NCBI GenBank assembly: GCA_011192195.1
Contig: DUEH01000003.1
Location: 3,734 to 67,733, forward strand
DNA length: 64,000 bases
Direction of reading: 5' to 3'
Source of the DNA: Chloroflexota bacterium
GTDB lineage: Bacteria > Chloroflexota > Anaerolineae > 4572-78
Part shown: piece after piece, positions 1 to 64,000 of the stretch
How positions within the stretch are numbered: the first letter of the stretch is position 1
How the letters are laid out: the number at the start of each line of letters is the position of its first letter
Notes under the pieces: generated by a model
What the model saw: only the letters and a program-made list of their open reading frames with translations
The model's database searches: none
What the model was told of the DNA's origin: nothing
Translations under genes and position numbers: made by a program

Positions 1-2441
1 CCTTCAACACGGCAGCAATAGCGCTGCAACAAACAGCGCACTCTGAAAACGCTGTTTTTAGCACCTTTCAGGAACAAATAAGCGCATTGGGGATGCGCGG
101 CGCTATTGGGACATTTGATGCAAGCGGCGAGCGTATCACCCTTCACGCTATTGCTATGCCCCGCCCTTTAAATCAGCTATTGTCCGGCCTGGAAAACCGC
201 TTGGGTGTGCAAAGAGAGGGCTATTCCTTCGTCTGGAAAGAGGTGGATATCTACGCGCAAGTGATCCACAGCCGGCAGCCTGTCTACATTCCTGACAGCA
301 ATGCCAGCATCGCGCAAATAATTCCCCAGAAGGCGCAGCCACTTGCAAAAGGCATTATGGCGGCTCTGGACGGAACGCCTGTCATCTACGCGCCGCTCTT
401 AATGGAGGGGGAGGCGCGAGGGGCGCTCAGCATCGCCGGGCCTGATTTGACTCCGGATGACCTCCCGACCTTGCAAGCCTTTGCCAATCATATTGCCATT
501 GCTCTTGAGAACGCGCGTTTATTCTCGGCGCTGCAAGAGAGCGAAGAACGATATCATTTGCTGTTTGAGCAGAGTACGGTTCCTATGTACTACACCACTC
601 TGGAGGGGCAAGTTCTGGATTGCAACGCTGCTTTTGCTAAGCTCTTGGGCTATGACTCGCGGGAAGAAATTCTGGATTGCCAGGCAACGGAGTTTTATTT
701 CAAGAACGCCGACCGGAAATCATTCATTGCTCAACTAAAAGGGCACGGCATACTGAATAATCTGGAAACCCGTATGCGACGAAAGGATGGCGCGCCGGTT
801 TGGATTCTGGAAGAAGTGAGGCTGATCGAGGAAAAAGGCGCGCCGGCTCGTATTCAGGGAACCGCAATTGACATCACCAAGCGGAAACAGGCGGAAGATG
901 CGCTGAAAGAAAGCGAAGAACGCTTTCGGCGGCTGTTTGAGGATTCGGCAGACGCTATTTTGTTGCTGGAAAAAAATCGTTTTGTAGACTGCAATCAAGC
1001 CGCGCTGAAAATACTGGAATTAGATTCCAAAGAGCAACTACGCAATACCCATCCTGCCGATGTCTCCCCGAAACGACAAGCCGACGGGCAACTGTCCACA
1101 AAAAAGGCGGAAGAAATGATTACCCTCGCCTGGGAAGAAAACAGGTATCGCTTTGAATGGATACATCGTCGCGCTAACGGCGAAAATTTCCCGGTAGAAG
1201 TACTCCTTACGCCAATGGTACATCAAGGCAAAAAGATGCTGCACACCGTTTGGAGAGACATTACCGAGCGCAAAAAACTGGAAGAACAACTGCGCCAATC
1301 GCAAAAAATGGAAGCGCTGGGACAATTGGCCGGCGGCGTGGCGCATGATTTCAACAATATGTTGACGGTTATTCAGGGATACAGCGGCTTATTGCTGAAA
1401 AACCTGGATAAAAATTCACCGGCTCATAAAGATATCTCGCAAATTCAGGGGGCGGCAGAACAAGCTGCTATGCTGACCGGTCAACTACTGGCTTTTAGCC
1501 GCAGACAGATTATGCGCCCTGCCCTTATAAATATCAATGAGCAGATAGCGGCCATGAAAATAATGTTAAGCCGAGTAATCAGAGAAGACATTACGCTGCT
1601 CACCGTACTGAATAAAAACCTTCCGCCTATCAAAGCCGATCAGGGTCAGATCAAACAAGTGATTATGAACTTGTGCGTTAACGCCAGGGATGCAATGCCT
1701 GAAGGCGGGAAACTGGTCATCAAAACAAAAAAGGTATTTGTTGGCCAAGGGGAACTTGCCGGCCTGAAAGCCGGGATTTATGTTCTCATTTCGGTTAGCG
1801 ACACCGGAGGGGGAATGGACAAACAAACACAATCACGCATTTTTGAACCATTCTTCACCACCAAAGAGCAGGGGGAAGGAACCGGACTGGGATTGGCTAC
1901 TGTCTATGGTATTGTAGAACAAAGCGGGGGACACCTTTTTGTAAAAAGTCAGCCAGGGCAGGGATCAACATTCAACGTCTATCTGCCTGCCGCTCAAGCC
2001 TTCGATCCACTGCTGGACACAGGTCAGTCACTACCCGCTCAACCGGAAGGCACAGAAACTATTTTGCTTGTGGAAGATGAAGATATTGTTCGAAGATTAA
2101 TAGCTAGAATACTACACGAAGCAGGTTATACCGTACTGGAAGCAGCAAATGGCAAAGAAGCGTTGTTGTTAATTCAAACCCAAAATGCGCCCATCCACCT
2201 CCTGCTAACCGATGTGGTCATGCCAAAGATGAATGGGCGCGAATTGGCAAAAAAATTCCGCCTGCTTTACCCTCTAGCCGGGATTATTTATATATCCGGT
2301 TACGTAGACAATGAAAACATCCACGCAGAAATAGAGCAAGGTTACGCTTTTCTCCAAAAGCCCGTTTCTCACACTGCCATACTGCGCAAAATACGCGAAG
2401 TATTGGATGCGCCTAAAGGTCAGGTAAAAAGCGCCCGATGA
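1..2441 (+). CDS. Hybrid sensor histidine kinase/response regulator (GAF-PAS-PAS-HisKA-HATPase_c-REC); 5' end lies outside the window
   Basis: Frame 3 is open from nt 3, with no stop before the listed TTG at 87. H-box '[12 protein letters not shown]'; N/G boxes '[10 protein letters not shown]', 'SDTGGGMD', 'GTGLGLATV'. C-terminal receiver '[10 protein letters not shown]...[13 protein letters not shown]'. Confidence 0.9.
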
Positions 2442-3163
2442 ATTTCAGCCGTAACCGCTTGCGGATCCGCCGATTGCCACACCCGTCGCCCAATAGCTAC
2501 ACCGGCAGCCCCGGCGGCTGCAATATCTTCAACCAACGAGGCTGTAGACTCCCCTTCTTTTTTAGGCCCGCCGGCAACAATAATCGGCACGGGATTGGCC
2601 GACACAATCTCTGTAAAACTTTTTACATCGCCGCTGTAATTGGTTTTTATGACATCCGCGCCAATTTCCATCCCAATGCGGGCGGCGTGAGCAATGGCCT
2701 CCGGCTCATAGAACCTGTCGCCGGGCGGCATCATTTCAGCCACAACGGGCATATCGTAAGTCTGACTGGCGTCAACCAACTTTGCCAACCAGCGATAGAT
2801 TTCCACATCTCCGGCGCGGCCAAAAAAGACCGAAACCGCAATGGCGTCGGCGTCCATGCGCAGCGCTGTTTCCAGCGAGGAGATGGGCGTTTCCTGCGCG
2901 CCGTCCTGACTCAGTCCGGCGGTAAGGCTGACCCGCAACACTATTCCCACCGAAGGCGGAACAATTGGCGCAACCGCCTTGTAAAAGCCGGGAGAAATTA
3001 GCAGCGCATTCGCTCCCCCTTCAAGAACCGCCTTGACAATGGTCTGCGGACGGTCAATTCCCTTTACCGGCCCCAACCACCCGCCGTGGTCCAATGGCGA
3101 TAGCAAACAGCGTTTTTGTTCGCCTACAAAAAGGCGATTGAGTCTTCTTAGTCTTCCAATCAT
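2420..3163 (-). CDS. Class I aldolase, DhnA/LsrF family
   Basis: 247-aa ORF with TIM-barrel class I aldolase features: 'GADVIKTNYSG' (Schiff-base Lys context) and 'PIIVAGGPK'. Its 3' end overlaps the convergent kinase gene by 22 nt. Confidence 0.8.
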   Translation of the reverse strand: MIGRLRRLNRLFVGEQKRCLLSPLDHGGWLGPVKGIDRPQTIVKAVLEGGANALLISPGFYKAVAPIVPPSVGIVLRVSLTAGLSQDGAQETPISSLETALRMDADAIAVSVFFGRAGDVEIYRWLAKLVDASQTYDMPVVAEMMPPGDRFYEPEAIAHAARIGMEIGADVIKTNYSGDVKSFTEIVSANPVPIIVAGGPKKEGESTASLVEDIAAAGAAGVAIGRRVWQSADPQAVTAEIHRALFT

Positions 3164-3190
3164 AGGTAATACTCCCGTTTCAAAAGTTCA

Positions 3191-3258
3191 ATTTACGATT
3201 TACGATTTACGATTTACGATTAATTTGGATGCGCCGCCTTAATCGTCAATCGTAAATT
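3191..3258. repeat. Imperfect hairpin with heptamer-repeat arms, (ATTTACG)n class
   Basis: Left arm is atttacg x4 (3191-3223). Right arm ttaatcgtcaatcgtaaatt (3239-3258) matches the reverse complement at 18/20. It fills the spacer between the kinase stop and the aldolase start. Confidence 0.85.
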
Positions 3259-3317
3259 GGTTGGATGCAACCAGTTTTGCAAGAGCGATAATTTTGTTAT
3301 AGAAACACCTTAAGCGG

Positions 3318-4787
3318 CTAAGACAATCTCTCTGCCGCAAAATCGGCCAGCAGACGGTAGCGATGATAGCCTTTGGCGTAAATAGTGGCTAATTCCAGGC
3401 GCGGTTCCAGGCGCAGCGGCCTGTCAAAGGTGCGGCGCAACGCGGCGTCAAAGGAATCATTCACATTCAGCGCGGTGATGCAGTAGGCGTACAAAGGGCG
3501 GGTAACGCTTTCTTGCCCGCCAAAAATCAGCAGGGGACGCTGGCGCACATCGGCTATAAGTTGCGCCCAAAAAACGCTGCCGGCTGCGCCGCCGGAAAGC
3601 GCAATCTCTTGAACCGAAGCGCCTAAATCCTGACTAATTTCTATCAAATGGCGCAAGCTGTAGGCCACGCCTTCCATCACTGCCCGCAATATGTGCGCGC
3701 GATTGTGTCTGAAACTCAATCCGTAAAAGCCGCCGCGCAGCGCGTCGTTCCAGTAGGGGCTGCGCTCTCCATTGAGAAAGGGGAGAAAAAACAAGCCCTC
3801 CGCGCCGGGCGCAACGCTGCTTGCCGCCGCCGTTGCTTCTTCCGGCGACAGCGGCGCTTTGTCATCATAAAACGCTCGGCGCGCCCAATCCAATGACGCG
3901 CCGCTGCTGGATAACACCCCGTTCAGTAAGCGATAGGGCAAAAAGGGATAGACGTACATCCGTCGCTGTGGATCGTCAACGGCAAGAGAAGCCGGGATCA
4001 GGCTGGAAATCATCCCGGAACTCCCCAGCGATGCGCTGAAGCGCCCAACTTTCGGCGGCGAGGCTCCCATCAAGGCAATAACGTCGCCGGCGCCGACAAT
4101 TACCTTTGCCTGCGGCGCCAAGCCCAATTCAGCCGCCACCGATGGTTTCAGCGCGCCGGCGTCGTCGCCAGCCTGGCGCAGCGCAGGCAGAACAGCGGCG
4201 GAAAGACCGGTCAGTTCCAGGCGCTCAATATCCCAGTTGCGCGTGTTCCAATTTAGCAAACCGGCTCCGGCGGCGTCAGTGACATCGGTAAGGAGTTGGC
4301 CGGTCAGCCGGTAACGCAGATAATCTTTAGGCCACAACAGCGCGTGGGTTTGCGCCAACACTTCGGGGCGATGCCGCGCCAACCAGAGCAATTTGGGCAA
4401 GGTATAAGTGGAATTGAACTGGTCGGGCGGCAAATTCAGGCGCGCCTGCAATTCAACGCTTTCCGCCGCTGCCCGCCTGTCTAACCACAAAATAGTGGGT
4501 TGCAACACGCGCCCGGCTTTGTCCAGCAAAACGGCGGTGTGCATCTGCCCGGTCAGTCCAATGGCCTGCGCGCGTTGCAAATCAAAACCGGCGACTTGAA
4601 GTTCGGCCAGGGCAGCGGTCAGCGCGTCCCACCAATCGGTGGGCCTGGCTTCTGCCCAACCCGGCTGAGGCGTTTGATAGCGGTAAGGCTGCGCAGACAA
4701 AGCCAGTACGCTGCCATCGGCGCTGTATAAAACCGCCTTCAACGCCGATGTACCAATGTCAACAGTCAGGATTGTCAGATGTTTCAA
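3318..4787 (-). CDS. FGGY-family carbohydrate kinase (xylulokinase-like)
   Basis: 489-aa ORF. N-terminal 'ILTVDIGTSALKAVLY' and C-terminal 'IALSGGAAGS' are typical FGGY motifs. The start overlaps the upstream dehydrogenase stop by 4 nt. Confidence 0.85.
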   Translation of the reverse strand: MKHLTILTVDIGTSALKAVLYSADGSVLALSAQPYRYQTPQPGWAEARPTDWWDALTAALAELQVAGFDLQRAQAIGLTGQMHTAVLLDKAGRVLQPTILWLDRRAAAESVELQARLNLPPDQFNSTYTLPKLLWLARHRPEVLAQTHALLWPKDYLRYRLTGQLLTDVTDAAGAGLLNWNTRNWDIERLELTGLSAAVLPALRQAGDDAGALKPSVAAELGLAPQAKVIVGAGDVIALMGASPPKVGRFSASLGSSGMISSLIPASLAVDDPQRRMYVYPFLPYRLLNGVLSSSGASLDWARRAFYDDKAPLSPEEATAAASSVAPGAEGLFFLPFLNGERSPYWNDALRGGFYGLSFRHNRAHILRAVMEGVAYSLRHLIEISQDLGASVQEIALSGGAAGSVFWAQLIADVRQRPLLIFGGQESVTRPLYAYCITALNVNDSFDAALRRTFDRPLRLEPRLELATIYAKGYHRYRLLADFAAERLS

Positions 4788-5827
4788 GCGTTACGCTGCT
4801 CCCCGTTGACCTCGATCATAATCTTCAGCCCTTCGGCGTTCCTGACCATTTCAAAGCCGCGTTCCAGTTCTTCCAGCGGCAAAATATGGCTTACCAGCGA
4901 GGCGGTATCAATCAGGCCGTCCTGAATCAAGCCCAGGGCGCGGTGCATATTTTCCGGCGTGCTGTCGGCGGAGCCAGTGAGGATATATTCGTTGTAGTGG
5001 ATCAGGTTGGGGTCAATGCGAAGTTCGTCTTTGGGGTAGATACCGGCAAAGATGTTCAGGCGTCCGCCGGGAGCCAACAGCGGCAGGGTTTGCTCCACCA
5101 ATCGCGCCGAACCAACAGCAATGACGGCGGCGTCCGCGCCCCAGCCATCGGTGACTTCTTTGACAAACTCGGCCAGATTGGTCTCTTTGGGGTTGACTGT
5201 CCAGTCTGCGCCCAATTCTCTGGCCTTTTCCAGTCGCGCCGGAATCAGGTCAACGCCAATGACTTTGGCTCCAAATCGGCGGGCAACCTGCATGTGCATC
5301 AAGCCGATGGGACCGAGTCCGAGCACAATTTCCACATCGTCAGGGTAAAGGCGCAGCATATCCTGTCCGCGCAACACGCAAGAAAGGGGTTCCATAAAAG
5401 CAACGGCTTTCATATCCGCGCCCGGCTTCACCGGATGCACCGACTTTTCCGGGATAAGGGTGTAGTCGGCGTAAGCGCCGCCGTACTGCAAATAGGTGGG
5501 ATTAAGGCAGCGATTGCCCTTGTTCCGGCGGCAGGCTTTGCAGACGCCGCACTTGATAATGCAATCGGCGGTGACGGGCTGGCCTACCTGAAAATGTTTG
5601 ACGTTTTTGCCCACTGCCGCCACGTAGCCGGAGCTTTCGTGTCCCAAAACGCGAGGAAAGGCCACCGATGATTTACCGGAAAAGGCGCGTACATCCCAGG
5701 GGCAAATGCCGGTATAAGCAATTTTGATCAGCACGTCGTTGTCGCCAACATCAAAAATGGGCCGCTGGCGTAATTCTACTTCGCCCGGTTTTTCGCACCA
5801 CATGTGGCGCATCAATTGAGTAGTCAT
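4784..5827 (-). CDS. Zn-dependent medium-chain polyol/alcohol dehydrogenase (sorbitol/threonine dehydrogenase-like)
   Basis: 347 aa. Catalytic Zn motif 'GHESSGYV', structural Zn Cys cluster 'CGVCKACRR', and Rossmann 'LGLGPIGLM'. Confidence 0.85.
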   Translation of the reverse strand: MTTQLMRHMWCEKPGEVELRQRPIFDVGDNDVLIKIAYTGICPWDVRAFSGKSSVAFPRVLGHESSGYVAAVGKNVKHFQVGQPVTADCIIKCGVCKACRRNKGNRCLNPTYLQYGGAYADYTLIPEKSVHPVKPGADMKAVAFMEPLSCVLRGQDMLRLYPDDVEIVLGLGPIGLMHMQVARRFGAKVIGVDLIPARLEKARELGADWTVNPKETNLAEFVKEVTDGWGADAAVIAVGSARLVEQTLPLLAPGGRLNIFAGIYPKDELRIDPNLIHYNEYILTGSADSTPENMHRALGLIQDGLIDTASLVSHILPLEELERGFEMVRNAEGLKIMIEVNGEQRNA

Positions 5828-5842
5828 AGAAAATCCTTTTCT

Positions 5843-5911
5843 AATGGTGAATGGTAAATGATGAATGGTAAACGGTCATTCACCATTCACCATTTACAAT
5901 TTACCATTCAT
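5843..5911. repeat. Imperfect hairpin with heptamer-repeat arms, (AATGGTR)n class
   Basis: Arms are aatggtgaatggtaaatgatgaatggtaaac and cattcaccattcaccatttacaatttaccattcatt. It exactly fills the gap between the permease stop (5912) and the dehydrogenase RBS/start (5827). Confidence 0.85.
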
Positions 5912-6739
5912 TTATCCTTTGTCTGCGCCCATTGTCAGGCCCTTCACAAAGTAACGGTTCAAGAAAAGCGAAATAAACACCGCCGGAATGATGGCAAAGA
6001 TAGACATAACCGCCATAATTCCCCAACTGATCTCTACTGCGCTGAAGGAAGATAAAATTCCCAGAGGCATTGTTTTGGTTTTTGGCGAAGTGAGCATCAG
6101 CGCAAAGAGAAAGTCGTTCCAGGAAAAAATGATGCAGTACAGCGCCGAAGCCATAATGCCCGGCAGCGAAAGCGGCAATGCCACCTTGTAAAATGCCTGA
6201 AAATGCGAGGCCCCATCTACCAGCGCCGCCTCTTCCATTGCTTCCGGCACATCCAGAAAATAACTGCGCATCATCCAGACCACAAACGAGGCGTCAAAGA
6301 CAGTATCCAGAATAATGACGGCAGCGTAAGTTCCCAGCAAGCGCAGATCACGCATCAGCAGGTAGAAGGGGATGAGCATAGCAATGGGGGGAATCATCAA
6401 CAGGAGCAGGAAAAAATAGGAAGATAGGTTGAGGAAAGACGATTTTGTTCGCGCAATGGCGTAACCGGCGGGAACGCCCAGCAGTAGCGACAAAATGGTT
6501 ACGCCGGTGGTGATGATGATGCTGTTGGTCAAGAAGCGTACAATTTTAGTGTTCTGCCATACTTCCTGAAAATTTTTGAACGTGAAATCAAAGAATATCC
6601 ACTGTGGCGGAATGGCAAAAGCATCGCGCCCAAATTTAAAAGCAGTCGTGAGCAGCCAAAAGAGGGGCATCATAAAAAAGATAATGACGGCTACAACGGC
6701 TATATTTCTTAAGATGGTTTCCAGTTTAGATGGTTTCAT
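5912..6739 (-). CDS. ABC sugar transporter permease (CUT1, MalG-like)
   Basis: Multi-TM ORF with an EAA-type loop 'EAALVDGASHFQAFYKVALP'. I prefer the start at 'MKPSKLETILRN' (6739); the longer ORF to 6808 reads through spacer repeats. Confidence 0.85.
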   Translation of the reverse strand: MKPSKLETILRNIAVVAVIIFFMMPLFWLLTTAFKFGRDAFAIPPQWIFFDFTFKNFQEVWQNTKIVRFLTNSIIITTGVTILSLLLGVPAGYAIARTKSSFLNLSSYFFLLLLMIPPIAMLIPFYLLMRDLRLLGTYAAVIILDTVFDASFVVWMMRSYFLDVPEAMEEAALVDGASHFQAFYKVALPLSLPGIMASALYCIIFSWNDFLFALMLTSPKTKTMPLGILSSFSAVEISWGIMAVMSIFAIIPAVFISLFLNRYFVKGLTMGADKG

Positions 6740-6898
6740 AATAAAGGATAAAGGTATCCTCTCTAAAAAGCAGGGCAGAAGTCGAATTTTTTTAAGAAGT
6801 TGCTCCAACTTTCACCTGAGTTGCGTAAAAGTTCGACTTCTTTCCCCCGAGATTTGAAGAGGATACGGATAAAGGATGAAGGCAGAAGGCGGAAGGAT

Positions 6899-6996
6899 GA
6901 AAATTCGGTAGTGGTAAAAAAGTAAGTGATGGAGTCCAAAACTACAGTTTTGAATTCCGCAATCATCACTTACAACTTAACCATTACCGAAAATTC
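6899..6996. repeat. Nested imperfect palindrome with apical CAAAACT-AC-AGTTTTG
   Basis: 33-nt arms at 6899-6931 and 6964-6996. Apical palindrome at 6937-6952. Outer flanks ggatgaaaattcgg and ccgaaaattcattcc are near-inverted copies. Confidence 0.8.
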
Positions 6997-7027
6997 ATTC
7001 CCAAACAAAGTTTAGGGATGAATTTTT

Positions 7028-7103
7028 CGCCCATTCGCCCATTCGCCCATTCGCCCATTCGCCCATTCGCCCATTCGCAAATTCGCCCATTCGCAAATTC
7101 GCC
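7028..7103. repeat. Tandem octamer array (CGCCCATT)n, about 9.5 units
   Basis: Six perfect cgcccatt units (7028-7075), then cgcaaatt/cgcccatt/cgcaaatt/cgcc. It abuts the permease stop codon at 7103-7105. No complementary arm lies nearby. Confidence 0.9.
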
Positions 7104-7993
7104 TAAATTTGTTGTCGTTCCAAAACGATGATATAGAGAACGGACAGGACGGCCACAATGACCAGCAAGATGTTCGCCAGGGCGGCGGCGTAGCCCATAT
7201 TGAAAAAGGTCATACCAACGGTGAAGATATGATAATTAAGAACGGTGGTGGCGCTGCCCGGCCCGCCGGAGGTGGTGGCGTAGATGATGTCAAACACTTT
7301 GAAAGACTGCACGGTGCGCATCAACAGGCCAATGAGCAAGGCCGGTTTGAGCATAGGCAGGGTGATGTACCAGAAGCTTTGCCAGCGCGAAGCGCCGTCT
7401 ACCCGCGCCGCGTCAAAAGGTTCAAGGGGCAGACTTTTGAGACCGGCTAAAAAGATAACCATGAGCAGGGGCGTCCACTGCCAAATATCAATCAGCATAA
7501 CGGCGGGCATAGCAACGGAAATTTCACCCAGAGGCCCGTGTCCAACATCAACGCCCAGTTGTTTGAGATAGTAGGAAATTACGCCAAAATCAGCATTGTA
7601 AAGCGATTTCCAGATCAAGCCCACTACCAGCGGGGTAATAGCCATAGGCATCAATAGAAAAGAGCGAACAATCCGCATCGTTCGCGTTTCGGCGGCAAGG
7701 AGCAAGGCCAGCGCCAAGCCAAACAGCATTTCGATAATTACGGTTCCGGCCACAAAAACGAGCGTGTTAGAGATAGCCGTGATTACCTGCGGGTCTTTGA
7801 AGGCGGTTATGTAGTTTGCCAAGCCTACAAAAGTTTTGGTCTGATCCGGATCGGTCAAACGATATTTGAAGAAACTGATGAAAAAGGAAAAGGCCAGAGG
7901 GTAAATAGCAATAACAAAGACAAATATTAACAGAGGAAGTAATAAGAGAAGATAGTTTGCTTCTTTTCCTTTGAAACGGCGGGAAATGGACAT
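7103..7993 (-). CDS. ABC sugar transporter permease (CUT1, MalF-like)
   Basis: Multi-TM ORF with 'FDAARVDGASRWQSFWYITLP'. Start preferred at 'MSISRRFKGKE' (7993). Confidence 0.85.
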   Translation of the reverse strand: MSISRRFKGKEANYLLLLLPLLIFVFVIAIYPLAFSFFISFFKYRLTDPDQTKTFVGLANYITAFKDPQVITAISNTLVFVAGTVIIEMLFGLALALLLAAETRTMRIVRSFLLMPMAITPLVVGLIWKSLYNADFGVISYYLKQLGVDVGHGPLGEISVAMPAVMLIDIWQWTPLLMVIFLAGLKSLPLEPFDAARVDGASRWQSFWYITLPMLKPALLIGLLMRTVQSFKVFDIIYATTSGGPGSATTVLNYHIFTVGMTFFNMGYAAALANILLVIVAVLSVLYIIVLERQQI

Positions 7994-8119
7994 AAGAAAC
8001 CTTATGCGGCAGGCGACGCAGAGCGTCTGGGTATGCGCTACCACGCTGGAGCGTGGTAACGAGGGAAACCCTCCCCCCCCTCGACTTCGCTCAGGGTAGG
8101 CGCTGCCAGGGAGAGGGAA

Positions 8120-8175
8120 CTGACCGCCGACGACAGACCGAAGACGGTGGTCAACGGTCGGCGGTCGGCGGTCAG
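8120..8175. repeat. Imperfect hairpin with heptamer arms, (GACCGYY)n class
   Basis: Arms are ctgaccgccgacgacagaccg and cggtggtcaacggtcggcggtcggcggtcag. It lies just downstream of the binding-protein stop (8194). It is preceded by a small taccacgc/gcgtggta hairpin (8039-8058) and a C/G-rich pair (8069-8117). Confidence 0.85.
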
Positions 8176-8193
8176 GGGGTACGAAATACGTTT

Positions 8194-9723
8194 CTACTGC
8201 ATTGCTGCTTCAACTTGAGCCTGGGCCTGATCCAGCGCATCTTGCGCGGACATTTCGCCAACAAGGTAGCCGTTGACGGCGGTTCCCAGAGCGTCTTGAA
8301 TCATGCTGTACTGAGGAATACGCGGGCGATAGTCGCCATCGCCCTTCTCAAAGGATTCCAGCAAGATGGGGAACCAGGGGTACTCTTTGTTCAGTTCCGG
8401 GTCTTCCAGCGTGCTGCGGCGAATGGGCGCGCCATCGTGACGGATCCATTCTTTCTGAATTTCAGGGGTAGACAGCCACTTGATGAATTCCCAGGCGGCT
8501 TCCGAATTTTCAGAATCGGCGTTGATGCCAATTCCCCAGCCGCCAAAGCCGTATTTGGGGTCCATACCTTCGGTCACAGGCGCTTTGGCTACATCTACGT
8601 TACCAACTACAGAAGAAATATCAGAGTCTTCATAGCCTGCGCGAGCAATACTCCAGCCTTCCATCATAGCAACATTGCCGGTGCGGAAAGCGGTTTCGCG
8701 CTGGTCCCACCAGTAATCGGTGGCGCCGGGAGGGGCATACTTGAACAATTCGCCAAAGAATTCCAGAATTTCTACGTTTTCAGCAGAGTTGAGGGCGGGC
8801 TTGCCATCGGCGTCCAGAATAGCGCCGCCGTGTTGCTGCACCCAGGCCATGTAGTCTTGCGCCACTGCCGGGCCTTTGGCTCCCAACAGGGCAACGCCGT
8901 AGAAGTCATTGTCGGCGTCGGTGAGTTGTTGAGCGAGCGCCAGTAATTCCTGCTGAGTCTTGGGCGGTTCCACGCCAGCTTCGGCCAGCACGTCTTTGCG
9001 ATAGTTGAGGACGTTGGCGTATCCGGCCAAAGGATAGGCCCAGTGCTTGCCTTCCCACTCGCCCAGAGTCCAGGCAACGGGCATAATATCGTCCAGTTGA
9101 AGTTCAGCCTCGTCCCGCGCCATAAAATCGTCCAGAGGCAGCGTATATCTGTTGGCGGCGTATTCGCCGGACCAAACAATGTCCATCGTCATCAGGTCGT
9201 AGTTGGCGGTGTGGCCTACAAAATCGGCGGTGAGTTTTTGATACAGGTCAACATAGCCCAACTCATCCAGAACAATTGTGATGCCGGTTTCTTCCTCGAA
9301 CTTGGGAATGAGGTAGCGGAAACCGGTGAGGAACTGGTCGGTCATTGTTGCCAGAGTTAATTCTGTCCCGGCAAAGGGTTGTTCGGCGGTGGGAGTTTTC
9401 GCCTGAGCAGCTTCTATCAAGACGCCGGCAGCTTCGGCGCTGGGGATGCACAGTTTCCAGCCTGGCTCAATAATGTTGACATCCTGAATGGCAGCGTAGC
9501 TGTCATCGCTGGCAGCTTTAGCGTTAGTGGCGTCGGCGATGGCCTGGTAGGCCAAAATATCGCCATAAAATTTATCGGCCAGCTTCGACAGCCAATCATT
9601 GGCTTGCACAACAACTTCCGACTCACAGACCACCTCGTCCTGCGCCAGAGCCTGAGAAGAGATCAGACTTAGCAAAAACACCAAAATCATTAGCGCGCTT
9701 GCAATTTTTTTTACTTTCTCCAT
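8194..9723 (-). CDS. ABC sugar-binding protein (CUT1 family) with an N-terminal LysM-like domain
   Basis: Signal peptide '...LISSQALA/QDE' with no lipobox. Residues ~44-104 read 'VVVQANDWLSKLADKFYGDILAYQAIADATN...IIEPGWKLCIP', matching the LysM pattern. The rest is a family-1 extracellular solute-binding fold. An alternative start lies at 9753. Confidence 0.85.
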   Translation of the reverse strand: MEKVKKIASALMILVFLLSLISSQALAQDEVVCESEVVVQANDWLSKLADKFYGDILAYQAIADATNAKAASDDSYAAIQDVNIIEPGWKLCIPSAEAAGVLIEAAQAKTPTAEQPFAGTELTLATMTDQFLTGFRYLIPKFEEETGITIVLDELGYVDLYQKLTADFVGHTANYDLMTMDIVWSGEYAANRYTLPLDDFMARDEAELQLDDIMPVAWTLGEWEGKHWAYPLAGYANVLNYRKDVLAEAGVEPPKTQQELLALAQQLTDADNDFYGVALLGAKGPAVAQDYMAWVQQHGGAILDADGKPALNSAENVEILEFFGELFKYAPPGATDYWWDQRETAFRTGNVAMMEGWSIARAGYEDSDISSVVGNVDVAKAPVTEGMDPKYGFGGWGIGINADSENSEAAWEFIKWLSTPEIQKEWIRHDGAPIRRSTLEDPELNKEYPWFPILLESFEKGDGDYRPRIPQYSMIQDALGTAVNGYLVGEMSAQDALDQAQAQVEAAMQ

Positions 9724-9774
9724 TAGGTTAACAGCCTCCTTGGTAATATTCATTAAGGTTTTACATCATTTGCT

Positions 9775-9786
9775 TGTAGTGCTACA
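9775..9786. promoter_or_regulatory. Candidate GntR-family operator palindrome TGTAG-TG-CTACA
   Basis: Perfect 5+5 inverted repeat between the gntR stop and the binding-protein start. It has the TGT...ACA ends typical of GntR/HutC boxes. Confidence 0.3.
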
Positions 9787-9839
9787 TTCAACGCTGTTTT
9801 TCTTATGGCTTCTCTCACCTCCTTTGCTTCATCAGATTT

Positions 9840-10547
9840 TTACTGCCTGTCTGTTTGGACTGAATATTTATAGCGATCGCCCCGGTTAAATATCTGATGA
9901 TATTCAATTGGAATATTCTGACCCGTATAAACGACGCCTTCAACCAGCAATAGGGGAAACCCCTGGTTAACCTGAAGCAGTTTCGCCTGATCTTCACCGG
10001 CGGCAATAGCTTGCAGGGTTTCTTCAGATCTCAATAGCGTAATCCCTTTCTTCTCCAGAATTGACCAGAGCGAGACTTCTTGCGTTAATTCGGTTGGGGT
10101 CAAGGAGAGATCAGGAGGCAGGTTGAGGTATGCCATTGATATACCGATAGGTTCATCGTCAACTAACCTCAGCCTTTCTACAATCCAGATCCAGGCGTTT
10201 TTTTCAGTCTTCAGAATAGAAGCGATATGCTCAACTGCCTGCTCGTGGCGCAGCGACAACAATTTTGATCCCGGCAAATGCCCTTCGTCTACGGTGGCTG
10301 TAGAGAAACTCTTCATTTGAGTCATCGGGCGCTGCAACTTGGGGCGCGCCACAAAGGTGCCCTTCCCTTGCTGAGTAGTCAAATAGCCTTCTCTGACCAA
10401 CTCATCAATGGCGCGACGAACCGTAATGCGACTCACCTGAAATCGCTCCCCTATTTCACGTTCAGAGGGAATCAGATTGCCTTCCTGAAGTTGATCCACT
10501 TGAACCAGTTGTAGCAACACATCCTTGAGCTGTGAATAGAGCGGCAT
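9840..10547 (-). CDS. GntR/HutC-family transcriptional regulator (wHTH + UTRA)
   Basis: 'MPLYSQLKDVLL...SEREIGERFQVSRITVRRAIDELVREGYL' followed by a UTRA-like C-terminal domain. The start is uncertain; the ORF is open to a GTG at 10619. Confidence 0.85.
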   Translation of the reverse strand: MPLYSQLKDVLLQLVQVDQLQEGNLIPSEREIGERFQVSRITVRRAIDELVREGYLTTQQGKGTFVARPKLQRPMTQMKSFSTATVDEGHLPGSKLLSLRHEQAVEHIASILKTEKNAWIWIVERLRLVDDEPIGISMAYLNLPPDLSLTPTELTQEVSLWSILEKKGITLLRSEETLQAIAAGEDQAKLLQVNQGFPLLLVEGVVYTGQNIPIEYHQIFNRGDRYKYSVQTDRQ

Positions 10548-10654
10548 TGGCGAATCTCTATCAACGCTTGCCCATATCGTACCAGTTGAGAAAACCATAT
10601 TTTCAGTCTGCCGAAACACTAATTGCTTGCGTAGCGCAACGCCAATAATTATAA

Positions 10655-10664
10655 TGTTATAACA
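10655..10664. promoter_or_regulatory. Candidate operator palindrome TGTTATAACA in the gntR/LysM-protein divergent region
   Basis: Perfect 10-bp palindrome in an AT-rich divergent spacer. Confidence 0.25.
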
Positions 10665-10717
10665 AGTTTATCATAACACACAATAGCTGTTGTGTCAATG
10701 CCAATTATCCAAATATA

Positions 10718-10746
10718 TTGCCTGAAAATGACATTCGGTGTAGTAT
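10718..10746 (+). promoter_or_regulatory. Sigma-70-like promoter (TTGCCT-17-TAGTAT)
   Basis: -35 at 10718-10723, 17-nt spacer, -10 at 10741-10746. It is followed by RBS aaggaga (10764-10770) and the TTG start at 10777. Confidence 0.4.
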
Positions 10747-10776
10747 GAGTGGCAAGCATTTTTAAGGAGAAGTCTT

Positions 10777-11922
10777 TTGCACCAGTGTATAAATTGCGGC
10801 GCAACGCTCAAGGCGGGTCAAAATCGCTGCGATGTCTGCGGCGCGGAAACGCCCTATCATAAAACGCAGCGCGTCTGTATGAACTGCGGCGCGCCCGCCG
10901 CCCAAAACGTAAAAATCTGTATGATGTGCGAGCAGCCTATTGACGCGCTGCCCCGCCGAGCAAGCAGCTTTAGCGCATCCTGGCTTGGTATTCTCATTGG
11001 GCTGGCGGTGGTGGGTGGCATTGTCTACGGGTTCCTGCAACTTGAAGCGCCACAAGCGCTTGGCAGCGCATCATCATCGCCGCCGGCTACCGCCACTCCC
11101 TTCTTTATTCCACCCACCGATACGCCTACGCCCACCGTCACCCCCACGCTGCCGCCAACGCCAACGCTATCGCCAACGCCAACGCCCACCCCCAAGCCAC
11201 TCATTCACAGCATAAAAACAGGCGAAACGCTCAATTTCATCGCCCGGAAGTATAACGTTTCGCTGGAAGATATTGAACAAGCCAACAACATTACTCAGGA
11301 TACCATTCTGCAAGTGGGGCAAGAGTTGGTCATCCCCTTTGCCACCGATATTGACACAAACGGTGAAAACAGCCGAGAGCATCCCATCATTCTCTACACC
11401 GTCAAGAGTGGCGACACCTTAAGCGGCATCGCTTTTGAATACGATACCAGCGTATCGGCTATCGAGGTTGCCAACCCCGGCCTTGATCTGGATATACTAT
11501 CGGTGGGGCAGGAAGTTCTTGTTCCGCTGCGCCCGCCTACCTTCACCCCTACGCCTACCATTACTCCCACGCCTACCTTCACGCCGCGCCCTCCCTTTCT
11601 GACGCCGGTTTTGCTGCACCCGCAGGACGACGCGCTAATAGAAGGAGATACCTCAAGCGTTCTGCTGAACTGGACAAGCAGCGGAACTCTGGACGAAGAT
11701 ACTTATTACGTTATCTACCTCAGCGATAACGCCGGGCGCTTCAAAACCTTTCCCACCCGCGCCACCAGCTATCGCCTGCCGCCGGAGCTTCGCCCTTCTC
11801 AATTGAGTACCTGTTCCTGGTACGTGGTAGTGATGAAGAAGATTGGCATTGATGCAGAGGATATTTTCTACGGCAAAGCGCTCAGCAATCCCAGCCAAAC
11901 GCGAACATTTCGCTGGCGATAA
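10777..11922 (+). CDS. Membrane-anchored surface protein: double zinc-ribbon, TM helix, P/T-rich linkers, 2x LysM, C-terminal beta-rich domain
   Basis: 'CINCGATL...CDVCG' and 'CMNCGAP...CMMCEQP'. TM segment 'WLGILIGLAVVGGIVYGF'. LysM repeats 'HSIKTGETLNFIARKYNV...VGQELVIP' and 'YTVKSGDTLSGIAFEYDT...VGQEVLVP'. Confidence 0.8.
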   Translation: MHQCINCGATLKAGQNRCDVCGAETPYHKTQRVCMNCGAPAAQNVKICMMCEQPIDALPRRASSFSASWLGILIGLAVVGGIVYGFLQLEAPQALGSASSSPPATATPFFIPPTDTPTPTVTPTLPPTPTLSPTPTPTPKPLIHSIKTGETLNFIARKYNVSLEDIEQANNITQDTILQVGQELVIPFATDIDTNGENSREHPIILYTVKSGDTLSGIAFEYDTSVSAIEVANPGLDLDILSVGQEVLVPLRPPTFTPTPTITPTPTFTPRPPFLTPVLLHPQDDALIEGDTSSVLLNWTSSGTLDEDTYYVIYLSDNAGRFKTFPTRATSYRLPPELRPSQLSTCSWYVVVMKKIGIDAEDIFYGKALSNPSQTRTFRWR

Positions 11923-12000
11923 GTTTTACATCCCATAGTTACAAATTCCTAGTGAATATCCAGCAGTATGTGATATGATATAAGTAGCTTGATTTACGAT

Positions 12001-12196
12001 CTCACTACCGTATACCCTCTGGATTTGACAGCAGTTTCAGCTCCCGGGACCGCCGACCATTGACCGTTGACCGCCGAAATTCATCAAAATCGCGCTTTTA
12101 CGACGGTCAGCGGTCTGCCGTCGGCGGTCATATCGGGTGCAAATGGATTTCTGAAGAAAACAATTCTGTCAAATTTAAAGGGTATACGGTAGTGAG
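12001..12196. repeat. 196-nt nested palindrome with perfect 18-bp termini and (GACCGYY)n inner arms
   Basis: ctcactaccgtataccct (12001-12018) is the exact reverse complement of agggtatacggtagtgag (12179-12196). Inner arms are 12048-12077 and 12101-12129. Confidence 0.9.
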
Positions 12197-12308
12197 AATA
12201 GAAACCAGGTTTTTTAAAAAACTGGTTTCCGACTTACAATATCGGGGGTGAAAGCCTCGAAAATGATGGACGTCAAAACAATTATACCCCAAATCAGGAG
12301 AAAACATT

Positions 12309-12851
12309 ATGGAAGAATGGAATCAGGAAAGAGCCGAAAGGCGCGATCTGGAAACAATGCGACGCATTGCTCACGACGCTCTGGAATTCAAGGACGACGC
12401 CGGAGCCTTTGACCGCTATGCCATCGAACATAGCCTCACCGTGAATGAGATTGTCTATTACCTGAACGCTTATGAATACGGCAAAGAGGAAGGTCTACAA
12501 GCCATCCGCACGCCCGACATCATCCCTCCAGATACAGTCAGACAGGCCATCAAAACAATAGGCAAAATGCTGGATAGTCATTTTGAAGGTCGCCTGCCCT
12601 ACCGGCTAACAGATGAGGGGACGGCGATTGGCCTGCACGAAATTCGGCAGCGATGGCAAAGCGGCGAGAGTTTTTTGTTCCCGGTGGCTCAATTTCGTTT
12701 AACCGTCGCCAGCAATCACTGGCATCTGTATTGGATACGCAAATTCGATGCCTGGTGGCCCTATTCTCCGCCGGAAAGAGGACGCAAGTATACACTCAAG
12801 GCCAGGGCGCAACAGATATTAGAAGATGAACACGGTTGCTTTTGGGGATAA
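12309..12851 (+). CDS. Hypothetical protein (C-terminal 'WHLYWIRKFDAWWPY' motif, DUF3024-like by recollection)
   Basis: 180-aa ORF with RBS caggaga 8 nt upstream of the ATG. I cannot assign a function. Confidence 0.6.
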   Translation: MEEWNQERAERRDLETMRRIAHDALEFKDDAGAFDRYAIEHSLTVNEIVYYLNAYEYGKEEGLQAIRTPDIIPPDTVRQAIKTIGKMLDSHFEGRLPYRLTDEGTAIGLHEIRQRWQSGESFLFPVAQFRLTVASNHWHLYWIRKFDAWWPYSPPERGRKYTLKARAQQILEDEHGCFWG

Positions 12852-12944
12852 ATGCCAGGGAAATGATGGCTCGATGGAGTACAATGAGAATGAAATTTTG
12901 AGCCAAAATGTGGTATAATTCAAGTAAGCAGTAAGTCACTCGCT

Positions 12945-12984
12945 CCCAAACTGATCCTTCGGCTTCGCTCAGGACAAGGTTTGG
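12945..12984. repeat. CCCAAAC...GTTTGG interspersed element, copy 1 of 3
   Basis: Sequence is cccaaactgatccttcggcttcgctcaggacaaggtttgg. Near-identical copies lie at 48328-48380 and 51647-51707. Confidence 0.9.
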
Positions 12985-13045
12985 AAACGAGAATAATTTT
13001 TCACTTTCCATTTTTCATTCTTCACTGTTTTTCAGGAGGCCCCAA

Positions 13046-13498
13046 ATGATTAACAGAATACTGCTTCCACTGGATGGCTCGGAATTTGCGGAAAAAGTTT
13101 TGCCCTTTGCGCTGGAATTGGGGGCGAAATTAAACGCCGAAATCAAGTTGCTGTGGGTGCTGCATCCGCTGATAGTAATGTCGGATTACAGCGATACTTC
13201 TTACCGGGAACTGGTGGCGCAAGAAGAAATTGAGGCGAAAAAATACCTTGGAGCGCAGTGCGAGGACCTGGAAAAAGCGGGACTAACGGTGAACATCACC
13301 CTGCTGGAAGGGCGCGTTGCCGATGCCATTGTAGACATGGCCTGTCAGGAAGATGTAGACCTGATTATGATGAGTACGCACGGTCGCTCTGGCCCCAAAC
13401 GATGGATACACGGCAGCGTAGCTACTAAAGTATTACAGCAAGCGCCCTGTCCGGTTTTTTTGGTAGGCAAACAAAGCGATGAGTGTCAGGAAGCGTAG
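13046..13498 (+). CDS. Universal stress protein (UspA family)
   Basis: 150 aa with 'ILLPLDGSEFAE' and 'DLIMMSTHGRSGPKRWIHGSVATKVLQQAPCPVFLV'. Confidence 0.9.
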   Translation: MINRILLPLDGSEFAEKVLPFALELGAKLNAEIKLLWVLHPLIVMSDYSDTSYRELVAQEEIEAKKYLGAQCEDLEKAGLTVNITLLEGRVADAIVDMACQEDVDLIMMSTHGRSGPKRWIHGSVATKVLQQAPCPVFLVGKQSDECQEA

Positions 13499-13525
13499 CC
13501 CCTCTTTCAAAGGAATCAACCAGCA

Positions 13526-15286
13526 TTGAGCTACCAACACCCCTGTTCAAAAATAACCCCTTCCGCCGGGCTAACGCTGCCGGACTTGTTGCAGCGTAGT
13601 GTTGCTATAAAACCATGCGTATCGAGCAGTTTGCTGATTGGCGTGGGATTTTACGCATTGCTGCTTGGCGCAGCATATTTTGATGGCGTCCTGAAGGAAC
13701 TTTACCATGGGCCAGGCTGGCATAGTCTGATCTACCCCCTGATGACCGCCTATCTTCTCCTGCTTCCGCCCCTTATTCGCCGGCAACTTTGTAAGGCCGT
13801 GGAAGAATTTCAGCCGTTACTTCCCGTTCCGGAACGCGGCGAGCAGTTGTTCACTCAATCACTGGCTCTGCGCCGTCAGTATGAATGGCTAAGTTTTTTA
13901 ATGGGAATGACAGTTGGCATCTTTCTCCTGCGCCCGTGGGATTTCACTACGCCTCTGGTGGCTGTGTACGCTTTTTTGATTGGCGGGTTGAATTTTGGCT
14001 TGCTGGGATGGTTTGTTTACAGTGGATTGAATGCCACTCGATTTCTCACGGCGCTACACAGCCGTATCAGGGGATCGGATGTTCAGACTCGCGCCCTTTT
14101 TACGCTTTCGCGATGGAGCCTGACCATCGGTCTGGCTCTGGTGGGCGGCATCATTCTGGGAATTCTCTCCATTTCCGTACAAGAGAGATTCCTTAGCGTA
14201 GACCTTTTTACTTACGGCGGCTTGGTGGCAGTGGCGGCCTTTTTCTTTTTACAAGGGGCCAGTTCCACATCATCGCTAATCACGCAATTTCGTATCTTAA
14301 AAGCGGTAATCCTTTTGTTTATTGTGGCATTGCTGGGCACGGCAGGGTACTACTATCTGGAAGGGTGGGCGCTGTTGGATGGATTTTATATGACCATCAT
14401 CACCATGACCACCATCGGCTTTGGCGAAGTGGCTCCGCTTAGTAAAGCCGGTCGGTTATTTACTATTTTCTTATCCCTGACATCGGTGGGCATTGCCGGA
14501 TATTCTGTTTCGGCGGTGGCGGCCTTTATTGTTGAAGGTGATTTTCAAAAAATTATTCGTGGACGAAAAATGAGAAAAGAAATTGACAAACTGCGCGATC
14601 ACATCATCCTGTGCGGAACAGGGCGAGTTGGCTTGCAAACAGCCATAGAATTTCACAAAACCAACACTCCCTTTGTGGTGGTTGACCAGGATCAGGCGGC
14701 TATTGAAGAGATTTTACGCCTGGGGGAAATTCCCTACCTTGTGGGCGACGCCACCAAAGACGAAACGCTGCTCCTGGCCGGAATAGAACGCGCCAAAGGG
14801 GTAATAGTAGCGTTGTGCGACGACAAAGACAACGCCTTTGTTACGCTTAGCGCCCGCTCGCTCAACGCCAATTTACGCATTGTGGCCCGGCTGACCAACG
14901 AAGAGAATGCCGCCAAACTGCGCAAAGTAGGCGCCGATAATGTTGTCTCTACCAACGTTTTGGGGGGACTGCGACTGGCTTCGCTGATGATCCGCCCTTC
15001 GGTGGTGACGTTTTTAGACGAAATGTTACGCGTTACCGGGCAAACCTTGCGTATGGAAGAGGTGCTTTTACAAGAAGGCGATGGCTTGGTGGGAAGCTCG
15101 CTCATTGAAGCCGATATTGGGCGCAAGACCGGATTGTTGGTAGTTGCCATCAAAGGCCAGCGCGACAGCTACTATTTCAACCCCAGAGGCGCTACTAGCC
15201 TAAGCAGCGGCGACACCTTGATTGTTTTAGGCACAAGCGAACAAGTAGCCGCCTTGCGACAGATGGAGATGAAAAATAAAGGATGA
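13526..15286 (+). CDS. K+ channel family protein with an extended N-terminal membrane domain and TrkA-N/TrkA-C (RCK) domains
   Basis: Pore helix/filter 'YMTIITMTTIGFGEV'. Rossmann 'IILCGTGRVG'. C-terminal TrkA-C-like region. The start (TTG) is uncertain. Confidence 0.8.
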   Translation: MSYQHPCSKITPSAGLTLPDLLQRSVAIKPCVSSSLLIGVGFYALLLGAAYFDGVLKELYHGPGWHSLIYPLMTAYLLLLPPLIRRQLCKAVEEFQPLLPVPERGEQLFTQSLALRRQYEWLSFLMGMTVGIFLLRPWDFTTPLVAVYAFLIGGLNFGLLGWFVYSGLNATRFLTALHSRIRGSDVQTRALFTLSRWSLTIGLALVGGIILGILSISVQERFLSVDLFTYGGLVAVAAFFFLQGASSTSSLITQFRILKAVILLFIVALLGTAGYYYLEGWALLDGFYMTIITMTTIGFGEVAPLSKAGRLFTIFLSLTSVGIAGYSVSAVAAFIVEGDFQKIIRGRKMRKEIDKLRDHIILCGTGRVGLQTAIEFHKTNTPFVVVDQDQAAIEEILRLGEIPYLVGDATKDETLLLAGIERAKGVIVALCDDKDNAFVTLSARSLNANLRIVARLTNEENAAKLRKVGADNVVSTNVLGGLRLASLMIRPSVVTFLDEMLRVTGQTLRMEEVLLQEGDGLVGSSLIEADIGRKTGLLVVAIKGQRDSYYFNPRGATSLSSGDTLIVLGTSEQVAALRQMEMKNKG

Positions 15287-15371
15287 AGGCGGAAGAGCCT
15301 GCCCTGAGCTTGCCGAAGGGATGAAGGATGAAATTTGCACCCTTCGCCATTCTCTTATTCGCTATTCGCCA

Positions 15372-16268
15372 TTACCCTTCCGCCTTTATTTCCACCCCCG
15401 ACAAATTTTCCAGCGCTTTGACCAGGGCGTGATTGCCTTCACTGCCCAGACCGCGCTGTTGCAGGGTGCGGTAGAGGTTGAAGACGGCAGCCGTTCCCAG
15501 CAGGGGAACGCCCAGTTCATCGGCGGCTTTCAGCGCCAGACGCACATCTTTCTGTTGCAGATCAATGCTAAAACCGGGACGCCAGTCTCTATTGATCACC
15601 TGCGGGCCGCGATTACTGAGCATCCAGCTTCCGGCGGCGCCCTGCGATACTGCATCGAGCGTTTTTTGCAAGTCCAACCCGCCCGCCTGAGCAAAGAGCA
15701 GGGCTTCGCTTATTGCCAGCATTGTCCCCACTACCAAAATTTGATTCACCAACTTCACCGTTTGCCCCGCGCCCGTCCCGCCAACGTGGGTGATGGTTTT
15801 TCCCATCGCCCGAAAAGCGGGCATAGCGCGTTCTACCTGCGCCGCATCGCCGCCGACCATGATGCTCAAGGTTCCTTTGGCCGCGCCTTCGCTGCCGCCG
15901 CTGATGGGCGCGTCAAGCATTGCCACGCCGGTTTGGGCCAATTGGTCGGCAATTTTCTGGGTGACTTGCGGGCTGATGGTACTCATATCGATCACCAGAG
16001 ATCCGGCCTTTGCGCCGTGAATGACGCCGTTTTCGCCCAAAATTACCGCCTCCACATCCGGCGTATCGCTGACGCAGATGATGATGATGTCGCTTTTGGC
16101 CGCCACATCCGCCGGACTCTCGCCCGCGCTGGCTCCCGCCGCTGCCAACGCTTCCATTTGGCTGGCTGTGCGATTCCACACGCAAACTTCAAGTCCCGCT
16201 TTCAGCAAATTGGCGCTCATTCCGCGCCCCATAATGCCCAATCCAATAAAGCCAATTTTTTCTTGCAT
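15372..16268 (-). CDS. NAD(P)-dependent beta-hydroxyacid dehydrogenase (3-hydroxyisobutyrate / tartronate-semialdehyde reductase family)
   Basis: 'KIGFIGLGIMGRGMSANL' Rossmann motif plus the family's C-terminal domain. Start chosen at 'MQEKIGF' with RBS agggaga; the longer ORF to 16325 reads into the palindrome. Confidence 0.85.
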   Translation of the reverse strand: MQEKIGFIGLGIMGRGMSANLLKAGLEVCVWNRTASQMEALAAAGASAGESPADVAAKSDIIIICVSDTPDVEAVILGENGVIHGAKAGSLVIDMSTISPQVTQKIADQLAQTGVAMLDAPISGGSEGAAKGTLSIMVGGDAAQVERAMPAFRAMGKTITHVGGTGAGQTVKLVNQILVVGTMLAISEALLFAQAGGLDLQKTLDAVSQGAAGSWMLSNRGPQVINRDWRPGFSIDLQQKDVRLALKAADELGVPLLGTAAVFNLYRTLQQRGLGSEGNHALVKALENLSGVEIKAEG

Positions 16269-16283
16269 AAGTTGTTTCTCCCT

Positions 16284-16337
16284 TGAAAATAGCTTGTAGA
16301 GGAGTGTCAAACTATAGTTTGACACTCCGTATTTTCA
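16284..16337 (-). repeat. Clamped leader hairpin: TGAAAAT - perfect 28-bp palindrome - ATTTTCA, directly 5' of the SD
   Basis: On the coding strand, tgaaaat (16337-16331) and attttca (16290-16284) are exact complements. They enclose ggagtgtcaaactatagtttgacactcc (16301-16328). The SD gggaga and the ATG at 16268 follow. Confidence 0.8.
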
Positions 16338-16363
16338 TCCGCTGTGGTGCGCCGCAGGCTCAT
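16307..16363 (-). other. Candidate 18-codon upstream ORF (MSLRRTTADENTECQTIV)
   Basis: SD-like gaggag lies 7 nt before the ATG (16363). The first 11 codons are conserved with a second copy at 41616. It may only be part of a repeat. Confidence 0.25.
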
Positions 16364-16377
16364 AATAACTCCTCTTG

Positions 16378-16458
16378 CAAATGGGTTTGTAGTCAGGTAC
16401 GCAACGCAGTGAAGTACCATAAAACGCCACTCCACTACGTTACGTGGCTAACTACGAG
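16378..16458. repeat. ~80-bp interspersed palindromic element, copy A (inverted relative to copy B at 27299-27374)
   Basis: The reverse complement ctcgtagttagccacg...cgtacctgactacaaacccatttg aligns at roughly 80% with 27299-27374. Confidence 0.85.
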
Positions 16459-16462
16459 CTAA

Positions 16463-16936
16463 TTACACCCTGCGTACCGTCCCGGCGTCGCCGTCTACTA
16501 ACAGGATCATTCCCGTCTTGAATTGTTGAACGGGAACGCTGTCTACGCAGGGAATTTCGGAAATGATACAACCAACGGCGGTAATGGGTTCACATTCGGC
16601 GTTGATAATGGCTGCTGGCGCCGCGCCGCCCAGTTTCAGGCGGTACAGCGTGTACGATCCTACCGTTGACCCCTTGCCGCTGGGAAAGACCAGCGCTTTT
16701 CCGGCAATAGATTGCCCTTCCAGTTCGTGGTCTTTTTCTAGCACCACGCCGCTTTCCGGGTCTACCCCGCCAAAAAAAGAGATGCCCATCGATGTGACCA
16801 GCGCTTCGGCTTGCGCCTGTCCCCCGTAAATTTTGCGTCCCTGATAAACCTGAGCGCCGAGCGCTGACCGCCGAGCGCCAATCCCTGACGATACCGTCGT
16901 TTCTTTTACAATCATTTTGAATTTTTCACTTTGCAT
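16463..16936 (-). CDS. Aconitase X swivel-domain subunit (DUF126)
   Basis: 'GGQAQAEALVTSMGISFFGGVDPESGVV...GKALVFPSGKGSTVGS...GAAPAAII'. About 25 N-terminal residues are encoded by heptamer-like repeats (16852-16879, 16905-16945), so the start is uncertain. Confidence 0.75.
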   Translation of the reverse strand: MQSEKFKMIVKETTVSSGIGARRSALGAQVYQGRKIYGGQAQAEALVTSMGISFFGGVDPESGVVLEKDHELEGQSIAGKALVFPSGKGSTVGSYTLYRLKLGGAAPAAIINAECEPITAVGCIISEIPCVDSVPVQQFKTGMILLVDGDAGTVRRV

Positions 16937-16942
16937 TTTGCA

Positions 16943-18142
16943 TTACCTTGTCGCCTCTGCAACCACATCGTCAAAAGGTTTTAGCGCGGTTTTGAAGTTG
17001 TTTTTGGCAAAAGCGTAGTAACAAGCTTTTGCGCTGTCTGTTACCATTGTGTCAAAGCGGCCTTTGATGGGCGCAACCACGCAGCAAGTATCGGCGGCAA
17101 TTTTTGCGCCGCTGGCTTCAATGGTGGCCGTGTAGCCCATCATATCCGCAATTTGCTTCACCGGGCGGGCGGTGGTAATCCAAAATTCTTTGGTCACCTT
17201 CTTGCCCTCCAGCAGTTCGGCAATGCGGGCTACTTCCTTGATGCTTAAGTGCGGGCAGCCCAGACTTACAAAGTCGGCGGCTTCGGACGCTTCCATATTC
17301 ATCGAGGCGATAGCCGCGTTGATTTCTGCCTGAGTCACCACGATGGTCTCTGTTGGCGGCGAAAATTGCGCCGCTTCCGGCGTAATGCCCTCCATGTGGA
17401 ACAGGGCCACGCCGCCATAGGTGGCAATGCTGGCGCAAAAGGATTTTAGATTTTCCACCGATGCTTCCGGCACGCCGTGAATGTAGGGCGCAATTTTCTT
17501 GCCCCCCGCTTCCAGCTTTTGCCCGATGGCTTTGCCCAGCGCGCCAAAGACGTTGTTTTCCGGCAGCTTTCCCTGCACTTTAATGGTCACGGCGGGACGA
17601 CGATTTTCAGTCAGGTGAAAGCCGTAAGCGGGCGTAACGCCGGTCAGCGATGCGGCCAATGCGCTGGGGCCGCCCTCTCTATTAGTGCGCGCCCCAATCA
17701 CCGAATTGGCGTAGCAGACCGCGCTGCTTTCCGCCCAGGCAATATGCTCACCGTAGTGGGGCGTGTTGCCAATGAGGTAAGGCGTGCAGGTGGCGGTAGC
17801 AATAACCTTCATTTGGGCAAAGGCATCCAGTACGCGCTGCTGGTTTTTGGCAAATTCCGGGCTAATGCCCAACGCCTGCCAGTTTTCAATATCCATTCCC
17901 GCCGGATTTAGCGTGGTCAGCACGCGCGCTCTGCCGCCGCCTTCTGCCATTTGCTGCAAAAAATGCAGCCCGGCCTCGCCCAAATTGTCGTAGCTCACCC
18001 CGGCAATCTGCACCGACGTTGCCGGAACCATTCTCTCCGCGCCGTAGATGCGTCCCAGGGTTGTTAAAATTTCCATTGCTTTCTGCGTCGCCGGACCTTC
18101 CCGTCCGTTGAGCATATCCTGTTCTTTTTGATTTAGTTTCAT
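16943..18142 (-). CDS. Aconitase X catalytic subunit (DUF521)
   Basis: 399 aa. 'LNQKEQDMLNGREGPATQKAMEIL' and 'VSYDNLGEAGLHFL' are typical of the AcnX large subunit. It sits adjacent to the DUF126 partner. Confidence 0.8.
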   Translation of the reverse strand: MKLNQKEQDMLNGREGPATQKAMEILTTLGRIYGAERMVPATSVQIAGVSYDNLGEAGLHFLQQMAEGGGRARVLTTLNPAGMDIENWQALGISPEFAKNQQRVLDAFAQMKVIATATCTPYLIGNTPHYGEHIAWAESSAVCYANSVIGARTNREGGPSALAASLTGVTPAYGFHLTENRRPAVTIKVQGKLPENNVFGALGKAIGQKLEAGGKKIAPYIHGVPEASVENLKSFCASIATYGGVALFHMEGITPEAAQFSPPTETIVVTQAEINAAIASMNMEASEAADFVSLGCPHLSIKEVARIAELLEGKKVTKEFWITTARPVKQIADMMGYTATIEASGAKIAADTCCVVAPIKGRFDTMVTDSAKACYYAFAKNNFKTALKPFDDVVAEATR

Positions 18143-18232
18143 AGGTTACTCCTTGTAAGTCTCTCCCCATTACCCGGTGTGCCGGCGTGAATTCATCCAG
18201 CGCCAAAACCAGGCGCTTTGACCGAGTAGTGC

Positions 18233-18329
18233 GTAACCATTCACTCCCTACCCCCCTCGTGAGGGGGGAGGGCTTTAAACTTCCCCCCGTGAACGGGGGG
18301 ATTGAGGGGGGTGGGGAATGAACGATTAC
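18233..18329. repeat. C/G-rich double-hairpin element with terminal inverted repeats GTAACC(A/G)TTCAC, copy 1
   Basis: Sequence is gtaaccattcactcc...cccctcgtgagggggg...cttccccccgtgaacgggggg...ggggaatgaacgattac. A second copy with the same core and TIRs lies at 39654-39779. Confidence 0.9.
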
Positions 18330-18456
18330 GTACGGATTTGTCTGATGCTCCCTCAAAATGGTAATAAAACCGCCCGACTTCGAGAGGACGAGCCATCGTC
18401 TCAACAAACCGTCGTGAAGTTTCGAATGCTTCCCTGGATAGCATTGTAGCAGTCAT
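18330..18456 (-). pseudogene. N-terminal ~42-codon gene fragment truncated by the repeat element
   Basis: Good RBS (gggaga) and ATG at 18456. The product 'MTATMLSREAFETSRRFVETMARPLEVGRFYYHFEGASDKSV' then reads straight into element 18233-18329. Confidence 0.4.
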
Positions 18457-18638
18457 CTTATTCTTCTCCCGCATAGCCGGTTTCGCTGTACAATCTGACA
18501 TCATTATAGTAGCTTACAAAATCTTGGACAATTCGGCGGGTCATTTGAACCAATAGTAAATGCACCCCCGTGTGCGCTCCAAGTTGAAATTAGCGCGGTA
18601 TTTGTTATAATGGAGTCAAAGAATGTTCGGAAGGAAAT

Positions 18639-20207
18639 ATGAGACAGAATCGCAAAACTCAAGATGGCAGAACTCAAAAAGGTAAAAGAATGCCTCAATA
18701 TTTGACGCCAATAGCGCGCGATAAAGTGGTAGAGAGTATGAGAGACGGCGTCATTGTGCTGGATACGCAATCGCGCATTGTGGATATGAATCCTGCCGCT
18801 CAAAAACTGATGCGTCGCTCTCTCATGGAAGTACTTGGTCAGCCCTTAGAACAGTTCCTTTTTAGATGGCCCGACCTGGCAAAACGTTTCCGCGATGTTC
18901 TTGAAGCGCGCGCGCAAATTGTCCTGGGCGAAGAAGTAGAGCCACGCTATTACGATCTACACATCTCACCGCTCTATGATCGACAAGAAAAGCTAATTGG
19001 ACGGCTGCTTCTTTTGCACGACATCACCCGGTACAAAGAGATGGAAGAGACACAAGAGCGCTACGCCAAACAAAATGCCCGCCTCTTCCAGAAAGAACAG
19101 CGCCAGCGCAAAATCGCCGAAAGCCTGCGTCAGGCTATGCTCGTTCTCAGTAGAAGCCTGGATCATACCGCGATTGTGGCGGAAATTCTGGCGCAGATCA
19201 AGAAGTTGATTCCCTACGACAGCGCCGGTTTCTTTTTACAAGATGGCGACGACTTGCGCCTTAGCAAGGGCGTAGGATTTGATTACACCGTTGTTGATGC
19301 CCGTATTCCCCTCGATAGTCGCAATCGAACCGTACAGGCATTTAAACATAAACGAACTGAAGTGATCCCCGATGTCCGCGTCGATCCCCACTGGCATCCT
19401 TTTTCTAGCCATGAAAAAGTTCATAGCGCTGTGGCAGCGCCGCTGGTAATTGGACAGGAAGCCATTGGCGTATTGACCGTTGACCGCTTTGAAGCTCAAG
19501 CCTTTACCGATGAAGACGCCCAAATCCTGCAAGTATTTGCCAATCAGGCCGCTATTGCTTTTAAAAACGCGCAGCTCCACCAGCAAGCGCAAAGCGCCGC
19601 TGCCCTCGAGGAAAGGAACCGGCTGGCGCAAGACCTGCACGATGCCGTCAATCAAACCCTTTTCTCCGCCGCCCTCATCGCCGAAGCCCTGCCGAACATC
19701 TGGGAAGAAGACCCTAAACACGGCGCGCAAGTGCTTGAAGAATTGCGCCTGCTAACCCAGGGCGCCCTGGCCGAAATGCGTACGCTGCTGCTGGAGCTTC
19801 GCCCCGCTGCGCTCACGGAAAAAAGTTTTGGCGAATTGCTCCAGCACCTCGCCAAAGCATTCACTAACCGGACCCAAATACCGGTCAACCTGCTTATCGA
19901 AGGTGATTGCGCTTTGCCGCCTGACGTACAGATCACCTTCTATCGTATTGCGCAAGAGATATTGGTCAACATCACCAAACACGCTAAAGCTACTCAAGTA
20001 AGCCTGAATTTTGACTGCGCGCCGGAAGTGGTTGTATTATCTGTCTGTGATAACGGTTGCGGATTCGACACAAAGCGCATTCCCCTGGGACACTTTGGCC
20101 TTGGCATCATGCGTGAACGCGCTGATAAAATTGGCGCAACGCTGGAAATTGCCAGCCAGCCGGGGCGCGGCGCCAACATTGCGCTGGTTTGGGAAAATAA
20201 AGGTTGA
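18639..20207 (+). CDS. Sensor histidine kinase (PAS-GAF-HisKA_3-HATPase_c), NarL-type partner
   Basis: HisKA_3 H-box 'LAQDLHDAVNQTLFS'. ATPase boxes 'LVNITKHAKA', 'VCDNGCGFD', 'GLGIMRERA'. The 4-nt gap to the downstream regulator suggests coupling. Confidence 0.85.
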   Translation: MRQNRKTQDGRTQKGKRMPQYLTPIARDKVVESMRDGVIVLDTQSRIVDMNPAAQKLMRRSLMEVLGQPLEQFLFRWPDLAKRFRDVLEARAQIVLGEEVEPRYYDLHISPLYDRQEKLIGRLLLLHDITRYKEMEETQERYAKQNARLFQKEQRQRKIAESLRQAMLVLSRSLDHTAIVAEILAQIKKLIPYDSAGFFLQDGDDLRLSKGVGFDYTVVDARIPLDSRNRTVQAFKHKRTEVIPDVRVDPHWHPFSSHEKVHSAVAAPLVIGQEAIGVLTVDRFEAQAFTDEDAQILQVFANQAAIAFKNAQLHQQAQSAAALEERNRLAQDLHDAVNQTLFSAALIAEALPNIWEEDPKHGAQVLEELRLLTQGALAEMRTLLLELRPAALTEKSFGELLQHLAKAFTNRTQIPVNLLIEGDCALPPDVQITFYRIAQEILVNITKHAKATQVSLNFDCAPEVVVLSVCDNGCGFDTKRIPLGHFGLGIMRERADKIGATLEIASQPGRGANIALVWENKG

Positions 20208-20210
20208 GCG

Positions 20211-20858
20211 ATGAGCAACAGAAAAATCAAAGTGATGATCGTTGATGACCACATGGTTGTTCGCCGGGGCTTGGCTCACGTCATCCAGACCTTTAAGGAT
20301 GTGGAACTGGTGGCTGAAGCGGAAGGCGGCGAGGAAGCCCTTCTCTGGTGCCGCAAATACAGCCCTGATGTAGTTCTGATGGACGTAAAAATGGAGGGAA
20401 TGGATGGCATTGCCGCCACCGAAGCCATTTGTAAATTTTACCCGCGCACCAAAGTGATTGCCCTCAGCACCTTCCACGATAAAAATATGATCAAACAGAT
20501 GATGAACGCCGGCGCCATTGGTTACCTCCTCAAAAATGTTTCGCTCAAAGAACTGGCCAATGCAATTCGATCCGCTTATGCGGGCAAGTCCGTCTTTGCT
20601 CCGGAAGTAGCGCAAGCTATGGCGGCAAAGCAGACAGCCCCCCCCGCTAATCCACAAGTCGCCGACCTGACCGAGCGGCAAAAAGAAGTATTAGCTCTGC
20701 TGGCAGTCGGGTTGAGCAACGTTGAAATCGCCAAACGTTTGACCATTACCCTCGGCACAGTTCGATATCACGTTAGCTCCATCCTCACTAAATTGGGCGT
20801 ATCCAACCGCACCGAAGCCGCCGCCATCGCCATAAAAAGCGATTTAGTGGAAGAATGA
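20211..20858 (+). CDS. NarL/FixJ-family response regulator (REC + LuxR HTH)
   Basis: 'KVMIVDDH...DVVLMDVKMEGMDG' and 'LTERQKEVLALLAVGLSNVEIAKRLTITLGTVRYHVSSILTKLGV'. Confidence 0.9.
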   Translation: MSNRKIKVMIVDDHMVVRRGLAHVIQTFKDVELVAEAEGGEEALLWCRKYSPDVVLMDVKMEGMDGIAATEAICKFYPRTKVIALSTFHDKNMIKQMMNAGAIGYLLKNVSLKELANAIRSAYAGKSVFAPEVAQAMAAKQTAPPANPQVADLTERQKEVLALLAVGLSNVEIAKRLTITLGTVRYHVSSILTKLGVSNRTEAAAIAIKSDLVEE

Positions 20859-20950
20859 CAAGGAGACAAGGAGCAGGTGGGCAGGTGGGCAGGTGGGCAG
20901 GTGAGATTGTCCCCTTGTCTCCTTGTCTCCCCCTGCTCCCCTGCTCCCTG
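20857..20950. repeat. Interleaved complementary repeats in A-B-A'-B' order, with (CAGGTGGG)n
   Basis: A is gacaaggagacaagg (20857-20871) and A' is its exact complement (20913-20927). B is agcaggtgggcaggtgggcaggtgggcaggtgag (20872-20905) and B' is tccccctgctcccctgctccctg (20928-20950). It starts at the regulator stop codon. Confidence 0.85.
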
Positions 20951-21072
20951 TACATCTGTCCAGTCCCCCCGCCAAAAACCAGACAATCGTCCAGTCTAAA
21001 ACTGGACAATCGTCTAGTGACTCAATGGGATTTTTACTGTAAAATATAAAATATTGTGAAAGGATATAATTG

Positions 21073-21429
21073 ATGCGCGTTTTGTTGGCCGATCAACGAC
21101 CCGATGTCCGCCTGTCGCTGGCTCTCCTCCTTAACAGGGAGCCAGGCGTTAGCGTTGTGGGCAGCGCCAGCGAAACTGAGGGGCTGCTGGCCTTGGCCAA
21201 AAGCGCTCGCCCCGACATTGTGATCCTTGACCGCGACTTACCCGGCAGCTCCACTGAAGACGCGCTAAACTCCCTCCGTATCCTTGACCAACACCTGAAG
21301 ATATTGCTCCTCAACGCTTCTGCCAGCCCTGCAACACGCGCCCAACTAAGCAAGATTGACGCCATCATCAGCAAAAACGATTCGCCGGAGATTCTGCTGG
21401 AAAAATTTCGTATTCTGGTTGCGGCTTGA
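21073..21429 (+). CDS. Single-domain response regulator (receiver only)
   Basis: 'RVLLADQRPDVR...PDIVILDRDLPG...KILLLNAS' receiver pattern with no output domain. Confidence 0.75.
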   Translation: MRVLLADQRPDVRLSLALLLNREPGVSVVGSASETEGLLALAKSARPDIVILDRDLPGSSTEDALNSLRILDQHLKILLLNASASPATRAQLSKIDAIISKNDSPEILLEKFRILVAA

Positions 21430-21550
21430 TTTTGTTTCAAGCCGCTAACATAGAAATTAAATTTGGGAGGTATTATATTGAACAGATGCCCTAACATTTT
21501 TTGATAGTCGCTAACATAAATGCTTCAACATTCGTTATCTACACTATAAC

Positions 21551-21684
21551 GCAGTTTTCCAAAAGTAACACACAAAACGACAAATGACGAAGGACGAAGG
21601 ACGAAAAATGTTAGCTTCACAAGTAATTCGTCCTCCGTCATTCGTCTTTCGTCGAGGCGTTATGCGCGACTTTTGGAAAACTGC
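21551..21684. repeat. 134-nt nested palindrome with (GACGAAG/GACAAAT)n inner arms
   Basis: gcagttttccaaaagt (21551-21566) is the exact complement of acttttggaaaactgc (21669-21684). Inner arms are 21578-21605 and 21627-21654. It sits in the leader of the BMP gene. Confidence 0.9.
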
Positions 21685-21715
21685 CTGTAAACCAATTATT
21701 CTAAAGGAGAACAAA

Positions 21716-22747
21716 ATGAAAAATCGTTTCAAAACATGGACTTTGCTGGCCGTGATGCTAATGGTCAGCCTGATGGGCAACGCTTGCGGCGGCGGCGACG
21801 CTGCCGACACTGGCGGCGGCGATTTCAAAGCCGCTATTGTCACCGACACCGCCGGATTGGGCGACCAATCCTTCAACGACTCGGCCAATCGCGGTTTGGA
21901 GAAAGCCAAAGCAGACCTGGGCATCGAGACGCAAGTCTACGAAACTTCTCAACCCTCTGACTACGAGCCAAGTCTGTCCCGCGCCCCTTCGCAGGGCAGC
22001 GACATCACCTTTGCTATCGGCTTTTTGATGACCGACGCCGTAACCAACGTTTCCAGCCAAAACGCCGACGCCAAATACGCCATCATCGACTCGGTAGTTG
22101 AGGCTGATAATGTAGCTTCGCTTGTTTTCAAGGAAGAGGAAGGCTCTTTCCTGGTCGGCGTGGTGGCTGGACTAATGACCAAGTCTAATAAAGTCGCTTT
22201 TCTCGGCGGGATGGAAGTACCCCTCATCAAAAAGTTCGAGGCAGGCTTCAAGGCCGGGGTGATGACTGTCAACCCGGATGCGGAAGTGATAGCAACCTAC
22301 GCTGGCGATTTTAACGACCCCGGCAAAGGCAAAGAGGTTGCCCTCAGCCAGTACGCCGCTGGAGCTGACGTGATTTATCACGCTTCGGGCGGCACCGGTC
22401 TGGGCTTGTTCCAGGCTGCGCAGGAAAAAGGCGCCGGCTTCTGGGCTATCGGCGTGGATTCTGACCAGTATGAGCTGGCTCCGGAAAACACCCTGACCTC
22501 GATGATGAAGCGGGTTGATACAGCCGTCTTTGAAACGATCAAGGCTACTAAAGAGGGCAATTTCAAATCCGGCATAACGGTCTTTGGCCTGAAAGAAGAC
22601 GGCGTGGGACTATCGCCGACGACCAACAAGAATACGCCGCAAGATGTAATTGATAAAGCTAACGCGCTTGGCGACAAGATCATCGCGGGCGAGTTTACAG
22701 TACCAACAACCGATGAAGAGTTGGAGAGTTTTACTCCGCCGAAATAA
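21716..22747 (+). CDS. BMP-family (PnrA/Med-like) nucleoside-binding ABC substrate-binding lipoprotein
   Basis: Start at 'MKNRFKTWTLLAVMLMVSLMGNAC' with RBS aaaggaga. 'KAAIVTDTAGLGDQSFND' and 'KVAFLGGMEVPLIKKFEAGF' are BMP-family hallmarks. Confidence 0.85.
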   Translation: MKNRFKTWTLLAVMLMVSLMGNACGGGDAADTGGGDFKAAIVTDTAGLGDQSFNDSANRGLEKAKADLGIETQVYETSQPSDYEPSLSRAPSQGSDITFAIGFLMTDAVTNVSSQNADAKYAIIDSVVEADNVASLVFKEEEGSFLVGVVAGLMTKSNKVAFLGGMEVPLIKKFEAGFKAGVMTVNPDAEVIATYAGDFNDPGKGKEVALSQYAAGADVIYHASGGTGLGLFQAAQEKGAGFWAIGVDSDQYELAPENTLTSMMKRVDTAVFETIKATKEGNFKSGITVFGLKEDGVGLSPTTNKNTPQDVIDKANALGDKIIAGEFTVPTTDEELESFTPPK

Positions 22748-22764
22748 GCAAGTAGAGTTAGTGC

Positions 22765-22952
22765 TGAGGAGTGAGCATCCTCAGATGCGGCGACGTTCGA
22801 CATCTGAGGATACCTCACTCCTCAAAGGTACAGGTTTAGTGAAACCGTCCATTTTTTGCTCCAGGCGGGTCCGTGACTTGCGTCTTGGGCGCAACAAGTC
22901 CGCCGGTTCACGGAACCGGCTAGAGCGTAACTTGGTTCACTGAACCTGTACC
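22765..22952. repeat. Highly structured intercistronic spacer with three nested or adjacent hairpins
   Basis: Hairpin 1 is 22765-22787 with 22801-22824. Hairpin 2 has arms ggtacaggtttagtgaaacc (22827-22846) and ggttcactgaacctgtacc (22934-22952). It encloses a GC-rich inner stem-loop set (22864-22919). Confidence 0.85.
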
Positions 22953-22980
22953 CTCAAAGTGTCAGCAGGGAGGAAAATCT

Positions 22981-24534
22981 GTGAATAAAAAAACGCCTGT
23001 CATTGAAATGCGGGACATGACAAAAGTCTTTCCCGGAGTGATCGCCAACGACCATATCAACCTGGCCGTTTACGAGGGCGAGGTATTGGGGCTATTGGGC
23101 GAAAATGGCGCGGGCAAGAGCGTCTTGATGAGCGTCCTCTACGGCCTCTATCCACCCACCGAGGGCGAAATATTTGTGCGCGGCAAGCAAGTTGACATCA
23201 CGGAGCCAAAGGTGGCCATCGAGCATGGGATTGGGATGGTCCACCAGCACTTCATGCTGGTGCCGCCCTTTACCGTAGCTGAAAATATCATCTTAGGCTC
23301 TGAACCGCGCACCGGCGCCGGGACTCTGGATATAGCTAAAGCGGCCGAGGACATCAAAGCTTTGTCCGAAAAATATAATCTGGAAGTAGACCCCTACGCC
23401 AAAATCGAGGACATCTCGGTGGGCATGGCCCAGCGAGTCGAGATTCTCAAGACAATGTACCGGGGCGCGCAAGTGCTGATTCTGGACGAGCCGACAGCAG
23501 TATTGACGCCGCAGGAGATCAAGGGGCTGTTCAAGATTATGCGCAACCTGACAGAATCGGGCGTCCCCGTTATCTTTATCTCACATAAGCTCAAGGAGTT
23601 GATGGAGATTTGCGATCGGGTGACTGTCATCCGCCGGGGCAAGATGATTGGCACAATTGGCATCGAAGATGCGTCGCCGCAAGTTCTGGCCAGTATGATG
23701 GTAGGGCGCGACGTTGTGCTGGAAGTAGACAAAGAAGCCGGTCACCCCAAAGAGGTGACCTTGGACGTAAAAAATATCCACGCGGTTGACCAAAACGGCC
23801 TGCCCGTGTTGAACGGCGTTTCCTTTCAGGTGCGCGCGGGCGAAATTGTGGGCATTGCAGGCGTGGCCGGCAACGGCCAATCGGAATTGATAGAGGTCAT
23901 TACCGGCTTGCATAAGGCCAAGTCGGGGGCGGTGCAATTAATGGGGGAAACCATAACCAATCACTCCGCCAAGCAGATCATTCACGGGGGCATTGCCACT
24001 ATTCCTGAAGATCGCCATCATCGCGGGCTGATCCTGGACTTTAGCATCGCCGATAACGGAGTTCTGGGTTCTCACGACCAGCCTCCCTTTGCTCGCTGGA
24101 TCCGGCGCAACTTTGATGCCATTAAAGACTATGCCGATGAATTTATCCAGGAATTCGATGTTCGCACGCCCAACCAGGAAGCGTTGGTCAGGAATTTATC
24201 GGGCGGCAACCAACAAAAGGTAATCATCGCCCGGGAAATAGGGCGCGAACCGAATTTGCTGATTGCAGCCCAACCGACCAGGGGCGTAGACGTGGGCGCC
24301 ATCGAGTTCATCCATAAACGGATCATCGAACAGCGCGACGCCGGTAAGGCGGTCTTGGTGATTTCAAACGAGTTAGACGAGGTAATGGGCCTCAGCGACC
24401 GGATACTGGTCATGTTCCACGGCGAAATCGTCGGCGAAATACCGGGTGAGGAAGCCACGGAAGATGAATTGGGGCTGTACATGGCCGGCGCCAAGCGAAA
24501 CACGCCGCCATCCCAGGGAGGGGAAACCAAATGA
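22981..24534 (+). CDS. ABC transporter ATP-binding protein, duplicated ATPase (nucleoside/sugar CUT2 type)
   Basis: Walker A 'GENGAGKS', signature 'LSGGNQQK', and two ABC domains. GTG start with RBS agggagg. Confidence 0.9.
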   Translation: MNKKTPVIEMRDMTKVFPGVIANDHINLAVYEGEVLGLLGENGAGKSVLMSVLYGLYPPTEGEIFVRGKQVDITEPKVAIEHGIGMVHQHFMLVPPFTVAENIILGSEPRTGAGTLDIAKAAEDIKALSEKYNLEVDPYAKIEDISVGMAQRVEILKTMYRGAQVLILDEPTAVLTPQEIKGLFKIMRNLTESGVPVIFISHKLKELMEICDRVTVIRRGKMIGTIGIEDASPQVLASMMVGRDVVLEVDKEAGHPKEVTLDVKNIHAVDQNGLPVLNGVSFQVRAGEIVGIAGVAGNGQSELIEVITGLHKAKSGAVQLMGETITNHSAKQIIHGGIATIPEDRHHRGLILDFSIADNGVLGSHDQPPFARWIRRNFDAIKDYADEFIQEFDVRTPNQEALVRNLSGGNQQKVIIAREIGREPNLLIAAQPTRGVDVGAIEFIHKRIIEQRDAGKAVLVISNELDEVMGLSDRILVMFHGEIVGEIPGEEATEDELGLYMAGAKRNTPPSQGGETK

Positions 24535-25673
24535 CAACGTCCGAAAAATCAACGACAAGCGTCTGGCGAGAAAGGATTATGCTCATCGTTGGGCCTTTTT
24601 TGCAGCGCATGATCCTGCCGGTGGGTGCCATTTTCATGGCTTTGCTGGTGGGGGCTTTCTTCATCCTCGCCATTGGTAAAAATCCAGTTACGGCTTACGC
24701 CGCCTTGCTCAAGGGCGCTTTTGGGGACATCTATTCCATTGGCGAGACACTGGAGAACACAACCCCGCTCATCTTGACCGGATTGGCGGTGGCCTTTGCT
24801 TTCAGAGCCAAACTCTTCAATATTGGGGCTGAAGGCCAGTTCTTGATGGGCGGGTTGGCTGCAACCTGGGTGGGAACCAACCTGACGCTGCCGATGGTCA
24901 TCCACCTGCCGCTCACCCTGTTGGCCGGGGTTATCGTTGGCGGCTTGTGGGGGGGCTTCGCCGGTTTTCTCAAAGCGGTCCGGGGGGTGCATGAGGTCAT
25001 TAGCACGATTATGTTGAACTTCATCGCCATGTTTTTCATCAGTTATATGGTCACCGGGCCGATGAAAGAAGAATCGGCCCTGAACATTCCGCAGACGGCC
25101 AGAATAGCGGATACGGCTCAATTGATGAATATATTGCCGCCGTCCAGACTTTCGGCGGGAATCATCATTGCCCTGCTGGTCGCCGGTTTCATCTGGTGGC
25201 TTTTGTGGAAGACCACTGTCGGCTACGAAGTCAGAGCCGTGGGGCTTAACTATTTTGCCGCCGAATTTGGCGGCATCAAGCCAAATTACAATATGTTCCT
25301 GGCGATGATGATCAGCGGCGGGTTGGCCGGGCTGGGGGGCGCCATCATCATTTCCGGGCTGTTCCTGCGCTATCAGCATGGCTTTGAACCGGGTTACGGC
25401 TTCACGGCCATTGCGGTCTCGCTGGTAGGGGCCAACAATCCGCCCGGCGTGGTACTGGCCGCCCTGCTTTTTGCCACGTTGAGCCAGGGCGCGCTGGGTA
25501 TGCAAAACATGGCCGATGTTCCGCAAGATATTGTCTACGTTATTCAGGCTTTGGTGATCTTCTTTGTAGCCGCGCCGCAAATTGTGCAGGCGCTGCCAGA
25601 CTGGATTGCCAAACGCAGAGAAGCGGCCCAGGCTGAAGCTGAAGGCGCTCAATTGGAAGGAGGACAAGCATAA
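24531..25673 (+). CDS. ABC transporter permease (BMP/nucleoside importer)
   Basis: 380-aa multi-TM ORF. The start overlaps the ATPase stop by 4 nt. Confidence 0.85.
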   Translation: MTTSEKSTTSVWRERIMLIVGPFLQRMILPVGAIFMALLVGAFFILAIGKNPVTAYAALLKGAFGDIYSIGETLENTTPLILTGLAVAFAFRAKLFNIGAEGQFLMGGLAATWVGTNLTLPMVIHLPLTLLAGVIVGGLWGGFAGFLKAVRGVHEVISTIMLNFIAMFFISYMVTGPMKEESALNIPQTARIADTAQLMNILPPSRLSAGIIIALLVAGFIWWLLWKTTVGYEVRAVGLNYFAAEFGGIKPNYNMFLAMMISGGLAGLGGAIIISGLFLRYQHGFEPGYGFTAIAVSLVGANNPPGVVLAALLFATLSQGALGMQNMADVPQDIVYVIQALVIFFVAAPQIVQALPDWIAKRREAAQAEAEGAQLEGGQA

Positions 25674-26626
25674 TGGACGTTTTATTATCAGTCTTAAGCG
25701 TATCGCTTTTTGCCTCGACCATCCGGGCCGCCACGCCCTTGATGTTGGCGGCGCTGGGCGGCATCTTTTCCGAACGCTCCGGGATTGTCAACATTGCTCT
25801 GGAAGGGATTATGTTGGCCGGCGCTTTTTTTGCGATGATGATCAGCTACTTCGGCGCCCAGATGGGCTTTCCGCCTCTGGTCAGCGCTGCCGCCGGACTG
25901 GTGGGAGCCATTATTTTTGGCTTTCTCATCTCGATGATCCACGCGCTCGTTTCAATTCGTTTTCAGGCCGATCAGGTGGTCAGCGGCGTGGCCATCAACA
26001 TCCTGGCTGTGGGATTGACCGGATTTTTGCTGCAATTCATCTTCAAAACTTCCGGTAATTCGCCCTCTGTGCCAAGCCTGCCGGCAATGCCCATCCCCCT
26101 CCTGTCCAAAATTCCTGTGCTGGGCGATATTTTCTTCAATCAGTCGCCCATCGTTTACATCGCGCTCCTGGCAGTGCCGCTGTCCGCCTTTGTCCTCTTT
26201 CGCACCCCTCTGGGCTTGCGGATACGGGCGGTAGGCGAACACCCCAAAGCGGCTGACACAGTGGGGATTAACGTCTTCAAACTGCGCTATCTGGGCGTCG
26301 GCTTGAGCGGTATACTGGGCGGTTTGGGCGGCGCTTATCTGTCTATCGGCCAGCTCAACATCTTCACCGAGGGGATGACCAACGGGCGCGGTTATATTGC
26401 CCTGGCCGCCGTTATCTTCGGCAAATGGAATCCCTGGGGCGCTTTGGGCGCCTGTTTACTCTTTGGCTTCGCCGATGCAATTCAAATTTCGCTCCAAAAT
26501 GCGGGGGTCAATATTCCCAGCGACTTCCTGCTGATGCTGCCCTATATCTTGACGCTCATCGCCCTGGCCGGCTTTATTGGCCGCTCCAGACCGCCCGCTG
26601 CGGCTGGCGCGCCGTATGAGAAGTAG
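25673..26626 (+). CDS. ABC transporter permease (BMP/nucleoside importer)
   Basis: 317-aa multi-TM ORF, translationally coupled to the preceding permease through an ATGA-type overlap. Confidence 0.85.
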   Translation: MDVLLSVLSVSLFASTIRAATPLMLAALGGIFSERSGIVNIALEGIMLAGAFFAMMISYFGAQMGFPPLVSAAAGLVGAIIFGFLISMIHALVSIRFQADQVVSGVAINILAVGLTGFLLQFIFKTSGNSPSVPSLPAMPIPLLSKIPVLGDIFFNQSPIVYIALLAVPLSAFVLFRTPLGLRIRAVGEHPKAADTVGINVFKLRYLGVGLSGILGGLGGAYLSIGQLNIFTEGMTNGRGYIALAAVIFGKWNPWGALGACLLFGFADAIQISLQNAGVNIPSDFLLMLPYILTLIALAGFIGRSRPPAAAGAPYEK

Positions 26627-26649
26627 TCTGGGGTGGTAAAAATAAAAAA

Positions 26650-26776
26650 ATTATAAATGGTAAATTATAAATGGTGAATGGTAAACCGACCTTGAACGTA
26701 GCCGACTTGTACCTGTGTAGGCGCTATGTAATTCGCAATTTACCATTTATAATTCACCATTTAGCATTTACCATTT
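26650..26776. repeat. Imperfect hairpin with (AATGGTR)n arms and a ~49-nt loop
   Basis: Arms are ttataaatggtaaattataaatggtgaatggtaaac (26650-26685) and caatttaccatttataattcaccatttagcatttaccatttg (26735-26776). It is the same repeat class as 5843-5911. Confidence 0.85.
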
Positions 26777-26832
26777 GTCTTGCCCCTTTTGGCAATCTGC
26801 AATCTGTTGAATAAAAAACGCGAGGTGAAAAA

Positions 26833-27258
26833 ATGCCTCCCAAACAATGGGCATTTGCCCCCAATAGCGGCGGCGTGAAGATAAAAGAAGCCGTCAAGAA
26901 TCGAACTGAAAAACGGATCCGCGATTATGCCGAGGCCCATCTTGCAGGGCGTTACACCCGGCTCGATATTCGATTTCGGGGACAGTTTTGCTATGCGGAT
27001 GCCTACACGGAGCCAGAGCCGCTCGGCCCGAATTGGCCGCCGCCGGATTGGCCGGAAAGCCGCGAAGAACATTTGGAACGTATGCGCAATACGCCGACTC
27101 ATCTTTTTCGCTTGCGGTACTTTGGCGATGAAGAAAGCTGGGGATTAGCGTTTTATAGCTACGCCCACGATAAGTATGAGTTATCAGTGTTTCCAACAGG
27201 TGATTTTTTTGGTACGCCTGAAGTGGCGCTCCAAACAGCGGCAGAATTTCACCTTTGA
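26833..27258 (+). CDS. Conserved hypothetical protein
   Basis: 141-aa ORF with RBS gaggtga. I recognise no motif. Confidence 0.6.
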   Translation: MPPKQWAFAPNSGGVKIKEAVKNRTEKRIRDYAEAHLAGRYTRLDIRFRGQFCYADAYTEPEPLGPNWPPPDWPESREEHLERMRNTPTHLFRLRYFGDEESWGLAFYSYAHDKYELSVFPTGDFFGTPEVALQTAAEFHL

Positions 27259-27298
27259 GATGGCTTGCTTTTTTGGGTAGAAAAGATGTAAATGGCTT

Positions 27299-27374
27299 GT
27301 AGTTAGCCACGCAGCGGAGTGGCGTTTCACGACGGTACTCTACTACGTTACGTACCTCACTACAAACCCATTTT
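27299..27374. repeat. ~80-bp interspersed palindromic element, copy B
   Basis: gtagttagccacgcagcggagtggcgtttcacgacggtactctactacgttacgtacctcactacaaacccatttt. It is immediately followed by caaaggagaacaaaATG of deoB. Confidence 0.85.
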
Positions 27375-27388
27375 CAAAGGAGAACAAA

Positions 27389-28570
27389 ATGCCAATCAAT
27401 CGTTTTATCGTAATCGTTTTAGACAGCGTCGGTATTGGCGAAGCGCCCGACGCCGCTGCCTTCGGCGATGTCGGCAGCCATACGCTGGGCAATATCGCCC
27501 GGACTGTCGGCGGCTTGAAGGTACCTAATATGGAGGCGATGGGCCTGGCAAATATCGCCATCGTAGAAGGAGTATCTCCGCAGCTCAAGCCAGCGGCGGC
27601 TTATGGCAAAATGGCCGAAATATCGGAGGGCAAGGACACCACCAGCGGCCATTGGGAACTGATGGGCATCGAGGTAGACAAGGCCTTTCCCCACTACCCG
27701 GACGGCTTCCCGCCTGAAGTTATGGATCGCTACGAAGCGGAGAGCGGTAGGGGCTGGTTGGGCAACTATCCCGCCTCTGGCACCGTCATCATTGATGAGT
27801 TGGGCGAGGAACACATCCGCACCGGCAAAACCATTGTCTACACCTCCGGCGACAGCGTTTTCCAGATTGCCGCCCACAAAGAGGTCGTCCCGGTGGATGA
27901 GTTGTACAAAATTTGCCGCATCGCGCGGGAAATTCTGCGGGGCGAACACGAAGTGAGCAGGGTGATTGCCCGCCCCTTTGTGGGAACGCCGGGGAATTTC
28001 ACGCGCACGGCCAACCGCCACGATTTTTCCGTACCGCCGCTGGAGCCAACCCTGCTCGATTCGCTCAAAGAGGCCGGGCTGATGGTCTACGCGGTGGGCA
28101 AGATCGAAGATATTTTCACCGGCCAGGGCATCACCGACGCGGTGCATACTCAGGACAATATGGACGGCGTGGATAAAACCATTACCGCTATGCTAGAGCG
28201 TCGGGAGAAGGGCTTGATCTTCACCAATCTGGTTGATTTCGACGCCAAATTCGGGCATCGCAACAACCCGCAGGGTTACGCCAACGCCCTGGTCGAGTTC
28301 GATCAACGGCTGCCGGAAATTATGGACGCCCTGGCCGAAGATGATGTACTGGTTCTCACCGCCGACCACGGCAACGACCCAACCTATCCCGGTACGGATC
28401 ACACGCGCGAGTATGTGCCTGTTCTCATTGCCGGCGCTCCCGTTCAGGCCGGGGTGAACATCGGCGCGCGCTCGACCTTTGCCGATTTAGCCGCCACCAT
28501 TGCCGATACGCTGGGCGTCAACCCCCCGCCGCGCGGCGTGAGTTTCAAGTCAATGATAACTTGGAAATGA
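27389..28570 (+). CDS. deoB: Phosphopentomutase
   Basis: '[27 protein letters not shown]', '[13 protein letters not shown]' and '[22 protein letters not shown]' are diagnostic DeoB motifs. Confidence 0.9.
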
Positions 28571-28581
28571 AAATCGAGCCA

Positions 28582-28646
28582 GCCCCCCAACCCCCCAAAG
28601 GGGGGAGCAACTGCCAAAGTTCCCCCTTTTGGGGGGTTGGGGGGGG
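28582..28646. repeat. C/G-rich double-hairpin element
   Basis: gccccccaacccccc-aaa-gggggg...ccccc-tttt-ggggggttgggggggc. It lies 12 nt after the deoB stop and is followed by ctgagtagttac. Confidence 0.85.
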
Positions 28647-28688
28647 CTTGACTGAGTAGTTACAAAACCGATTACGGAGGGAATAACA

Positions 28689-29360
28689 ATGGCTGTCATT
28701 ACAATTTCTCGTGAAAGCGGCGCTCGGGGAAGTTACATTGGGCGCAAATTGGCTGAAAAACTGGGATACCTCTACGTGGACCGAGAGCTTATCCACGAAG
28801 TAAGTCTGGAATATGGGGTCAGGCAAGATGAGTTCGAGCGCATCTACGAGCAAGCGCCGGGGATTCTGGAGCGCTATGACCGTCGTAATCGCGAGATCGT
28901 GGGGCTGCTCGGTCGCGCCATTCAGGGGTTGGCCCGGCGCGATAATGTGATTATTGCCGGTCGAGGCTCATTTGTTGTCTTGCGTGATTTTGCAGATGTG
29001 TTGAACGTGCGTGTAACGGCTGCGCGCAGCGTCCGTATCCGGCGCATCCAACAAGACCACAATTTGCAGGAACAGGAAGCGCGGGCTACGCTTGACCGTC
29101 TGGATAGTGAGCGCAGTAAATACATAAGAGCCTATCACGGTTTGAATTGGGCGGACGCGGGGCTGTATGATCTCTGTGTGAATACCAGCAAACTTGACGT
29201 TGATCAGGCGATTGAGTTAGTTTTACAGACGCTGAAATTCCTTGAGGAAAGCCGCGACGCGGATCGCCCGCTTGTACGCGATCTTGAAGCCGACCCTATC
29301 CTTGATAAAGCGATTGACGAAGCGTTGAACCTCCTTGAAGCGACCGCGCGCGCAACTTGA
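28689..29360 (+). CDS. Cytidylate-kinase-like family P-loop protein
   Basis: 'MAVITISRESGARGSYIGRKLAEKLGYLYVDRELI' is the typical N-terminus of this family. Confidence 0.7.
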   Translation: MAVITISRESGARGSYIGRKLAEKLGYLYVDRELIHEVSLEYGVRQDEFERIYEQAPGILERYDRRNREIVGLLGRAIQGLARRDNVIIAGRGSFVVLRDFADVLNVRVTAARSVRIRRIQQDHNLQEQEARATLDRLDSERSKYIRAYHGLNWADAGLYDLCVNTSKLDVDQAIELVLQTLKFLEESRDADRPLVRDLEADPILDKAIDEALNLLEATARAT

Positions 29361-29380
29361 ATCCATAGGAATTTTCTTTT

Positions 29381-29409
29381 TGTAGGACAAACTGTTAGTT
29401 TGCCCTACA
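29381..29409. repeat. Hairpin with apical CAAACT-GTT-AGTTTG
   Basis: Arms are tgtaggacaaact and agtttgccctaca (12/13 complementary). It shares its apex with the palindromes at 16301-16328 and 6937-6952. Confidence 0.8.
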
Positions 29410-29559
29410 GATTGCCTAAGGAATCCCCAAAAAAGCTAAAAAATTGGTAACGCTAAGAAAGTAAGCGCCGGGGCAACAAAGTTTAACTCCAAATCTGTCG
29501 CCTACAACTTAAACGTCGCCAAAAATTAAAAATATTATCAATATATAAGGAGAAGCATT

Positions 29560-31305
29560 ATGAAAATCAGTAGAATTAAATTTACAGGAATTGTTATGTT
29601 GTTCGTGTTGATCTTCAGCGCTTTGCCGGTTAACGCTCAAGGCGGCGACTTGCAGTTGACCGTGCTGCACACCAATGATGTTCACGGCCGCGTTGATGAA
29701 TTTGATAAATACGGCAACTCTTGCGATGAAGAAGAGAAAGCTGAAAATAAATGTTTTGGCGGCGCCGCGCGCCTGCAAACAATGATCAAACAGATTCGCG
29801 CCGAGGGTGGTAATGTACTCTTGCTAGACGGCGGCGACCAATTTCAGGGCACCTTGTTCTACAACCAATACAAAGGTCAAGCCGCCAGAGAAATGATGAA
29901 CGCTCTGGGCTATAATGCAATGGCTGTGGGAAACCATGAGTTCGACGACGGCCCCGCCACGCTGGCTAAATTTATTGATGCAGTCAATTTTCCAGTCTTG
30001 AGCGCTAACATCGATGCCAGCGCCGAACCTGCCCTGGCGGGAAAAATACAGCCCTACACCATTCTGGAAGTGGGCGGCGAGCAGATTGGCGTAGTTGGCT
30101 TTACCACCGAAGATACAGCCATCCTGTCCAGCCCCGGACCCAACGTTGTATTCAACAACATCGAGACAAGCGTTCAGGCCGCCGTGGATGAGCTAACAGC
30201 TCAGGGCGTCAACAAGATTCTGGCGGTAAGCCACGCCGGCTTTGGTAAAGACCGTGAAGTGGCCGCTGCTGTAACCGGCTTGGATGTCATCATCGCCGGC
30301 CATACCAATACCTATCTCTCTAACACAGACGAAGACGCCGAAGATGTCTACCCGGTTGTGGTCAACGCCCCCGACGGCAATCCGGTTCTGCTGGTTTCTG
30401 ATTTTACCAGAGCCAAATATCTGGGCCGCCTTGATGTCACCTTTGACGCCAACGGCGTTGCCGCCGACTACTCCGGCAACCCGATTTTGTTGGATAGCAG
30501 CGTCGCGCAGGATACTGACGTTCAAGCCCGGGTTGACGCTTTGGCTGAACCGCTGGATGCGTTGATGAATCAAGTAATAGGGACGGCTGCCGTGGACCTG
30601 GACGGAGATCGGGCCAACTGTCGTTTTGGTGAATGTGTAATGGGAAACCTTATTGCCGATGCCATTCTCTGGCATTCCCAAAACGAAGGCGTCCAGATTG
30701 TCTTCCAGAACGGGGGCGGTATTCGAGCCAGCATTCCAGCCGGCGAGGTTACAGTGGGCGATGTGTTAACCGTACTGCCCTTTGGCAATTTGATTTCTAC
30801 CTTTGAATTGAGCGGCGCAGAAGTGGTCGAAGCCCTGGAAAACGGGGTCAGCCGGGCCGAAAGTTCGGAAAATGAAGGCACAGGGCGATTTGCCCAGGTC
30901 AGCGGGCTGCGCTACAGTTGGGACCCCCATCAGCCTGTTGGTTCCCGGATAATCAGCGTTGATATCAAGAACGCCGATGGCTCCTTCAGCCCCATAGACC
31001 CGAACGCTGTGTACAAAGCAGCCGCCAATGACTTTACCCGCAACGGCGGCGATGGCTACGAAGTCTTTGTCAACGCTCGCAACGCGTACGATTATGGAGA
31101 TTTGCTGGACGAAGCGCTGCAAGCGTATATAGCCGCCCATTCGCCTGTATCTCCCCAACTCGATGGGCGCATCACCCAGGTTGAAGGTACGCCGATGACG
31201 CTGCCTGCAACGGGCGGCGTTGGCAGTATGCTGCCGGCTCTTATGTTGAGCCTTGCCGGAGTCAGTTTGGCAGGCGGCGGCGTGTGGCTGCGACGCAAGA
31301 AATAG
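29560..31305 (+). CDS. Secreted bifunctional 5'-nucleotidase/phosphoesterase (UshA-like) with a C-terminal LPXTG cell-wall sorting signal
   Basis: Signal peptide present. Metallophosphatase motifs 'VLHTNDVHGR', 'GGDQFQGT', 'GNHEFD'. C-terminus is 'LPATG' (31201-31215), a hydrophobic stretch, then 'RRKK'. Confidence 0.9.
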   Translation: MKISRIKFTGIVMLFVLIFSALPVNAQGGDLQLTVLHTNDVHGRVDEFDKYGNSCDEEEKAENKCFGGAARLQTMIKQIRAEGGNVLLLDGGDQFQGTLFYNQYKGQAAREMMNALGYNAMAVGNHEFDDGPATLAKFIDAVNFPVLSANIDASAEPALAGKIQPYTILEVGGEQIGVVGFTTEDTAILSSPGPNVVFNNIETSVQAAVDELTAQGVNKILAVSHAGFGKDREVAAAVTGLDVIIAGHTNTYLSNTDEDAEDVYPVVVNAPDGNPVLLVSDFTRAKYLGRLDVTFDANGVAADYSGNPILLDSSVAQDTDVQARVDALAEPLDALMNQVIGTAAVDLDGDRANCRFGECVMGNLIADAILWHSQNEGVQIVFQNGGGIRASIPAGEVTVGDVLTVLPFGNLISTFELSGAEVVEALENGVSRAESSENEGTGRFAQVSGLRYSWDPHQPVGSRIISVDIKNADGSFSPIDPNAVYKAAANDFTRNGGDGYEVFVNARNAYDYGDLLDEALQAYIAAHSPVSPQLDGRITQVEGTPMTLPATGGVGSMLPALMLSLAGVSLAGGGVWLRRKK

Positions 31306-31339
31306 AAATATAACAGCAATTTCCGTTTTGGATATTTTT

Positions 31340-31382
31340 CGCCCCGTTCCCACGCTCTGTATGGGAACGGGGCGATTTTTGT
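31340..31382 (+). terminator. Rho-independent terminator
   Basis: cgccccgttccca / tgggaacggggcg 13-bp stem followed by atttttgtt, 35 nt after the nucleotidase stop. Confidence 0.8.
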
Positions 31383-32003
31383 TCACCGGAATTTACCGGA
31401 TACTTTCAAAAGTACAATGACCCGCCAGAGTTGGACACGCAATTCCTGCCAGGTTTACAGCAGCTTTTCGCTTTGCTCAGGCGTTGCTTGCCGGGGAGGG
31501 GCGTAGTGTTGCCGGACGAACACTTCTGCCAGTTGGTGGACGCCCTCAAAGGAGGACGGGTTGCGGCGGTGGAACGGGGTCTGGGCCAACTGCTCTTTCA
31601 GATAGACTGCGAAGGCGCCGGCAAACTCATGATGTGCCATTCCCATTGACCGGCGGCGTGGTCTGCGGTGGATGGACGCAGCGCGCTTTCATCAACCAGA
31701 TAAGTCTGTATCCCCAGCGAAATCAACACCTGGTGCGAGGTTTCAAGCGCGGTTCTGGTGACTTCGGTGAAAACGAGAATGACGGTGGGACAGCATCAGC
31801 GCCAAGCCGGTGAACAGCATTGTCCACACCCGCGAGGAAGCTGTGAACTGCAACGCAAACACCAACGCCGTGATCAAGGCGACGGGCCATCCCTTGAATT
31901 TGAAGCTTGAATTCATACTTGTATTTTACATCGGCGCTAGGGTCGTTCAATGGGAAAGACATTTTTAAGCACGAATAACACGAATTTTCACTAATTTTTA
32001 ATC

Positions 32004-32205
32004 TTTATATTCGTGTAAATTAGCGCTATTCGTAACTACTCAGGCTCAGGTGCGACGCACTTAATAAATTGTTTTTTAGTGCAAATAACTACCCAATATC
32101 GTCAAAATTTGCACTTGCAGGGCGCTTCGTGAAGTGCGTTGCACCTATTTTCTCTATGGCTGAGTAGTTACTTTAATTTTTATATTCGTGTAAATTAGCG
32201 CTATT
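32004..32205. repeat. Composite: 27-bp perfect direct repeats flanking a 148-bp palindromic insert
   Basis: tttatattcgtgtaaattagcgctatt occurs at 32004-32030 and 32179-32205. The inner inverted repeats are gtaactactcag (32032-32043) and ctgagtagttac (32160-32171). Confidence 0.9.
32048..32146. repeat. MITE-like element with 15-bp terminal inverted repeats AGGTGCRACGCACTT, copy 1
   Basis: aggtgcgacgcactt (32048-32062) and aagtgcgttgcacct (32132-32146). It is homologous, in inverted orientation, to 60594-60690. Confidence 0.85.
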
Positions 32206-32784
32206 TGTGGTTAGATTTTTATCCTTTACGCCAATCCCATTCAAGGACCCCAGTGCCCACGCTTTCAACCGTGGCCCAAATTGTCCCTCATACCCCGTCG
32301 GCAACTGCGCCAGATACGTTTTTCCCTCGCTTGGCGAGTACCATTTCTCTTTGCGGAAACACACGTTATCCGTCTCCACTTTTATGTCCTGCACTATCAC
32401 ATCCTTGTGCCCCTTGAATTCGGCATCCGCTGGCAGTTGCTCCCGCTCAACTTCCAAAATTTCTTCTCGGTCTATCTTTATATTCTCGTTCTTTCGCCGT
32501 TTTTTACGTCCTTGGTTGGGTCCTTTGCGCTCCTTTTCCGAGGAGTAGTCCTCTCCTTCTTTTCCTTCTCTCTCATTTTCGTCATTCGATGCCGCTTCAG
32601 ATTTATAACTGGGCTTTTTTGATTGCCCCTTGAGCCGGTTGTTTTCCTCTCTCAGCCGCTCATTTTCTCCCCGGAGACGTTCAAGCTCGGCTTGTTGCCG
32701 TTCCACCAAATTCAGCAAATAGATTATGGCCTGACGGCTTCCTTCGTCCTCTATTTGCTTCGGGTCAAATTTAGCCAAATTCAT
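32173..32784 (-). mobile_element. Transposase N-terminal fragment (coiled-coil + DNA-binding region; IS66-like or related family), truncated
   Basis: 'QAELERLRGENERLREENNRLKG' zipper, a basic region, then '...YLAQLPTGYEGQFGPRLKAWAL'. No DDE domain follows. The last codons are encoded by the 27-bp direct repeat. Confidence 0.5.
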
Positions 32785-32859
32785 TGCGACTACCTTCTGT
32801 TCGACGGCTTGATAGCTTACATTCTACTGGTATTGCACCATCTTAACGATTTTCTTCCC

Positions 32860-33636
32860 CTAATTGCTCCATCCTTCCTGGATACAACTTCCCCCCGATT
32901 TATTGAGGAGATAATAGCTATCGCTGTCTGGAAAGCCGGTGTACGCGGCGATGGTGGCTTCGCCCAGTTCATAAGAGGTGTTGATATTTTTCAGCGCGGA
33001 AAAATCGTACACGTTGGGGAAAGCGGCTTCTTTTTCCAGCAGGTGTTTATGCCATTTGCGGAGAAAGTAGTAGCGATAAAGGGGGCTGCGGTCAATTTCG
33101 ATAATGGTTTGGCGCGTGTTGACAGAAGGATTGACTGATACAACGTGTTGCAAGGTGACAATGGGGCTTTGGCTGTGTTGCCAGGCCAGCCGCAGGGCGA
33201 AATTCCCGCCCATCGAAAAGCCGACGATAAAGAAAGACTTGCCCGCTTCAAGGTTTGCAACCTGACGCGCCGACTGAAAAACTTCTCCCAGTCGGCAGCC
33301 GTGAAAAACGCCCTGATTGAGTCTTGCCGTCCCCCCGTGATCGCGCATATTCAGCCGAAAAACCGAGTATCCTTCTTGAAACAGAGCCTCACCGACGGCG
33401 AGCATATACGTGGATTCAGCCGATCCCAACCAGCCGTGCAGCAACAGAACCACGCCCTTGCTATTGACTTGTGAGGAGTAAAATCCTTGCAACTTCACGC
33501 TGCCATCAACCGCTAAGGAAAGCAGCGCTTCTTGCGCCGATGCCAGCATTTCAGCCTTAACCGGCGGCATGCGGGTAGAAATAACGGTTTGAAAGTGTGG
33601 ATTTCTGGCCAGCAGATGCGGGGCGAAAGTCAACAT
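32860..33636 (-). CDS. Alpha/beta hydrolase (YheT-like)
   Basis: 'VVLLLHGWLGSAES' and nucleophile elbow 'GFSMGGN'. Confidence 0.8.
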   Translation of the reverse strand: MLTFAPHLLARNPHFQTVISTRMPPVKAEMLASAQEALLSLAVDGSVKLQGFYSSQVNSKGVVLLLHGWLGSAESTYMLAVGEALFQEGYSVFRLNMRDHGGTARLNQGVFHGCRLGEVFQSARQVANLEAGKSFFIVGFSMGGNFALRLAWQHSQSPIVTLQHVVSVNPSVNTRQTIIEIDRSPLYRYYFLRKWHKHLLEKEAAFPNVYDFSALKNINTSYELGEATIAAYTGFPDSDSYYLLNKSGGSCIQEGWSN

Positions 33637-33685
33637 AGGGGGATTTTAACACAATGACGCTATTTGAAAAAAGCAGCCTGGGTTA

Positions 33686-33713
33686 TTGACGATTGCTTGA
33701 TATTCTGGATAAT
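33686..33713 (+). promoter_or_regulatory. Sigma-70-like promoter (TTGACG-16-GATAAT)
   Basis: -35 at 33686-33691 and -10 at 33708-33713, in the divergent spacer upstream of the gene at 33865. Confidence 0.45.
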
Positions 33714-33782
33714 GGGGAGACAATGACAGTACAGCCCAACAATTTCACTCCCCCCTTTTCACGGGAGTATTCATTAAACAGA

Positions 33783-33852
33783 TGAAAATTTAGCTATCAG
33801 CGGTCAGCTATTAGCGATAAAGCTGACCGCTGATTGCTGATAGCTATTTTTA
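33783..33852 (+). repeat. Clamped leader hairpin: TGAAAAT - (AGCTRWC)n hairpin - ATTTTTA, directly 5' of the SD
   Basis: tgaaaat (33783-33789). Arms are tagctatcagcggtcagct (33791-33809) and agctgaccgctgattgctgatagcta (33821-33846). Then attttta (33846-33852), agggaga and the ATG at 33865. Confidence 0.8.
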
Positions 33853-33864
33853 AGGGAGAATCCA

Positions 33865-34584
33865 ATGACCAACAATACCTTTGATGTTCTTTTGCTCATC
33901 GCGCGTCCGGCGGCGGGTAAAAGCGAAATTATTGACTACCTTAAACGCAGCGATCTGGAAGAACGCCGTCGCCGGTTCCACATTGGGGACTTTGAAGAAA
34001 TTGATGACTTTCCAATGCTGTGGACCTGGTTTGAAGAAGACTACATCCTCACCCAAATGGGGTATCCTCGCCTGCACACCGACGCAGAAGGCTATTTCAA
34101 ATGGCCTTATCTGTGGAACTTGCTCATCAGGCGCATTTGCCAGGAATACAGCAAAGGCCTGCGCGACAATCCCACCTGCCACCGGCAATACACCACCATC
34201 ATCGAATTTGCGCGCGGCAGCGAACACGGCGGCTTTACCGGCGCTTTTGAGCATCTTAGCCAGGATGTGTTGAGTCGCGCGGCTATTTTGTACCTCAACG
34301 TCTCTTATGAAGAATCATTGCGCAAAAATCGCCGCCGTTTCAACCCGGATAAACCGGACAGTATTTTGGAACACGGCCTGCCGGATAAAAAGCTGGAGCG
34401 TATGTACCGCGATAGCGATTGGGAGCAAGTCAGCGCCGCCAACCCGGAGTACATCACTATTCAAGGGCATCGCGTGCCTTACGTGGTATTTGAAAATGAA
34501 GATGATGTCACCACCGCGCGCGGCTCCGCTCTGGGAGAACGCCTGGAAGAGACCTTGCAGCGTTTGTGGAAGTTGTATTCATAA
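33865..34584 (+). CDS. P-loop NTPase/kinase-like protein of unknown function
   Basis: Walker-A-like 'ARPAAGKSE' near the N-terminus of a 239-aa ORF. Confidence 0.6.
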   Translation: MTNNTFDVLLLIARPAAGKSEIIDYLKRSDLEERRRRFHIGDFEEIDDFPMLWTWFEEDYILTQMGYPRLHTDAEGYFKWPYLWNLLIRRICQEYSKGLRDNPTCHRQYTTIIEFARGSEHGGFTGAFEHLSQDVLSRAAILYLNVSYEESLRKNRRRFNPDKPDSILEHGLPDKKLERMYRDSDWEQVSAANPEYITIQGHRVPYVVFENEDDVTTARGSALGERLEETLQRLWKLYS

Positions 34585-34645
34585 GGCTTGCCGAACATCC
34601 TTGAAACTGGCGCCAGCTTCGGCGGCGAGATTATATTCTGGCGAC

Positions 34646-34720
34646 TTGACCGCCGACGGCAGACGACAGACCGCCGTAAAATCGACCTTTCGGCGGTCAA
34701 CGGTCAGCAGTTAGCGGTCA
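34646..34720. repeat. Imperfect hairpin with (GACCGYY)n arms
   Basis: Arms are ttgaccgccgacggcagacgacagaccgccg and cggcggtcaacggtcagcagttagcggtca. Confidence 0.85.
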
Positions 34721-34739
34721 TTACGAAAGGATTCTTCCA

Positions 34740-35684
34740 ATGATCCCCCATTTCACCCACCTGTTCAGCACCTACAGCATTGTTGCCCGCGATTCGCAAA
34801 CAGGCCAACTTGGCGTGGCGGTTCAAACGCATCAAATGGGCGTGGGGCGCGTGGTACCCTGGCTGCTGCCGGGCGTGGGCGCTATTGCCACGCAAGCCTG
34901 GACAAATATCAGCTTTGGCCCGCTGGGACTGGCAATGTTGCGCGAAGGCGTTGCCGCGCCAAAAGTGGTTCAGGCGTTGGTCGCCTCTGATGCAGGGGCG
35001 CATAATCGCCAGTTTGCGGTAGTGGATGCCAAAGGCGCGGTTGGCGCGTGGACGGGCAAAAATACCATTGCCCAGGCCGGTCACCACATTGGCGATGGCT
35101 ACAGCGCGCAGGCCAATATGATGAGCAGCGCCACTGTTGTTGACGCAATGGCCCGCGCCTTTGAAAACGCAAGCGGCGATTTGGCCGCGCGAATGATGGC
35201 CGCCCTGCAAGCCGCCCAGCGCGAAGGCGGCGACATTAGGGGGATGCAGTCGGCGGCGCTGAAAGTGGTTTCCGGCAACCTGAACGATCCATCCTGGAGC
35301 AGCCTCTTTGACCTGCGCGTGGATGAGCACGCCGCCCCCCTGACCGAGTTGGCGCGCCTGCTCAGGCTTCGGCGGGCGGAAAATATGGACAATAAGGGAC
35401 TTGATTTGCTCAAGCAAGGGCAACTTGATCGGGCCTTGGAAGTGTGGGCCGAAGCCCGCGCCCTGGCGCCGGAACTGGAAGAGCTCCCCTTTTGGCAGGC
35501 CGTCGCCCTGAGCGATGAACCTGCCGACATTCAGACCGCGCGTGAAATTTTGCAGCCTGCGTTAAACAAAGACCCCCGCCGAGACCACTGGCTGGATTTA
35601 CTCAATCGCCTGCAAGATTGCGGCATTATCCAGCGCCCCGGCGCGGTAGAAGAACTCGTTGAGCGAATGATGAATGACGAATGA
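34740..35684 (+). CDS. DUF1028-family (Ntn-hydrolase-fold) protein with a helical C-terminal extension
   Basis: 'FSTYSIVARDSQTGQLGVAVQTHQMGVG' is the characteristic N-terminus. Confidence 0.75.
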   Translation: MIPHFTHLFSTYSIVARDSQTGQLGVAVQTHQMGVGRVVPWLLPGVGAIATQAWTNISFGPLGLAMLREGVAAPKVVQALVASDAGAHNRQFAVVDAKGAVGAWTGKNTIAQAGHHIGDGYSAQANMMSSATVVDAMARAFENASGDLAARMMAALQAAQREGGDIRGMQSAALKVVSGNLNDPSWSSLFDLRVDEHAAPLTELARLLRLRRAENMDNKGLDLLKQGQLDRALEVWAEARALAPELEELPFWQAVALSDEPADIQTAREILQPALNKDPRRDHWLDLLNRLQDCGIIQRPGAVEELVERMMNDE

Positions 35685-35720
35685 CGAATGACGAATGACG
35701 AATGACAAATGACAAATGAC
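35665..35720. repeat. Tandem heptamer array (GAATGAC)n, 8 units, unpaired
   Basis: gaatgat, gaatgac x5, aaatgac x2. It contains the stop codon of the upstream gene (35682-35684) and the ATG of the SNF2 gene (35709). Confidence 0.9.
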
Positions 35721-38003
35721 CAACTCGAATGGCTGCCTCTCTCTGTTCCGCCGCAGCCAAAAGAGACGCAAAGCGAATTTTTTTGCCCGCACTGCAACAA
35801 GGCGGCGCCGGTAAACGCGGATACCTGTCCCCACTGCGGGCGACCGCTCATCCTTGCGGCGGGTTTGACGGAAGAAGCGCTGCCAGAGATTGCGTTGCTG
35901 GAACGCCAGCTTGACATAGCGCCGCCTCCTGAAGACTGGTTTAGCGGACGCGGCCTTGATACCCCGGCGATGTATGATCTGCGCCTGCAAGCGGAACGCC
36001 TGTACGTCACCGGCGGTTTTGAGCGTCTTATTTGCCTGGACGACATCAACATTGATCACTACCAGTACCAACTGGAGGCGGCGCAGCGCGCGCTGCGCGA
36101 TATGGGCGGGCGCGCTCTGCTGGCCGACGAAGTGGGGCTGGGAAAAACCATCGAAGCGGGCATTGTGATGAAAGAATTGATCGAGCGCGGTTTGGCGCAG
36201 ACCGTCCTCATCATCGTTCCGGCATCGCTTACCTGGCAGTGGCAAGAAGAAATGGCGGCCAAATTTTATGAAGATTTCCTTGTTCTGGAAAAACTATCCC
36301 AACTTTCCGCCCCAAACTCCCTGCCGCCAAAAGCTTGTCGCTGGATAATTTCCTACAGCCGCGCCCGATCCTCTGCCTGGGCAGAGCGCTTGCTGGCCTT
36401 TGAATATGATCTGCTAATTGTAGACGAAGCGCATAAACTCAAAAATCATCGCAGTAAATCTTATCGCTTTGTGGACCAAATTCGTAAGCGATACGTTCTG
36501 ATGTTAAGCGCCACCCCCGTTCACAATAACCTGCTGGAACTGTATAACCTGATCACCATCCTGCGCCCCGGCCACTTGGGAACGCGCCGCGCCTTTGCGC
36601 GTGATTTTATTGCCACGCCCACCGCTTTGGTCAAGCGTCGCGCTTACCGGCGCACTATCTACAGCCGACCGTCTGTTCACGCTTATTTACGCAAAAACCG
36701 GCAGGCGCGGCAGGAATATCGACAAAAGGGCGACGAGGCATTTCGGATTGTGGCGCGTACGGAAAGCCTGGATGAATTTTTGGCTGTTTTTTTGCCCAAA
36801 GCCGATGCGCAACCTAAAGCAGCCATCGAAGAAATCCGCAGTCTGATGCCGGAGGGCTACGATGTGGTGGAATTTGAAGGGGTTGAGTGGCGAAGCTGGT
36901 ATCGTCGCCGGATAGACTTTGTGTGTCGCCTGAGATTGCGCCCAAAAGCAAAGCGTCCCGAACCCAGCCGCCCTGACCCCAGGCGTCGCCTTAGGCCCCA
37001 AAATCCGGCCCTTGTACGCGCCTTGCTGCGCGAAGTGATGATCCGCAACCGGCGCAGCAGCGTGGGCGTCCGTTTTCCGCCCCGCGAAGCCGCTATCTAT
37101 CATCTCACACTTTCGCCGCCTGAGCGCAAGTTGTACAACGATGTGACCGCTTACATTCGCGAAGAATTACGCAATGTCCAGCAGCTTCCGTCGGGTAAGC
37201 GGCCTGCGGGCGGCGTGTTGCAGCTAAGATTGATGACCTTGCAAAAGCAGCTTGCTTCAAGCCCGCAAGCCGCGGTTCAAGGGCTGGAAAAGTTGACTGC
37301 CGGACAGAACGATGATCGGCTGAACGATTATCTGGCTTTGGCGCGCAGCATTGAACAAGGCCGCAAAGTAAAAGCGGTGCAGACCATTTTAGAGCAATAC
37401 CCGCATAAAACCCTTATCTTCACCGATTATCTGGCCTCTATGCGCGCCCTGAATGCAACGCTAACCGCCTCCGGCTTTGAGACAACGCTGTTTCACGGCG
37501 GCTTGTCCGCTTATGAACGGATTGAGGCGGTGCGGGAATTTCGTAACTCAGCGCAGGTGATGATCAGTCTGCGCTCCGGCGGCGAAGGGCATAATCTGCA
37601 ATTTTGCCGCCAGATGATTAACTTTGATCTGCCCTGGAATCCAATGATCATCGAACAGCGCATCGGGCGCATCCATCGCTTGGGGCAAAAACGAAAAGTC
37701 AGAATTTTCAACCTGTCTGTCGCCAACACCATCGAAGCCTACATTCTGGAGCTGCTGGCGAATAAAATTCGGATGTTTGAGCTGGTCATTGGCGAACTCG
37801 ATCTGATTTTAGGCGAACTGGCGGGTCAACGCAGTTTTGAGAGCTATCTTCAAGAAGCCTGGGTGGGCAGCCAATCCGAAGCCGAGTTGCTGCAAAAAAT
37901 TGTCGAACTGGAAAAAATCATTACCGGAGCCAGAGCTACTTACACTCAAATACGCTCCACGTCAGATGAATTATCAGATATTTTGGGCGGTGCAGAATCC
38001 TGA
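35709..38003 (+). CDS. SNF2/RapA-like helicase with an N-terminal zinc ribbon and an Arg-rich insertion
   Basis: 'CPHCNKAAPVNADTCPHCG'. Motif I 'ADEVGLGKT', motif II 'DLLIVDEAHKLKN', motif III 'LSATPVHN'. Helicase-C 'LPWNPMIIEQRIGRIHRLGQ'. A basic segment of about 130 aa (nt ~36612-37004) lies between the lobes. Confidence 0.9.
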   Translation: MTNDQLEWLPLSVPPQPKETQSEFFCPHCNKAAPVNADTCPHCGRPLILAAGLTEEALPEIALLERQLDIAPPPEDWFSGRGLDTPAMYDLRLQAERLYVTGGFERLICLDDINIDHYQYQLEAAQRALRDMGGRALLADEVGLGKTIEAGIVMKELIERGLAQTVLIIVPASLTWQWQEEMAAKFYEDFLVLEKLSQLSAPNSLPPKACRWIISYSRARSSAWAERLLAFEYDLLIVDEAHKLKNHRSKSYRFVDQIRKRYVLMLSATPVHNNLLELYNLITILRPGHLGTRRAFARDFIATPTALVKRRAYRRTIYSRPSVHAYLRKNRQARQEYRQKGDEAFRIVARTESLDEFLAVFLPKADAQPKAAIEEIRSLMPEGYDVVEFEGVEWRSWYRRRIDFVCRLRLRPKAKRPEPSRPDPRRRLRPQNPALVRALLREVMIRNRRSSVGVRFPPREAAIYHLTLSPPERKLYNDVTAYIREELRNVQQLPSGKRPAGGVLQLRLMTLQKQLASSPQAAVQGLEKLTAGQNDDRLNDYLALARSIEQGRKVKAVQTILEQYPHKTLIFTDYLASMRALNATLTASGFETTLFHGGLSAYERIEAVREFRNSAQVMISLRSGGEGHNLQFCRQMINFDLPWNPMIIEQRIGRIHRLGQKRKVRIFNLSVANTIEAYILELLANKIRMFELVIGELDLILGELAGQRSFESYLQEAWVGSQSEAELLQKIVELEKIITGARATYTQIRSTSDELSDILGGAES

Positions 38004-38006
38004 ATT

Positions 38007-38088
38007 GATTTTGGATTTACGATTGGTTCTTATGCGTAGCCTTAATCGTAAATCCAAAATCGTAAATCCAAAATCGTAAATCGTAAAT
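38007..38088. repeat. Imperfect hairpin with (CGTAAAT)/(CGTAAATCCAAAAT)n arms
   Basis: Left arm is gattttggatttacgattgg (38007-38026). Right arm is ttaatcgtaaatccaaaatcgtaaatccaaaatcgtaaatcgtaaat (38042-38088). The last unit supplies the ATG at 38087. Confidence 0.85.
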
Positions 38089-39397
38089 GATTATGAAAAC
38101 CTTTGCCACATCTTTTTTTAGCCACTTTGGGGCGAAAGCGCTGCCCTCTGAAACAGATATTCTGGTCGTTTTACCGCCGGACCTGGAACAGGTTTTTGGC
38201 AAACCGCGTCTTTATCTGACCTTTGCCAATGAAGACCCGGCCCAGCCGCGCGAGCTATCGCCCAATGAAGACCTGTTGGTTTATGGCAGTCGTACCTTTG
38301 ACCGGATGCTTGCGTTGCTTGAGGGGCGCGGCGCGACAACGCATTTGCAGCTACCCATTCGCCAGCCCACCGAACTTGATTTGCGGCTCCCCTTTGCCAA
38401 CGCTAAAGCGACGCTGGTAGAAGACGATTACCAACAAAGCGTAGAACCTTTCTACGTGTTTCACTTCCGGGCAACGTACATCTGGGCGGAAAAGGAAGAG
38501 GTTTTCATCACCATCACGCTGGATGGCGCGGGCGCGCAACATCCCCACCGCAGCGAGTTGCTGGGCCGGGGCAAGGTATTTGGCGCGCCGGATGAAAGCG
38601 AAGCGCGAAAGATTGACGCGGCGCTTTTACGTCAGCAGTTTGAACGCGCTCAGAAAATTGCCCAGGCGCAGGTTGCTGAACGCGCCGATGCTCTGGAAGA
38701 GATCATCAAGACGCGCTTGCGGCAAATTCTGGCGCGTTTGAAGCGATTTTATGGGCGATTGATGGCAGAAATAACCAGCGACAACCCGGCCCGAAACGAG
38801 GCGGCGCGGGCTGATTTGGAAGCCGACTTACAACGCAAACAGGCCGATGAGTTGGAGCGGCATCGGTTGCGAATACAGCTTGCGCCGGTGGGCTACGCCG
38901 TGATGCTGGTTCCCTTTATCGAGCATCGTTTGAGCTTGAGCTGCGGCCAACAGACCAGCCGCCTGACCCTGCGCCGCGACTTGCACACCGGCTGGGTGGA
39001 AACTTTTTCCTGTCAGCCGGAAATTGAATCTATCACAGATCTGGCTTTTTCCTCATTCAAAGATCGTTTTCGGGCGCAGGGGCGTTTTGCCGAACTGTGC
39101 GCGGAAAATGCGCTGCTCTGCCGGGAAGACGCGCTGCACAGCGTTTTGGCCGTCGCCGGAACGAAGGTAGAAGCGCCCGACGCGCCGGAGCAGGTTTGCC
39201 GAGACGCGCAGCGTTACATCTGGCGGCGAGTTGAGGCTGCTCGATGGGTTATTTATCTGGGACAGCGCAGAGGAAGCAAGGCTTTGTCGCCTGTCTTGGG
39301 GCGTTTGCTGGTGATGCTGGATCAGGAGGGGAACGTGATCAAACGGCGGAAAGTGGGGGCGGTGAGCCGGTTGTTGGGGAGAGTTTTCAAGAGATAA
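38087..39397 (+). CDS. Hypothetical protein, YqhG-like partner of the SNF2 helicase (tentative)
   Basis: 436-aa ORF 83 nt downstream of the helicase. N-terminal 'FFSHFGAKALPSETDILVVLPPDLEQVFGKPRLYLTF' and a central coiled-coil recall the Bacillus YqhG family. This is from memory and not verified. Confidence 0.55.
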   Translation: MIMKTFATSFFSHFGAKALPSETDILVVLPPDLEQVFGKPRLYLTFANEDPAQPRELSPNEDLLVYGSRTFDRMLALLEGRGATTHLQLPIRQPTELDLRLPFANAKATLVEDDYQQSVEPFYVFHFRATYIWAEKEEVFITITLDGAGAQHPHRSELLGRGKVFGAPDESEARKIDAALLRQQFERAQKIAQAQVAERADALEEIIKTRLRQILARLKRFYGRLMAEITSDNPARNEAARADLEADLQRKQADELERHRLRIQLAPVGYAVMLVPFIEHRLSLSCGQQTSRLTLRRDLHTGWVETFSCQPEIESITDLAFSSFKDRFRAQGRFAELCAENALLCREDALHSVLAVAGTKVEAPDAPEQVCRDAQRYIWRRVEAARWVIYLGQRRGSKALSPVLGRLLVMLDQEGNVIKRRKVGAVSRLLGRVFKR

Positions 39398-39404
39398 AAT
39401 CAGG

Positions 39405-39653
39405 CTAGAAAGCCTGCGCTACACTATTGAGACGGGTGATTTCCTCATCGCTCAAAGAAATTTCAACGCTTTTGATTGTTTCCTGTAATTGTTCAACCGT
39501 TCTTGCGCCAATGATAGCCGATGTGATGACCGGGTTCGCCAGCATCCAGGCCAGGGAGATTTGGGCGGGCGCGGCCTGGTGTTCAAGGGCGATTTCTTCC
39601 AAAGTTTCTATCACCGTAAACCCGGCGTCGTTGCTGTATTTTGACATCCTGTC
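39405..39653 (-). pseudogene. Aldo/keto reductase C-terminal fragment
   Basis: '...FTVIETLEEIALEHQAAPAQISLAWMLANPVITSAIIGARTVEQLQETIKSVEISLSDEEITRLN' is the last ~80 aa of an AKR. The upstream ~240 aa are absent, and the fragment begins at the repeat element's TIR. Confidence 0.6.
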
Positions 39654-39779
39654 GTAACCGTTCACCCCCCTCCAACCTCCCCCGAAATCAAGGGGAGGCT
39701 TTTAAACTTCCCCCCGTCAACGGGGGGAGAGCCTGCCCCGCTTTACCGGGCATTGAGGGGGGTAGGGGTGAACGGTTAC
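39654..39779. repeat. C/G-rich double-hairpin element with terminal inverted repeats GTAACCGTTCAC, copy 2
   Basis: gtaaccgttcacccc...ggggaggcttttaaacttccccccgtcaacgggggg...ggggtgaacggttac. It carries a 24-nt insertion relative to copy 1. Confidence 0.9.
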
Positions 39780-40030
39780 TCTGCGTCGCTGACCATGCGA
39801 GCGCTGTGTTCAATGACGCGGGCCACGGCAGAACGGTCAAAGTGGCGCAGGTCTTCTTTGTGGGCCAGCGCGCCAATCAACCGGGCGTAGAGCAGGGCGC
39901 TGTCGCCGTTGCGCGGCATATCTTCAGCAAAATCAGCCGTCACCTTGAATAACTCTTGAAAATCGGGGTCTTGCCGGCTCAAGAGGTAGTACAGGTATCT
40001 GTCGCCAATCAGGATGATTTTTTCTTCCGG
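39776..40030 (-). pseudogene. Internal fragment of a Lon-related AAA+ protease-like gene
   Basis: The frame is open from directly after the rhaB stop: 'EEKIILIGDRYLYYLLSRQDPDFQELFKVTADFAEDMP...FDRSAVARVIEHSARMVSDAE'. It has no start codon. Its TAA stop is supplied by the element's TIR. Confidence 0.5.
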
Positions 40031-41527
40031 CTAAGAATTCTCCGTTAAGGCCAGAAAGCCTTGGTACGCTTCATCCCAGGCGGCGGTATCTTGCGGCAGG
40101 TATTCTTGTACCGGGAAAGAGCGCTTGATAATGGCGCGCCCCTCTGCCAGCGAAGAAATTTCACCCACGGCCAGCATTTGCAGCAAAATATTCCCCAGCG
40201 CCGTCGCTTCGATGGGGCCGGTTACAACGCGCTTGCCGGTGGCATTGGCAGCAAATTGATTGAGCAGCTTGTTCCGCGCGCCGCCGCCCACAATGTGGAT
40301 GACTTCAATGGCCGAACCGGTCATCCCCTCCAGCTTTTCCACGCTCCAGCGATATTTCAAGGCCAGACTTTCCAGCGCCGCGCGGACGATGCTTCCTGTG
40401 CTTGGGGGGATGGTCTGTTCTGTACGGGTGCAGTAGGCGCTGATTCTGGCGGGCATATTACCCGGTGCAAGAAAGTCGTTATCTTCCGGGTTGACCAAAC
40501 AAGCCAGGGGGGGCGCATCGGCGGCCAGTTGGGTCAGTTTGTCGTAGGAATAGGCGTGACCTTCTTTTTTCCAGATGCGTTTACATTCCTGAACCAGCCA
40601 CAATCCCATAATATTTTTCAATAAGCGAATGGTGTTTTGTACGCCGCCTTCATTGGTAAAATTATAAGCCAACGATTGCTCATTGATAATGGGCGCGGGT
40701 GTTTCTACCCCCATCAGCGACCACGTACCCGAGCTGAGGTAGGCAAAGCGCCCCGCATCCTCTGCCGATGCCGGCACGGCGGCAACCGCGCTGGCGGTAT
40801 CGTGCGCGCCGGGGGCAATGACCGGGACGCGCTCATTCAACCCCAACTCTTCAACAATGGCGGGCAGCACCGTCCCCAGTTTTGCGCCCGGGCGGATAAG
40901 TGATGGGAAGATATCGGTGGGCAGGCCCAACTTTTTCAGCAGCGGCGCAGCCCAGATATTGTTTTGCATATCAAACATCTGGCTGGTGCTGGCGATGGTG
41001 TATTCGTTGGCTTTTTGGCCGGTGAACCAGTAGTTGAAGAGGTCGGGCATAAAAAGGAGCGTATTGGCAATTTGCAGCGCGGGGTCGTTTTGCTGCGCCA
41101 TTGCAAATAGCTGAAAAAGGGTATTGAGCTGCATAAACTGGATGCCCGTTTGGGCGAATATCTCTTCACGGGAGACAAGTTCAAAGACTTTTTCAAGCAT
41201 CCCGTTAGTGCGGCTGTCTCGGTAATGGTAAGGGTTGCCGATGAGGTTTCCCGCGCTGTCCAGCAAGCCGAAATCTACGCCCCAGGTATCAATACCCAGG
41301 GCCGCAAGCTGAATGCCGCGACCTTTGACTGCTTTTGCCAGACCGTTTTTCATTTCCTGAAACAGACGCAGCGTGTCCCAGTGCAGGCTGCCGCTCACCC
41401 GTACCGGGCCGTTGGGGAAGCGGCTGATCTCTTCCAGCGATAATTTCTCGCCGTCAAAACGCCCCACCAGCGCCCGACCGCTTTCCGCGCCTAAGTCCAG
41501 AGCCAGGAAGTTTTTTGTTTTAGCCAT
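40031..41527 (-). CDS. rhaB: Rhamnulokinase
   Basis: Strong collinear resemblance to RhaB: 'LALDLGAESGR', 'IDTWGVDFGLLD', 'YRDSRTNG', 'GIQFMQLNTLFQL', 'YLSSGTWSLMG', 'IHIVGGGARNKLLNQ', 'GPIEATALGN'. Start chosen at 'MAKTKNF' with RBS agaggag. Confidence 0.9.
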   Translation of the reverse strand: MAKTKNFLALDLGAESGRALVGRFDGEKLSLEEISRFPNGPVRVSGSLHWDTLRLFQEMKNGLAKAVKGRGIQLAALGIDTWGVDFGLLDSAGNLIGNPYHYRDSRTNGMLEKVFELVSREEIFAQTGIQFMQLNTLFQLFAMAQQNDPALQIANTLLFMPDLFNYWFTGQKANEYTIASTSQMFDMQNNIWAAPLLKKLGLPTDIFPSLIRPGAKLGTVLPAIVEELGLNERVPVIAPGAHDTASAVAAVPASAEDAGRFAYLSSGTWSLMGVETPAPIINEQSLAYNFTNEGGVQNTIRLLKNIMGLWLVQECKRIWKKEGHAYSYDKLTQLAADAPPLACLVNPEDNDFLAPGNMPARISAYCTRTEQTIPPSTGSIVRAALESLALKYRWSVEKLEGMTGSAIEVIHIVGGGARNKLLNQFAANATGKRVVTGPIEATALGNILLQMLAVGEISSLAEGRAIIKRSFPVQEYLPQDTAAWDEAYQGFLALTENS

Positions 41528-41539
41528 AGCAGTCTCCTC

Positions 41540-41590
41540 TGAAAACAGGCGAATGTGCGAATGGCGAACAGCGAATAGAACCAATTTTCA
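41540..41590 (-). repeat. Clamped leader module: TGAAAAT - (GCGAATG)n array - GTTTTCA, directly 5' of the SD
   Basis: On the coding strand: tgaaaat (41590-41584), a heptamer run (41578-41549), gttttca (41546-41540), then agaggag and the ATG at 41527. Confidence 0.75.
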
Positions 41591-41781
41591 TCCGCTGTGG
41601 TGCGCCACAGGCTCATGATAACTCCTTCCGGAATGGGGATTAAACAACTGTCACATTTGGGAAATTGGAGATTGGGAGATTAGGAGATTATCAGCCTGCA
41701 ATCTCCGGCGAAATGAGACGCTCATTTAATTTTTGTTCCTTGGCTATCAGTTTTTAGCTGATGGCTGATAGCTGAACGCTT

Positions 41782-42399
41782 CTACCACTTGCTATAAGAA
41801 TCGCTGTGCCGGCGATACTCGATGAGCTTTTCGCCCAGAATTTCCGCTTCAAAAATAATGTCGCTCACTTCTTCTAATGCAGATGCCCATTGGTAGGCAT
41901 CTTCCAGCGTTTGACCGATGGCAAAGCTGCCATGTCCGCGTTGCATAACAATTTTATAGCCGCGCAGCGCTTCCGCAACAGTGTCAGCCATTTCTTGCGA
42001 ACCGGAAGCGTACTCTACCGAGACAACGGGGATTTTGCGCAGCAGATAAGAGCCTTCGTTATCAATAGGAATAATCTCGTCCCGTGAAAGGCTCAGGGTG
42101 ATGGCGGTGCGCGGATGGTTATGAATAATTGCCAGTGCGGCGGTTTGGCGGTAGATCTCCCGATGCACAATCAGTTCAGTGCTGGCAAGCGCTATGCCGC
42201 TGTCTTTGCCGTGCAGGCTGGTAATAACCAGATCAGAGGGTTTCAAACGTCCCAACTGCGCGCCGCGTCGCTTGATGATAATTTTATCGCCAATACGCGC
42301 GCTCATATTGCCGCCGTGTGAGCTGGTCAAGCCGGTAATGAAAATATCCCGCCCAATATCGCGGAATTGCTCGTAGAGGCGGGGGTCTATTTTTGACAT
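41782..42399 (-). CDS. Class II aldolase/adducin-domain protein (candidate rhamnulose-1-phosphate aldolase)
   Basis: 205 aa. 'SSHGGNMSAR' and 'HREIY...IIHNHP' are Zn-ligand His motifs of the FucA/RhaD/MtnB fold. It sits between rhaB and the AOR. Confidence 0.8.
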   Translation of the reverse strand: MSKIDPRLYEQFRDIGRDIFITGLTSSHGGNMSARIGDKIIIKRRGAQLGRLKPSDLVITSLHGKDSGIALASTELIVHREIYRQTAALAIIHNHPRTAITLSLSRDEIIPIDNEGSYLLRKIPVVSVEYASGSQEMADTVAEALRGYKIVMQRGHGSFAIGQTLEDAYQWASALEEVSDIIFEAEILGEKLIEYRRHSDSYSKW

Positions 42400-42420
42400 A
42401 ATGTTAATCTCCTGAGGGAA

Positions 42421-42493
42421 GGCAGTAGACGGTAGACAGTAGACAGGGAAAACTTTTCCCCGTCTACTTGTCTACTGTTCTACCGTCTACCGC
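42421..42493. repeat. Hairpin with (GTAGACR)n heptamer arms
   Basis: Arms are ggcagtagacggtagacagtagacagggaaaa and ttttccccgtctacttgtctactgttctaccgtctaccgc. It fills the AOR-stop to aldolase-RBS spacer. Confidence 0.9.
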
Positions 42494-42494
42494 T

Positions 42495-44279
42495 TTATAC
42501 CAAATCGTCCAGTTCAAGTTCTTGCAACTTCTCCGGGGTGGGAACGCCGTTTTTGTCCCAGCCGCGGAAGGAATAATATTCTTCCAGCATCGGGGCGAGA
42601 TTGACGGTGTATCCGGCGCTGGGGCCTTCGGCAACTTCTACGTCGAGCAATCGCTTTGGCAAGGTGTCATCGGCGGCGGTGAAGCCTTCGCGCAGGTTGT
42701 AGAGGCGCTCCAGGTTCCAGGTGCGTTCGCCTGCCTTCATCAGGTCGTCGGCGGTGAAGGCTTCGCCGGTGATGGCGGAAAGGATGCGGGCGAAGAAATC
42801 TTCGGCAACGGCCATATTGGTGAATTTGCAGATGACCAGGCTATCAATCATAGCGGCGGCGTCTTGATGCACCGATACGATGCCTGCCTTGCCCTGATAA
42901 GCCAGACGGTCAATCAATCGCGGCAGGGCTAATACTTCTGGCCCCAGCATATTGCCGCGCATGTGGCACGCGCCTCGGTTAGATGTGGCAAAAAGCAAGC
43001 CTTGTCCTTGCATACCGCGCGGGTCGTAGGCGGGAATTTCCAGCTTTTTCACGCTCATCGAAAGTTCCGGCACGCCGCGCGCTTCGGCAAAGCGGTAGCT
43101 GCCGTCGGAGAGACCCGCTGCGCCCAACCCTTGCCGGTAGGCGATGTTTTGAATGGTATCCAGCAGCAAGTCTGCGCGACCAAAGCGCAGGCCGCCTTCA
43201 ATGACGCCGCGTTCGGTCATTTCCATTGCGCAACCAATGGCATTCCCTACAGAGATGGTATCCAGCCCCAAATCGTTGCACAAACGATTGGCGTCGGCAA
43301 TGGTTTCCAGATTGTCTATGCCGCACTGCGCGCCAAAACTCCAGACGCTTTCGTATTCGGGACCTTCGCCTTCCCCTTTTTCTGTTTTGGTAATGCGCGT
43401 GCAGGCGATGGGACAAGCCCAGCAGGCTTGATTTTTGACCAGGATTTGCTCGGTGATGGCTTCGCCGCTGATCGCTTCTGCGCCTTCAAATTGCGATTGC
43501 TGGAAGTTGCGGGTGGGCAGCGCGCCAATGGCGTTGACCAGATTCATCACCACCGACGTGCCAAACTCCGGCAGCGCTTGCGAGGTGAGCGGGCTGGCTT
43601 TGAGCAGTTTGCCCGTTTCATATAGCATAAATTTGAATTGGTCTTTATCGGCGGGTTTGTTGCGTTCTTTGCCTTCTACCACAATGGCTTTCAGGTTTTT
43701 ACTGCCCATCACAGCGCCGGGTCCGCCGCGAGCCAACGCGCGTTCGCCATCGTTCATAATTGCCGCCATCAGCGAAAGGTTTTCACCGGCGGGTCCAATG
43801 CACAGCACGTTGCGTTTGTTGTTGTTTTGCCCCAGCGCCTGAGTGGTTTGGCTGACGCTTTTACCCCACAAGTTTTGCGCATTTTTCAGTTCTACGCCCT
43901 TGGGGGTAATTTCAATCATTACGGGATTTTTGGCTTTGCCGCGCACAATCATCACGTCGTAGCCGGTGCGTTTGAACTGCATCCCCCACCAGCCGCCGCT
44001 GTTGGCGTCCAGGATTGTGCCGGTGAGCGGGCTTTTGGTTGTTACCGAAAAGCGGTTGCTGGTTTGTATGCCGCTGGCGGTAAAAGGACCGGCGGTAAAT
44101 ATTAACGCATTTTCCATCGAAAGCGGGTCAACGCCGGGTCCAACTAAATCCCACAGCAACCGCGCGCCCAAACCGCGTCCACCCAAAAAGAGCCGCGCCA
44201 TTTTTTGGTCGAGAGGACGAGTCTCGATGGCGCCGGTCTCTAGGTTAATGTCAAGTATTTTTCCTGACCATCCATGCAT
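42495..44279 (-). CDS. Aldehyde:ferredoxin oxidoreductase (tungsto/molybdopterin AOR family)
   Basis: 594 aa. N-terminal 'GWSGKILDINLETGAIETRPL...FLGGRGLGARLLWD', a 4Fe-4S Cys region 'QACWACPIACTR', and the AOR C-terminal domains. Confidence 0.9.
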   Translation of the reverse strand: MHGWSGKILDINLETGAIETRPLDQKMARLFLGGRGLGARLLWDLVGPGVDPLSMENALIFTAGPFTASGIQTSNRFSVTTKSPLTGTILDANSGGWWGMQFKRTGYDVMIVRGKAKNPVMIEITPKGVELKNAQNLWGKSVSQTTQALGQNNNKRNVLCIGPAGENLSLMAAIMNDGERALARGGPGAVMGSKNLKAIVVEGKERNKPADKDQFKFMLYETGKLLKASPLTSQALPEFGTSVVMNLVNAIGALPTRNFQQSQFEGAEAISGEAITEQILVKNQACWACPIACTRITKTEKGEGEGPEYESVWSFGAQCGIDNLETIADANRLCNDLGLDTISVGNAIGCAMEMTERGVIEGGLRFGRADLLLDTIQNIAYRQGLGAAGLSDGSYRFAEARGVPELSMSVKKLEIPAYDPRGMQGQGLLFATSNRGACHMRGNMLGPEVLALPRLIDRLAYQGKAGIVSVHQDAAAMIDSLVICKFTNMAVAEDFFARILSAITGEAFTADDLMKAGERTWNLERLYNLREGFTAADDTLPKRLLDVEVAEGPSAGYTVNLAPMLEEYYSFRGWDKNGVPTPEKLQELELDDLV

Positions 44280-44294
44280 AGTGTTTGTCTCCTT

Positions 44295-44355
44295 TGAAAA
44301 TAAGCTGTCAGTTGTCAGCTATCAGCTTTCAGCGGTCAGCTTTACTGAATTTTCA
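44295..44355 (-). repeat. Clamped leader module: TGAAAAT - (AGCTRWC)n array - ATTTTCA, directly 5' of the SD
   Basis: On the coding strand: tgaaaat (44355-44349), a heptamer run (44345-44301), attttca (44301-44295), then aaggaga and the ATG at 44279. Confidence 0.8.
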
Positions 44356-44516
44356 TCCCCTGTGGTGAAACCGGTTTAATGAAAACTCCCTTGAAAACAG
44401 ACCGCCGACGGTGCAAACTGCCCTAATGCGGGCTATTTGAGACCGCCGACCGCCGAATTGCTCGTTCCCACGCTCCTGCGTGGAAACGCATACCATTTCA
44501 TTTGGATGCGTTTCAT

Positions 44517-45158
44517 TTACATTTGCATCAATGCCAGAGCGTCGTTGGCGGCGGCGGAGGCGTCCGGCGAGAATCGGTCTGCGCCGACGCTTTCGGCAAA
44601 GGCGCCGGTGACGGGCGCGCCGCCGATCATCACTTTTACCTGCTCGCGCAATCCCGCCTCTTTCAGCGCCTCGATGACCGTTTTCATCGAGGTCATCGTG
44701 GTAGTGAGCAGGGCGCTCATCCCCAGAATTTCCGGTTGGTGTTCGCGGATGGCTTCCACAAATTTGGCGTGAGGAACGTCAGTGCCCAGGTCAATCACTT
44801 CAAAGCCTTTGCCTTCCATCATCATCCCCACCAGGTTTTTGCCGATGTCGTGCAGGTCGCCTTGAACGGTTCCCAAGATGACTTTGCCGATGGGTTCCAC
44901 GCCGCCTTCCACTAATTTTGGGCGCAGAATGGTCAGTCCGGCTTTCATGGCTCTGGCGGCAATGAGCATTTCCGGCACAAAGATTTCCTGCGCTTCGTAC
45001 AGAGCGCCCACTTCGCCCATTGCTTCGATCATCCCCTGATTGAGAATGACCGAGGGATCGCCGCCCAAATCCAGCGCTTCCTGAACGCCTTCGCTGGCTC
45101 CCGGCGCGTCGCCATCAAGGATGCTTTCATAAATTTTGTCCAGTACGTCGTCTAGCAT
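44517..45158 (-). CDS. Corrinoid (B12-binding) protein, MtaC/MtbC-like
   Basis: 213 aa. N-terminal helical cap domain and a Rossmann B12-binding domain with 'GDLHDIGKN' (DxHxxG) and 'GMSALLTTT', '...VMIGGAP'. Confidence 0.9.
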   Translation of the reverse strand: MLDDVLDKIYESILDGDAPGASEGVQEALDLGGDPSVILNQGMIEAMGEVGALYEAQEIFVPEMLIAARAMKAGLTILRPKLVEGGVEPIGKVILGTVQGDLHDIGKNLVGMMMEGKGFEVIDLGTDVPHAKFVEAIREHQPEILGMSALLTTTMTSMKTVIEALKEAGLREQVKVMIGGAPVTGAFAESVGADRFSPDASAAANDALALMQM

Positions 45159-45204
45159 AGGTGTTTTCTCCGGTAATAAATTGCGTTTTGAGTTTCAGGT
45201 ATCT

Positions 45205-46443
45205 TTACTGAAATCCGCCGCTGGGGTCAGCCAAACCGCGTTCAGATTGAATTTTTTCTTCATAGCCGCTGGCTCGATAGCCGGCGATGGGGTGGCTGGG
45301 GACCCCCATTTCCCGGCGAATTTGCGCCAGCAAGGGGCGCACATCGCTGCGGTAGGCGTTGTTGAGAATGTCATGCGCGCCCAGTATGTCGCCGTTGCGC
45401 TGCGCTTCGGCCAGTTGTTTTCTGGGAACCAGCAGGGCTTTGGCGTAGGATTCCTGACAGTTTAGCACGGAGTAGATGATGGGCGCCATCTTGCCCTCGA
45501 TGTTGTGACACTGGTCAAGCATATAAGCAACGTTTTGAGCGGTGGCGCTGGTAATTTCGTCGTCGCTCAGTTCGGCTCCCACCAGTTCGTTGTAAATGAG
45601 GAACAGTTCGTAGGGGTTGACGCTGCCCACGATCAGATCGTCATCGGCGTATTTGCGGTTGTTGAAGTGGAAGCCGCCCAGTCGCCCCTCGTCCAGCAGA
45701 AAAGCCACAATTTGTTCTATGTTGACGCCCTGGGCGTGGTGTCCCAGGTCTACCAGAACCTGCGCTTGCGGGCCAAGTTTTAGCGCCCAGGCGTAGGCGG
45801 TTCCCCAATCGGGGATGTCGGTGCTGTAGAAGGCCGGCTCAAAGAATTTATACTCAATGAGCATACGGCTGTTTGCGGGCAGGTGTTGGTAGATGGTGCG
45901 CAATCCGGCCTCAAAGCGACGTTTGCGCCCGCGCAGGCTGTCTTGCCCGGCGTAGTTGGTGCCGTCGGCAAACCACAGGCTCAGGGTGTCGCTTTTGAAT
46001 TTGGTCATCAAATTGCAACATTCCAGAATGTGATCCAGCGCCCGTTCCTGAATAGCGGGGTCAGGGTTGCCCAGCGAGCCTAATTTGTACTCGTCGTCCT
46101 GAAAAACATTGGGATTGACCGCGCCAATACGAATGCCCTGCGCTTCGGCGTACTGGCACATAGCGTCGTAGTCGTCGTCCGCCGGGCGATCCCAGGGAAT
46201 GTGGACAGCGACGGTAGGGGTGATGCCGGTCATTTTGTGAACCATTGCCGCATCATCGAGCTTTTGTTGGGTGGTAGTAGCAGCGCCGGGCCAGGCAAAG
46301 GCCTTGAAGCGGGTGCCGCTGTTGGCGTAACCCCAACTGGGGGTTTCTATGTGTTGGTTTTTCAAGGCGGTTTTGACTTGCTCAATATCGATGCCAAGAT
46401 TGCTCAGGTCTTCTACCAGTAGGTCATAAGCTTTGTTTGACAT
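45205..46443 (-). CDS. rhaI: L-rhamnose isomerase (Pseudomonas stutzeri / xylose-isomerase-like TIM-barrel type)
   Basis: Collinear with that family: '[12 protein letters not shown]', 'HIPWD', '[11 protein letters not shown]', 'VLVDLGHHA', '[15 protein letters not shown]', 'YRASGYEEK'. Start at 'MSNKAYDLL' with RBS aaggaga. Confidence 0.9.
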
Positions 46444-46464
46444 TTTGCGTCTCCTTCTGAGGGC

Positions 46465-46513
46465 GGGTCTGTCTCTCGTTCCCACGCTCTGCGTGGGAAC
46501 AAGCGGCAGACCC
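46465..46513. repeat. Hairpin of the GTTCCCACGC...GCGTGGGAAC family
   Basis: Perfect inner stem gttcccacgc/gcgtgggaac (46478-46500) within outer gggtctg/cagaccc. Relatives lie at 8039-8058, 31340-31374 and 44464-44487. Confidence 0.9.
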
Positions 46514-46516
46514 CTG

Positions 46517-47617
46517 CTATTTATACACTCCGTGTTTTTTCACGGCGGCGATGAAGGCTTCAACGTTCTCCATAGAGACGTCAGACTGCACAATATGGGC
46601 CGGCGAACACATGTAGCCGCCGCCCGCGCCCAGAACGCGGATCTTTTCGGCCACGTTGGTCTCTATTTCTTCCGGCGTTCCTTGCGGCAACAAGTATTGC
46701 TGGTCAATAGCGCCCCAGAAAGAGAGTTTGTCGCCCAGACGAGATTTCAGGGCGTCCGGTTCGTGGCCGGGTACGTTGGGCTGAACCGGGTTGAAGACAT
46801 CAACGCCAATCTCAACCAGGTCTTCCAGAATAGGGGCCACCGCGCCGTCGGTGTGGTACATGATCATCACATTGGGGTTGACCGATTTTAGTTCCTGGAA
46901 TACTTCGGCATGGCGCGGCTTGAACAGGTTACGCCACATTTTGGGAGAAATCAACATGCCGTTTTGAGCGCCAAAATCATCGCCGGCCCATACGCCGTCA
47001 ACGCCCAGTTCAACCAGTTGTTTGCCAATTCCAATGCTGAATTCCTTGACCTTGTCCAGAAGCGCCTCGATGTAAGCTTCGCCTACGGCCATATCTATCA
47101 TAAATTTTTCCAGCCCCACCAGATGCCACGACATTTCAAAAATTGTCAACTCTAAATCGCCGATGATGAAGTAATTCTTTTTGTACATCTCGGCGTACTT
47201 TTTGGCGTCGTCAAAACGACCTTTCGCGTAGGGATCGGGGAAAGGGTGATTGCTTACATCTTGCACGGTGGTTGCGTTGCGCAAGGGGGCCTCTATGGTT
47301 TGCATATACAAGGGACCTTGCTCCATCAACATCCCAAATTCGTTGATGATTCGGCCTTCCTGGGGAACCGGATGGCTGTAGCCGCGCGGCAGGCTGCCGC
47401 CAACTACCACGCAATCGCTGCCCATTGCCACGCGCAATTCATTGGCTGAAATGCGATAGGTGACATCCTCAAAATATGAGGTGGTGTAGTGGATGGGAAT
47501 GTTATATTTTTTGCCAAAATCGTCGGTTAGTTTACGGCATAAATCAAACTGAAGCGGCACCCGATCAGGGGTTCCGCTGCGGCGCAGGGCGGTGAGTACA
47601 CGTTCTTTTGAGTTCAT
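46517..47617 (-). CDS. Uroporphyrinogen-decarboxylase (URO-D) family protein, MtaA/CmuA-like methyltransferase candidate
   Basis: 366 aa. '[17 protein letters not shown]' N-terminus and TIM-barrel URO-D-like layout. It has 'MYHTDG' at the position where MtaA-type enzymes carry the H-x-C zinc ligands. Confidence 0.8.
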
Positions 47618-47628
47618 TTCAAAACCTC

Positions 47629-47952
47629 CTAATCCAAATGAAAGACCTCTTCCAGTTCAATCATATTTTCATCGGCGTGAGCGCCGCCCAGGTCTTCAAA
47701 GTAGGGGGCCATAAAGTCTTGCCATTTGGCGTTGATGTCTTCTTTAGTCATCCCTTCCAGCGATGCCTGAAAACTTTCTTCGGCTTCAAAGTAGCCAAAG
47801 AGCAGGCCGTCTGCGCGCATAAAAAGGGAGTAGTTGCGCCAGCCGGTTCGCCGTAAAGCGTCCAGCATTTCCGGCCATACGGTTTCATGATGTTTTTTGT
47901 ATTCTTCTATTTTGTCTTTTTTGACTTTAAGAAGAAAACCGATGCGTTTCAT
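47629..47952 (-). CDS. rhaM: L-rhamnose mutarotase
   Basis: 107 aa. 'EEYKKHHETVWPEMLDALRRTGWRNYSLF...LLFGYFE' matches RhaM closely. Confidence 0.85.
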   Translation of the reverse strand: MKRIGFLLKVKKDKIEEYKKHHETVWPEMLDALRRTGWRNYSLFMRADGLLFGYFEAEESFQASLEGMTKEDINAKWQDFMAPYFEDLGGAHADENMIELEEVFHLD

Positions 47953-47957
47953 GTTCT

Positions 47958-48297
47958 TTATCCTTGCTGAATTTTGCAGGGCGTTTGGTGCAGCTTTTCC
48001 GCGCCTGTTCCGGTAATCAGGTAGCCGTCTTCAATTCGCAGGCCGCCCCACGGGGTGCTGAATAGAGGAATGTCAACCGATATGATCATATTCTCCGGGC
48101 ATCAGGACACAAACCGGCTCGAAATGAACCGGGAAATCGGCCAGCCACCGGGCGTGCGCCGGGCCAAATACTGCCCGATCATCGGCACAGGCTACCAGGA
48201 AATCAAGGTCATGGCGGGCCATCATTTTCTGTACTTTTTGCCACCGTTTACGATATTCCGCGACGGGTATTGTTGGTGTTGAGCCTTCAACTGCCAT
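47958..48297 (-). pseudogene. M24-family (Xaa-Pro peptidase/creatinase-like) gene remnant with an internal deletion
   Basis: An N-terminal 74 codons (creatinase-N-like '...RWQKVQKMMARHDLDFLVACADDR') end at a TGA. One frame over, '...GGLRIEDGYLITGTGAEKLHQTP...*' is a typical M24 C-terminus. The ~250-aa catalytic core is missing. Confidence 0.65.
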
Positions 48298-48327
48298 TTG
48301 AATTTTCGCGTCCTTTGGTTCGTTTTA

Positions 48328-48380
48328 CTGGTTCCCAAACTGATCCTTCGGTTTCGCTCAGGACAAGGTTTGGGAACCAG
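48328..48380. repeat. CCCAAAC...GTTTGGG interspersed element, copy 2
   Basis: ctggttcccaaactgatccttcggtttcgctcaggacaaggtttgggaaccag followed by T6, 12 nt from the binding-protein stop. Confidence 0.9.
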
Positions 48381-48391
48381 TTTTTTACAAA

Positions 48392-51300
48392 CTACTCGGC
48401 AGCCGCTTCAACGTTATCTGCATTGTAAACGGTGAAGGGACCCATCAGCACGCGCAGTCCTGCATCGCGGGTGGGGTCTTTCTCGATGGTGTAGGTTCCC
48501 ATCCGACCGGCCTCAAAGCTGACGCCTTCTGCGGCTTCCATCTGACCCGAAGCGATCAGGTAGGTGGTGTAGTAGGTCAGGTAGCCCAGGTCAACAAAGC
48601 TCCACAAGGCGAACTCGGGGGCGCAGCCGTTGAGGGTGTAGGATACCATCTCGGCGGGTAAACCAAGACCGCTAACCTTCACCTCGTCGCACAAGCCTTC
48701 GTCCTGCATAGCTTTGGCGGCGGAGGCAATGCCGACAGTTGTCGGGGCCATAATCAAGCCCAGGTCGGGGTATTTGTCAACCAGCGCCAGGGCCTGGTTG
48801 TAGCTGTCTTCGGACTGGTCGTTACCGTAAACAATGTCGACCAGTTCCAGCGCGTCATATTTGGAATCTTTGAGCGCTTCTTCCATAGCGGCAATCCAGG
48901 CGTTCTGGTTGGAGGCGTCGGGGGAGGCGGACAACACCGCAAACTGGCCGCCGTCATCGCCCAAAATGCTCAGGGCCATATCGGCCATAACTACGCCGGT
49001 TTCATCAAAATCTACCTGAGCAATGAAAACCTGCTCACCCTCGGCGGAGGGAATGGGAGAGTCCCAGGTAACAACGGCAGCGCCGGAGTCGAGCGCGGCT
49101 TGCGCAGCCGGAGCAATCTGGTCGCCGGCGTTGTTGGAGATCATGATCCCGTCCTGCCCTTGAGTGGCGGCGGTAGTGACAATCTCGATCTGACCTGCCA
49201 CACTGTTTTCGGGGGTCGGGCCAAGAAATTCCAGGTTGCCGGGATTGTCCAGTTCAGCGTGAGCTTCTTGCGCGCCGTTATTGGCCTGGTCAAAGACCAG
49301 AATACCCAGGAACTTGGGTAGCAGCACCATATTCAGTTCGACGCCCGGTTCAGGAACAACCACATCACCGGTATCTGCCGTTGCGGACTCGACTTCTGCG
49401 CCACCGGCGGCGGCTTCAACATTGTCTGCTGTGTAAACAGTGAAGGGTCCCATCAGCACGCGCAGACCGGCATCGCGGGTGGGGTCTTTCTCGATGGTGT
49501 AAGCGCCCATTCGACCCGCTTCAAAGCTGACGCCTTCTGCGGCTTCCATCTGTCCGGTAGCAATCAGGTAGGTGGTGTAGTAGGTCAGGTAGCCCAGGTC
49601 AACAAAGCTCCACAGGGCGAACTCGGGGGCGCAGCCGTTGAGGGTGTAAGATACCATCTCGGCGGGCAGACCCAAACCGCTGGTTTTTACTTCGTCGCAC
49701 AAGCCTTCGTCTTGCATAGCTTTGGCGGCGGCGGCGATACCAACGGTGGTCGGGGCCATAATCAGGCCCAGGTCGGGATATTTGTCAACCAGCGCCAGGG
49801 CCTGGTTGTAGCTGTCTTCGGACTGGTCGTTGCCGTAGACAATATCGACCAATTCCAGCGCATCATACTTGGAATCTTTAAGCGCCTCTTCCATAGCGGC
49901 AATCCAGGCGTTCTGGTTAGCCGCATCCGGTGAAGCGGACAGCACGGCAAATTGGCCGCCGCCATCACCCAGAATGCTCAGGGCCATATCGGCCATTACC
50001 ACGCCAGTTTCGTCAAAGTCTACTTGCGCGATGAATACCTGCTCGCCCTCGGCAGAGGGAATGGGGGAGTCCCAGGTAACAACAGCCGCGCCGGCATCCA
50101 TTGCCGCTTGCGCTGCCGGAGCAATTTGGTCGCCGGCGTTGTTGGAAATCATAATCCCGTCCATTTCCTGAGTGGCGGCGGTGGTAACAATTTCAATCTG
50201 TCCGGCTACGCTGTTTTCGGGGGTCGGGCCAAGGAATTGCAGTTCGCCGGGGTTGCCCAGTTCGGCGTGGGCTTCTTGCGCGCCTTCGTTGGCTTGGTCA
50301 AAGACCAGAATACCAAGGAATTTGGGGAGCAGGACCAGGTTGGCTTCCATGCCGGTTTCCGGCGTTACGGTTTCGCCACTTGCCGCGCCGGAATCTGCCG
50401 GTTCTGCCGCGGCTACTTCCGCGCCGCCGGCGGCGGCTTCAACATTATCTGCTGTGTAAATGGTGAAGGGCCCCATCAGCACGCGCAGACCTGCGTCGCG
50501 GGTGGGGTCTTTCTCGATGGTGTAGCTTCCCATTCGACCTGCTTCAAAAGTGACGCCTTCTTCGGCCTCAATTGCGCCGGTAGCCAGTTGGTTGGCAACG
50601 TAGTAGCTGAGGTAGCCCAGGTCAACAAAGCTCCACAGAGCGAACTCTGGGGCGCAGCCGTTGAGGGTGTAAGACATCATTTCGGCGGGCAGGCCAAGAC
50701 CGCTGACTTTTACATCGTCGCACAAGCCTTCATCCTGCATTGCTTTGGAGGCGGCGGCAATGCCGACAGTTGTCGGAGCCATAATCAGACCCAGGTCGGG
50801 GTATTTGTCGACCAGCGCCAGGGCCTGGTTGTAGCTGTCTTCGGACTGGTCATTACCGTAGACAATGTCGACCAATTCCAGCGCGTTATACTTGGAATCT
50901 TTGAGCGCTTCTTCCATAGCGGCAATCCAGGCGTTCTGGTTAGCTGCATCCGGCGAAGCAGAGAGAACGGCAAATTGACCGCCGTCATCTCCCAGGATGC
51001 TCAGAGCCATATCGGCCATAACCACGCCGGTTTCATCAAAATCTACCTGAGCCACAAAAACCTGCTCGCCTTCGGCGGAGGGAATGGGGGAATCCCAGGT
51101 GACAACGGTCATGCCGGCATCCATTGCCGCTTGGGCGGCGGGGACAATCTGGTCGCCGGCGTTGTTGGAAATCATAATAGCGTCAACGCCCTGGGTGGCG
51201 GCGGTGGTCACAATTTCAATCTGACCGGCTACGCTGTTTTCGGGGGTCGGCCCAAGAAATTCCAGGTTGTCGGGGTTGCCGATTTCGCCGGCAGCTTCCA

Positions 51301-51589
51301 ACGCGCCTTCGTAAGCCTGGTCAAAAACCAGAATGCCCAGGAATTTGGGCAGCAGTACCATTTGCAAATCGTCGCCAGAGGGCGCTTCTTCGGCTGCGGC
51401 TTCTTCCTCTTCAGCAGCCGGTTCTTCAGCAGCTTCTTCCTGCGCAGCCGGTTCTTCAGCAGCTTCTTCCTGCGCAACCGGTTCTTCGGCAGGTTCCGAG
51501 GGGTCCGGTGTTGCCTGTTCGCTGCCGCAACTTGCCAGCAGCAGGGCCAGAATGACGATCAAAACAAACAAGAATTTTCTGTGTTTCAC
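48392..51589 (-). CDS. Lipoprotein with three tandem complete RhaS-type (rhamnose ABC) substrate-binding modules
   Basis: Lipobox 'LLLASC', an acidic E/A/P linker, then three ~330-aa periplasmic-binding-protein units each starting '...[15 protein letters not shown]' and ending '...LMGPFT(I/V)Y.ADNVEAAA'. In-frame DNA periodicity is 1008 and 1023 nt. Confidence 0.85.
51415..51493. repeat. 30-bp tandem repeat (2.6 copies) encoding the acidic linker
   Basis: cagccggttcttcagcagcttcttcctgcg occurs at 51415-51444 and 51445-51474, then a partial copy. It encodes '[10 protein letters not shown]' repeats on the minus strand. Confidence 0.9.
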
Positions 51590-51646
51590 GTTACTCCTCC
51601 TATTAAAACAATTTTAGATTTTGGATGTTAGATTTCCATCTATTTA

Positions 51647-51707
51647 TTCCCAAACTGATCCTTCGGCTTGCGCTCTTTGAGCGCCGCTCAGGACAAGGTT
51701 TGGGAAC
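51647..51707. repeat. CCCAAAC...GTTTGGG interspersed element, copy 3 (with an internal mini-hairpin insertion)
   Basis: ttcccaaactgatccttcggcttGCGCTCTTTGAGCGCcgctcaggacaaggtttgggaa, in the same orientation as copy 2. Confidence 0.9.
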
Positions 51708-51753
51708 GAGGGCACTTCATCTGCATTGATTCTCAATAGGCTGCTCCTTTTTT

Positions 51754-51816
51754 AATTATCAATTATCAATTGTTAATTGTTAATTGTCAATTGTTAACTG
51801 ATAATTGTTCATTGTT
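51754..51816. repeat. Tandem heptamer array (AATTRTY)n, 9 units
   Basis: aattatc x2, aattgtt x2, aattgtc, aattgtt, aactgat, aattgtt, cattgtt. It encodes the last ~9 codons ('NNEQLSVNN') and the stop of the permease gene. Confidence 0.9.
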
Positions 51817-52821
51817 CTTGCTGCTTGCTTCGGCTAACCGGCGGCGATCGAGATAGGCGCGTACAGTTTGGGTCATATTTGGCACCAGCACCGACAGGAT
51901 AAGCAACATGCCGATAACCCCGGTTTGCACGTGGCCGGTAATATTTGCCAGCGACATACCGTTACGCAAGTTCAACACAATCATAATTGATAACAACACC
52001 CCGTAGATAGAGCCGGAACCGCCAAAGATACTGACGCCGCCCAGCAATACCATGGTGATGATGTCCAGTTCAAAGCCCAGGGCCAAATCGCCGCGAACAG
52101 CGCCCAGCCGGGCGGCAAACAGTAAACCGGCCAACGCAGCCACAGTACCGGAGGCTATGAACAAAATTGTTTTTACCCGATTTACTTTTACGCCGGAGTA
52201 TTCGGCCACTTCCCGGCTGTTGCCAATGACATACACGTACCGGCCAAAACCGGAGTATTCCAACAGCAAAATGGCCGCAATTACAAACAAAAAGAAAAGA
52301 AGCAAAGCCAGGGGAAACGGACCGACAAGCGGCTGCTGGCCCAAGGTGTCGAACCAGACGGGGAAATCGCCAATAGACTTGTCTTCCAGCAACACGCGGG
52401 CAAAACCTCTGAAGCCAATTAACATAGCCAGCGTTACCACCAGCGAGGGCAGGCCAACTTTGGCAATCCAAAAGGCGTTAAACGCGCCGCCAAGCACGCC
52501 AATTAGAAGCCCGGCCAACAAAGCGACCGGGATGGGCGCGCCCTGGCTGTAAAGCCAGGCCAGCGTACAAGCCGATAATCCCATCATCGAGGACACAGAC
52601 AAATCTATTTCTGCGTTGATAATGATAAAAGCCATAATCAGGGCTACAATTATTTTCTCGATGGATAGAATGAACAGGTTCATTTGATTACCAATGCTAA
52701 GGTAGTTGGGCGCAAGGGATGTGTTGCCGATGATAATCAGTATCAACACGAGCAGAAGGAACCCTTCCCAACTTTTTAGCTTATCCCATACTACTGACAG
52801 GAAGTTTTTATCATGCGACAT
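51787..52821 (-). CDS. Rhamnose-type ABC transporter permease (RhaQ-like)
   Basis: Multi-TM ORF of the ribose/rhamnose permease family. Start at 'MSHDKNF' with RBS aggagg, overlapping the upstream stop by 11 nt. Confidence 0.85.
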
Positions 52822-53878
52822 GTCCAGGTTCCTCCTGAGTTTGAGTTTCTTCGACATCTTGTTGGGTCATTTGTAGCTCACTCCGCGCCCACAAGTCTCG
52901 CAGGCGGTTCATAATTACAAAGTCAGCGGCTACGGCCAGCAAAATCATTAAGCCCAGCAGGGCCTCTCGCCAGAATTGGCTGATTTCCGCCCACCTAATC
53001 AGGCTGTTATCAATAACGTCAATCAATATGGCTCCCAGAAGCGTACCAATAATTGTACCGGCACCGCCGTTGATATTGGCTCCGCCCACAACCGCCGCCG
53101 CCACCGATTTTAGCTCTATCCCCAGGCCGGCCACCACGGTAATATTGCCAAATCGAGCCAGAAACATAAAACCGGCCAATCCGCTCAAAGCGCCACACAA
53201 CACAAAGGCAAAAAAGACAATCCGCTGCGAGGGAAAACCGGCCACTTTAGCGGCATCGGGGTTTGAACCAATGGCATACAGGCGGCGGCCATAGGGCAGA
53301 TAGCTAAGCATTAGTTGAAAAATAATAACCACCGCTACCATAATTCCTACCAGCAACCTGAAATCGAGTTTGTCTATGCTAAAGATATTGGCCCGAGGTA
53401 AGTCTATAATCCAGGCCGGCAGGCTGGACGTAATTACAGTTTGGGCGTCGGAGTACTCTACCAACATGGTGCGGAACAGAGCCAGCGTACCTAGCGTAAC
53501 AATAATGGCCGGCACCCGCCCATAAGCCACCAATACGCCGTTAAACGCGCCCATTGCCGCCCCAACGCCGATAGCCATTAGAACGACCGCAAGAGGAGCT
53601 ATCTCATTGTTATCGGCCAGTTGCTGGCCCACAAAATAGGCGGTAAAGCCTACAATAGAGCCAACAGACAGATCGATGTTTCGCGTTAACACCACCAAAG
53701 TTTGTCCAACGGCAACTACTGCGATAATAGCCACACTGGTTGAAATCCGATTAAAAAAACGGGGGCTGAGATAGTTTTCTATTTGAGTGGCAAAAAAGAT
53801 AATGACCATAATGATGAGTACAACAAGGACAAGTTCTCTAATTTGCTCCGGTCTAAAGCGGCGCATCAACGCGTTCAT
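52811..53878 (-). CDS. Rhamnose-type ABC transporter permease (RhaP-like)
   Basis: 355-aa multi-TM ORF. The start overlaps the ATPase stop by 4 nt. Confidence 0.85.
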
Positions 53879-55389
53879 TGGCTAATCTCCTCGGTTAGGT
53901 GGCTTTGCCCCATTGCGGCAGTCATAACAATTTCCTGGGTGGCCTCTTCGCGGTTAAATATGCCCATTTGTTTGCCCTCGCGCATAACCAAAATACGGTC
54001 GCTCATAGCCAGCGCCTCCGGCAAGTCTGATGAGATGAGGATTATGGCCAGCCCCTGCTCGGCCAACTCATTGATAATGTGGTGAACTTCGGCTTTGGCC
54101 CCCACATCGATGCCGCGGGTTGGTTCATCAAAAATAAACAGTTTGGGTTCGGCGTTGAGCCATTTGCCGAGCATAACCTTTTGCTGATTACCGCCGGACA
54201 GTTTACCCACCTCGTGATTTACAGATGGGGTGCGGATGGTGAGCCGTTTACGGTAATCCTCGGCGGTGGCTTTTTCTCTGCTGTGTTTTACCAACCCCAG
54301 ACCGCTTAAATATCTTTTGAGCGTTGGCAGCGAAATGTTAGAGGTGATTGACATAGGCATAGTCAGCCCAAACTGCCGCCGGTCTTCTGTTAGGTAAGAA
54401 ATTCCGCATTTAAGCGCCTGTTCCGGCGATTTCATCGTTAGCGGCTCGCCTTCAAAGATGATTTCGCCGGCGTCTGCCGGCTCGATGCCAAACAGGGCCA
54501 GCCCCACATCGGTGCGCCGCGAGCCAACCAGCCCGGCAAAGCCCAGTACCTCGCCGCGCCGCACGTCAAAATTAATATCCGAGAAAACGCCTTCTTTACC
54601 CAACCCCCGCGCCGATACCAGCACCTCGCCTTTTTCCGCCTGGCTTTTGGCAAAATAATCGCCAACTTCACGGCCCACCATATCGCGAATAAGGCTGTCG
54701 TGGGTAACATCGCCGGTAATGTTGGTAGAAATGTGCCGGCCGTCGCGGAACACGGAGATACGGTCGGAAATTTTGAAGACCTCTTCCAGGCGGTGGCTAA
54801 TAAACAGTACGGCGACGCCTTGTTCTCGCAGGGTATTAGCCACTTTGAACAACTGCGCCACCTCGTGCGCGGAAAGCGAGGCGGTTGGCTCGTCCATAAT
54901 CAACACCCGCACATCCAGCGAGATAGCTTTGGCAATTTCAACGGCTTGTTGGGCGGCCAGGGTAAGACCGCGGGCGGGCATTTTTACATCGAGCTTAACA
55001 TCCAGCTTTTCCAGAATCGACTCGGCGTCTTTGTACATCTTTTTCCAACTTACTACCGCGCCCCGGTCCCGGTGGCTGATAAAGATATTTTCGGCCACAT
55101 TTAAATCCGGGAAAACGAGCGGTTCCTGATAAATGGCAGCCACACCGTGCGACTGCGCTTGCTGCGAGTTGTGGATGTGGACGGGTTGCCCATCCAGTAA
55201 AATATTGCCGGTATCGGGCCGGTAGATGCCGGTCATTGTCTTTATCAAGGTCGACTTGCCGGCTCCGTTTTCACCTACCAAGGCATGTATCTCGCCGGGG
55301 TAGAGGGTTAAAGAGACATTATCAAGAGCCTGAGTCATATCGAAGCGTTTGGAAATGTTTTTCATTTCCAAAACAGGTTTTTTATCCAT
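53875..55389 (-). CDS. Rhamnose-type ABC transporter ATP-binding protein, duplicated ATPase (RhaT-like)
   Basis: Walker A 'GENGAGKST', signature 'LSGGNQQKV', two ABC domains, RBS caggaga. Confidence 0.9.
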
Positions 55390-55414
55390 GCAGAATTCTC
55401 CTGAATATTTTTGT

Positions 55415-56185
55415 TTATACCAGAACTACATCTACATTGCGTTGACGTACTTCTTCAACCAAATCCTCGGGGGCGCTTGTATCGGTAAAAATGCTTTCGA
55501 TTTTATCAAGCTGGGCAAAGGTGTAGGCGGCTGCTTTGCCCCATTTACGGGTATCTGCCAGACCGATTACGCGCTTGCAATATTTTATCATAGCCCGTTT
55601 CATGACTACTTCTTCACGATTCACATCGGTTAAGCCTTCGTTGGCGGTAACGCCGCGTGCGCCAAAAAAACCAATTTGAATATTTATATCTTCAATTGAC
55701 GCGCTTTGAAGTTGCCCTACCAGCGAAATGGAGGTTCGCCGCAAACTGCCGCCGGGCAGAATCACGTAAATCTGCGGCGCGTCAAGTAGATTGAAGGCCA
55801 CTCTGAGGCTGTTGGTAACAACCGTTAATTCTGAAAGTTTTTTAATATGAGGAATAATGGTCTGGACGGTGGTGCTGGCATCAAGAAAGATGGTATCGCC
55901 GTAGTGAACCAGTTTGGCCGCGGACTGGCCTATACGAGCTTTTTGCGCCGCGTATTGCTGCTGGCGTAAATCAAAGGAGAGTTCCGGTAAAGCGCTTGTG
56001 GAGGTTGCGCCTCCGCGAGTGCGCAGCAATAAGCCTTGATCGCTTAAGGCTTGTAAATCCTGGCGGATAGTTACTTCTGACACATCAAAGGCGGCGCTAA
56101 GTTTGCTAACCGAAAGTTGTCCGGCCTCGCCCAATGCGCTCAGAATTTGTTGTCTGCGCTGCGCCAGTTGATGCACTTTACCCAA
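55415..56185 (-). CDS. DeoR-family transcriptional regulator (candidate rhamnose regulator)
   Basis: HTH '[38 protein letters not shown]' plus a DeoR C-terminal sugar-phosphate-binding domain. Probable TTG start at 56185, 6 nt after agggagg (or GTG at 56176). Confidence 0.8.
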
Positions 56186-56249
56186 AAGAAACCTCCCTGT
56201 CACTTTTGGAAATTGTTGTAAACTGCAAGTTTCGTAAGAAATCGAAAGT

Positions 56250-56278
56250 ATTGTAATGCAAAAGAAACAAGCCGTCAA
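56250..56278 (-). promoter_or_regulatory. Sigma-70-like promoter (TTGACG-17-TACAAT) for the DeoR-rhamnose operon
   Basis: On the minus strand, TTGACG lies at 56278-56273 and TACAAT at 56255-56250 with an exact 17-nt spacer. An inverted repeat tttcg-N8-cgaaa (56230-56247) sits just downstream as a possible operator. Confidence 0.5.
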
Positions 56279-56298
56279 ATTTTGATTCTGAAGCGCTC

Positions 56299-57057
56299 TC
56301 ATCTCATCAATAACCCGGCGTTCACGTCAATTGTGGACCCGGTGATGGCCGCTGCTGCCGGCGAACATAGAAAAACGACGGCTGCGGCAACCTCATCCGG
56401 CTGCATAAATCGTGCCAGAGGGATTTTGGCTTGCAGGTCCTGCCTGACCTGCTCCGACCAGTTGGCCGTAAGATCGGTTTCGATGGTGCCCGGCGCGACG
56501 GCGTTGACGGTAACGCCATACGGGGCCAGATGCCGGGCGAAAGATTTGGTCAACCCCAGGAGACCGGCCTTGCTGGCCGCATAGTGCATCCCTACGGCAA
56601 CTCCGCCCATCTGTCCGGCTGCCGAGGCAATATTGATTACCCGTCCCCAACCGGATGCTTGCAAGCCCGGCAACGCTGCCTGAGTGCATAAAAATGCGCC
56701 CTTGAGGTTTATCGCCAAAACCCGATCCCATTCTGCCTCGCTGATCTCGTCCGGCGGGGTCAGCGGACATACGCCGGCGTTATTGACCAATATTTCGATC
56801 TGACCTATATCTTCAAACGCAGAATGGACGGCATCGGCATTGGACACATCGAAAACGGAAGTGACCGTATTGCCGCCCTGATCAGCAATCAAGCGAGCCG
56901 TCTCATCCAGGGCGTCGGCATCCACATCTCCCAGTATTATTTTAGCGCCCAACCCGGCCAGTTGCCGGCTGATGGCGCGTCCAAGTCCCTGGCCGGCGCC
57001 CGTTACCAGGGCTGTGCAACCGGCGAGGTATTGTTCAGGCATGGTTTTCTCCTTCAA
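56299..57057 (-). CDS. Short-chain dehydrogenase/reductase (SDR)
   Basis: 'ALVTGAGQGLGRA' and the catalytic 'YAASKAG'. Confidence 0.85.
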   Translation of the reverse strand: MKEKTMPEQYLAGCTALVTGAGQGLGRAISRQLAGLGAKIILGDVDADALDETARLIADQGGNTVTSVFDVSNADAVHSAFEDIGQIEILVNNAGVCPLTPPDEISEAEWDRVLAINLKGAFLCTQAALPGLQASGWGRVINIASAAGQMGGVAVGMHYAASKAGLLGLTKSFARHLAPYGVTVNAVAPGTIETDLTANWSEQVRQDLQAKIPLARFMQPDEVAAAVVFLCSPAAAAITGSTIDVNAGLLMR

Positions 57058-57839
57058 TCCCCAACTACAATTCCATTTGGAAATCGCTGAAGTAAAACCG
57101 GGTCGTGGGGAGGAACCACGATGTCAGCGATTTTACGAACGCGGTCCATTGCTTGATAACATTGTTTGATGTCTACCGCCAGACCAATGGGGTGATTTTT
57201 TTTCAGATTTTCATAGTAGAAAATGGTGTCGCTGGGAAAGACTGCCAGCCCTTTTTTGGTCTGCACAGTGAACGCTTGACAACACATTGTGTGCCCGCCA
57301 ACGTAAAAGGCGCCAATACCGGGGATAATCTCCGGCGCTTCATCATCTACCAGAATCAGGCGGTCGCGGGCTTCACCGGCAAAGTAAGCCAGAATGTCGC
57401 GCGGAAAGAGGATGTCGGGCGTTAAGGCCGGAGACGGCGGATCGAGCGTAAGATGCCAGCCGGTACGCGAGACGACGAATTTTGCGTTGGGGAATAATTT
57501 GGCGTTTGAACAATGGTCGTAATGAAGGTGGGAGATGAAGATATATTCCACCTCCGCTGGGTCAATGCCCTCTTTTTGCAGCAACAGGGGAACGCTCTGC
57601 GTTTTCATATCCATTCGAAAACGTCCCCTGTGTCCCACGCCGCCCTCAACAAGCGGTTGAATTTCAGCTACATCCCGTATGCCGGTATCGATCAGCGCGA
57701 CTTTGCCATCGTCCCGGCGCAGAATGAAGAACAGGAAGTCTACATCTACCCATTCTTCCCAGCGAGACATAAAAAACATTTGCGGGCCGGGTACGGTTTG
57801 CTCGCAATATTTAATTGCTTTAATGCTGTAAGTTGTCAT
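57054..57839 (-). CDS. Metallo-beta-lactamase-fold hydrolase (lactonase-like)
   Basis: 'FISHLHYDHCSN' HxHxDH motif. The stop overlaps the SDR start by 4 nt. Confidence 0.8.
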   Translation of the reverse strand: MTTYSIKAIKYCEQTVPGPQMFFMSRWEEWVDVDFLFFILRRDDGKVALIDTGIRDVAEIQPLVEGGVGHRGRFRMDMKTQSVPLLLQKEGIDPAEVEYIFISHLHYDHCSNAKLFPNAKFVVSRTGWHLTLDPPSPALTPDILFPRDILAYFAGEARDRLILVDDEAPEIIPGIGAFYVGGHTMCCQAFTVQTKKGLAVFPSDTIFYYENLKKNHPIGLAVDIKQCYQAMDRVRKIADIVVPPHDPVLLQRFPNGIVVGD

Positions 57840-57860
57840 TTTTCTATCCTCTATTTTTAC

Positions 57861-57905
57861 CCCCCCCTCTGGCTCCCCCCTCAGTAGGGGGGAGCCAGAG
57901 GGGGG
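57861..57905. repeat. Perfect 19-bp C/G-rich hairpin
   Basis: Arms are ccccccctctggctcccccc and ggggggagccagaggggg with loop tcagta. It is followed by gtgagtagc. Confidence 0.9.
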
Positions 57906-57921
57906 TGAGTAGCAGAATCAA

Positions 57922-58680
57922 TCATTGAAGATTGACAGATGTGCCGCCGTCAACAACCAGCATCGAGCCGGTACACCAGGCAGAGTCGTCGCCGGCAAAA
58001 AATAGAACCGGCCCGGCAATGTCATCCGGCCGGCCCAGACGTCCCAATGGGGCGCGTTTCGACCAATATTCGCGCGTTTCCGGGTCGGACAGCGCTTCGC
58101 GGTTGATGTCGGTCTCAACGGTGCCGGGCAAAACGGCGTTGCAAGTGATGCCATACGGCCCCAGCGAAATAGCCATAGATTTGACCAGCAAATTGATACC
58201 GGCCTTTGAAGCGCAGTAATGAGCCTGTGTACTACCGCCAAACTCCGACGAGATAGAACTGACGGCGATAATGCGTCCTTTTACGCCTTGTTCGACCATT
58301 ATTTTGGCAACTGCTTGCGAACATAAAAAATAGCCGTTCAGATTCACCTCGAGTACCCGGTTCCACAAATCCTCCGGCATCTCCAAAAAATCCTCAAAAG
58401 GACATATTCCGGCAATGTTGACCAGGATGTCGATACTGTTCCACTGTTCCACCACCCTGTTTACCATTGCCTGCACCTGCTCGCTATCGGACACATCGGT
58501 GCGGACAAACATTGCCTGACCGCCGCCATCCTCGATGAGCCGAACCGTTTCGCGGCTTTCATCTTCGCGCAGGTCTACAATCGCTACCCTGGCTCCGTCT
58601 TGCCCCAATCGTAGAGCAACCGCCCGGCCAATTCCACGCGCTGCGCCGGTGACAATTGCTGTCTTGTTGTCCAAACGCAT
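57922..58680 (-). CDS. Short-chain dehydrogenase/reductase (SDR)
   Basis: 'AIVTGAARGIGRA' and the catalytic 'YCASKAG'. Confidence 0.85.
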   Translation of the reverse strand: MRLDNKTAIVTGAARGIGRAVALRLGQDGARVAIVDLREDESRETVRLIEDGGGQAMFVRTDVSDSEQVQAMVNRVVEQWNSIDILVNIAGICPFEDFLEMPEDLWNRVLEVNLNGYFLCSQAVAKIMVEQGVKGRIIAVSSISSEFGGSTQAHYCASKAGINLLVKSMAISLGPYGITCNAVLPGTVETDINREALSDPETREYWSKRAPLGRLGRPDDIAGPVLFFAGDDSAWCTGSMLVVDGGTSVNLQ

Positions 58681-58702
58681 AGTTTACACCTCGCCTTCTT
58701 TT

Positions 58703-59086
58703 TTATTCATTCACCATTTCTTCCGGGCGAATGTTGTCCACCTGCCCGTAGAAGAAGATGATGTCTACATGCCCGCCCTTGTCGTATTCAAATACGTGCC
58801 ACTCCAACGGCGGAATGTGTAATGTCATCCCGGCTTGCAGGGGGATAGGTTCCCCCAATTCATCACGTTTGGCGCCATAACGCACCCAGCCGTCTTTCGC
58901 GCTGAGAATACAAACAATTTCTTCGGCATGGTGATGGGGCTCCATTGCCCCGCTTCTTTCAGAATATGTGGCAAATCCCATCGTCATCCTGGCGCTTGTT
59001 GAGAGGGCATCTTTCCCAACAGCCTTTTGAACTTCTCTGCCGGGCAATATTTCGCTTGTTAAATCATCACGTTTGATCAGTTGCAT
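58703..59086 (-). CDS. Cupin-domain protein
   Basis: 127 aa. 'MEPHHHAEEIVCIL' and 'GMTLHIPPLEWHVF' are cupin motifs 1 and 2. Confidence 0.75.
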   Translation of the reverse strand: MQLIKRDDLTSEILPGREVQKAVGKDALSTSARMTMGFATYSERSGAMEPHHHAEEIVCILSAKDGWVRYGAKRDELGEPIPLQAGMTLHIPPLEWHVFEYDKGGHVDIIFFYGQVDNIRPEEMVNE

Positions 59087-59107
59087 ATTTTTTCTCCTGA
59101 AAATATA

Positions 59108-59223
59108 CGAATGGGCGAATGGGCGAATGGGCGAATGGGCGAATGGGCGAATAAAAATCGTTGCCTACGCTTTGCGACCCATTCGCCATTCGCCATTCGC
59201 CATTCGCCCATTCGCCCATTCGC
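59108..59223. repeat. 116-nt hairpin with (CGAATGGG)n / (CCCATTCG)n octamer/heptamer arms
   Basis: Left arm is cgaatggg x5.6 (59108-59152). Right arm is cccattcg/ccattcg x6 (59178-59223). It fills the E2-stop to cupin-RBS spacer and is the same class as 7028-7103. Confidence 0.9.
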
Positions 59224-59227
59224 TCGT

Positions 59228-60577
59228 TTATCTAAACAAAGTCTCCGGCGAGTCTAACAGGGCGCGTAAATCTTTCAAAAACATAGCGCCGTCAACCCCG
59301 TCCGCAACCCGGTGGTCAATAGCCAGAGTCAGGCGTAAAGTTGGCCGCAGGACAACCTGTCCATTCTCGCCAACGGGTCGCTCCACAATGGCTCCCGCCG
59401 CCAGGATGGCGCTTTGAGGCGGGTTGAGGATAGGCGTGAAGTCGTCTATGCCGAACATACCCAGGTTCGTAAATGTGAAAGTGCCGCCGGTCACGTCATC
59501 CGGGCTAAACTTCCCGTCTTTGGCCTTTTGGCTAAGCGCAGTCCGCGCCCGGATGATCTCTTCCAATGACAGGCTCTCAGCCTGGTGAATAACGCTGACA
59601 ACCAGCCCCTGCTCTGTCGCGGTTGCCACTCCCAGATTGATCTCGGAAAAAGTCCGCACTTGTCCATCCGCCCAACTTGCGTTGAGCAAAGGATGATTGG
59701 GCAGCGTCATTGCCAGCGCCTTGAGCAGGAAATCGGTGTATGTCAACCGCGCGCCAAAACGCGCTTCTATGTACGGCAATAGATTGGCGCGCAATTCAAC
59801 CAGCCGCGTAACGGGCAACTCTATGTTTAGATAAAAATGCGGCGCGGTCTGAAAACTTTCACTCATACGCCGGGCGGTCAGCCGCTGAATACGGGTGATA
59901 GATTGCAATTGTGAAGGGACAACCTCTACCATTGACTCAGCCGGCGTATCTGTTTTTTTGGATTCGATGATGCGCCGGATGTCCACCTCGACAATGCGAC
60001 CTTGCGGGCCGGTACCTTCGACCGTACTTAGCTCGATGTTATGTTCCCTGCCCAATCGTTTTGCCAGCGGCGACGCCTTGACCGGCGGCGCTGGCGCAGA
60101 TTGGACATTTACCTTTTGGGCTTCGATGACGCGCTGGATATCCTCTTTCACAATGCGCCCTTGCGGCCCGGTACCGGCAACGGTACTCAGGTCAATGTTG
60201 TACTCTCCGGCCAATCGTTTCGCCAGCGGCGATGTTTTGATTTGCGACGCGGGGGTTTTCTTTTTTGCCACTGCCGGTTGGGGCGAGGGCAGAGGCGCTG
60301 CGTCTGTCGGGGCGGTTTCCGGTTGTGGTAGTTTCTCGCCCGGTTCGCCGATGTAGCCGATGATTTGCGCCAACGGCGTCGTCTCACCGGTATCAGCCAG
60401 AATTTTTAGCAACGTTCCACCGGCTGGAGCCTCAACCCCCAGCACAACTTTGTCCGTTTCTATCTCTAATAGAGCGTCTCCCTTTTCTACCGTCTCCCCT
60501 TCTTGCTTGAGCCAGCTAACAATTGTTCCCTCTGTCATTGTCAGCCCCAGTTTGGGCATAATTACTTCTGTAGCCAT
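59228..60577 (-). CDS. Dihydrolipoamide acyltransferase (E2) with one lipoyl domain and two E3/E1-binding (PSBD) domains
   Basis: Lipoyl '[16 protein letters not shown]'. Duplicated 'SPLAKRL(A/G).E.[15 protein letters not shown]'. Catalytic '[10 protein letters not shown]'. Start at '[11 protein letters not shown]' with RBS caggag. Confidence 0.9.
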   Translation of the reverse strand: [449 protein letters not shown]

Positions 60578-60593
60578 TATAAACTCCTGAAAT

Positions 60594-60690
60594 AGGTGCA
60601 ACGCACTTCTGTACCGCCTTGCAGGGCAAAATCGATTTGTTTTACGCAACAAATTGCAAGAGAAGACAATGCGCTAAGTGCGTCGCACCT
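60594..60690. repeat. MITE-like element with terminal inverted repeats AGGTGCRACGCACTT, copy 2
   Basis: aggtgcaacgcactt (60594-60608) and aagtgcgtcgcacct (60676-60690). It shares an internal ...cgccYtgcaRg...caaaat...cgat... region with the inverted copy at 32048-32146. Confidence 0.85.
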
Positions 60691-60709
60691 GATGGCTTGG
60701 TAAAAAATT

Positions 60710-61708
60710 TCAACCCCCACACGAACGGCGCACAATAAGTTCCGGTTCCAGAACAACCTGTTGGGGGGTGCGGGAGCCGGCGTCTTTGTCGAGGCAATCC
60801 AGTAATATTTGCATTGCCACTCGTCCAATTTCGCGTTTGGGCAAAGCGATAGTCGTCAGCGGTACTGAGAACAGGTTGGCAAAGGGGATGTCATCGTGTC
60901 CCACTACGGCTACCTCGTCCGGCACAGATACGCCCGCCTTGCTTATTCGATGGATAAATCCCATCGCCAGCAGGTCATTGGCCCCAAAAACGGCTGTTGG
61001 GCGAGACGATTGGCTCAACCATTGTTCCCCTGCTTGTTCGCCGCCTTCAAGCCGGTTGTTGCTAACTGTATAAAGATGCTTCAGTTCGACTCCCGCTTCG
61101 TCGAGCGCCTTATGTAACCCGGCCAAACGAGACCGTTCCGGCATATTTTGCAACTCGCTGCTGTAGATAAAGCCAATGCGGCGATGTCCCTGCCGGAGCA
61201 GATATTGCCCGACAAGGTATCCGCTTTTCTTGTTGTTCACATTGACGAAACTGAGACCGGGCACATCGCGCCCCACTACCACGATTGGCGTGCCTTCATC
61301 TTCCAGCATCCGCAGGTGACTTAAATTACCCAACACCGGCATCACAATTATACCGGCTACCTGAATCCGCCGGAAGCGCTCGATAACGCGTTTTTCCACC
61401 CCAAGCTGCCGCCGGGATTCGCTGAGAAAGATGATGTGGTCACGCTGTTCGGCCAGGTCCTCGATGGCGCGTATCATTGGCACGAAAAAGGGATTGGCGA
61501 ACTCCAGAATCAGGCAGCCGATCAGGTTTTGGGCTGAGCCTACCAAACTCTGGGCCATCAGATTGGGAGAATAATTTAACTCACGCGCCACTTCAAGCAC
61601 CCTTTGCCGGGTAGATTCAGAAACCTCAGAACTGCCGGAAAGGGCGCGGGAAACGGAAGATGGAGCCAGCCCCAAAGAGCGGGCAATTTCTTTTATCGTG
61701 ACAGACAT
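60710..61708 (-). CDS. LacI-family transcriptional regulator
   Basis: HTH 'VTIKEIARSLGLAPSSVSRALSG' plus a periplasmic-binding-like effector domain. Confidence 0.9.
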   Translation of the reverse strand: MSVTIKEIARSLGLAPSSVSRALSGSSEVSESTRQRVLEVARELNYSPNLMAQSLVGSAQNLIGCLILEFANPFFVPMIRAIEDLAEQRDHIIFLSESRRQLGVEKRVIERFRRIQVAGIIVMPVLGNLSHLRMLEDEGTPIVVVGRDVPGLSFVNVNNKKSGYLVGQYLLRQGHRRIGFIYSSELQNMPERSRLAGLHKALDEAGVELKHLYTVSNNRLEGGEQAGEQWLSQSSRPTAVFGANDLLAMGFIHRISKAGVSVPDEVAVVGHDDIPFANLFSVPLTTIALPKREIGRVAMQILLDCLDKDAGSRTPQQVVLEPELIVRRSCGG

Positions 61709-61735
61709 AGCGTGTTATCTCTCAGGTAGCTACTA

Positions 61736-62716
61736 TCAGGCAAAAAAGCTGCGCGCGGCGGCGATGATTTTTTCTTCGCTGGGTATTGCGGCTAATTCCA
61801 AAGTTTCATTGTACGGCATCGGCACATCTTCAGATGTGACTCGTACAATGGGGCCGTCCAAATAATCAAAAACCTCTTCACAGGCGCGGGTCACAATCTC
61901 AGCCGCAAATCCGCCGGTGCGAACTCCTTCGTTGACAACCACGAGTCGGTTGGTTTTTTTAGCCGATTCGGCAATGGTTTCCATATCCAGAGGATTCAGC
62001 GTGCGCGGGTCGACAACCTCTACTTCAATGCCCTCTTTTGACAACTTCTCCGCGGCGTCAAGAGCCAAAAGAACCATGCGCGAAGTAGCCACAATGGTTA
62101 CATCGCTTCCGGCGCGCTTCACTTCCGCCTTGCCAATAGGGATAAGATATTCGCCTTCCGGAACCGGCCCTTTAGTGTTGTAGAGCAGTTTGTGTTCAAT
62201 AAACACAACCGGATTATTGTTGCGGATGGCGGATTTAAGCAGCCCTTTTGCATCTTTGGGCGTTGAAGGCTGCACCACAACAAGGCCGGGTATGTGAGCG
62301 TACCACGCTTCCAGGCTTTGCGAGTGCTGGGCTGCATTGCCGCGCCCCGCGCCGCCCTGAGTGCGTATTACAAGGGGGACGCTCGCCTTGCCGCCAAACA
62401 TATAACAAGCCTTGGCTGCCTGATTTACAATGGGGTCAATAGCCAGGCTACTGAAGTCAATGTACATTATTTCCGCAATCGGGCGCAAACCGACTAACGC
62501 CGCGCCAACCCCCATCGAGACAAAGCCTTCTTCCACAATCGGGGTGTCCAACGCCCTCATTTTACCAAAACGCTCGTAAAGACCTTCGGAAATTTTGAGC
62601 GGGCCGCCGTAAAGCCCCACATCTTCTCCCATGATAAAAACGTTTGGGTCTCTCTCCATTTCTTCGTGGAGCGCTTCATTCAGCGCTTTTCTATATTGCA
62701 GTATACGTTCTGCCAT
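61736..62716 (-). CDS. 2-oxoacid/acetoin dehydrogenase E1 component, beta subunit
   Basis: 326 aa. 'VFIMGEDVGLYGGPLKISEGL...RALDTPIVEEGF' is a typical E1-beta sequence. Confidence 0.9.
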   Translation of the reverse strand: MAERILQYRKALNEALHEEMERDPNVFIMGEDVGLYGGPLKISEGLYERFGKMRALDTPIVEEGFVSMGVGAALVGLRPIAEIMYIDFSSLAIDPIVNQAAKACYMFGGKASVPLVIRTQGGAGRGNAAQHSQSLEAWYAHIPGLVVVQPSTPKDAKGLLKSAIRNNNPVVFIEHKLLYNTKGPVPEGEYLIPIGKAEVKRAGSDVTIVATSRMVLLALDAAEKLSKEGIEVEVVDPRTLNPLDMETIAESAKKTNRLVVVNEGVRTGGFAAEIVTRACEEVFDYLDGPIVRVTSEDVPMPYNETLELAAIPSEEKIIAAARSFFA

Positions 62717-62728
62717 AATGGTTTTCTC

Positions 62729-63694
62729 CTATGCGTAAACATCGTCCCAAAGCGTCTTGAGTTCCGGTTCCGGGCTGCTGAGGGCAAATTCGACGGCTTC
62801 TTCACATATTTGCCGGGCTTCGTTCTCGATGGCGGTGAGTTCCTCTGGTAAAAGGATGCTCTCTTTCAGTAAACATTTTCCCATACGGGGAAGCGGGTCG
62901 TGCTTGTCATCCTTCCAGATGTCCACTTCGCCCTTTTTGCGGTAGGTCAACGGGTCGCCAATAGTGTGCCCCTCAATACGATAGGTTTTGGCAACTATCA
63001 GGGTGGGGCCGTCGCCTCTGCGGGCGCGGGCGACAGCCTCCCCGGTTGCTTCATAAACAGCCAATACATCGTTTCCGTTGACATTAATGCCCGGAAAACC
63101 AAATGGCAAGGCGCGCTTTGTTAAATCAGTGTCCGCCAAAAATTGTTCGGCATAGCTGAACTCGGAAAATTGATTTTGTTCGCAGACGTAAATCAGGGGT
63201 AATTTCCACAGCGCGGCCATATTAGCCGTCTCGTAAAAGACGCCTTGGTTGATAGCCCCATCGCCAAAAAAGCTGACGGCAACGCTCCTGTCGCCCCGAT
63301 ACTTGCCGGCATACGCCGCCCCGGCAGCCAGTCCGATGCCGCCGCCCACAATACCGTTGGCTCCCAGGATACCCAGGTCAAGGTCGGCAATGTGCATAGA
63401 GCCTCCCTTTCCTTTGCAGTACCCTGTGGCGCGCCCCAGCAACTCGGCCATCATCGCTTTGGGGTCGCCCCCCTTGGCCAGACAGTGACCGTGCCCCCGG
63501 TGGGTGCTTGTAATATAGTCATCCTTATTCAAGGCGCTGCAGACGCCAACGGCGATTGCTTCCTCGCCGATGTACATATGAGTTGTGCCGCGCATCATAT
63601 TCTTCATAAACAGTTCCCGCGCTTTTTCTTCAAAGGCGCGGATTAGCCACATACGGCGGTACATCTCTATCTTTTGTTCATTACTTATCGACAT
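62729..63694 (-). CDS. 2-oxoacid/acetoin dehydrogenase E1 component, alpha subunit (TPP-binding)
   Basis: 'YRRMWLIRAFEEKA', 'THRGHGHCLAKG', 'FFGDGAINQG' and 'YRIEGHTIGD'. Start at 'MSISNEQK'. Confidence 0.9.
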   Translation of the reverse strand: MSISNEQKIEMYRRMWLIRAFEEKARELFMKNMMRGTTHMYIGEEAIAVGVCSALNKDDYITSTHRGHGHCLAKGGDPKAMMAELLGRATGYCKGKGGSMHIADLDLGILGANGIVGGGIGLAAGAAYAGKYRGDRSVAVSFFGDGAINQGVFYETANMAALWKLPLIYVCEQNQFSEFSYAEQFLADTDLTKRALPFGFPGINVNGNDVLAVYEATGEAVARARRGDGPTLIVAKTYRIEGHTIGDPLTYRKKGEVDIWKDDKHDPLPRMGKCLLKESILLPEELTAIENEARQICEEAVEFALSSPEPELKTLWDDVYA

Positions 63695-63716
63695 AAATTC
63701 CTCTCTTGGAAATAAG

Positions 63717-63790
63717 CCCTCCCTCAATCCCTCCCAAAGGGAGGGAGGCTCGAGTTCCCTCTCCTTTTGGGAGAGGGTTAGGGAGAGGTC
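63717..63790. repeat. C/G-rich double-hairpin element
   Basis: ccctccc-aaa-gggaggg (63729-63745) and ccctctcc-tttt-gggagaggg (63756-63776) between complementary outer flanks. The architecture matches 28582-28646. Confidence 0.85.
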
Positions 63791-63839
63791 CGAATTTTCA
63801 TTGTCGTTGTCGTCCTGCCAGGGACTGTTTGACTCTTTA

Positions 63840-64000
63840 TTATTTCAAAACCCTATGCGCGGCATCGACCACATGGTTCGCGCTCATACCGTATTTTTCA
63901 AACAGTTCATGCGGGGCGCCTGATTCGGCAAACGTGTCGGGTACGCCAACACGGACAACCGGAACCGGTTTGTGTTCTGCCAGAAATTCAGCCACTGCGC
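63840..64000 (-). CDS. Transketolase C-terminal-subunit-like protein (3' end only; continues beyond the window)
   Basis: The minus-strand frame is open to the window edge and ends '...VGVPDTFAESGAPHELFEKYGMSANHVVDAAHRVLK*', which is typical of split transketolase C-terminal subunits. Confidence 0.75.
   Translation of the reverse strand, partial: AVAEFLAEHKPVPVVRVGVPDTFAESGAPHELFEKYGMSANHVVDAAHRVLK

Follow-up and report, generated by a model that had tools for sequence, protein, structure and literature searches.

An aldehyde:ferredoxin oxidoreductase (AOR) gene that adjoins an aldolase gene within a Chloroflexota rhamnose operon raises the question of how the lactaldehyde released at the end of rhamnose breakdown is disposed of. 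In E. coli, the end steps of rhamnose and fucose catabolism are carried out by RhaD or FucA, and then by AldA (aerobic) or FucO (anaerobic). A sequence-only reading of the window, by which we mean the whole 64-kb stretch of DNA analysed here, had proposed that the AOR takes the place of such dehydrogenases and reductases, oxidising lactaldehyde to lactate with ferredoxin as acceptor. The gene order on which that proposal was built, AOR followed by the aldolase (hereafter ALDO) and then rhaB, was recovered, with all three open reading frames on the minus strand within one rhamnose operon. The features of the locus are:

40031-41527 (open reading frame to 41584), minus strand: rhamnulokinase RhaB; best match TIGR02627, 500.6 bits, below the cutoff of 527.95.
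41782-42399, minus strand: ALDO, a short (205 aa), FucA-like class II (metal-dependent) aldolase; Pfam Aldolase_II, NF006413.
42400-42494, minus strand: 95-nt intergenic hairpin of 7-8-nt tandem repeats; minimum-free-energy folding and TRF.
42495-44279, minus strand: AOR-family aldehyde:ferredoxin oxidoreductase, 594 aa, single-subunit WorL/AOR type; AFOR_N and AFOR_C, full-length.
44517-45158, minus strand: corrinoid (B12-binding) methyltransferase partner protein; B12-binding and B12-binding_2 domains.
45205-46485, minus strand: L-rhamnose isomerase, RhaI type; TIGR02635, 574 bits, over the cutoff of 531.
46517-47617, minus strand: URO-D-family protein, an MtaA/CmuA-like methyltransferase candidate; PF01208, with TIGR01463 at 77.6, under its cutoff.
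47629-47952, minus strand: L-rhamnose mutarotase RhaM; PF05336, with TIGR02625 at 69 bits, under its cutoff of 99.6.
48392-51589, minus strand: rhamnose ABC substrate-binding protein, 1065 aa, with three tandem RhaS-type domains.
51787-55389, minus strand: rhamnose transporter, two ABC permeases and a double-ATPase subunit; BPD_transp_2 twice, ABC_tran twice.
55415-56302, minus strand: DeoR-family regulator; HTH_DeoR and DeoRC.
56299-58680, minus strand: three proteins with a possible accessory or competing part in sugar oxidation and aldehyde handling, namely a FabG-like SDR, an MBL-fold lactonase-like protein and an Lra1-like SDR.
59228-63727, beyond the SDR and MBL-fold genes: acetoin-dehydrogenase-like E1/E2 set (E1a/E1b/E2).

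The phosphorylative rhamnose operon is complete, with mutarotase, isomerase, kinase, transporter and regulator encoded together, and every gene from the DeoR regulator through rhaB lies on the same strand. RhaI and the RhaS-type binding protein (three Peripla_BP_4 stretches; TIGR02637, 798 bits) score over curated cutoffs, while RhaB and RhaM are best matches that fall below theirs. The real start of RhaB is probably the ATG at 41527 (MAKTKNFLALDLGAESGR). At the other end of the operon, the start of the DeoR gene overlaps the stop of the upstream SDR gene by 4 nt (translational coupling). The two SDRs, of 252 aa each, are encoded separately, and the best matches listed for them are models of the FabG or Lra1 type rather than TIGR02632; the one encoded at 57922-58680 scores 314.6 with NF053807, an L-rhamnose 1-dehydrogenase model with a cutoff of 400. 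The locus had been described as free of any NAD-dependent aldehyde dehydrogenase, RhaEW fusion or FucO-like reductase, and our scan agrees: among 44 open reading frames of the window, no PF00171 aldehyde dehydrogenase, no PF00465 Fe-ADH and no RhaEW fusion was found, nor any second aldolase in the operon.

Two further genes are interleaved with the rha genes and were missed by the sequence-only reading. The corrinoid protein carries a DxHxxG motif and scores 208 with TIGR02370 (cutoff 215), and its companion, the URO-D-like methyltransferase candidate, was checked for the MtaA HxC zinc motif, which is absent. Homologues of the URO-D-like protein adjoin rhaM or rhamnose ABC genes in five of the seven contexts looked up.

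The window AOR is identical in sequence to an NCBI protein from a Chloroflexi MAG, and is covered by PF02730 at residues 6-203 (E = 7e-76) and by PF01314 at residues 222-590 (E = 4e-140). Its nearest solved structures are WorL of the A. mobile WorABCSL system (9mqx, 612 bits), C. autoethanogenum AOR (9g7j, 597 bits) and P. furiosus AOR (1aor, 575 bits), to which it is 47-50% identical, whereas the more distant subfamilies score lower (FOR 349 bits, WOR5 179, BamB 158) and the GAPOR_Arch model gives a weak partial NCBIfam match of 48 bits. Length, two-domain architecture, and cluster and active-site motifs are common to all four proteins: a CxxCxxxC motif is found from residue 286 as CWACPIAC, and EGPEYE, GACHMRG and DSLVICKF line up with their counterparts in the three structures. 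Following the roles in P. furiosus AOR, we take the CxxCxxxC motif and a distal Cys to be the [4Fe-4S] ligands, and the Glu and His to lie near the metal. These comparisons assign the enzyme to the AOR sensu stricto group rather than to FOR, GAPOR, WOR5 or BamB. No WorS polyferredoxin, BfuABC or AorA/AorC partner genes adjoin it. As indirect support for a bound W- or Mo-bis-pyranopterin cofactor, a MoaD/SAMP-like gene stands beside the AOR in 28 of the 72 related loci described below; none was found within the window, and a search for Moco/Tuco riboswitches returned none.

ALDO had been called a class II aldolase that acts on rhamnulose-1-phosphate, and its place in class II is confirmed. The protein matches PF00596 (E = 6e-35) and aligns with FucA structures, the closest being Thermus thermophilus FucA (2fk5, 130 bits), deposited as fuculose-1-phosphate aldolase. 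Homologues keep the histidines of HxH and GHG together with the catalytic Glu (H93, H95, H156 and E75 are invariant or nearly so), and the phosphate-site Ser/Thr are also conserved. It is FucA-like rather than RhaD-like: it scores 36.8 bits with NF002963 against a cutoff of 170, and has no TIGR02624 among its matches. Nor is it a FucA equivalog (TIGR01086, 48 against 400; NF005302, 61 against 264). Its best curated family is NCBIfam NF006413 ‘aldolase’ (208.3 bits; cutoff 203), a family without a functional name. Annotation pipelines automatically name the protein fuculose-phosphate aldolase.

The spacer between the two genes is exactly 95 nt long and, as had been noticed, is filled by a hairpin: it forms one long structure with a minimum free energy of -49 kcal/mol (z = -7.5 against shuffles), with TRF arrays at 42423-42446 and 42460-42492. 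Since the 7-8-nt repeats recur in many other intergenic regions of the window, the hairpin represents a genome-wide repeat type and is not specific to this junction; the much shorter gap in orthologous loci (see below) further indicates an insertion particular to the window genome. The only Rfam matches were weak ones, to generic hairpin models (miRNA precursors), no U-tract was found downstream of the hairpin, and ALDO has its own AGGAG ribosome-binding site.

A genome survey for AORs at least 60% identical to that of the window yielded 72 species-level loci, of which 64 were evaluable for the downstream gene. ALDO lies downstream of the orthologous AOR, on the same strand, in 63 of these 64 species-level Chloroflexota genomes; the gap is below 400 nt in 59 of them, with a median of 23 nt. 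Seen from the aldolase side, all 33 metagenomic ALDOs with an identity of at least 60% (33 of 33) have the AOR upstream. The adjacency is thus widely shared by relatives, and the refuting condition named by the sequence-only reading, a pairing confined to this one genome, is clearly rejected. In neighbour-joining trees, the ALDO-linked AORs form a monophyletic group (bootstrap 60/60 and 98/100) that leaves out four structurally solved enzymes (the AORs of P. furiosus and C. autoethanogenum, WorL of A. mobile and AorB of A. aromaticum) as well as five unlinked AORs. Within AOR sensu stricto, the window enzyme therefore sits in its own subclade, marked by the adjacent aldolase, with 1aor, 9g7j and 9mqx outside. 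A more distant pair, in a Synergistota locus (L070; AOR 46% identical), lies beside rhaI, rhaB and an ABC transporter.

The surroundings of the pair point to deoxy-sugar catabolism. Genes for rhamnose or fucose use (rhaB, RhaA/RhaI, rhaM or fucI) lie beside it in 29 of 35 fully flanked loci, and seven loci (L005, L008, L013, L018, L022, L053 and L073) combine rhaB and an isomerase gene with ALDO and no other aldolase. In the window and in these seven loci the rha operon is otherwise complete and has no second aldolase, so that ALDO would by context cleave rhamnulose-1-phosphate. LutABC or LarA, identified over NCBIfam cutoffs, come after or near the pair in 16 of the 72 loci, often in the order AOR, ALDO, LutA, LutB, LutC, which points to lactate as the product.

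In support of the sequence-only reading, we consider it probable, judging from sequence and gene context, that AOR and ALDO form one conserved two-gene functional cassette, a ferredoxin-dependent equivalent of the RhaE-RhaW fusion placed within a rhamnose uptake and catabolism operon. Most likely, the cassette would split the sugar phosphate and oxidise the toxic lactaldehyde to lactate with ferredoxin, not NAD. The RhaS-type ABC system would bring L-rhamnose into the cell, where RhaM, RhaI and RhaB would in turn anomerise, isomerise and phosphorylate it, after which ALDO would cleave L-rhamnulose-1-phosphate to DHAP and L-lactaldehyde. AOR would then convert L-lactaldehyde to L-lactate, with its [4Fe-4S] cluster relaying two electrons to ferredoxin as the presumed acceptor, with tungsten or molybdenum as the presumed metal. 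In related genomes, LutABC may oxidise the lactate to pyruvate, or LarA may racemise it; the genes for these enzymes are immediately downstream. The reduced ferredoxin could drive the formation of H2 or other reductive steps, which would fit a low-potential anaerobic metabolism. Lactaldehyde oxidation in vitro has been reported for E. limosum WOR1, a tungsten AOR-family enzyme (PMC11725836), and in D. kuznetsovii 1,2-propanediol is oxidised via an ADH and an adjacent AOR, with a build-up of lactaldehyde and lactate (PMC13541210). Whereas the reference AORs have been assigned to amino-acid-derived aldehydes, acid reduction or detoxification, the role of the window AOR is suggested by a defined sugar operon.

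The proposed chemistry, a class II aldolase followed by conversion of lactaldehyde to lactate, is also that of RhaEW, the bifunctional L-rhamnulose-1-phosphate aldolase/L-lactaldehyde dehydrogenase of Chloroflexus aurantiacus and Bacillus subtilis (Rodionova et al. 2013, PMC3870299). The two systems share the Chloroflexota operon context, with lactate-utilisation genes in the same loci of related genomes. RhaEW, however, is one polypeptide of ~680 aa with an N-terminal aldolase and a C-terminal, NAD-dependent SDR domain (TIGR02632), whereas AOR-ALDO comprises two polypeptides and its oxidising partner is a pterin/[4Fe-4S] AOR for which ferredoxin is expected. True RhaEW proteins (TIGR02632, 891 bits) are encoded in four of the 72 loci (L040, L051, L056 and L066), in three of them directly upstream of the pair, so that both systems can coexist. 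RhaD-like aldolases share the locus in 18 of 72 cases and double-aldolase proteins in six; wherever one of these three enzymes is present, ALDO is not needed as the rhamnulose-1-phosphate aldolase. The idea that the AOR replaces other routes is consequently too simple: where RhaD-like or RhaEW genes accompany it, the cassette is an alternative module in some lineages. In the operon of the window's lineage the pair supplies the sole aldolase and the sole aldehyde-oxidising candidate, although the 64 kb analysed are part of a genome that may encode a RhaD, AldA or FucO elsewhere. As in E. coli, a class II aldolase would release DHAP and L-lactaldehyde and a dedicated enzyme would dispose of the aldehyde. 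Unlike in E. coli, the aldolase is a short FucA-like NF006413 protein, not RhaD, and disposal would be oxidative under anoxia, giving reduced ferredoxin, whereas the anaerobic E. coli step uses NADH to make 1,2-propanediol.

The RhaD-like genes in 18 loci also bear on another explanation, which we regard as improbable: that the pair serves salvage of the DHAP-shunt type and has come to lie in rhamnose operons secondarily, with rhamnulose-1-phosphate cleaved by a RhaD encoded elsewhere. ALDO would then split 5-deoxyribulose-1-phosphate or methylthioribulose-1-phosphate, derived from the SAM by-products 5'-deoxyadenosine and MTA, and AOR would oxidise acetaldehyde or methylthioacetaldehyde. The DHAP shunt for MTA and 5'-deoxyadenosine salvage employs MtnP/MtnK, MtnA and a class II aldolase such as Ald2 or DrdA; in the shunt as described, the aldehyde is reduced or excreted, and no AOR is known to take part. 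One Firmicutes MAG locus (L061) has the order MTAP-MtnA-AhcY-AOR-ALDO-deaminase, with MTAP, MtnA and AhcY over NCBIfam cutoffs, an AOR of the same clade and an ALDO whose highest score is with NF006413 (257 bits); in this DHAP-shunt context the aldehyde would be one of the two just named. Some Chloroflexota pairs lie outside sugar loci, including that of the isolate Anaerolinea thermolimosa (L060), distant ALDO-linked pairs occur in non-sugar contexts (L093 beside a spermidine-synthase-like gene), and ALDO relatives without an AOR are found in housekeeping contexts. Against this, neither the window nor any of the 79 other genome loci contains a homologue of MtnP, MtnA, AhcY or the deaminase; the Chloroflexota pairs are mostly in rhamnose or fucose operons, as the 29 of 35 flanked loci and the 16 with lactate-utilisation genes illustrate, and the otherwise complete rha operons of the window's lineage have no other aldolase.

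It is also rather unlikely that the AOR is a broad aldehyde scavenger that shields the cell during aldolase activity, with the bulk of the lactaldehyde going to the upstream SDRs, to the acetoin-dehydrogenase-like E1/E2 enzymes or to FucO/AldA encoded outside the window. AOR-family enzymes do have a wide substrate range and have been proposed as detoxifiers (PMC11725836, PMC12318220). Two SDR genes, one coupled to the DeoR gene, and the E1a/E1b/E2 genes lie directly upstream, and an acetoin-dehydrogenase-like complex is predicted to handle the lactaldehyde step in Caldicellulosiruptor (PMC8579813). In rhamnose loci of relatives that have no AOR (L082, L090), the aldolase is accompanied by ADH_N and SDR genes instead. 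A scavenger, however, would not predict a strict order, so short a median gap and one particular aldolase across more than 60 species, and neither a dedicated AOR subclade nor LutABC/LarA immediately downstream would be expected of it. Furthermore, a set of 125 non-redundant neighbour proteins without other annotation contains no recurring Aldedh or Fe-ADH.

That ALDO is instead an epimerase, isomerase, decarboxylase or AOR accessory subunit, with the AOR acting on a different aldehyde of the locus, is highly improbable: although epimerases, dehydratases and decarboxylases also belong to the superfamily and several of them match ALDO weakly, although ALDO seems redundant beside RhaD or RhaEW, and although its conserved KRRG motif stands where E. 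coli FucA has TPTG, its three metal-binding His, catalytic Glu and phosphate-site Ser/Thr are conserved, its nearest solved relative was deposited as an aldolase, and complete rha operons offer no other aldolase candidate.

A more far-reaching version of the preferred cassette reading is, taken as a whole, tentative and rather doubtful. ALDO and AOR would be a dedicated, possibly physically coupled pair that channels lactaldehyde, an ancestral AOR-aldolase salvage cassette recruited into 6-deoxyhexose catabolism in Chloroflexota; the AOR clade would have a single physiological substrate, rhamnose and fucose fermentation would yield reduced ferredoxin, and a corrinoid-dependent demethylase (the URO-D-like and corrinoid proteins) acting on O-methylated rhamnose would feed the pathway. 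No corrinoid-dependent demethylase of an O-methylated sugar was found in the literature searched.

Most bacterial AOR-family enzymes have physiological substrates that are undefined or vaguely ascribed to ‘detoxification’. Here, a monophyletic AOR clade is linked to a single partner enzyme and, for the majority of genomes, to a single pathway, and L-lactaldehyde:ferredoxin oxidoreductase is a candidate assignment for the clade. If true, AldA/RhaW, FucO/RhaO and RhaZ would be joined by a fourth way of completing rhamnose and fucose catabolism. It would alter the redox balance of deoxy-sugar fermentation, since lactate and reduced ferredoxin would be made where FucO uses NADH and yields 1,2-propanediol. 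It would also account for the ‘incomplete’ rhamnose pathways annotated in Anaerolineae-type MAGs, where ALDO receives its automatic fuculose name and no lactaldehyde enzyme is called. Such organisms are plentiful in anaerobic digesters, sediments and soils, habitats in which deoxy sugars from pectin and algae are widespread.

Every gene from 63727 down to 40031 lies on the minus strand. The rhamnose unit in this stretch runs from a DeoR regulator through an ABC ATPase, two permeases, a 1065-aa binding protein and RhaM to a URO-D-like methyltransferase-family protein, RhaI, a corrinoid protein, an aldehyde:ferredoxin oxidoreductase (AOR), a class II aldolase (ALDO) and RhaB. The features discussed here are:

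41782-42399, minus strand: ALDO, class II aldolase, 205 aa
42495-44279, minus strand: AOR, 594 aa, AFOR_N and AFOR_C domains both full-length
44517-45158, minus strand: corrinoid (B12-binding) protein, DxHxxG motif present
46517-47617, minus strand: URO-D-family methyltransferase-like protein, without the MtaA HxC zinc motif
48392-51589, minus strand: rhamnose ABC substrate-binding protein, 1065 aa, three tandem RhaS-type domains
56299-58680, minus strand: Lra1-like SDR, MBL-fold lactonase-like protein and FabG-like SDR, directly upstream of the DeoR gene
59228-63727, minus strand: acetoin-dehydrogenase-like E1a/E1b/LacI/E2 set, upstream beyond the SDR/MBL genes

AOR, ALDO and rhaB were all recovered where the sequence-only reading had placed them, and the AOR-ALDO spacer, described there as 95 nt long and filled with hairpin, measures exactly 95 nt and holds one strong hairpin. 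An annotated protein from a Chloroflexi MAG matches the AOR sequence at every residue. ALDO narrowly exceeds the cutoff of the NCBIfam 'aldolase' model NF006413 and scores far under the cutoffs of the RhaD and FucA equivalog models; it is FucA-like, with T. thermophilus FucA (2fk5) as its nearest structure. The gene after ALDO has rhamnulokinase as its top match, at a score slightly under the curated cutoff, and its translation probably begins at the ATG at 41527. As had been claimed for the locus, neither an NAD-dependent aldehyde dehydrogenase (Aldedh), an iron-dependent alcohol dehydrogenase (Fe-ADH) of the FucO type nor RhaEW, the NAD-dependent RhaE-RhaW aldolase/lactaldehyde dehydrogenase fusion, occurs among the ORFs scanned over the 64-kb window. 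The Zn-ADH at 4784-5827 is part of another sugar operon. Shorter assemblies of this region of the 75.8-kb source contig, found via edge genes, add only transketolase-like genes upstream.

The adjacency of AOR and ALDO is not unique to this genome. Scanning a single genome for each species gave 80 loci (numbered L0xx below); tblastn with the window proteins and clustering of ORFs were used to compare them. An AOR at least 60% identical to that of the window is present in 72, and 64 of these have sufficient downstream sequence to judge; in 63 of the 64, ALDO lies downstream in the same orientation. In 59 loci fewer than 400 nt separate the two genes, and the median gap is 23 nt. The pair extends beyond Chloroflexota to a Firmicutes MAG (L061, AOR 56% identical) and a Synergistota MAG (L070, 46%), while five AORs at 38-45% identity stand without ALDO. 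In a metagenome search starting from ALDO, every one of the 33 evaluable ALDOs with 60% identity or more to that of the window had AOR upstream, as against 6 of 20 more distant ones; the distant ALDOs without AOR lie in housekeeping contexts.

By HMMER score the window AOR is grouped with AOR sensu stricto, with 612 bits for A. mobile WorL (9mqx), 597 for C. autoethanogenum AOR (9g7j) and 575 for P. furiosus AOR (1aor), against 349 for FOR, 179 for WOR5 and 158 for BamB. Its sequence identity is 47-50% to the first three of these enzymes and 44% to AorB, the fourth solved AOR-type enzyme. In neighbour-joining trees, a simple method applied here with few unlinked AORs (five), every ALDO-linked AOR, whichever phylum it comes from, falls into a single clade (bootstrap 60/60 and 98/100) that leaves out four solved reference AORs and the five unlinked ones. 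This points to a dedicated AOR subclade that would have been co-inherited with the aldolase.

The neighbourhoods of the pair place it mostly among genes of deoxy-sugar catabolism: of the 35 loci that reach 5 kb or more in both directions, 29 carry one or more rha or fuc genes. Representatives of the neighbour clusters were named with NCBIfam, giving RhaA, RhaEW and LarA (the latter two above cutoff), MoaD/SAMP-like, LutA, LutB and FucI, together with a RhaD-like aldolase cluster at 160 bits against a cutoff of 170. Within 10 kb of the pair, rhaB occurs in 32 of the 72 loci, RhaA or RhaI in 35, fucI in 9, the RhaD-like aldolase in 18, RhaEW in 4, a double-aldolase protein in 6, LutABC in 11, LarA in 5 and a MoaD-like protein in 28. 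In the closest RhaI-using lineage (the window, L005, L008, L013, L053 and L073), ALDO is the sole aldolase of otherwise complete operons, and likewise in two RhaA-type loci (L018, L022). Another lineage has the order rhaB>RhaD>RhaA>AOR>ALDO(>LutABC), and where LutABC is present the usual arrangement is AOR>ALDO>LutA>LutB>LutC. RhaEW lies immediately upstream of AOR>ALDO in L040, L051 and L056, followed in L040 and L051 by a MoaD-like gene and LarA, and ~8 kb upstream of the pair in L066. Batch Pfam annotation of 125 non-redundant, otherwise unannotated neighbour proteins gave no recurrent Aldedh or Fe-ADH among the top families listed.

Cleavage of rhamnulose-1-P and of fuculose-1-P each yields DHAP and L-lactaldehyde (Rodionova 2013, PMC3870299). 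The best-supported reading is that ALDO would release L-lactaldehyde and AOR would oxidise it to lactate. It is favoured by the strict coupling of an aldolase to an aldehyde-oxidising enzyme, by the position of the pair within deoxy-hexose operons, by lactate-oxidising or lactate-racemising genes directly behind it, and by the lack of another candidate in the window operon. The cassette would be an analogue of RhaE-RhaW, which carries out the same two steps with NAD, whereas AOR and ALDO are two separate polypeptides, of which AOR would putatively use ferredoxin. The interpretation offered in the sequence-only reading, a putative ferredoxin-linked lactaldehyde oxidation, has strong comparative support. 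Where the pair coexists with RhaEW or RhaD, each system could be used under its own redox or oxygen conditions, as AldA and FucO are in E. coli.

Biochemical precedents exist in other settings. E. limosum WOR1 oxidises lactaldehyde in vitro (PMC11725836), and in D. kuznetsovii lactaldehyde and lactate accumulate from 1,2-propanediol via an ADH and the adjacent AOR (PMC13541210). Williams et al. 2022 remark in passing that AORs could detoxify rhamnose-derived lactaldehyde in Lernaellota MAGs (PMC9324843). The reference study of rhamnose pathways mentions neither ferredoxin nor tungsten, and within the literature searched no paper describes an AOR gene as part of a rhamnose operon.

A different role is suggested by the Firmicutes locus L061 (6862-13681), with the order MTAP-MtnA-AhcY-AOR-ALDO-deaminase. 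Here the pair may belong to a salvage cassette of the DHAP-shunt type, in which the AOR substrate would be acetaldehyde or methylthioacetaldehyde; its gene order suggests a ferredoxin-linked DHAP shunt variant for MTA and 5'-deoxyadenosine salvage, of which we know no description. Distant ALDO-linked pairs are also found outside sugar loci. This would fit a salvage cassette of older origin that rhamnose operons took up later, and it also feeds a rival reading in which the window pair would serve salvage. However, no Chloroflexota locus carries Mtn genes, and a search for MTA-salvage genes in the window and the 80 genome loci returned L061 alone.

A second rival assigns the lactaldehyde step to the upstream SDRs and the acetoin-dehydrogenase-like complex, a similar complex having been predicted for this step in Caldicellulosiruptor (PMC8579813). 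The FabG-like SDR stop overlaps the DeoR start, the two genes being translationally coupled, and the Lra1-like SDR scores 315 bits against the L-rhamnose 1-dehydrogenase model, under its cutoff. The upstream SDR, MBL and E1-E2 genes could represent pieces of an oxidative pathway for rhamnose, or else a different way of handling lactaldehyde. A RhaW-like identity of the window SDRs was rejected, their 31-36% identity to RhaEW SDR domains being an ordinary level within the SDR family and their top matches being FabG or Lra1 models. SDR, E2 and E1 neighbours are also seen near AOR-ALDO in L002 and L008, and SDR and E2 follow the rha genes in L082. Rhamnose loci of relatives without AOR-ALDO (L082, 11758-16812; L090, 1199-5916) contain a ~270-aa class II aldolase with a ~445-aa protein without Pfam matches, an ADH_N-containing protein and an SDR, a module that may be one more way of carrying out the aldolase and lactaldehyde steps.

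The spacer hairpin (-49 kcal/mol, z = -7.5) was considered as a specific regulator and rejected. It is built of 7-8-nt tandem repeats, and the same heptamer-repeat palindrome type is scattered over many intergenic regions of the window; because it also has no U-tract and the gap in orthologous loci has a median of only 23 nt, we read it as a genome-wide repeat insertion. Such short arrays, often in inverted pairs that form long hairpins, include 42423-42492, 44303-44341, 41657-41689, 35664-35720, 38044-38088, 51752-51816, and 59108-59152 with 59179-59223; we take them to resemble the STRR-type repeats of filamentous bacteria. Two short arrays also lie in the 254-nt gap from the ALDO stop to the likely rhaB start (41585-41781 region), where a 41-codon ORF (ATG at 41616) with a strong Shine-Dalgarno sequence, in a frame different from that of rhaB, is probably spurious. 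Rfam searches returned no Moco/Tuco riboswitch and no other family, at gathering thresholds over the whole window or at permissive thresholds over 41500-48500, and the hairpin itself gave weak miRNA-precursor-like matches and nothing else. Consensus scans for promoters and terminators gave no more sites than in shuffled sequence. The MoaD-like gene of relatives is absent from the 238-nt gap upstream of the window AOR.

The corrinoid and URO-D-like genes, missing from the sequence-only reading, are interleaved with the rha genes. Chloroflexota commonly carry close homologues (70-83% identity) of the URO-D-like protein, and these adjoin rhaM or rhamnose ABC genes in five of the seven contexts looked up, one of which (L082, 7524-9284) has a corrinoid protein adjacent. 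In L024 (292-3450), a corrinoid protein and an apparent RACE-type activator, recognised by sequence inspection alone, lie upstream of MoaD-AOR-ALDO, and other URO-D clusters recur next to RhaA-AOR-ALDO. The observation also takes in L081, L088, L089 and L090. The two proteins may plausibly form a corrinoid-dependent demethylase for O-methylated rhamnose or other deoxy-sugars; a demethylase of this kind for O-methylated rhamnose was not found in the literature searched.

Tandem-repeated binding proteins such as the triple RhaS-type protein of the window are unusual; two-domain versions (~700 aa) occur in L058, L081 and L088. At 35709-39397 on the plus strand, a SNF2/DrmD-like helicase (764 aa, N-terminal zinc ribbon) is followed by a 436-aa protein without Pfam or NCBIfam match, and these may be a defence-system fragment at the operon border.

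Both the enzyme family and the pathway are known; the arrangement is undescribed in the literature searched, is conserved and has its own AOR clade. We consider the interest moderate to good because this AOR clade would thereby gain a defined physiological role that is directly testable.

Follow-up and report, generated by a model that had tools for sequence, protein, structure and literature searches.

Why would a rhamnose operon of an uncultured Chloroflexota bacterium have two genes of the methyl-transfer type set in among those for sugar catabolism? The question arises from a stretch of 64,000 nucleotides, the window of this analysis, in which a URO-D-family gene and a gene for a B12-binding protein alternate with rhamnose genes. 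The original prediction held that this pair strips an O-methyl group from a methylated 6-deoxyhexose. The open reading frames on which it was built are all present on the minus strand, and the interleaving with rhamnose genes is real and recurs in many species-level genomes.

The rhamnose operon and its two additional genes

Along the minus strand the genes run in the order rhaM, URO-D-family gene, rhaI, corrinoid protein (CP), aldehyde:ferredoxin oxidoreductase (AOR), class II aldolase and rhaB. The L-rhamnose mutarotase RhaM (47629–47952; PF05336, E 3e-30) lies 11 bp upstream of the gene for the 366-residue URO-D-superfamily protein (46517–47617; PF01208, E 4e-27), which is proposed here to be a methyltransferase I (MT1; O-methyl-rhamnose:corrinoid). 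After a gap of 73 bp comes an L-rhamnose isomerase of the RhaI type (45205–46443; TIGR02635, 574 bits against a cut-off of 531), and 46 bp further on the corrinoid (cobalamin) carrier protein (44517–45158). The AOR (42495–44279; AFOR_N and AFOR_C) is followed by the aldolase, a proposed rhamnulose-1-phosphate aldolase (41782–42399; PF00596, E 6e-35; NF006413, 208 bits against a cut-off of 203). Last is a rhamnulokinase-like FGGY kinase, RhaB (40031–41584; FGGY_N and FGGY_C), which scores 500.6 bits with TIGR02627 (rhamnulo_kin), just below the cut-off of 528, and for which an ATG near 41530 is the probable true start.

Upstream of these genes, and on the same strand, are a regulator and a rhamnose ABC transporter. 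The substrate-binding protein is a 1065-residue open reading frame (48392–51589) with three tandem RhaS domains, matched in three stretches by both TIGR02637 (RhaS, 798 bits) and Peripla_BP_4; the domain copies are 88% identical to one another. Open reading frames for two permeases (51787–52857 and 52811–53878) and an ATPase (53875–55389) complete the transporter, and a DeoR-family regulator (55415–56302; HTH_DeoR and DeoRC) heads the transporter and catabolic genes together.

With mutarotase, isomerase, kinase, aldolase, rhamnose transporter and one regulator, this is a phosphorylated L-rhamnose operon, sharing RhaM, RhaA/RhaI, RhaB, class II aldolase, RhaS-type ABC transporter and DeoR-type regulator with the canonical pathways and regulons described by Rodionova et al. 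(2013), those of Chloroflexi included (PMC3870299). It differs from them in its AOR, which takes the place of a RhaW/AldA-type lactaldehyde dehydrogenase and for which L-lactaldehyde oxidation, giving reduced ferredoxin, is proposed. That survey mentions no URO-D protein, methyltransferase or cobalamin component (PMC3870299). The pathway is complete without the URO-D and corrinoid genes, the canonical route having no vacant step, and the two are therefore assigned to an accessory, upstream step. The original prediction had noted that a pterin-binding methyltransferase II (MT2) and a reductive activase were missing; a tblastn search of the window, in which the Pterin_bind MT2 and the RACo of a related locus served as queries, indeed found neither.

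Fold and proposed active site of the two proteins

Pfam and NCBIfam profile searches bore out the families first given to both proteins. The CP has a four-helix B12-binding_2 cap (residues 5–78, PF02607) and a B12-binding Rossmann domain (residues 91–192, PF02310) whose translation contains the GDLHDIGKN (DxHxxG) motif, the build of a corrinoid protein. Its nearest NCBIfam models are MtgC, pyl_corrinoid and MtbC, and its PDB matches include the Moorella corrinoid protein 1y80 (E 6e-59), MttC (7xcn), the O-demethylase corrinoid protein 4jgi, MtmC (3ezx), MetH and CobDH; MtaC (2i2x_B) is also a homologue (E 1e-27).

The PF01208 match and an AF2 model (pLDDT 91) place the larger protein with the UroD-superfamily MT1 enzymes. 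The model resembles the MtaA and HemE folds at a TM of about 0.7, and the closest solved fold in Foldseek is MtaA (4ay7/4ay8; TM 0.71–0.78, E 7e-16), also the top PDB sequence match. Both are TIM-barrel URO-D folds that dock a corrinoid protein; identity is about 20%, and MtaA, the methylcobalamin:coenzyme M methyltransferase, is an MT2 that acts on a thiol. To our knowledge, coenzyme M metabolism is unexpected in Chloroflexota. The best NCBIfam models are likewise those of the MT2 enzymes MtaA and MtbA, with MtaA/CmuA (TIGR01463) first at 77.6 bits against a cut-off of 235 (235.4) and NF040654 at 42.6 against 400; every NCBIfam methyltransferase model scores the protein under its cut-off. An identity as HemE was rejected, as TIGR01464 gives 26.8 against a cut-off of 303, the Pfam match spans profile positions 101–346 only and leaves the N-terminal 100 positions unmatched, and the PDB HemE matches are C-terminal only.

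The original prediction had warned that MYHTDG stands where MtaA-type enzymes have their H-x-C zinc ligands. The motif is present in the translation, and the warning can now be refined: in the alignment, H255-x-D257…H341 stand opposite the zinc ligands H-x-C…C of MtaA, all three residues being invariant or near-invariant across 26 orthologs. A zinc-thiolate MT2 of the MtaA/MtbA type was rejected on this replacement and on the family scores below cut-off. As judged from the alignment, the H-x-D…H arrangement speaks against an MT2 that methylates thiols and is in keeping with an MT1, and His255, Asp257 and His341 probably form a metal or acid site that would polarise an ether oxygen. H341 need not be a metal ligand, because HemE has a conserved His at the same alignment position. 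DDxGxQ, H-x-D/C-G, NxxQ, H341 and D346 form a scaffold common to the paralog clades, and the rhamnose-linked clade has an invariant polar set of its own (D25, R28, Y48, D51, R55, E93, E156, W164, H165, N281 and Q306), which would suit a sugar pocket.

Conservation in related genomes and sister operons

Orthologs of the URO-D protein form one tight clade (64–83% identity), almost all from Chloroflexota. They were surveyed at 82 species-level loci, 50 of them long, with neighbourhoods of 10 kb; the loci stem from related MAGs and the counts are not phylogenetically independent. Rhamnose genes are present at 57 of the 82. The mutarotase gene is near the URO-D gene at 49 and directly adjacent on the same strand at 37, and an isomerase gene lies directly downstream at 17. 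In most other loci the isomerase is RhaA-type (PF06134) and takes the place of RhaI, so that the URO-D gene keeps its position between mutarotase and isomerase whichever type is present. Orthologs of the ABC-transporter permeases and ATPase (57–82% identity) adjoin in about half of the long loci, and the AOR and aldolase pair is repeated at three (L005, L010 and L029; 76–80% identity). About a quarter of the long loci (13/50) have no rha gene within 10 kb.

By its own terms the original prediction would fail if the pair did not travel with rhamnose genes in other genomes. For the URO-D gene the linkage clearly holds; tight conservation with rha genes belongs to this gene more than to the two together, as only 14 of the 82 orthologs (11/50 at long loci) have a corrinoid partner within 10 kb, and just 10 of the 82 have the CP itself. 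Among rha loci the CP occupies at least seven different positions, a linkage that survives rearrangement and so suggests a functional tie. The parts missing from the window occur beside orthologs elsewhere, Pterin_bind MT2 with RACo at L002, L019 and L022 and RACo alone at L004 and L016. One complete system is that at L002, which has rhaM, the URO-D gene, RhaA, five more URO-D paralogs, two CPs, the MT2, RACo and a GH78-type rhamnosidase; L019, L022, L029 and L066 resemble it.

Homologues of the CP (62–70% identity) were found in other sugar operons in all eight contexts examined (ten loci), each time adjoined by URO-D paralogs or an MT2, and by URO-D paralogs specifically in seven. The contexts include a fucose isomerase with an AOR (L083; this AOR is more distant and lies next to URO-D and CP genes), PfkB together with lyxose isomerase, GPI and a ROK/BcrAD_BadFG-type protein, galactokinase alongside Pterin_bind and RACo, and a pentose kinase and AraD-like aldolase accompanied by a sugar ABC transporter; at L089 an MT2 stands beside the CP homologue. 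These operons fit a general theme of sugar demethylation. It is tentatively proposed, with slightly less than an even chance of being right, that methylated sugars, being aliphatic methyl ethers, are O-demethylated in Chloroflexota by a large and so far unrecognised family of corrinoid-dependent enzymes. In this family each clade of URO-D paralogs would be fitted to one sugar and wired into the uptake and catabolic operon of that sugar (rhamnose here; fucose, galactose, pentoses and hexoses elsewhere), H-x-D…H would replace the zinc-thiolate site of MtaA, and the methyl group would pass to the folate C1 pool.

Methylated rhamnose as the candidate substrate

For the locus itself, the explanation that we favour, at somewhat better than even chances, is that the URO-D protein and the CP are the substrate-activating half (MT1 and carrier) of a corrinoid-dependent O-demethylase dedicated to methylated L-rhamnose (e.g., 2-O-, 3-O- or 4-O-methyl), with MT2 and activase encoded elsewhere. 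The substrate and its regiochemistry are deduced from the neighbouring genes, and the direction of methyl transfer, the metal site and the acceptor would be as follows. The methyl sugar would enter through the operon's own RhaS-type ABC transporter. The URO-D-fold enzyme would hold it in a polar pocket while polarising the ether oxygen. Co(I) of the CP would then attack the methyl group to give a CH3-Co(III)-protein and free L-rhamnose. RhaM, RhaI, RhaB and the class II aldolase would convert the rhamnose to DHAP and L-lactaldehyde, the latter being oxidised by AOR. A pterin-binding MT2 encoded elsewhere would pass the methyl group to tetrahydrofolate, and a RACo-type activase, also encoded elsewhere, would re-reduce any Co(II).

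Chemically, an alkyl ether gives up its methyl group far less readily than an aryl ether does, and activation by a Lewis acid, as for methanol, would be needed. MtaB and MtaC of Methanosarcina remove an aliphatic C–O methyl by Co(I) attack after zinc has activated the oxygen as a Lewis acid. They are a functional analogue for the proposed chemistry, with MtaC homologous to the CP, but MtaB is a TIM-barrel protein of another family than URO-D, and its substrate is methanol rather than a sugar ether.

The aryl methyl ether systems (MtvABC of Moorella thermoacetica, OdmABCD/Vdm of Acetobacterium dehalogenans and MtoABCD of Methermicoccus shengliensis) follow the same modular logic of UroD-superfamily MT1, cap/Rossmann CP, pterin-binding MT2 and RACo-type activase (PMC13222342; PMC8630106). 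All four parts stand together beside orthologs at L002, L019 and L022, and several MT1 paralogs sharing few CPs are typical of the aryl systems too. Besides the alkyl rather than aryl substrate proposed, the present system differs in the absence of MT2 and activase from the window, in an MT1 of 366 residues against the roughly 47–48 kDa of MtoB (PMC8630106) and the 429 residues of CdmB, and in having its genes set in among those for sugar catabolism and for a monosaccharide ABC importer, where the aryl systems have aromatic transporters.

Four other explanations were weighed. The first, which is unlikely, keeps the same corrinoid machinery and makes the methyl donor another small methylated compound, brought in with glycans that contain rhamnose. 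This could be a deoxyhexose other than rhamnose in methylated form, a methyl glycoside, or a methylated oligosaccharide that is processed before its rhamnose is freed. The evidence from family, fold and partners is identical for it, and the rhamnosidase with three to five URO-D paralogs at L002, L019, L022, L029 and L066 suggests several related substrates, possibly oligosaccharides. Yet most loci, this window included, are without a rhamnosidase, and the tightest and commonest neighbours are genes for a monosaccharide: rhaM, the isomerase and a RhaS-type transporter.

Less likely again is that the URO-D paralog is no corrinoid methyltransferase but catalyses a different accessory reaction, with rhamnose or one of its derivatives as substrate, while the CP serves another enzyme. 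The rarity of the CP near orthologs (10/82 within 10 kb, against 49 for rhaM), the missing MtaA zinc-thiolate motif and the sub-cut-off scores all speak for this. Against it stand the absent HemE signature, the recurrence of the CP at rha loci in differing positions, the MT2 and RACo beside orthologs and the pairing of CP homologues with URO-D paralogs in the other sugar contexts (7/8). Moreover, the canonical pathway leaves such an enzyme no step to fill, and we know of no activity of the URO-D fold other than methyltransferase or decarboxylase.

An ordinary aryl methyl ether O-demethylase, acting on methoxylated aglycones (e.g., flavonoids from rhamnosides) and merely co-regulated with rhamnose catabolism, is distinctly improbable. 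Methoxylated aromatics are the substrates of every characterised O-demethylase MT1 of the UroD superfamily (PMC13222342; PMC8630106), and several ortholog loci have a GH78-type rhamnosidase, but most have none. The URO-D protein is closer to MtaA than to CdmB, which it resembles only marginally (E 0.008 with a single sequence and 0.72 with a profile, over the last 74 residues; the comparison, through the PDB, took in CdmB as the one member of the MtvB/OdmB/VdmB/MtoB/CdmB clade with a solved structure). No aromatic-compound transporter is present, the neighbours being a monosaccharide ABC importer, a mutarotase and an isomerase; the invariant residues specific to the clade are mostly charged or polar; and the sister pairs of CP and URO-D genes sit with galactokinase, fucose isomerase and pentose genes. 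Finally, it is highly improbable that the protein runs the opposite half-reaction, as an MT2-like enzyme taking methyl from the corrinoid to an acceptor or as a rhamnose methylase, since, for all its likeness to MtaA and MtbA, the thiol-activating HxC…C ligands are replaced, related loci already hold a pterin-binding MT2, and in a DeoR-regulated catabolic operon methylated rhamnose would block its own catabolism.

The demethylation of methyl-rhamnose, if it is what this locus encodes, would meet a general problem. O-Methylated sugars are widespread, and the methyl ether stops their normal catabolism. Methyl-rhamnoses occur in cyanobacterial and algal polysaccharides, bacterial lipopolysaccharides and glycolipids; 3-O-methyl-rhamnose is found in glycans of bryophytes, ferns and charophytes. 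Degradation of methyl sugars in the gut is noted to be poor, and they build up in sea water (PMC6292453). As the original prediction supposed, the sole sugar demethylase found in the literature searched is an O2-dependent P450, specific for 6-O-methyl-D-galactose and encoded with sugar-utilisation genes in marine Bacteroidetes (Zobellia, Formosa) (PMC6292453); the same literature yielded no report of corrinoid-dependent sugar O-demethylation. The P450 shares the purpose proposed here, in that it rids a sugar from algal glycans of the methyl ether that keeps it from being catabolised (PMC6292453). It is oxidative and haem-based, frees formaldehyde and is without homology to the URO-D and CP proteins, whereas the proposed system would be independent of O2 and would keep the methyl group as methyl-tetrahydrofolate.

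The prediction is directly testable, the candidate substrates being obtainable and the assay standard. If it is true, carbohydrate ethers would join aryl ethers, amines, thiols, methanol and halomethanes as substrates of Co(I) methyl-transfer chemistry, and the folate C1 pool of non-acetogens would gain a new methyl source. The UroD-superfamily MT1 enzymes are known to include many clades whose substrates have yet to be named (PMC13222342), and part of these would be given a function. The wider sugar-O-demethylase family, if real, would give methyl sugars that count as recalcitrant a route that needs no oxygen, and a corrinoid route of this kind would explain the use of methyl sugars by anaerobes and by the facultative Chloroflexota of sludge, sediments and mats.

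The rhamnose genes and their surroundings

The URO-D-family gene and the corrinoid protein (CP) gene lie in an unbroken run of 21 genes, all on the minus strand, that extends from 63727 to 40031. The rhamnose genes in this run are headed by a DeoR regulator (55415-56302), followed by an ABC transporter ATPase and two permeases (51787-55389), a substrate-binding protein of 1065 amino acids with three tandem RhaS domains (48392-51589), rhaM (47629-47952), the URO-D-family gene (46517-47617), rhaI (45205-46443; TIGR02635, 574 bits, above the cut-off), the CP gene (44517-45158), an aldehyde:ferredoxin oxidoreductase (AOR; 42495-44279), a class II aldolase (41782-42399) and a rhamnulokinase-like FGGY kinase (40031-41584). 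The intergenic gaps bordering the URO-D and CP genes are 11, 73 and 46 bp. The gene order, coordinates and sequence motifs of the original prediction were all present as described, and its family assignments for the two proteins were upheld by profile matches. A scan of 39500-56800 for terminators and promoters found no excess over shuffled sequence (29 versus 26.4 and 14 versus 12.2, respectively) and is thus uninformative on operon boundaries.

Several neighbors deserve mention in their own right. An acidic Ala/Glu/Pro-rich linker precedes the triple RhaS array in the single open reading frame of the substrate-binding protein, domain 1 shares about 88% identity with each of domains 2 and 3, and RhaS is likewise present twice or three times, at a spacing of about 1 kb, in 14 of 82 related loci. 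The genes 5' of the DeoR regulator are co-directional (56299-63727, minus strand) and encode an SDR (56299-57057) whose gene overlaps that of the regulator by 4 bp, a metallo-beta-lactamase-fold protein (57054-57839), a second SDR (57922-58680), a LacI regulator (60710-61708) and the 2-oxoacid dehydrogenase-type components E2 (59228-60652), E1beta (61736-62716) and E1alpha (62729-63727), with no E3 seen among these genes. Similar E1, E2 and SDR genes recur in six to seven other URO-D loci. Just 3' of the kinase gene rhaB, an 86 amino acid reading frame (39405-39665, minus strand) looks by eye like the C-terminus of an aldo/keto reductase, and since the upstream space is too short for a full-length gene, it is probably a truncated remnant. 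On the opposite strand, genes for an SNF2/helicase-family protein (764 amino acids) and a 436 amino acid protein with no Pfam match (35709-39397) form the downstream boundary of the cluster.

The AOR and aldolase recur as a pair in three related loci (L005, L010 and L029) at 76-80% identity, and a more distant AOR sits beside URO-D and CP genes in a fucose isomerase locus (L083:4700-6589). The placement of the AOR suggests a ferredoxin-linked oxidation of L-lactaldehyde that replaces RhaW/AldA, and the enzyme might also be a source of low-potential electrons for corrinoid activation.

Families of the two proteins

The CP, 213 amino acids long, consists of a B12-binding_2 cap and a B12-binding Rossmann domain carrying GDLHDIGKN. 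Its best solved relatives in the PDB are, without exception, methyl-transfer carriers, with the Moorella corrinoid protein 1y80 as the top match (E 6e-59), and further relatives including MttC, the Desulfitobacterium O-demethylase corrinoid protein 4jgi, MtmC, the B12 module of MetH and MtaC.

PF01208 aligns to the URO-D protein (366 amino acids) only from profile position 101 to 346. An AlphaFold model, with 26 orthologs in the alignment, reached a pLDDT of 91 and a pTM of 0.91, and Foldseek placed it nearest to MtaA (4ay7/4ay8, TM 0.71-0.78), with HemE structures next. Membership of either the HemE or the MtaA/MtbA family fails, with scores of 26.8 against a cut-off of 303 for HemE and 77.6 against 235 for MtaA/CmuA. 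HMM alignments to MtaA set H255-x-D257 and H341 against the zinc ligands of that enzyme, its H-x-C motif and the Cys of a downstream "PGC", which bears out an earlier caveat that the MtaA-type H-x-C is not kept. The scores below cut-off and the replaced zinc motif thus set the protein apart from HemE-type decarboxylases and argue against a role as a thiol-methylating second methyltransferase (MT2).

Among orthologs H255 and D257 never vary and H341 hardly ever does, and the three form a candidate metal or acid site, judging from the alignment. The UroD superfamily includes substrate-specific methyltransferases (MT1s), namely MtvB, OdmB, VdmB, MtoB, CdmB, CmuA and MecE, some with zinc and others with none, and many of its clades have no known substrate (PMC13222342). 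The MtoB paper contains no discussion of metal ligands (PMC8630106). A scaffold of DDxGxQ, H-x-D/C-G, NxxQ, D305, Y335, H341 and D346 is common to the URO-D paralog clades, to which the rhamnose-linked clade adds invariant polar residues of its own (D25, R28, Y48, D51, R55, E93, E156, W164, H165, N281 and Q306). This combination fits substrate-specific MT1 paralogs with sugar-type pockets, although it is only suggestive. The mlp gene clusters, a known bacterial home of MtaA-like proteins, were considered and set aside, as they belong to methyl-sulfur and methyl-selenide metabolism and differ in genomic context (PMC10418091).

Conservation in related genomes

Of the genomes scanned, one per species, 411 contain a URO-D relative. 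The best 80 loci encode proteins 64-83% identical to that of the window and come almost entirely from Anaerolineae, Caldilineae, Ardenticatenaceae or other Chloroflexota MAGs. When all 153 URO-D-like reading frames from the retrieved loci were clustered, the orthologs and the window's gene formed a single tight group, and the more than 20 remaining paralog groups fell below 50% identity to it.

Neighbors were counted in tblastn searches with the proteins of the window plus a few extra queries, both for all 82 ortholog loci and for the 50 whose flanks reach at least 5 kb on each side. One or more rhamnose genes lie near the ortholog in 57/82 loci (37/50) and rhaM in 49/82 (32/50); rhaM is directly adjacent, on the same strand, in 37/82 (27 upstream, 10 downstream; 24/50). 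An isomerase directly follows the ortholog in 17/82 loci (11/50, RhaA-type), and a rhamnose-type substrate-binding protein is nearby in 30/82 (25/50). The isomerase of most loci is of the RhaA type (PF06134, E 6.5e-210) and that of the window of the RhaI type, yet the position of the URO-D gene between mutarotase and isomerase is kept. A linkage that outlasts the replacement of a neighbor by a non-orthologous gene speaks for a functional connection with rhamnose and not for inherited synteny alone. The expectation that the pair as a whole would travel with rhamnose genes thus held for the URO-D gene, but a corrinoid partner (CP, Pterin_bind MT2, the pterin-binding methyltransferase, or the reductive activase RACo) is near only a minority of orthologs (14/82; 11/50). 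In two loci that lack rhamnose genes (L001:11199-12234 and L013:11134-12168), a PALP (pyridoxal-phosphate) enzyme is encoded after the ortholog (77% identity), in L001 as two separately called genes, which hints at a second conserved context of the clade.

Within rha loci, the CP gene occupies at least seven positions: after rhaI (the window), between rhaM and the URO-D gene (L003), before rhaM (L029), after rhaA (L023), after rhaB (L010), between regulator and transporter (L040) and directly after the URO-D gene (L060, L066). One locus, L002, combines rhaM, URO-D and RhaA with five more URO-D paralogs, two CPs, a Pterin_bind MT2, a RACo activase and a Bac_rhamnosid6H rhamnosidase, and L019, L022, L029 and L066 have similar gene content. 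These five loci share a rhamnosidase sub-cluster that accompanies the ortholog, made up of a weak URO-D paralog of 428 amino acids, DUF4037, a URO-D paralog of 326 amino acids, a GH78-type rhamnosidase and a Lactamase_B_2 protein. The 428 amino acid paralog, compared with the PDB for likeness to CdmB or MtoB, gave no match. One of the six paralogs of L002 (14265-15281, plus strand) has the full MtaA-type zinc motif (LHICG and a later Cys), in contrast to its H-x-D neighbors, and by its motif could be a thiol-directed methyltransferase alongside the pterin-binding MT2.

Homologues 62-70% identical to the window's CP were sampled in eight contexts (ten loci). All eight are sugar operons, and in each the CP is adjoined by URO-D paralogs or an MT2. 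The accompanying genes encode fucose isomerase, AOR and HpcH aldolase (L083); PfkB, lyxose isomerase and mannitol dehydrogenase (L084); LacI, a ROK/BcrAD_BadFG-type protein and GPI (L085); PfkB, FGGY, KDPG aldolase and GFO_IDH (L086); or a sugar permease and FGGY kinase (L088). In L091/L092 a sugar ABC transporter, URO-D, CP and two further URO-D genes stand beside transketolase, an AraD-like aldolase and a kinase. An unusual combination occurs in L087 (8001-14532), where the CP adjoins a RuBisCO_large (RuBisCO-like) protein, two URO-D paralogs, two UPF0261 proteins and DeoC. The JGI metagenome contigs L089 (1-10917) and L090 run from RACo through a sugar-sensing hybrid kinase, a sugar ABC transporter, CP and galactokinase to a Pterin_bind MT2; no URO-D-type MT1 was found within 8 kb, and theirs is either encoded elsewhere or from another family. 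Together, the CP arrangements, the L002-type loci and the sugar-operon homologues tie the ortholog clade to corrinoid chemistry.

Proposed demethylation of methyl-rhamnose

Because the rhamnose pathway needs neither the URO-D protein nor the CP to be complete, both should act upstream of it. Going by known enzyme mechanisms, rhamnose methylated at O2, O3 or O4 would be blocked at isomerization or at aldol cleavage. The most economical reading, and one we hold to be somewhat better than even, is that the two proteins form a methyl-rhamnose demethylase, its substrate and chemistry being predicted. Methyl-rhamnose would be imported and demethylated by the URO-D-fold MT1 with Co(I)-CP, yielding L-rhamnose and CH3-Co(III); the rhamnose would be catabolized via RhaM, RhaI, RhaB and the aldolase, and the lactaldehyde oxidized by AOR. 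The methyl group would pass to tetrahydrofolate via an MT2, and oxidized cofactor would be repaired by RACo, both encoded elsewhere. Unlike a complete corrinoid O-demethylase system, the window contains no MT2 or activase, as had been cautioned from the outset.

An aliphatic ether oxygen requires activation, like methanol in MtaB, and MtaBC offers a likeness in C-O activation. The acetogen and Methermicoccus O-demethylases follow the same MT1-CP-MT2-activase logic, and the P450 6-O-methyl-galactose demethylase is a biological parallel (PMC6292453). A survey of rhamnose regulons that included Chloroflexi mentions no URO-D or B12 genes (PMC3870299). The full-text literature searched, which leaves most subscription journals outside it, holds no report of such genes in rhamnose regulons or of corrinoid-dependent sugar O-demethylation.

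The methylated donor could instead be another methyl deoxyhexose, a methyl glycoside or an oligosaccharide, which we regard as unlikely. A non-methyltransferase role for the URO-D paralog would agree with the rarity of corrinoid genes nearby, but it is decidedly unlikely given the ties to corrinoid chemistry, the complete L002-type loci among them, and a rhamnose pathway with no vacant step. More doubtful still is the demethylation of aryl methyl ethers on the aglycones of rhamnosides: enzymes of this type are known and some loci have a rhamnosidase, but the neighbors are a monosaccharide transporter, mutarotase and isomerase with no aromatic transporters, similarity to CdmB is weak, and the sister systems sit with galactokinase and pentose genes. 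An MT2-like or biosynthetic direction is very improbable, with the thiol-zinc ligands replaced and the setting catabolic.

What stands of the original prediction, beside a methyl-rhamnose substrate and chemistry that are only predicted, is an accessory enzyme from the corrinoid methyltransferase superfamily that is linked to rhamnose, for which the comparative evidence is strong. That evidence is also strong for an association of such corrinoid systems with sugar operons phylum-wide, and by the eight sampled contexts the window's arrangement is one case of a wider pattern in the Chloroflexota.

Follow-up and report, generated by a model that had tools for sequence, protein, structure and literature searches.

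A predicted lipoprotein with three rhamnose-type substrate-binding modules in a Chloroflexota sugar importer locus

The importer locus and the architecture of the binding protein

The window (the whole stretch of 64,000 nucleotides of a Chloroflexota bacterium contig that was analysed) carries a rhamnose catabolic cluster in which the gene for a three-module binding protein occupies the slot held elsewhere by a single-module binding-protein gene. The features of the locus, in the order of transcription, were as follows:

55415..56302 (-), DeoR-family regulator in a RhaR-like position
53875..55389 (-), ABC ATPase with two ABC_tran domains (PF00005, two stretches)
52811..53878 (-), first of two ABC permeases (NCBIfam matches, synteny)
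51787..52857 (-), second of two ABC permeases, BPD_transp_2 type (sub-cut-off NCBIfam sugar-permease matches, synteny, Pfam annotation of orthologues)
51762..51790 (-), sigma-70-like promoter match TTGACA-17-GATAAT (11/12; consensus scan only)
51646..51707 (-), upstream copy of a hairpin repeat element, within the 5' leader of the binding-protein gene (RNA folding energy -32 kcal/mol, z -4.6)
51594..51600 (-), Shine-Dalgarno sequence GGAGGAG, 4 nt 5' of the start codon (read from the sequence)
48392..51589 (-), three-module substrate-binding lipoprotein, complete uninterrupted ORF of 1065 aa (PF13407 three times, TIGR02637 three times)
51527..51589 (-), signal peptide with lipobox LLLASC, 20 aa followed by Cys21 (read from the sequence)
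51365..51526 (-), acidic E/A/P tether, aa 22-75, predicted to be disordered
51414..51496 (-), 30-bp tandem repeat within the tether, encoding 10-residue-type units (TRF: period 30, 2.8 copies, 94% matches, score 145)
50429..51364 (-), module 1, aa 76-387, membrane-proximal, most divergent, carries Y258N
50342..50428 (-), linker 1, aa 388-416 (29 aa)
49406..50341 (-), module 2, aa 417-728
49334..49405 (-), linker 2, aa 729-752 (24 aa)
48398..49333 (-), module 3, aa 753-1064, distal; only E1065 remains before the stop codon
48327..48381 (-), downstream copy of the same hairpin element, directly after the stop codon (-29.6 kcal/mol, z -6.9)
47629..47952 (-), RhaM-like mutarotase (TIGR02625, 69 bits, below the equivalog cut-off of 99.6)
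45205..46485 (-), RhaI, an L-rhamnose isomerase of the Gram-positive type (574 bits with TIGR02635, exceeding its cut-off of 531)
40031..42399 (-), genes for later steps of a rhamnose-type pathway: FGGY sugar kinase at 40031-41584, class II aldolase at 41782-42399 (Pfam)

The order ATPase (a two-domain protein of the CUT2-type layout), permease, permease, binding protein with one, two or three modules, often followed by RhaM, was conserved in more than 40 loci, and by its gene partners the protein is the binding-protein component of an RbsABC/RhaSTPQ-type sugar ABC importer. The RhaM-like gene was conserved beside the binding-protein gene in related loci, and an MtaA/CmuA-like methyltransferase and a corrinoid protein were also encoded within the cluster. 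The promoter match, which falls within a heptad tandem repeat at the permease gene end, is a possible promoter of the binding-protein gene's own. The two hairpin copies share an exact 22-nt core (at 48355-48376 in the downstream copy); the element was not found in 83 related loci and is genome-specific and outside the design of the family. No Rfam match was obtained over the whole window, and a supposed resemblance of a 74-codon downstream ORF to a creatinase/prolidase N-terminus was not upheld, as Pfam gave no match.

The binding-protein ORF starts with GTG, and its N-terminus (MKHRK, a hydrophobic core and L-A-S-C21) has the signal peptide with terminal lipobox, [LVI][ASTVI][GAS]C, that was taken to define a lipoprotein; Cys21 is the predicted lipidated residue. 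PF13407 (Peripla_BP_4) was matched in three stretches with 458.3 bits, well within the family (gathering threshold 35.1). The three module cores comprise 312 aa each and align with one another without gaps, and the direct repeats in the ORF lie 1008 and 1023 nt apart, start to start. The ORF, the lipobox and the threefold matches to PF13407 and TIGR02637 bear out the initial annotation in its central claim of three binding modules in one 1065-aa lipoprotein; the TGAAGGG landmark was found as described at 48433, 49441 and 50464, and the 30-bp repeat of the tether, first placed at 51415-51493, could be confirmed with slightly wider limits. Structure prediction, recommended at that stage, gave an AlphaFold model of three confident modules with a disordered tether and disordered linkers, in which pLDDT values below 50 were limited to residues 21-68 (tether), 389-404 (linker 1) and 730-741 (linker 2). 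The pTM of 0.41 indicates that the modules have no fixed mutual arrangement. Matches in the PDB each spanned one module, the best being rhamnose-type binding proteins (4KVF, 4WZZ and 5BQ3), and the module fold compared with PDB sugar-binding proteins at target-normalised TM-scores of 0.8-0.88.

Gene integrity and divergence of the modules

Repeats of about 1 kb are able to mislead assemblers, and in two related loci (L016 and L018) the multi-module gene is preceded by a distinct paralogue gene with one module, as would suit an annotation run-through. It is nevertheless hardly conceivable that misassembly produced the triplication or that separate genes were read through as one. The module sequences diverge at 12.5-15.6% of nucleotides with a longest exact repeat of 53 nt, the linkers contained neither a stop codon nor a start context or signal peptide, and 11 other complete three-module proteins (70-89% identical) come from independent assemblies, among which are contigs of 0.6 and 1.6 Mb. 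Mismatches between the modules were fairly evenly spread, the longest identical run being those 53 nt, and no tracts of recent gene conversion were detected in the window gene. Together with synonymous divergence (dS) of 0.52-0.66 between modules, the short exact repeats and the independent, equally fused homologues uphold the original view that the gene is neither a fresh duplication nor a product of assembly, and they dispose of the concern, raised with it, that separate genes had been read as one.

Modules 2 and 3 differed at 16 of 312 residues, the number first estimated, and at 117 of 936 nucleotides (12.5%), 92 of these at third codon positions; the earlier figure of roughly 10% for their DNA was thus too low, while its attribution mainly to third positions was correct. 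Module 1 differed from modules 2 and 3 at 35 and 37 residues and at 131 and 146 nucleotides, respectively, and third codon positions made up most of the DNA differences among all modules. The per-module alignments that had been suggested, gap-free over the cores, yielded Nei-Gojobori dN/dS ratios between modules of 0.13, 0.11 and 0.05, and in 14 other multi-module genes the ratio was at most 0.33. Purifying selection therefore acts on each module, as had been surmised for each copy. With a model of the single-module orthologues every module scored 590-633 bits, and the three retained 155 of 158 family-conserved columns (conservation of at least 95% among 62 orthologues with a single module); judged by their sequences, all three modules look functional.

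Module 1 was the most divergent, as noted at the outset, with 12 of its differences within module positions 253-272, the segment then singled out. It also carries Y258N, which may signal functional asymmetry between the modules: Tyr258 was invariant in the 62 orthologues, and in the multi-module family, where first modules were slightly but consistently more divergent, it had been lost from 7 of 114 first modules, none of 16 middle modules and none of 115 last modules. At the amino-acid level the first module of the window protein was nearest to a first module of a homologue (P0001_M1, dN 0.056), which indicates that residues particular to module position have been retained. Such observations, and the methyltransferase and corrinoid protein encoded in the cluster, are what would be expected if the modules had diverged in ligand or affinity (for example, rhamnose versus methylated rhamnose) and broadened the range of the importer in the manner of SBD1 and SBD2 of GlnPQ. 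We consider this unlikely. In class I binding proteins, ligand contacts usually come from the loops that follow beta-strand ends; the corresponding loops of the AlphaFold model, taken as the putative cleft lining, were identical across the three modules except for A141S in module 3, and both residues occur among orthologues. Most of the changes specific to module 1, among them most of those in the segment initially read as a sign of a separate ligand preference, lie in columns that vary among single-module orthologues too, and several members of the family have modules 96-100% identical to each other, so that multiplicity is selected without divergence.

Multi-module homologues and the probable ligand

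Among the 120 best homologues, 98 had two modules, 11 had three, and 4 were N-terminally cut with at least three. Independent assemblies thus supply at least 11 complete homologues with three modules and about 100 with two, some of them on contigs of 0.6-5.9 Mb; two-module forms were far commoner than three-module ones, and all multi-module forms with a taxon name came from Chloroflexota. The exact window protein, looked up with Val as its first residue, was absent from the protein collection, where the best homologue was 89% identical, and its source is placed only in the neighbourhood of Ardenticatenaceae and Anaerolineae-type Chloroflexota. Single-module orthologues at 75-87% identity occurred in several phyla. 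A survey of one-, two- and three-module versions, proposed with the initial annotation, accordingly showed that all three exist and that the triple form is not a one-off: module copy number readily changes in evolution. One ancient duplication followed by independent divergence was rejected as the general history, the gap between same-position and cross-position identity being just 0.006 over 4950 pairs of two-module proteins.

A lipobox was present in 96 of 112 homologues with complete N-termini, and the tether from the Cys to the first module had a median length of 49 aa (range 30-70). Single-module versions from Caldilineaceae, Roseiflexus, Kouleothrix and Thermoflexales also have a lipobox and a tether of 38-72 aa, while in the orthologues of Proteobacteria, Spirochaetia and SAR324 (75-83% identity) an ordinary signal peptide abuts the module and the tether is absent. 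The tethered, monoderm-type setting suggested for the protein is supported by the restriction of named multi-module records to Chloroflexota, the frequency of the lipobox and the single, untethered orthologues of diderms. A few two-module homologues (P0108, P0110 and P0093) have a signal of the signal-peptidase-I type without lipobox, so lipid tethering is no absolute correlate of the multi-module form, and the retention of a single module in many Chloroflexota indicates that the benefit of multiplicity is not universal.

The linkers of the family (median 20 aa, rich in A/E/G/V/P) have semi-conserved ends, with G-G/P at the start and V-x-A/E-x-P-G ahead of the following module. Being disordered and exposed as well, they could be sites at which a polyprotein precursor is cut to release three binding proteins. 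This appears very improbable, because the linkers have neither lipobox nor signal sequence, so that a cell lacking an outer membrane would not retain the freed modules; the 'PG' segment, moreover, also precedes the first module and the single-module orthologues, which marks it as part of the module and not as a cleavage site.

The description of the modules as rhamnose-type held in so far as RhaS (TIGR02637) was the best-matching family, but not as regards membership of the RhaS equivalog: single modules scored 266-281 bits (266.1 and 281.1 measured) against a cut-off of 342.25 curated for a single-module protein, and the 798.6 bits of the whole protein arose by summation over three modules only. 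The modules are therefore placed in a sister subfamily of RhaS, to which the single-module orthologues from several phyla also belong, and rhamnose is assigned from gene context. The model for the LsrB autoinducer-2 receptor (NF011937) remained below its cut-off of 384 even when summed (381.3 bits; 128-141 per module). As a lesson for annotation, thresholds can be passed by repeat summation, the RhaS cut-off being reached only by the three modules together. In related loci, a rhamnosidase gene adjoins one two-module homologue gene, and one such gene lies within a rhaM-RhaA-kinase-RhaEW operon. RhaFGHJ operons and DeoR-family RhaR regulators of rha operons have been described for Chloroflexales (PMC3870299). 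On this context L-rhamnose or a closely similar 6-deoxyhexose is the most likely ligand, but it could be another sugar, given that the single modules miss the RhaS cut-off and the RhaM-like protein misses its own.

Capture capacity and relation to known systems

The triple lipoprotein is a variant of the known principle of tandem binding domains. In GlnPQ, the tandem domains of Lactococcus lactis GlnP are joined by a 14-aa linker and fold and bind largely independently (PMC8025302). Both systems have at least two complete binding domains per polypeptide on short flexible linkers (24-29 aa here), kept beside the translocator of a cell without periplasm. GlnP domains are covalently fused to the permease, whereas the present protein is a separate, predicted lipid-anchored lipoprotein with permeases encoded by separate ORFs; after the signal peptide, its AlphaFold model has no helix outside the binding modules. 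GlnP has two domains, which bind amino acids and belong to another structural class, in contrast to the three PF13407 sugar-binding modules found here, and its domains differ in specificity whereas the three modules look alike at the inferred cleft positions. RhaS/RhaF of the RhaSTPQ system (RhaFGHJ; Rhizobium leguminosarum and Chloroflexales, PMC3870299; 4KVF, 5BQ3 and 4WZZ) are the best-matching family and share the fold, the operon partners and the rhamnose catabolic context, but known members are single-module, and the modules here score too low for the RhaS equivalog. Single binding proteins with a lipid anchor, from Gram-positive bacteria and other Chloroflexota, resemble the protein in lipobox, long low-complexity tether and operon position, but carry one module per anchor instead of three. 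In the full-text literature, mostly non-subscription, no published description was found of multi-module lipoprotein binding proteins, whose two- and three-module versions are common in Chloroflexota, only work on GlnPQ and OpuA.

Duplication in frame within the gene probably turned an ordinary single-module lipoprotein into one with three complete modules in series, all for the same sugar, which would multiply the capture sites of one importer. In the chain, a lipid-modified Cys21 would be followed by some 54 aa of disordered acidic tether and then by modules 1, 2 and 3, with linkers of 29 and 24 aa between them, and its partners would be a single sugar ABC importer with a fused double ATPase and two permeases. 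Each module would bind the sugar independently by Venus-flytrap closure, and the flexible linkers could let the modules engage the one pair of permeases successively. A single secretion and lipidation event would then place three binding sites beside the translocator and thereby provide more binding sites per translocator, a ratio that freely diffusing protein could not give to a cell without periplasm. High ratios are needed by Type I importers, which have a 10-200-fold excess of binding protein, required for activity (bioRxiv 10.1101/2025.02.23.639702). The near-complete retention of family-conserved columns and the near-identity of the cleft loops favour this capacity idea and leave differing ligand preferences unsupported, and of the two proposals made at the outset it is the tethered trivalent receptor, raising local capture, that these comparisons would favour.

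The tether of 54 aa and three modules could, by the model, span tens of nm from the membrane, and first modules were the more divergent ones; the distal modules might then not deliver at all but act as a reservoir, extend into a cell wall or sheath and pass ligand inward, or signal to another partner, with one module docking. This seems quite unlikely, as family-conserved residues are kept throughout (including the docking surface, assuming that it is among them) and the locus has no candidate signalling partner; we know of no precedent for hand-over from one binding protein to another. The loss of the otherwise invariant Tyr258 only from first modules is the basis for a more elaborate reading, in which one to three modules per gene tune the ratio of sites to translocators, silent sites evolve in concert while position-specific residues are selected, and a specialised, membrane-proximal module 1 makes the chain an ordered relay or graded-affinity string, not a row of equal beads. 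We regard that version as doubtful.

If the modules multiply capture sites, the tandem-domain principle, hitherto studied in the permease-fused, amino-acid-transporting GlnPQ, would extend to lipid-anchored sugar importers. The reason for the excess of binding protein in Type I importers, and how it is attained without a periplasm, are still under study, and the family offers a natural experiment in which the same importer is served by one, two or three linked, near-identical modules on a lipid anchor. Close single-module orthologues, free in the periplasm of diderms, would allow a direct comparison, and the family may provide a simple system for the effect of binding-site number and linker length on transport rate.

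A three-module binding lipoprotein

The window protein is encoded by an uninterrupted ORF of 1065 aa (48392-51589, minus strand), with a GTG start codon, a GGAGGAG Shine-Dalgarno sequence 4 nt upstream, and an N-terminal lipoprotein signal peptide (lipobox L-A-S-C21). A 30-bp tandem repeat (51414-51496, 2.8 copies, 94% matches) codes for part of an acidic E/A/P stretch. Three stretches of the protein were matched by both PF13407 (Pfam, 458 bits) and RhaS (NCBIfam), and direct repeats within the ORF were spaced by 1008 and 1023 nt, with the TGAAGGG landmark at 48433, 49441 and 50464. All elements of the initial annotation, landmark positions included, were recovered in this way. The modules, M1 being membrane-proximal and M3 distal, were delimited as follows.

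Module cores of the window protein
aa 76-387, M1 core, 312 aa, gap-free alignment with M2 and M3
aa 417-728, M2 core, 312 aa, gap-free alignment with M1 and M3
aa 753-1064, M3 core, 312 aa, gap-free alignment with M1 and M2

The linkers measure 29 aa (M1-M2) and 24 aa (M2-M3). Between M2 and M3, 16 of 312 residues and 117 of 936 nucleotides are different, 92 of the latter at third codon positions, in agreement with the initial counts; the accompanying estimate of about 10% DNA divergence between modules was slightly low, the true range being 12.5-15.6%. M1 differs from M2 and M3 at 35 and 37 residues, respectively. Module pairs gave dS values of 0.52-0.66 and dN/dS values of 0.05-0.13 (Nei-Gojobori).

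The longest exact repeat within the ORF was 53 nt, too short for repeat-driven misassembly with ordinary reads. Among the best 120 homologues, 98 carried two complete modules and 11 carried three, while 4 N-terminally cut sequences had at least three. Different assemblies contributed the three-module homologues (70-89% identity to the window protein), in some cases on contigs 0.6 and 1.6 Mb long, and two-module genes were present on contigs of 4.3 and 5.9 Mb. The short repeat length and the recurrence of two- and three-module forms in other assemblies bear out the earlier view that the triplication is not an assembly artefact, and one-, two- and three-module versions were all found among relatives. 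In the matches listed, every multi-module protein with a taxon name was from Chloroflexota (Ardenticatenaceae, Anaerolineae, Promineifilaceae, Caldilineae and 'Chloroflexia'). The deposited names are generic ('substrate-binding domain-containing protein' or 'rhamnose transport system substrate-binding protein'), and a literature search of partial coverage returned no paper on lipid-anchored homotypic tandem binding proteins, a clean architecture that has apparently not been described so far.

The full-length AlphaFold prediction (mean pLDDT 82.8, pTM 0.41), with pLDDT below 50 only at residues 21-68, 389-404 and 730-741, describes three well-folded modules on disordered connectors, in a predicted mutual arrangement that is not fixed. 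The best PDB matches (Foldseek) were the rhamnose-type binding proteins 4KVF, 4WZZ and 5BQ3, and LsrB, each covering one module (at most 335 columns; TM 0.8-0.88 target-normalised, 0.27 query-normalised); no matched PDB chain spanned more than one module. Linkers in the family measure 13-32 aa (median 20), with A, E, G, V and P abundant in them, and a tether of 30-70 aa (median 49) separates the first module from the predicted lipid-modified Cys.

Module integrity was assessed against 62 single-module orthologues from several phyla, in which 158 columns were at least 95% conserved. Only L28I (M1), G59E (M2) and Y258N (M1) altered such columns in the window modules (numbering within the module core), and the 43 positions varying among these modules lie mainly in columns also variable between orthologues. 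In three-module proteins every module scored 590-633 bits against a model built from the single-module orthologues, and none is degenerate; together with the low dN/dS values, this upholds the proposal that each module is maintained by purifying selection. In the periplasmic-binding fold, the loops after the C-terminal ends of the beta-strands line the cleft. These loops, placed by the AlphaFold model at module positions 6-15, 67-71, 91-96, 106-109, 137-146, 171-175, 197-201, 224-229 and 244-246, are the same in all three window modules with the sole exception of A141S in M3, a position at which both Ala and Ser occur among orthologues. With the pocket assigned from the model, this argues for one ligand for all three modules and speaks against the different ligand preferences suggested initially. 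Single-module orthologues all have Tyr at module position 258, a residue that was lost in 7 of 114 first modules (N in the window, otherwise H or S), 0 of 16 middle modules and 0 of 115 last modules; this restriction to first modules is an asymmetry between the modules.

Transporter operon and sugar context

The binding-protein gene is the last gene of a transporter operon, the other members of which are listed below.

Other genes of the transporter operon
55415-56302, DeoR regulator
53875-55389, ATPase with two ABC domains
52811-53878, permease
51787-52857, permease

The order ATPase-permease-permease-binding protein is kept in more than 40 related loci, whether with one, two or three modules, and the multi-module gene therefore replaces, as its orthologue, the ordinary binding-protein gene of a single importer. 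Downstream lie genes for a RhaM-like mutarotase, an MtaA/CmuA-like methyltransferase, an L-rhamnose isomerase (TIGR02635 score 574 bits, cut-off 531) and a corrinoid protein, followed by an aldehyde:ferredoxin oxidoreductase, a class II aldolase and an FGGY kinase. Since single window modules scored 266-281 bits on the RhaS equivalog, below its cut-off of 342, which the whole protein passes only through summing of modules, the rhamnose assignment rests on gene context. One two-module homologue is located in a rhaM-RhaA-kinase-RhaEW-LutABC operon and another adjoins a rhamnosidase gene, contexts that match the rhamnose operons of Chloroflexales (Rodionova et al., PMC3870299).

Inside the rhamnose cluster, the corrinoid-binding protein (MtgC/MtbC-like, 44517-45158, minus strand) and the URO-D methyltransferase (MtaA/CmuA-like, 46517-47617, minus strand) suggest that an O-methylated deoxy-sugar may be demethylated in a corrinoid-dependent reaction. 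In several Chloroflexota loci the URO-D gene is again found, as a conserved feature, next to the binding-protein gene (68-77% identity; the loci listed with this observation are L004, L005, L013, L020, L082 and L083). The tungsten-type aldehyde:ferredoxin oxidoreductase homologue (42495-44279, minus strand), beside the aldolase and kinase genes, occupies the place of lactaldehyde dehydrogenase (RhaW) in other rhamnose clusters and may oxidise lactaldehyde with ferredoxin; such a homologue also adjoins the binding-protein gene in L013.

A REP-like hairpin element with the 22-nt core TTCCCAAACCTTGTCCTGAGCG occurs three times in the window, with 0 copies expected by chance.

Copies of the hairpin element
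51646-51707, minus strand, in the 5' leader of the binding-protein gene
48327-48381, minus strand, just past its stop codon
12940-12990, minus strand, third copy

The two flanking copies have fold energies of -32 kcal/mol (z -4.6) and -29.6 kcal/mol (z -6.9), respectively. The element had no match in Rfam and was absent from 83 related loci. REP elements stabilise the malE transcript, and by analogy the hairpins could stabilise the transcript of the binding-protein gene alone. About 9 copies of the heptad TTAATTG, arranged in tandem (51752-51816), run across the permease gene stop codon and contain a strong sigma-70-like match, TTGACA-17-GATAAT (51790-51762, minus strand), which lies about 170 nt before the start of the binding-protein gene and is unique in the window; in L082, the closest relative, the repeat stretch has a shorter homologue. 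The repeat may be a promoter or a regulator-binding array. The binding-protein gene and rhaM are 439 nt apart, and the space between them contains a 74-codon ORF and, behind it, coding-like sequence that is out of frame (47953-48297, minus strand). Together these look like a gene remnant, for which Pfam gave no match.

Evolution of module number and the cell envelope

Within-gene divergence of modules ranged from a dS of 0.009 (locus L003, whose modules have 100% protein identity) to more than 1.2 (L006, L010 and L011), and dN/dS between modules was at most 0.33 in every multi-module gene compared. In a neighbour-joining tree, modules grouped mostly by protein and less by position, with single-module genes interspersed, and same-position identity exceeded cross-position identity by only 0.006 (4950 protein pairs). 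Among close relatives module position does matter: WIN_M1, the first window module, grouped with the first module of homologue P0001, and WIN_M2 and WIN_M3 jointly with its third (P0001_M1 and P0001_M3). At silent sites the window modules are closer to one another (dS 0.52-0.66) than to same-position modules of the closest relative (0.97-1.30), whereas at replacement sites WIN_M1 is nearest to its positional counterpart there (dN 0.056). This contrast fits concerted evolution of the modules, with selection holding position-specific residues; repeated duplication, the alternative to concerted evolution, fits as well.

In two Chloroflexota loci a divergent single-module paralogue gene is followed by a multi-module gene (L016, 2377-5407; L018, 7406-10203), and in a third (L017, 5409-7690) two single-module genes lie side by side, the adjacent genes each having their own lipobox and sharing an operon. 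These pairs and the tandem modules indicate that extra binding units were added in two ways, by duplication of the gene and by duplication within it. Other architectures were also found. Four module relatives (P0130, P0131, P0149 and P0173; 42-57% identity), which look eukaryotic, are fused C-terminally to a receptor-like multi-pass membrane domain and end in Lys/Glu-rich tails; if so read, a sugar-binding module would serve them as the sensing part of a membrane receptor. In the 1052-aa surface protein P0124, long non-PBP regions flank one module on both sides, and P0158 is a 637-aa secreted heterotypic tandem of a different ribose-like binding domain and a RhaS-like module.

Single-module orthologues (75-83% identity) from Alphaproteobacteria, Spirochaetia, SAR324 and 'Deltaproteobacteria', and Calditrichota lack a tether and carry an ordinary signal peptide that is cleaved a few residues ahead of the module; those of Chloroflexota (Caldilineaceae, Roseiflexus, Kouleothrix, Thermoflexales and Chloroflexaceae) have a lipobox and a 38-72-aa tether. 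A lipobox was present in 96 of the 112 multi-module proteins with complete N-termini, and a signal-peptidase-I type signal in a minority (for example, P0108 and P0110), so that module multiplication is tied to the tethered setting, though imperfectly. The tandem habit is not genome-wide, as a Bmp/PnrA-type binding protein in the same window (21584-22747) has a single module.

A probable tethered multivalent binding protein

The binding-protein slot of one importer is filled by three intact modules under constraint, joined by flexible connectors and preceded by a lipoprotein signal; it is nearly certain that this architecture is genuine and that the protein serves the importer as its binding protein. 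Each module would bind the same sugar and dock on the same permease pair, and a single secretion and lipidation event would place three binding sites near the translocator. In E. coli, binding protein is present in 10-200-fold excess over Type I importers, which depend on this excess for activity (bioRxiv 10.1101/2025.02.23.639702); cells obliged to anchor their binding proteins would have no way of filling a periplasm with them. We regard this explanation as a whole as probable, its uncertain steps being module equivalence and independent docking.

The closest functional precedent is GlnPQ, in which two binding domains joined by a 14-aa linker act largely independently (PMC8025302). The window protein stands outside that class: it has no permease fusion, it comes from another family of binding proteins, and its modules appear similar to one another whereas the GlnPQ binding domains are different. 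It widens a known principle, that of tandem binding domains, rather than overturning one.
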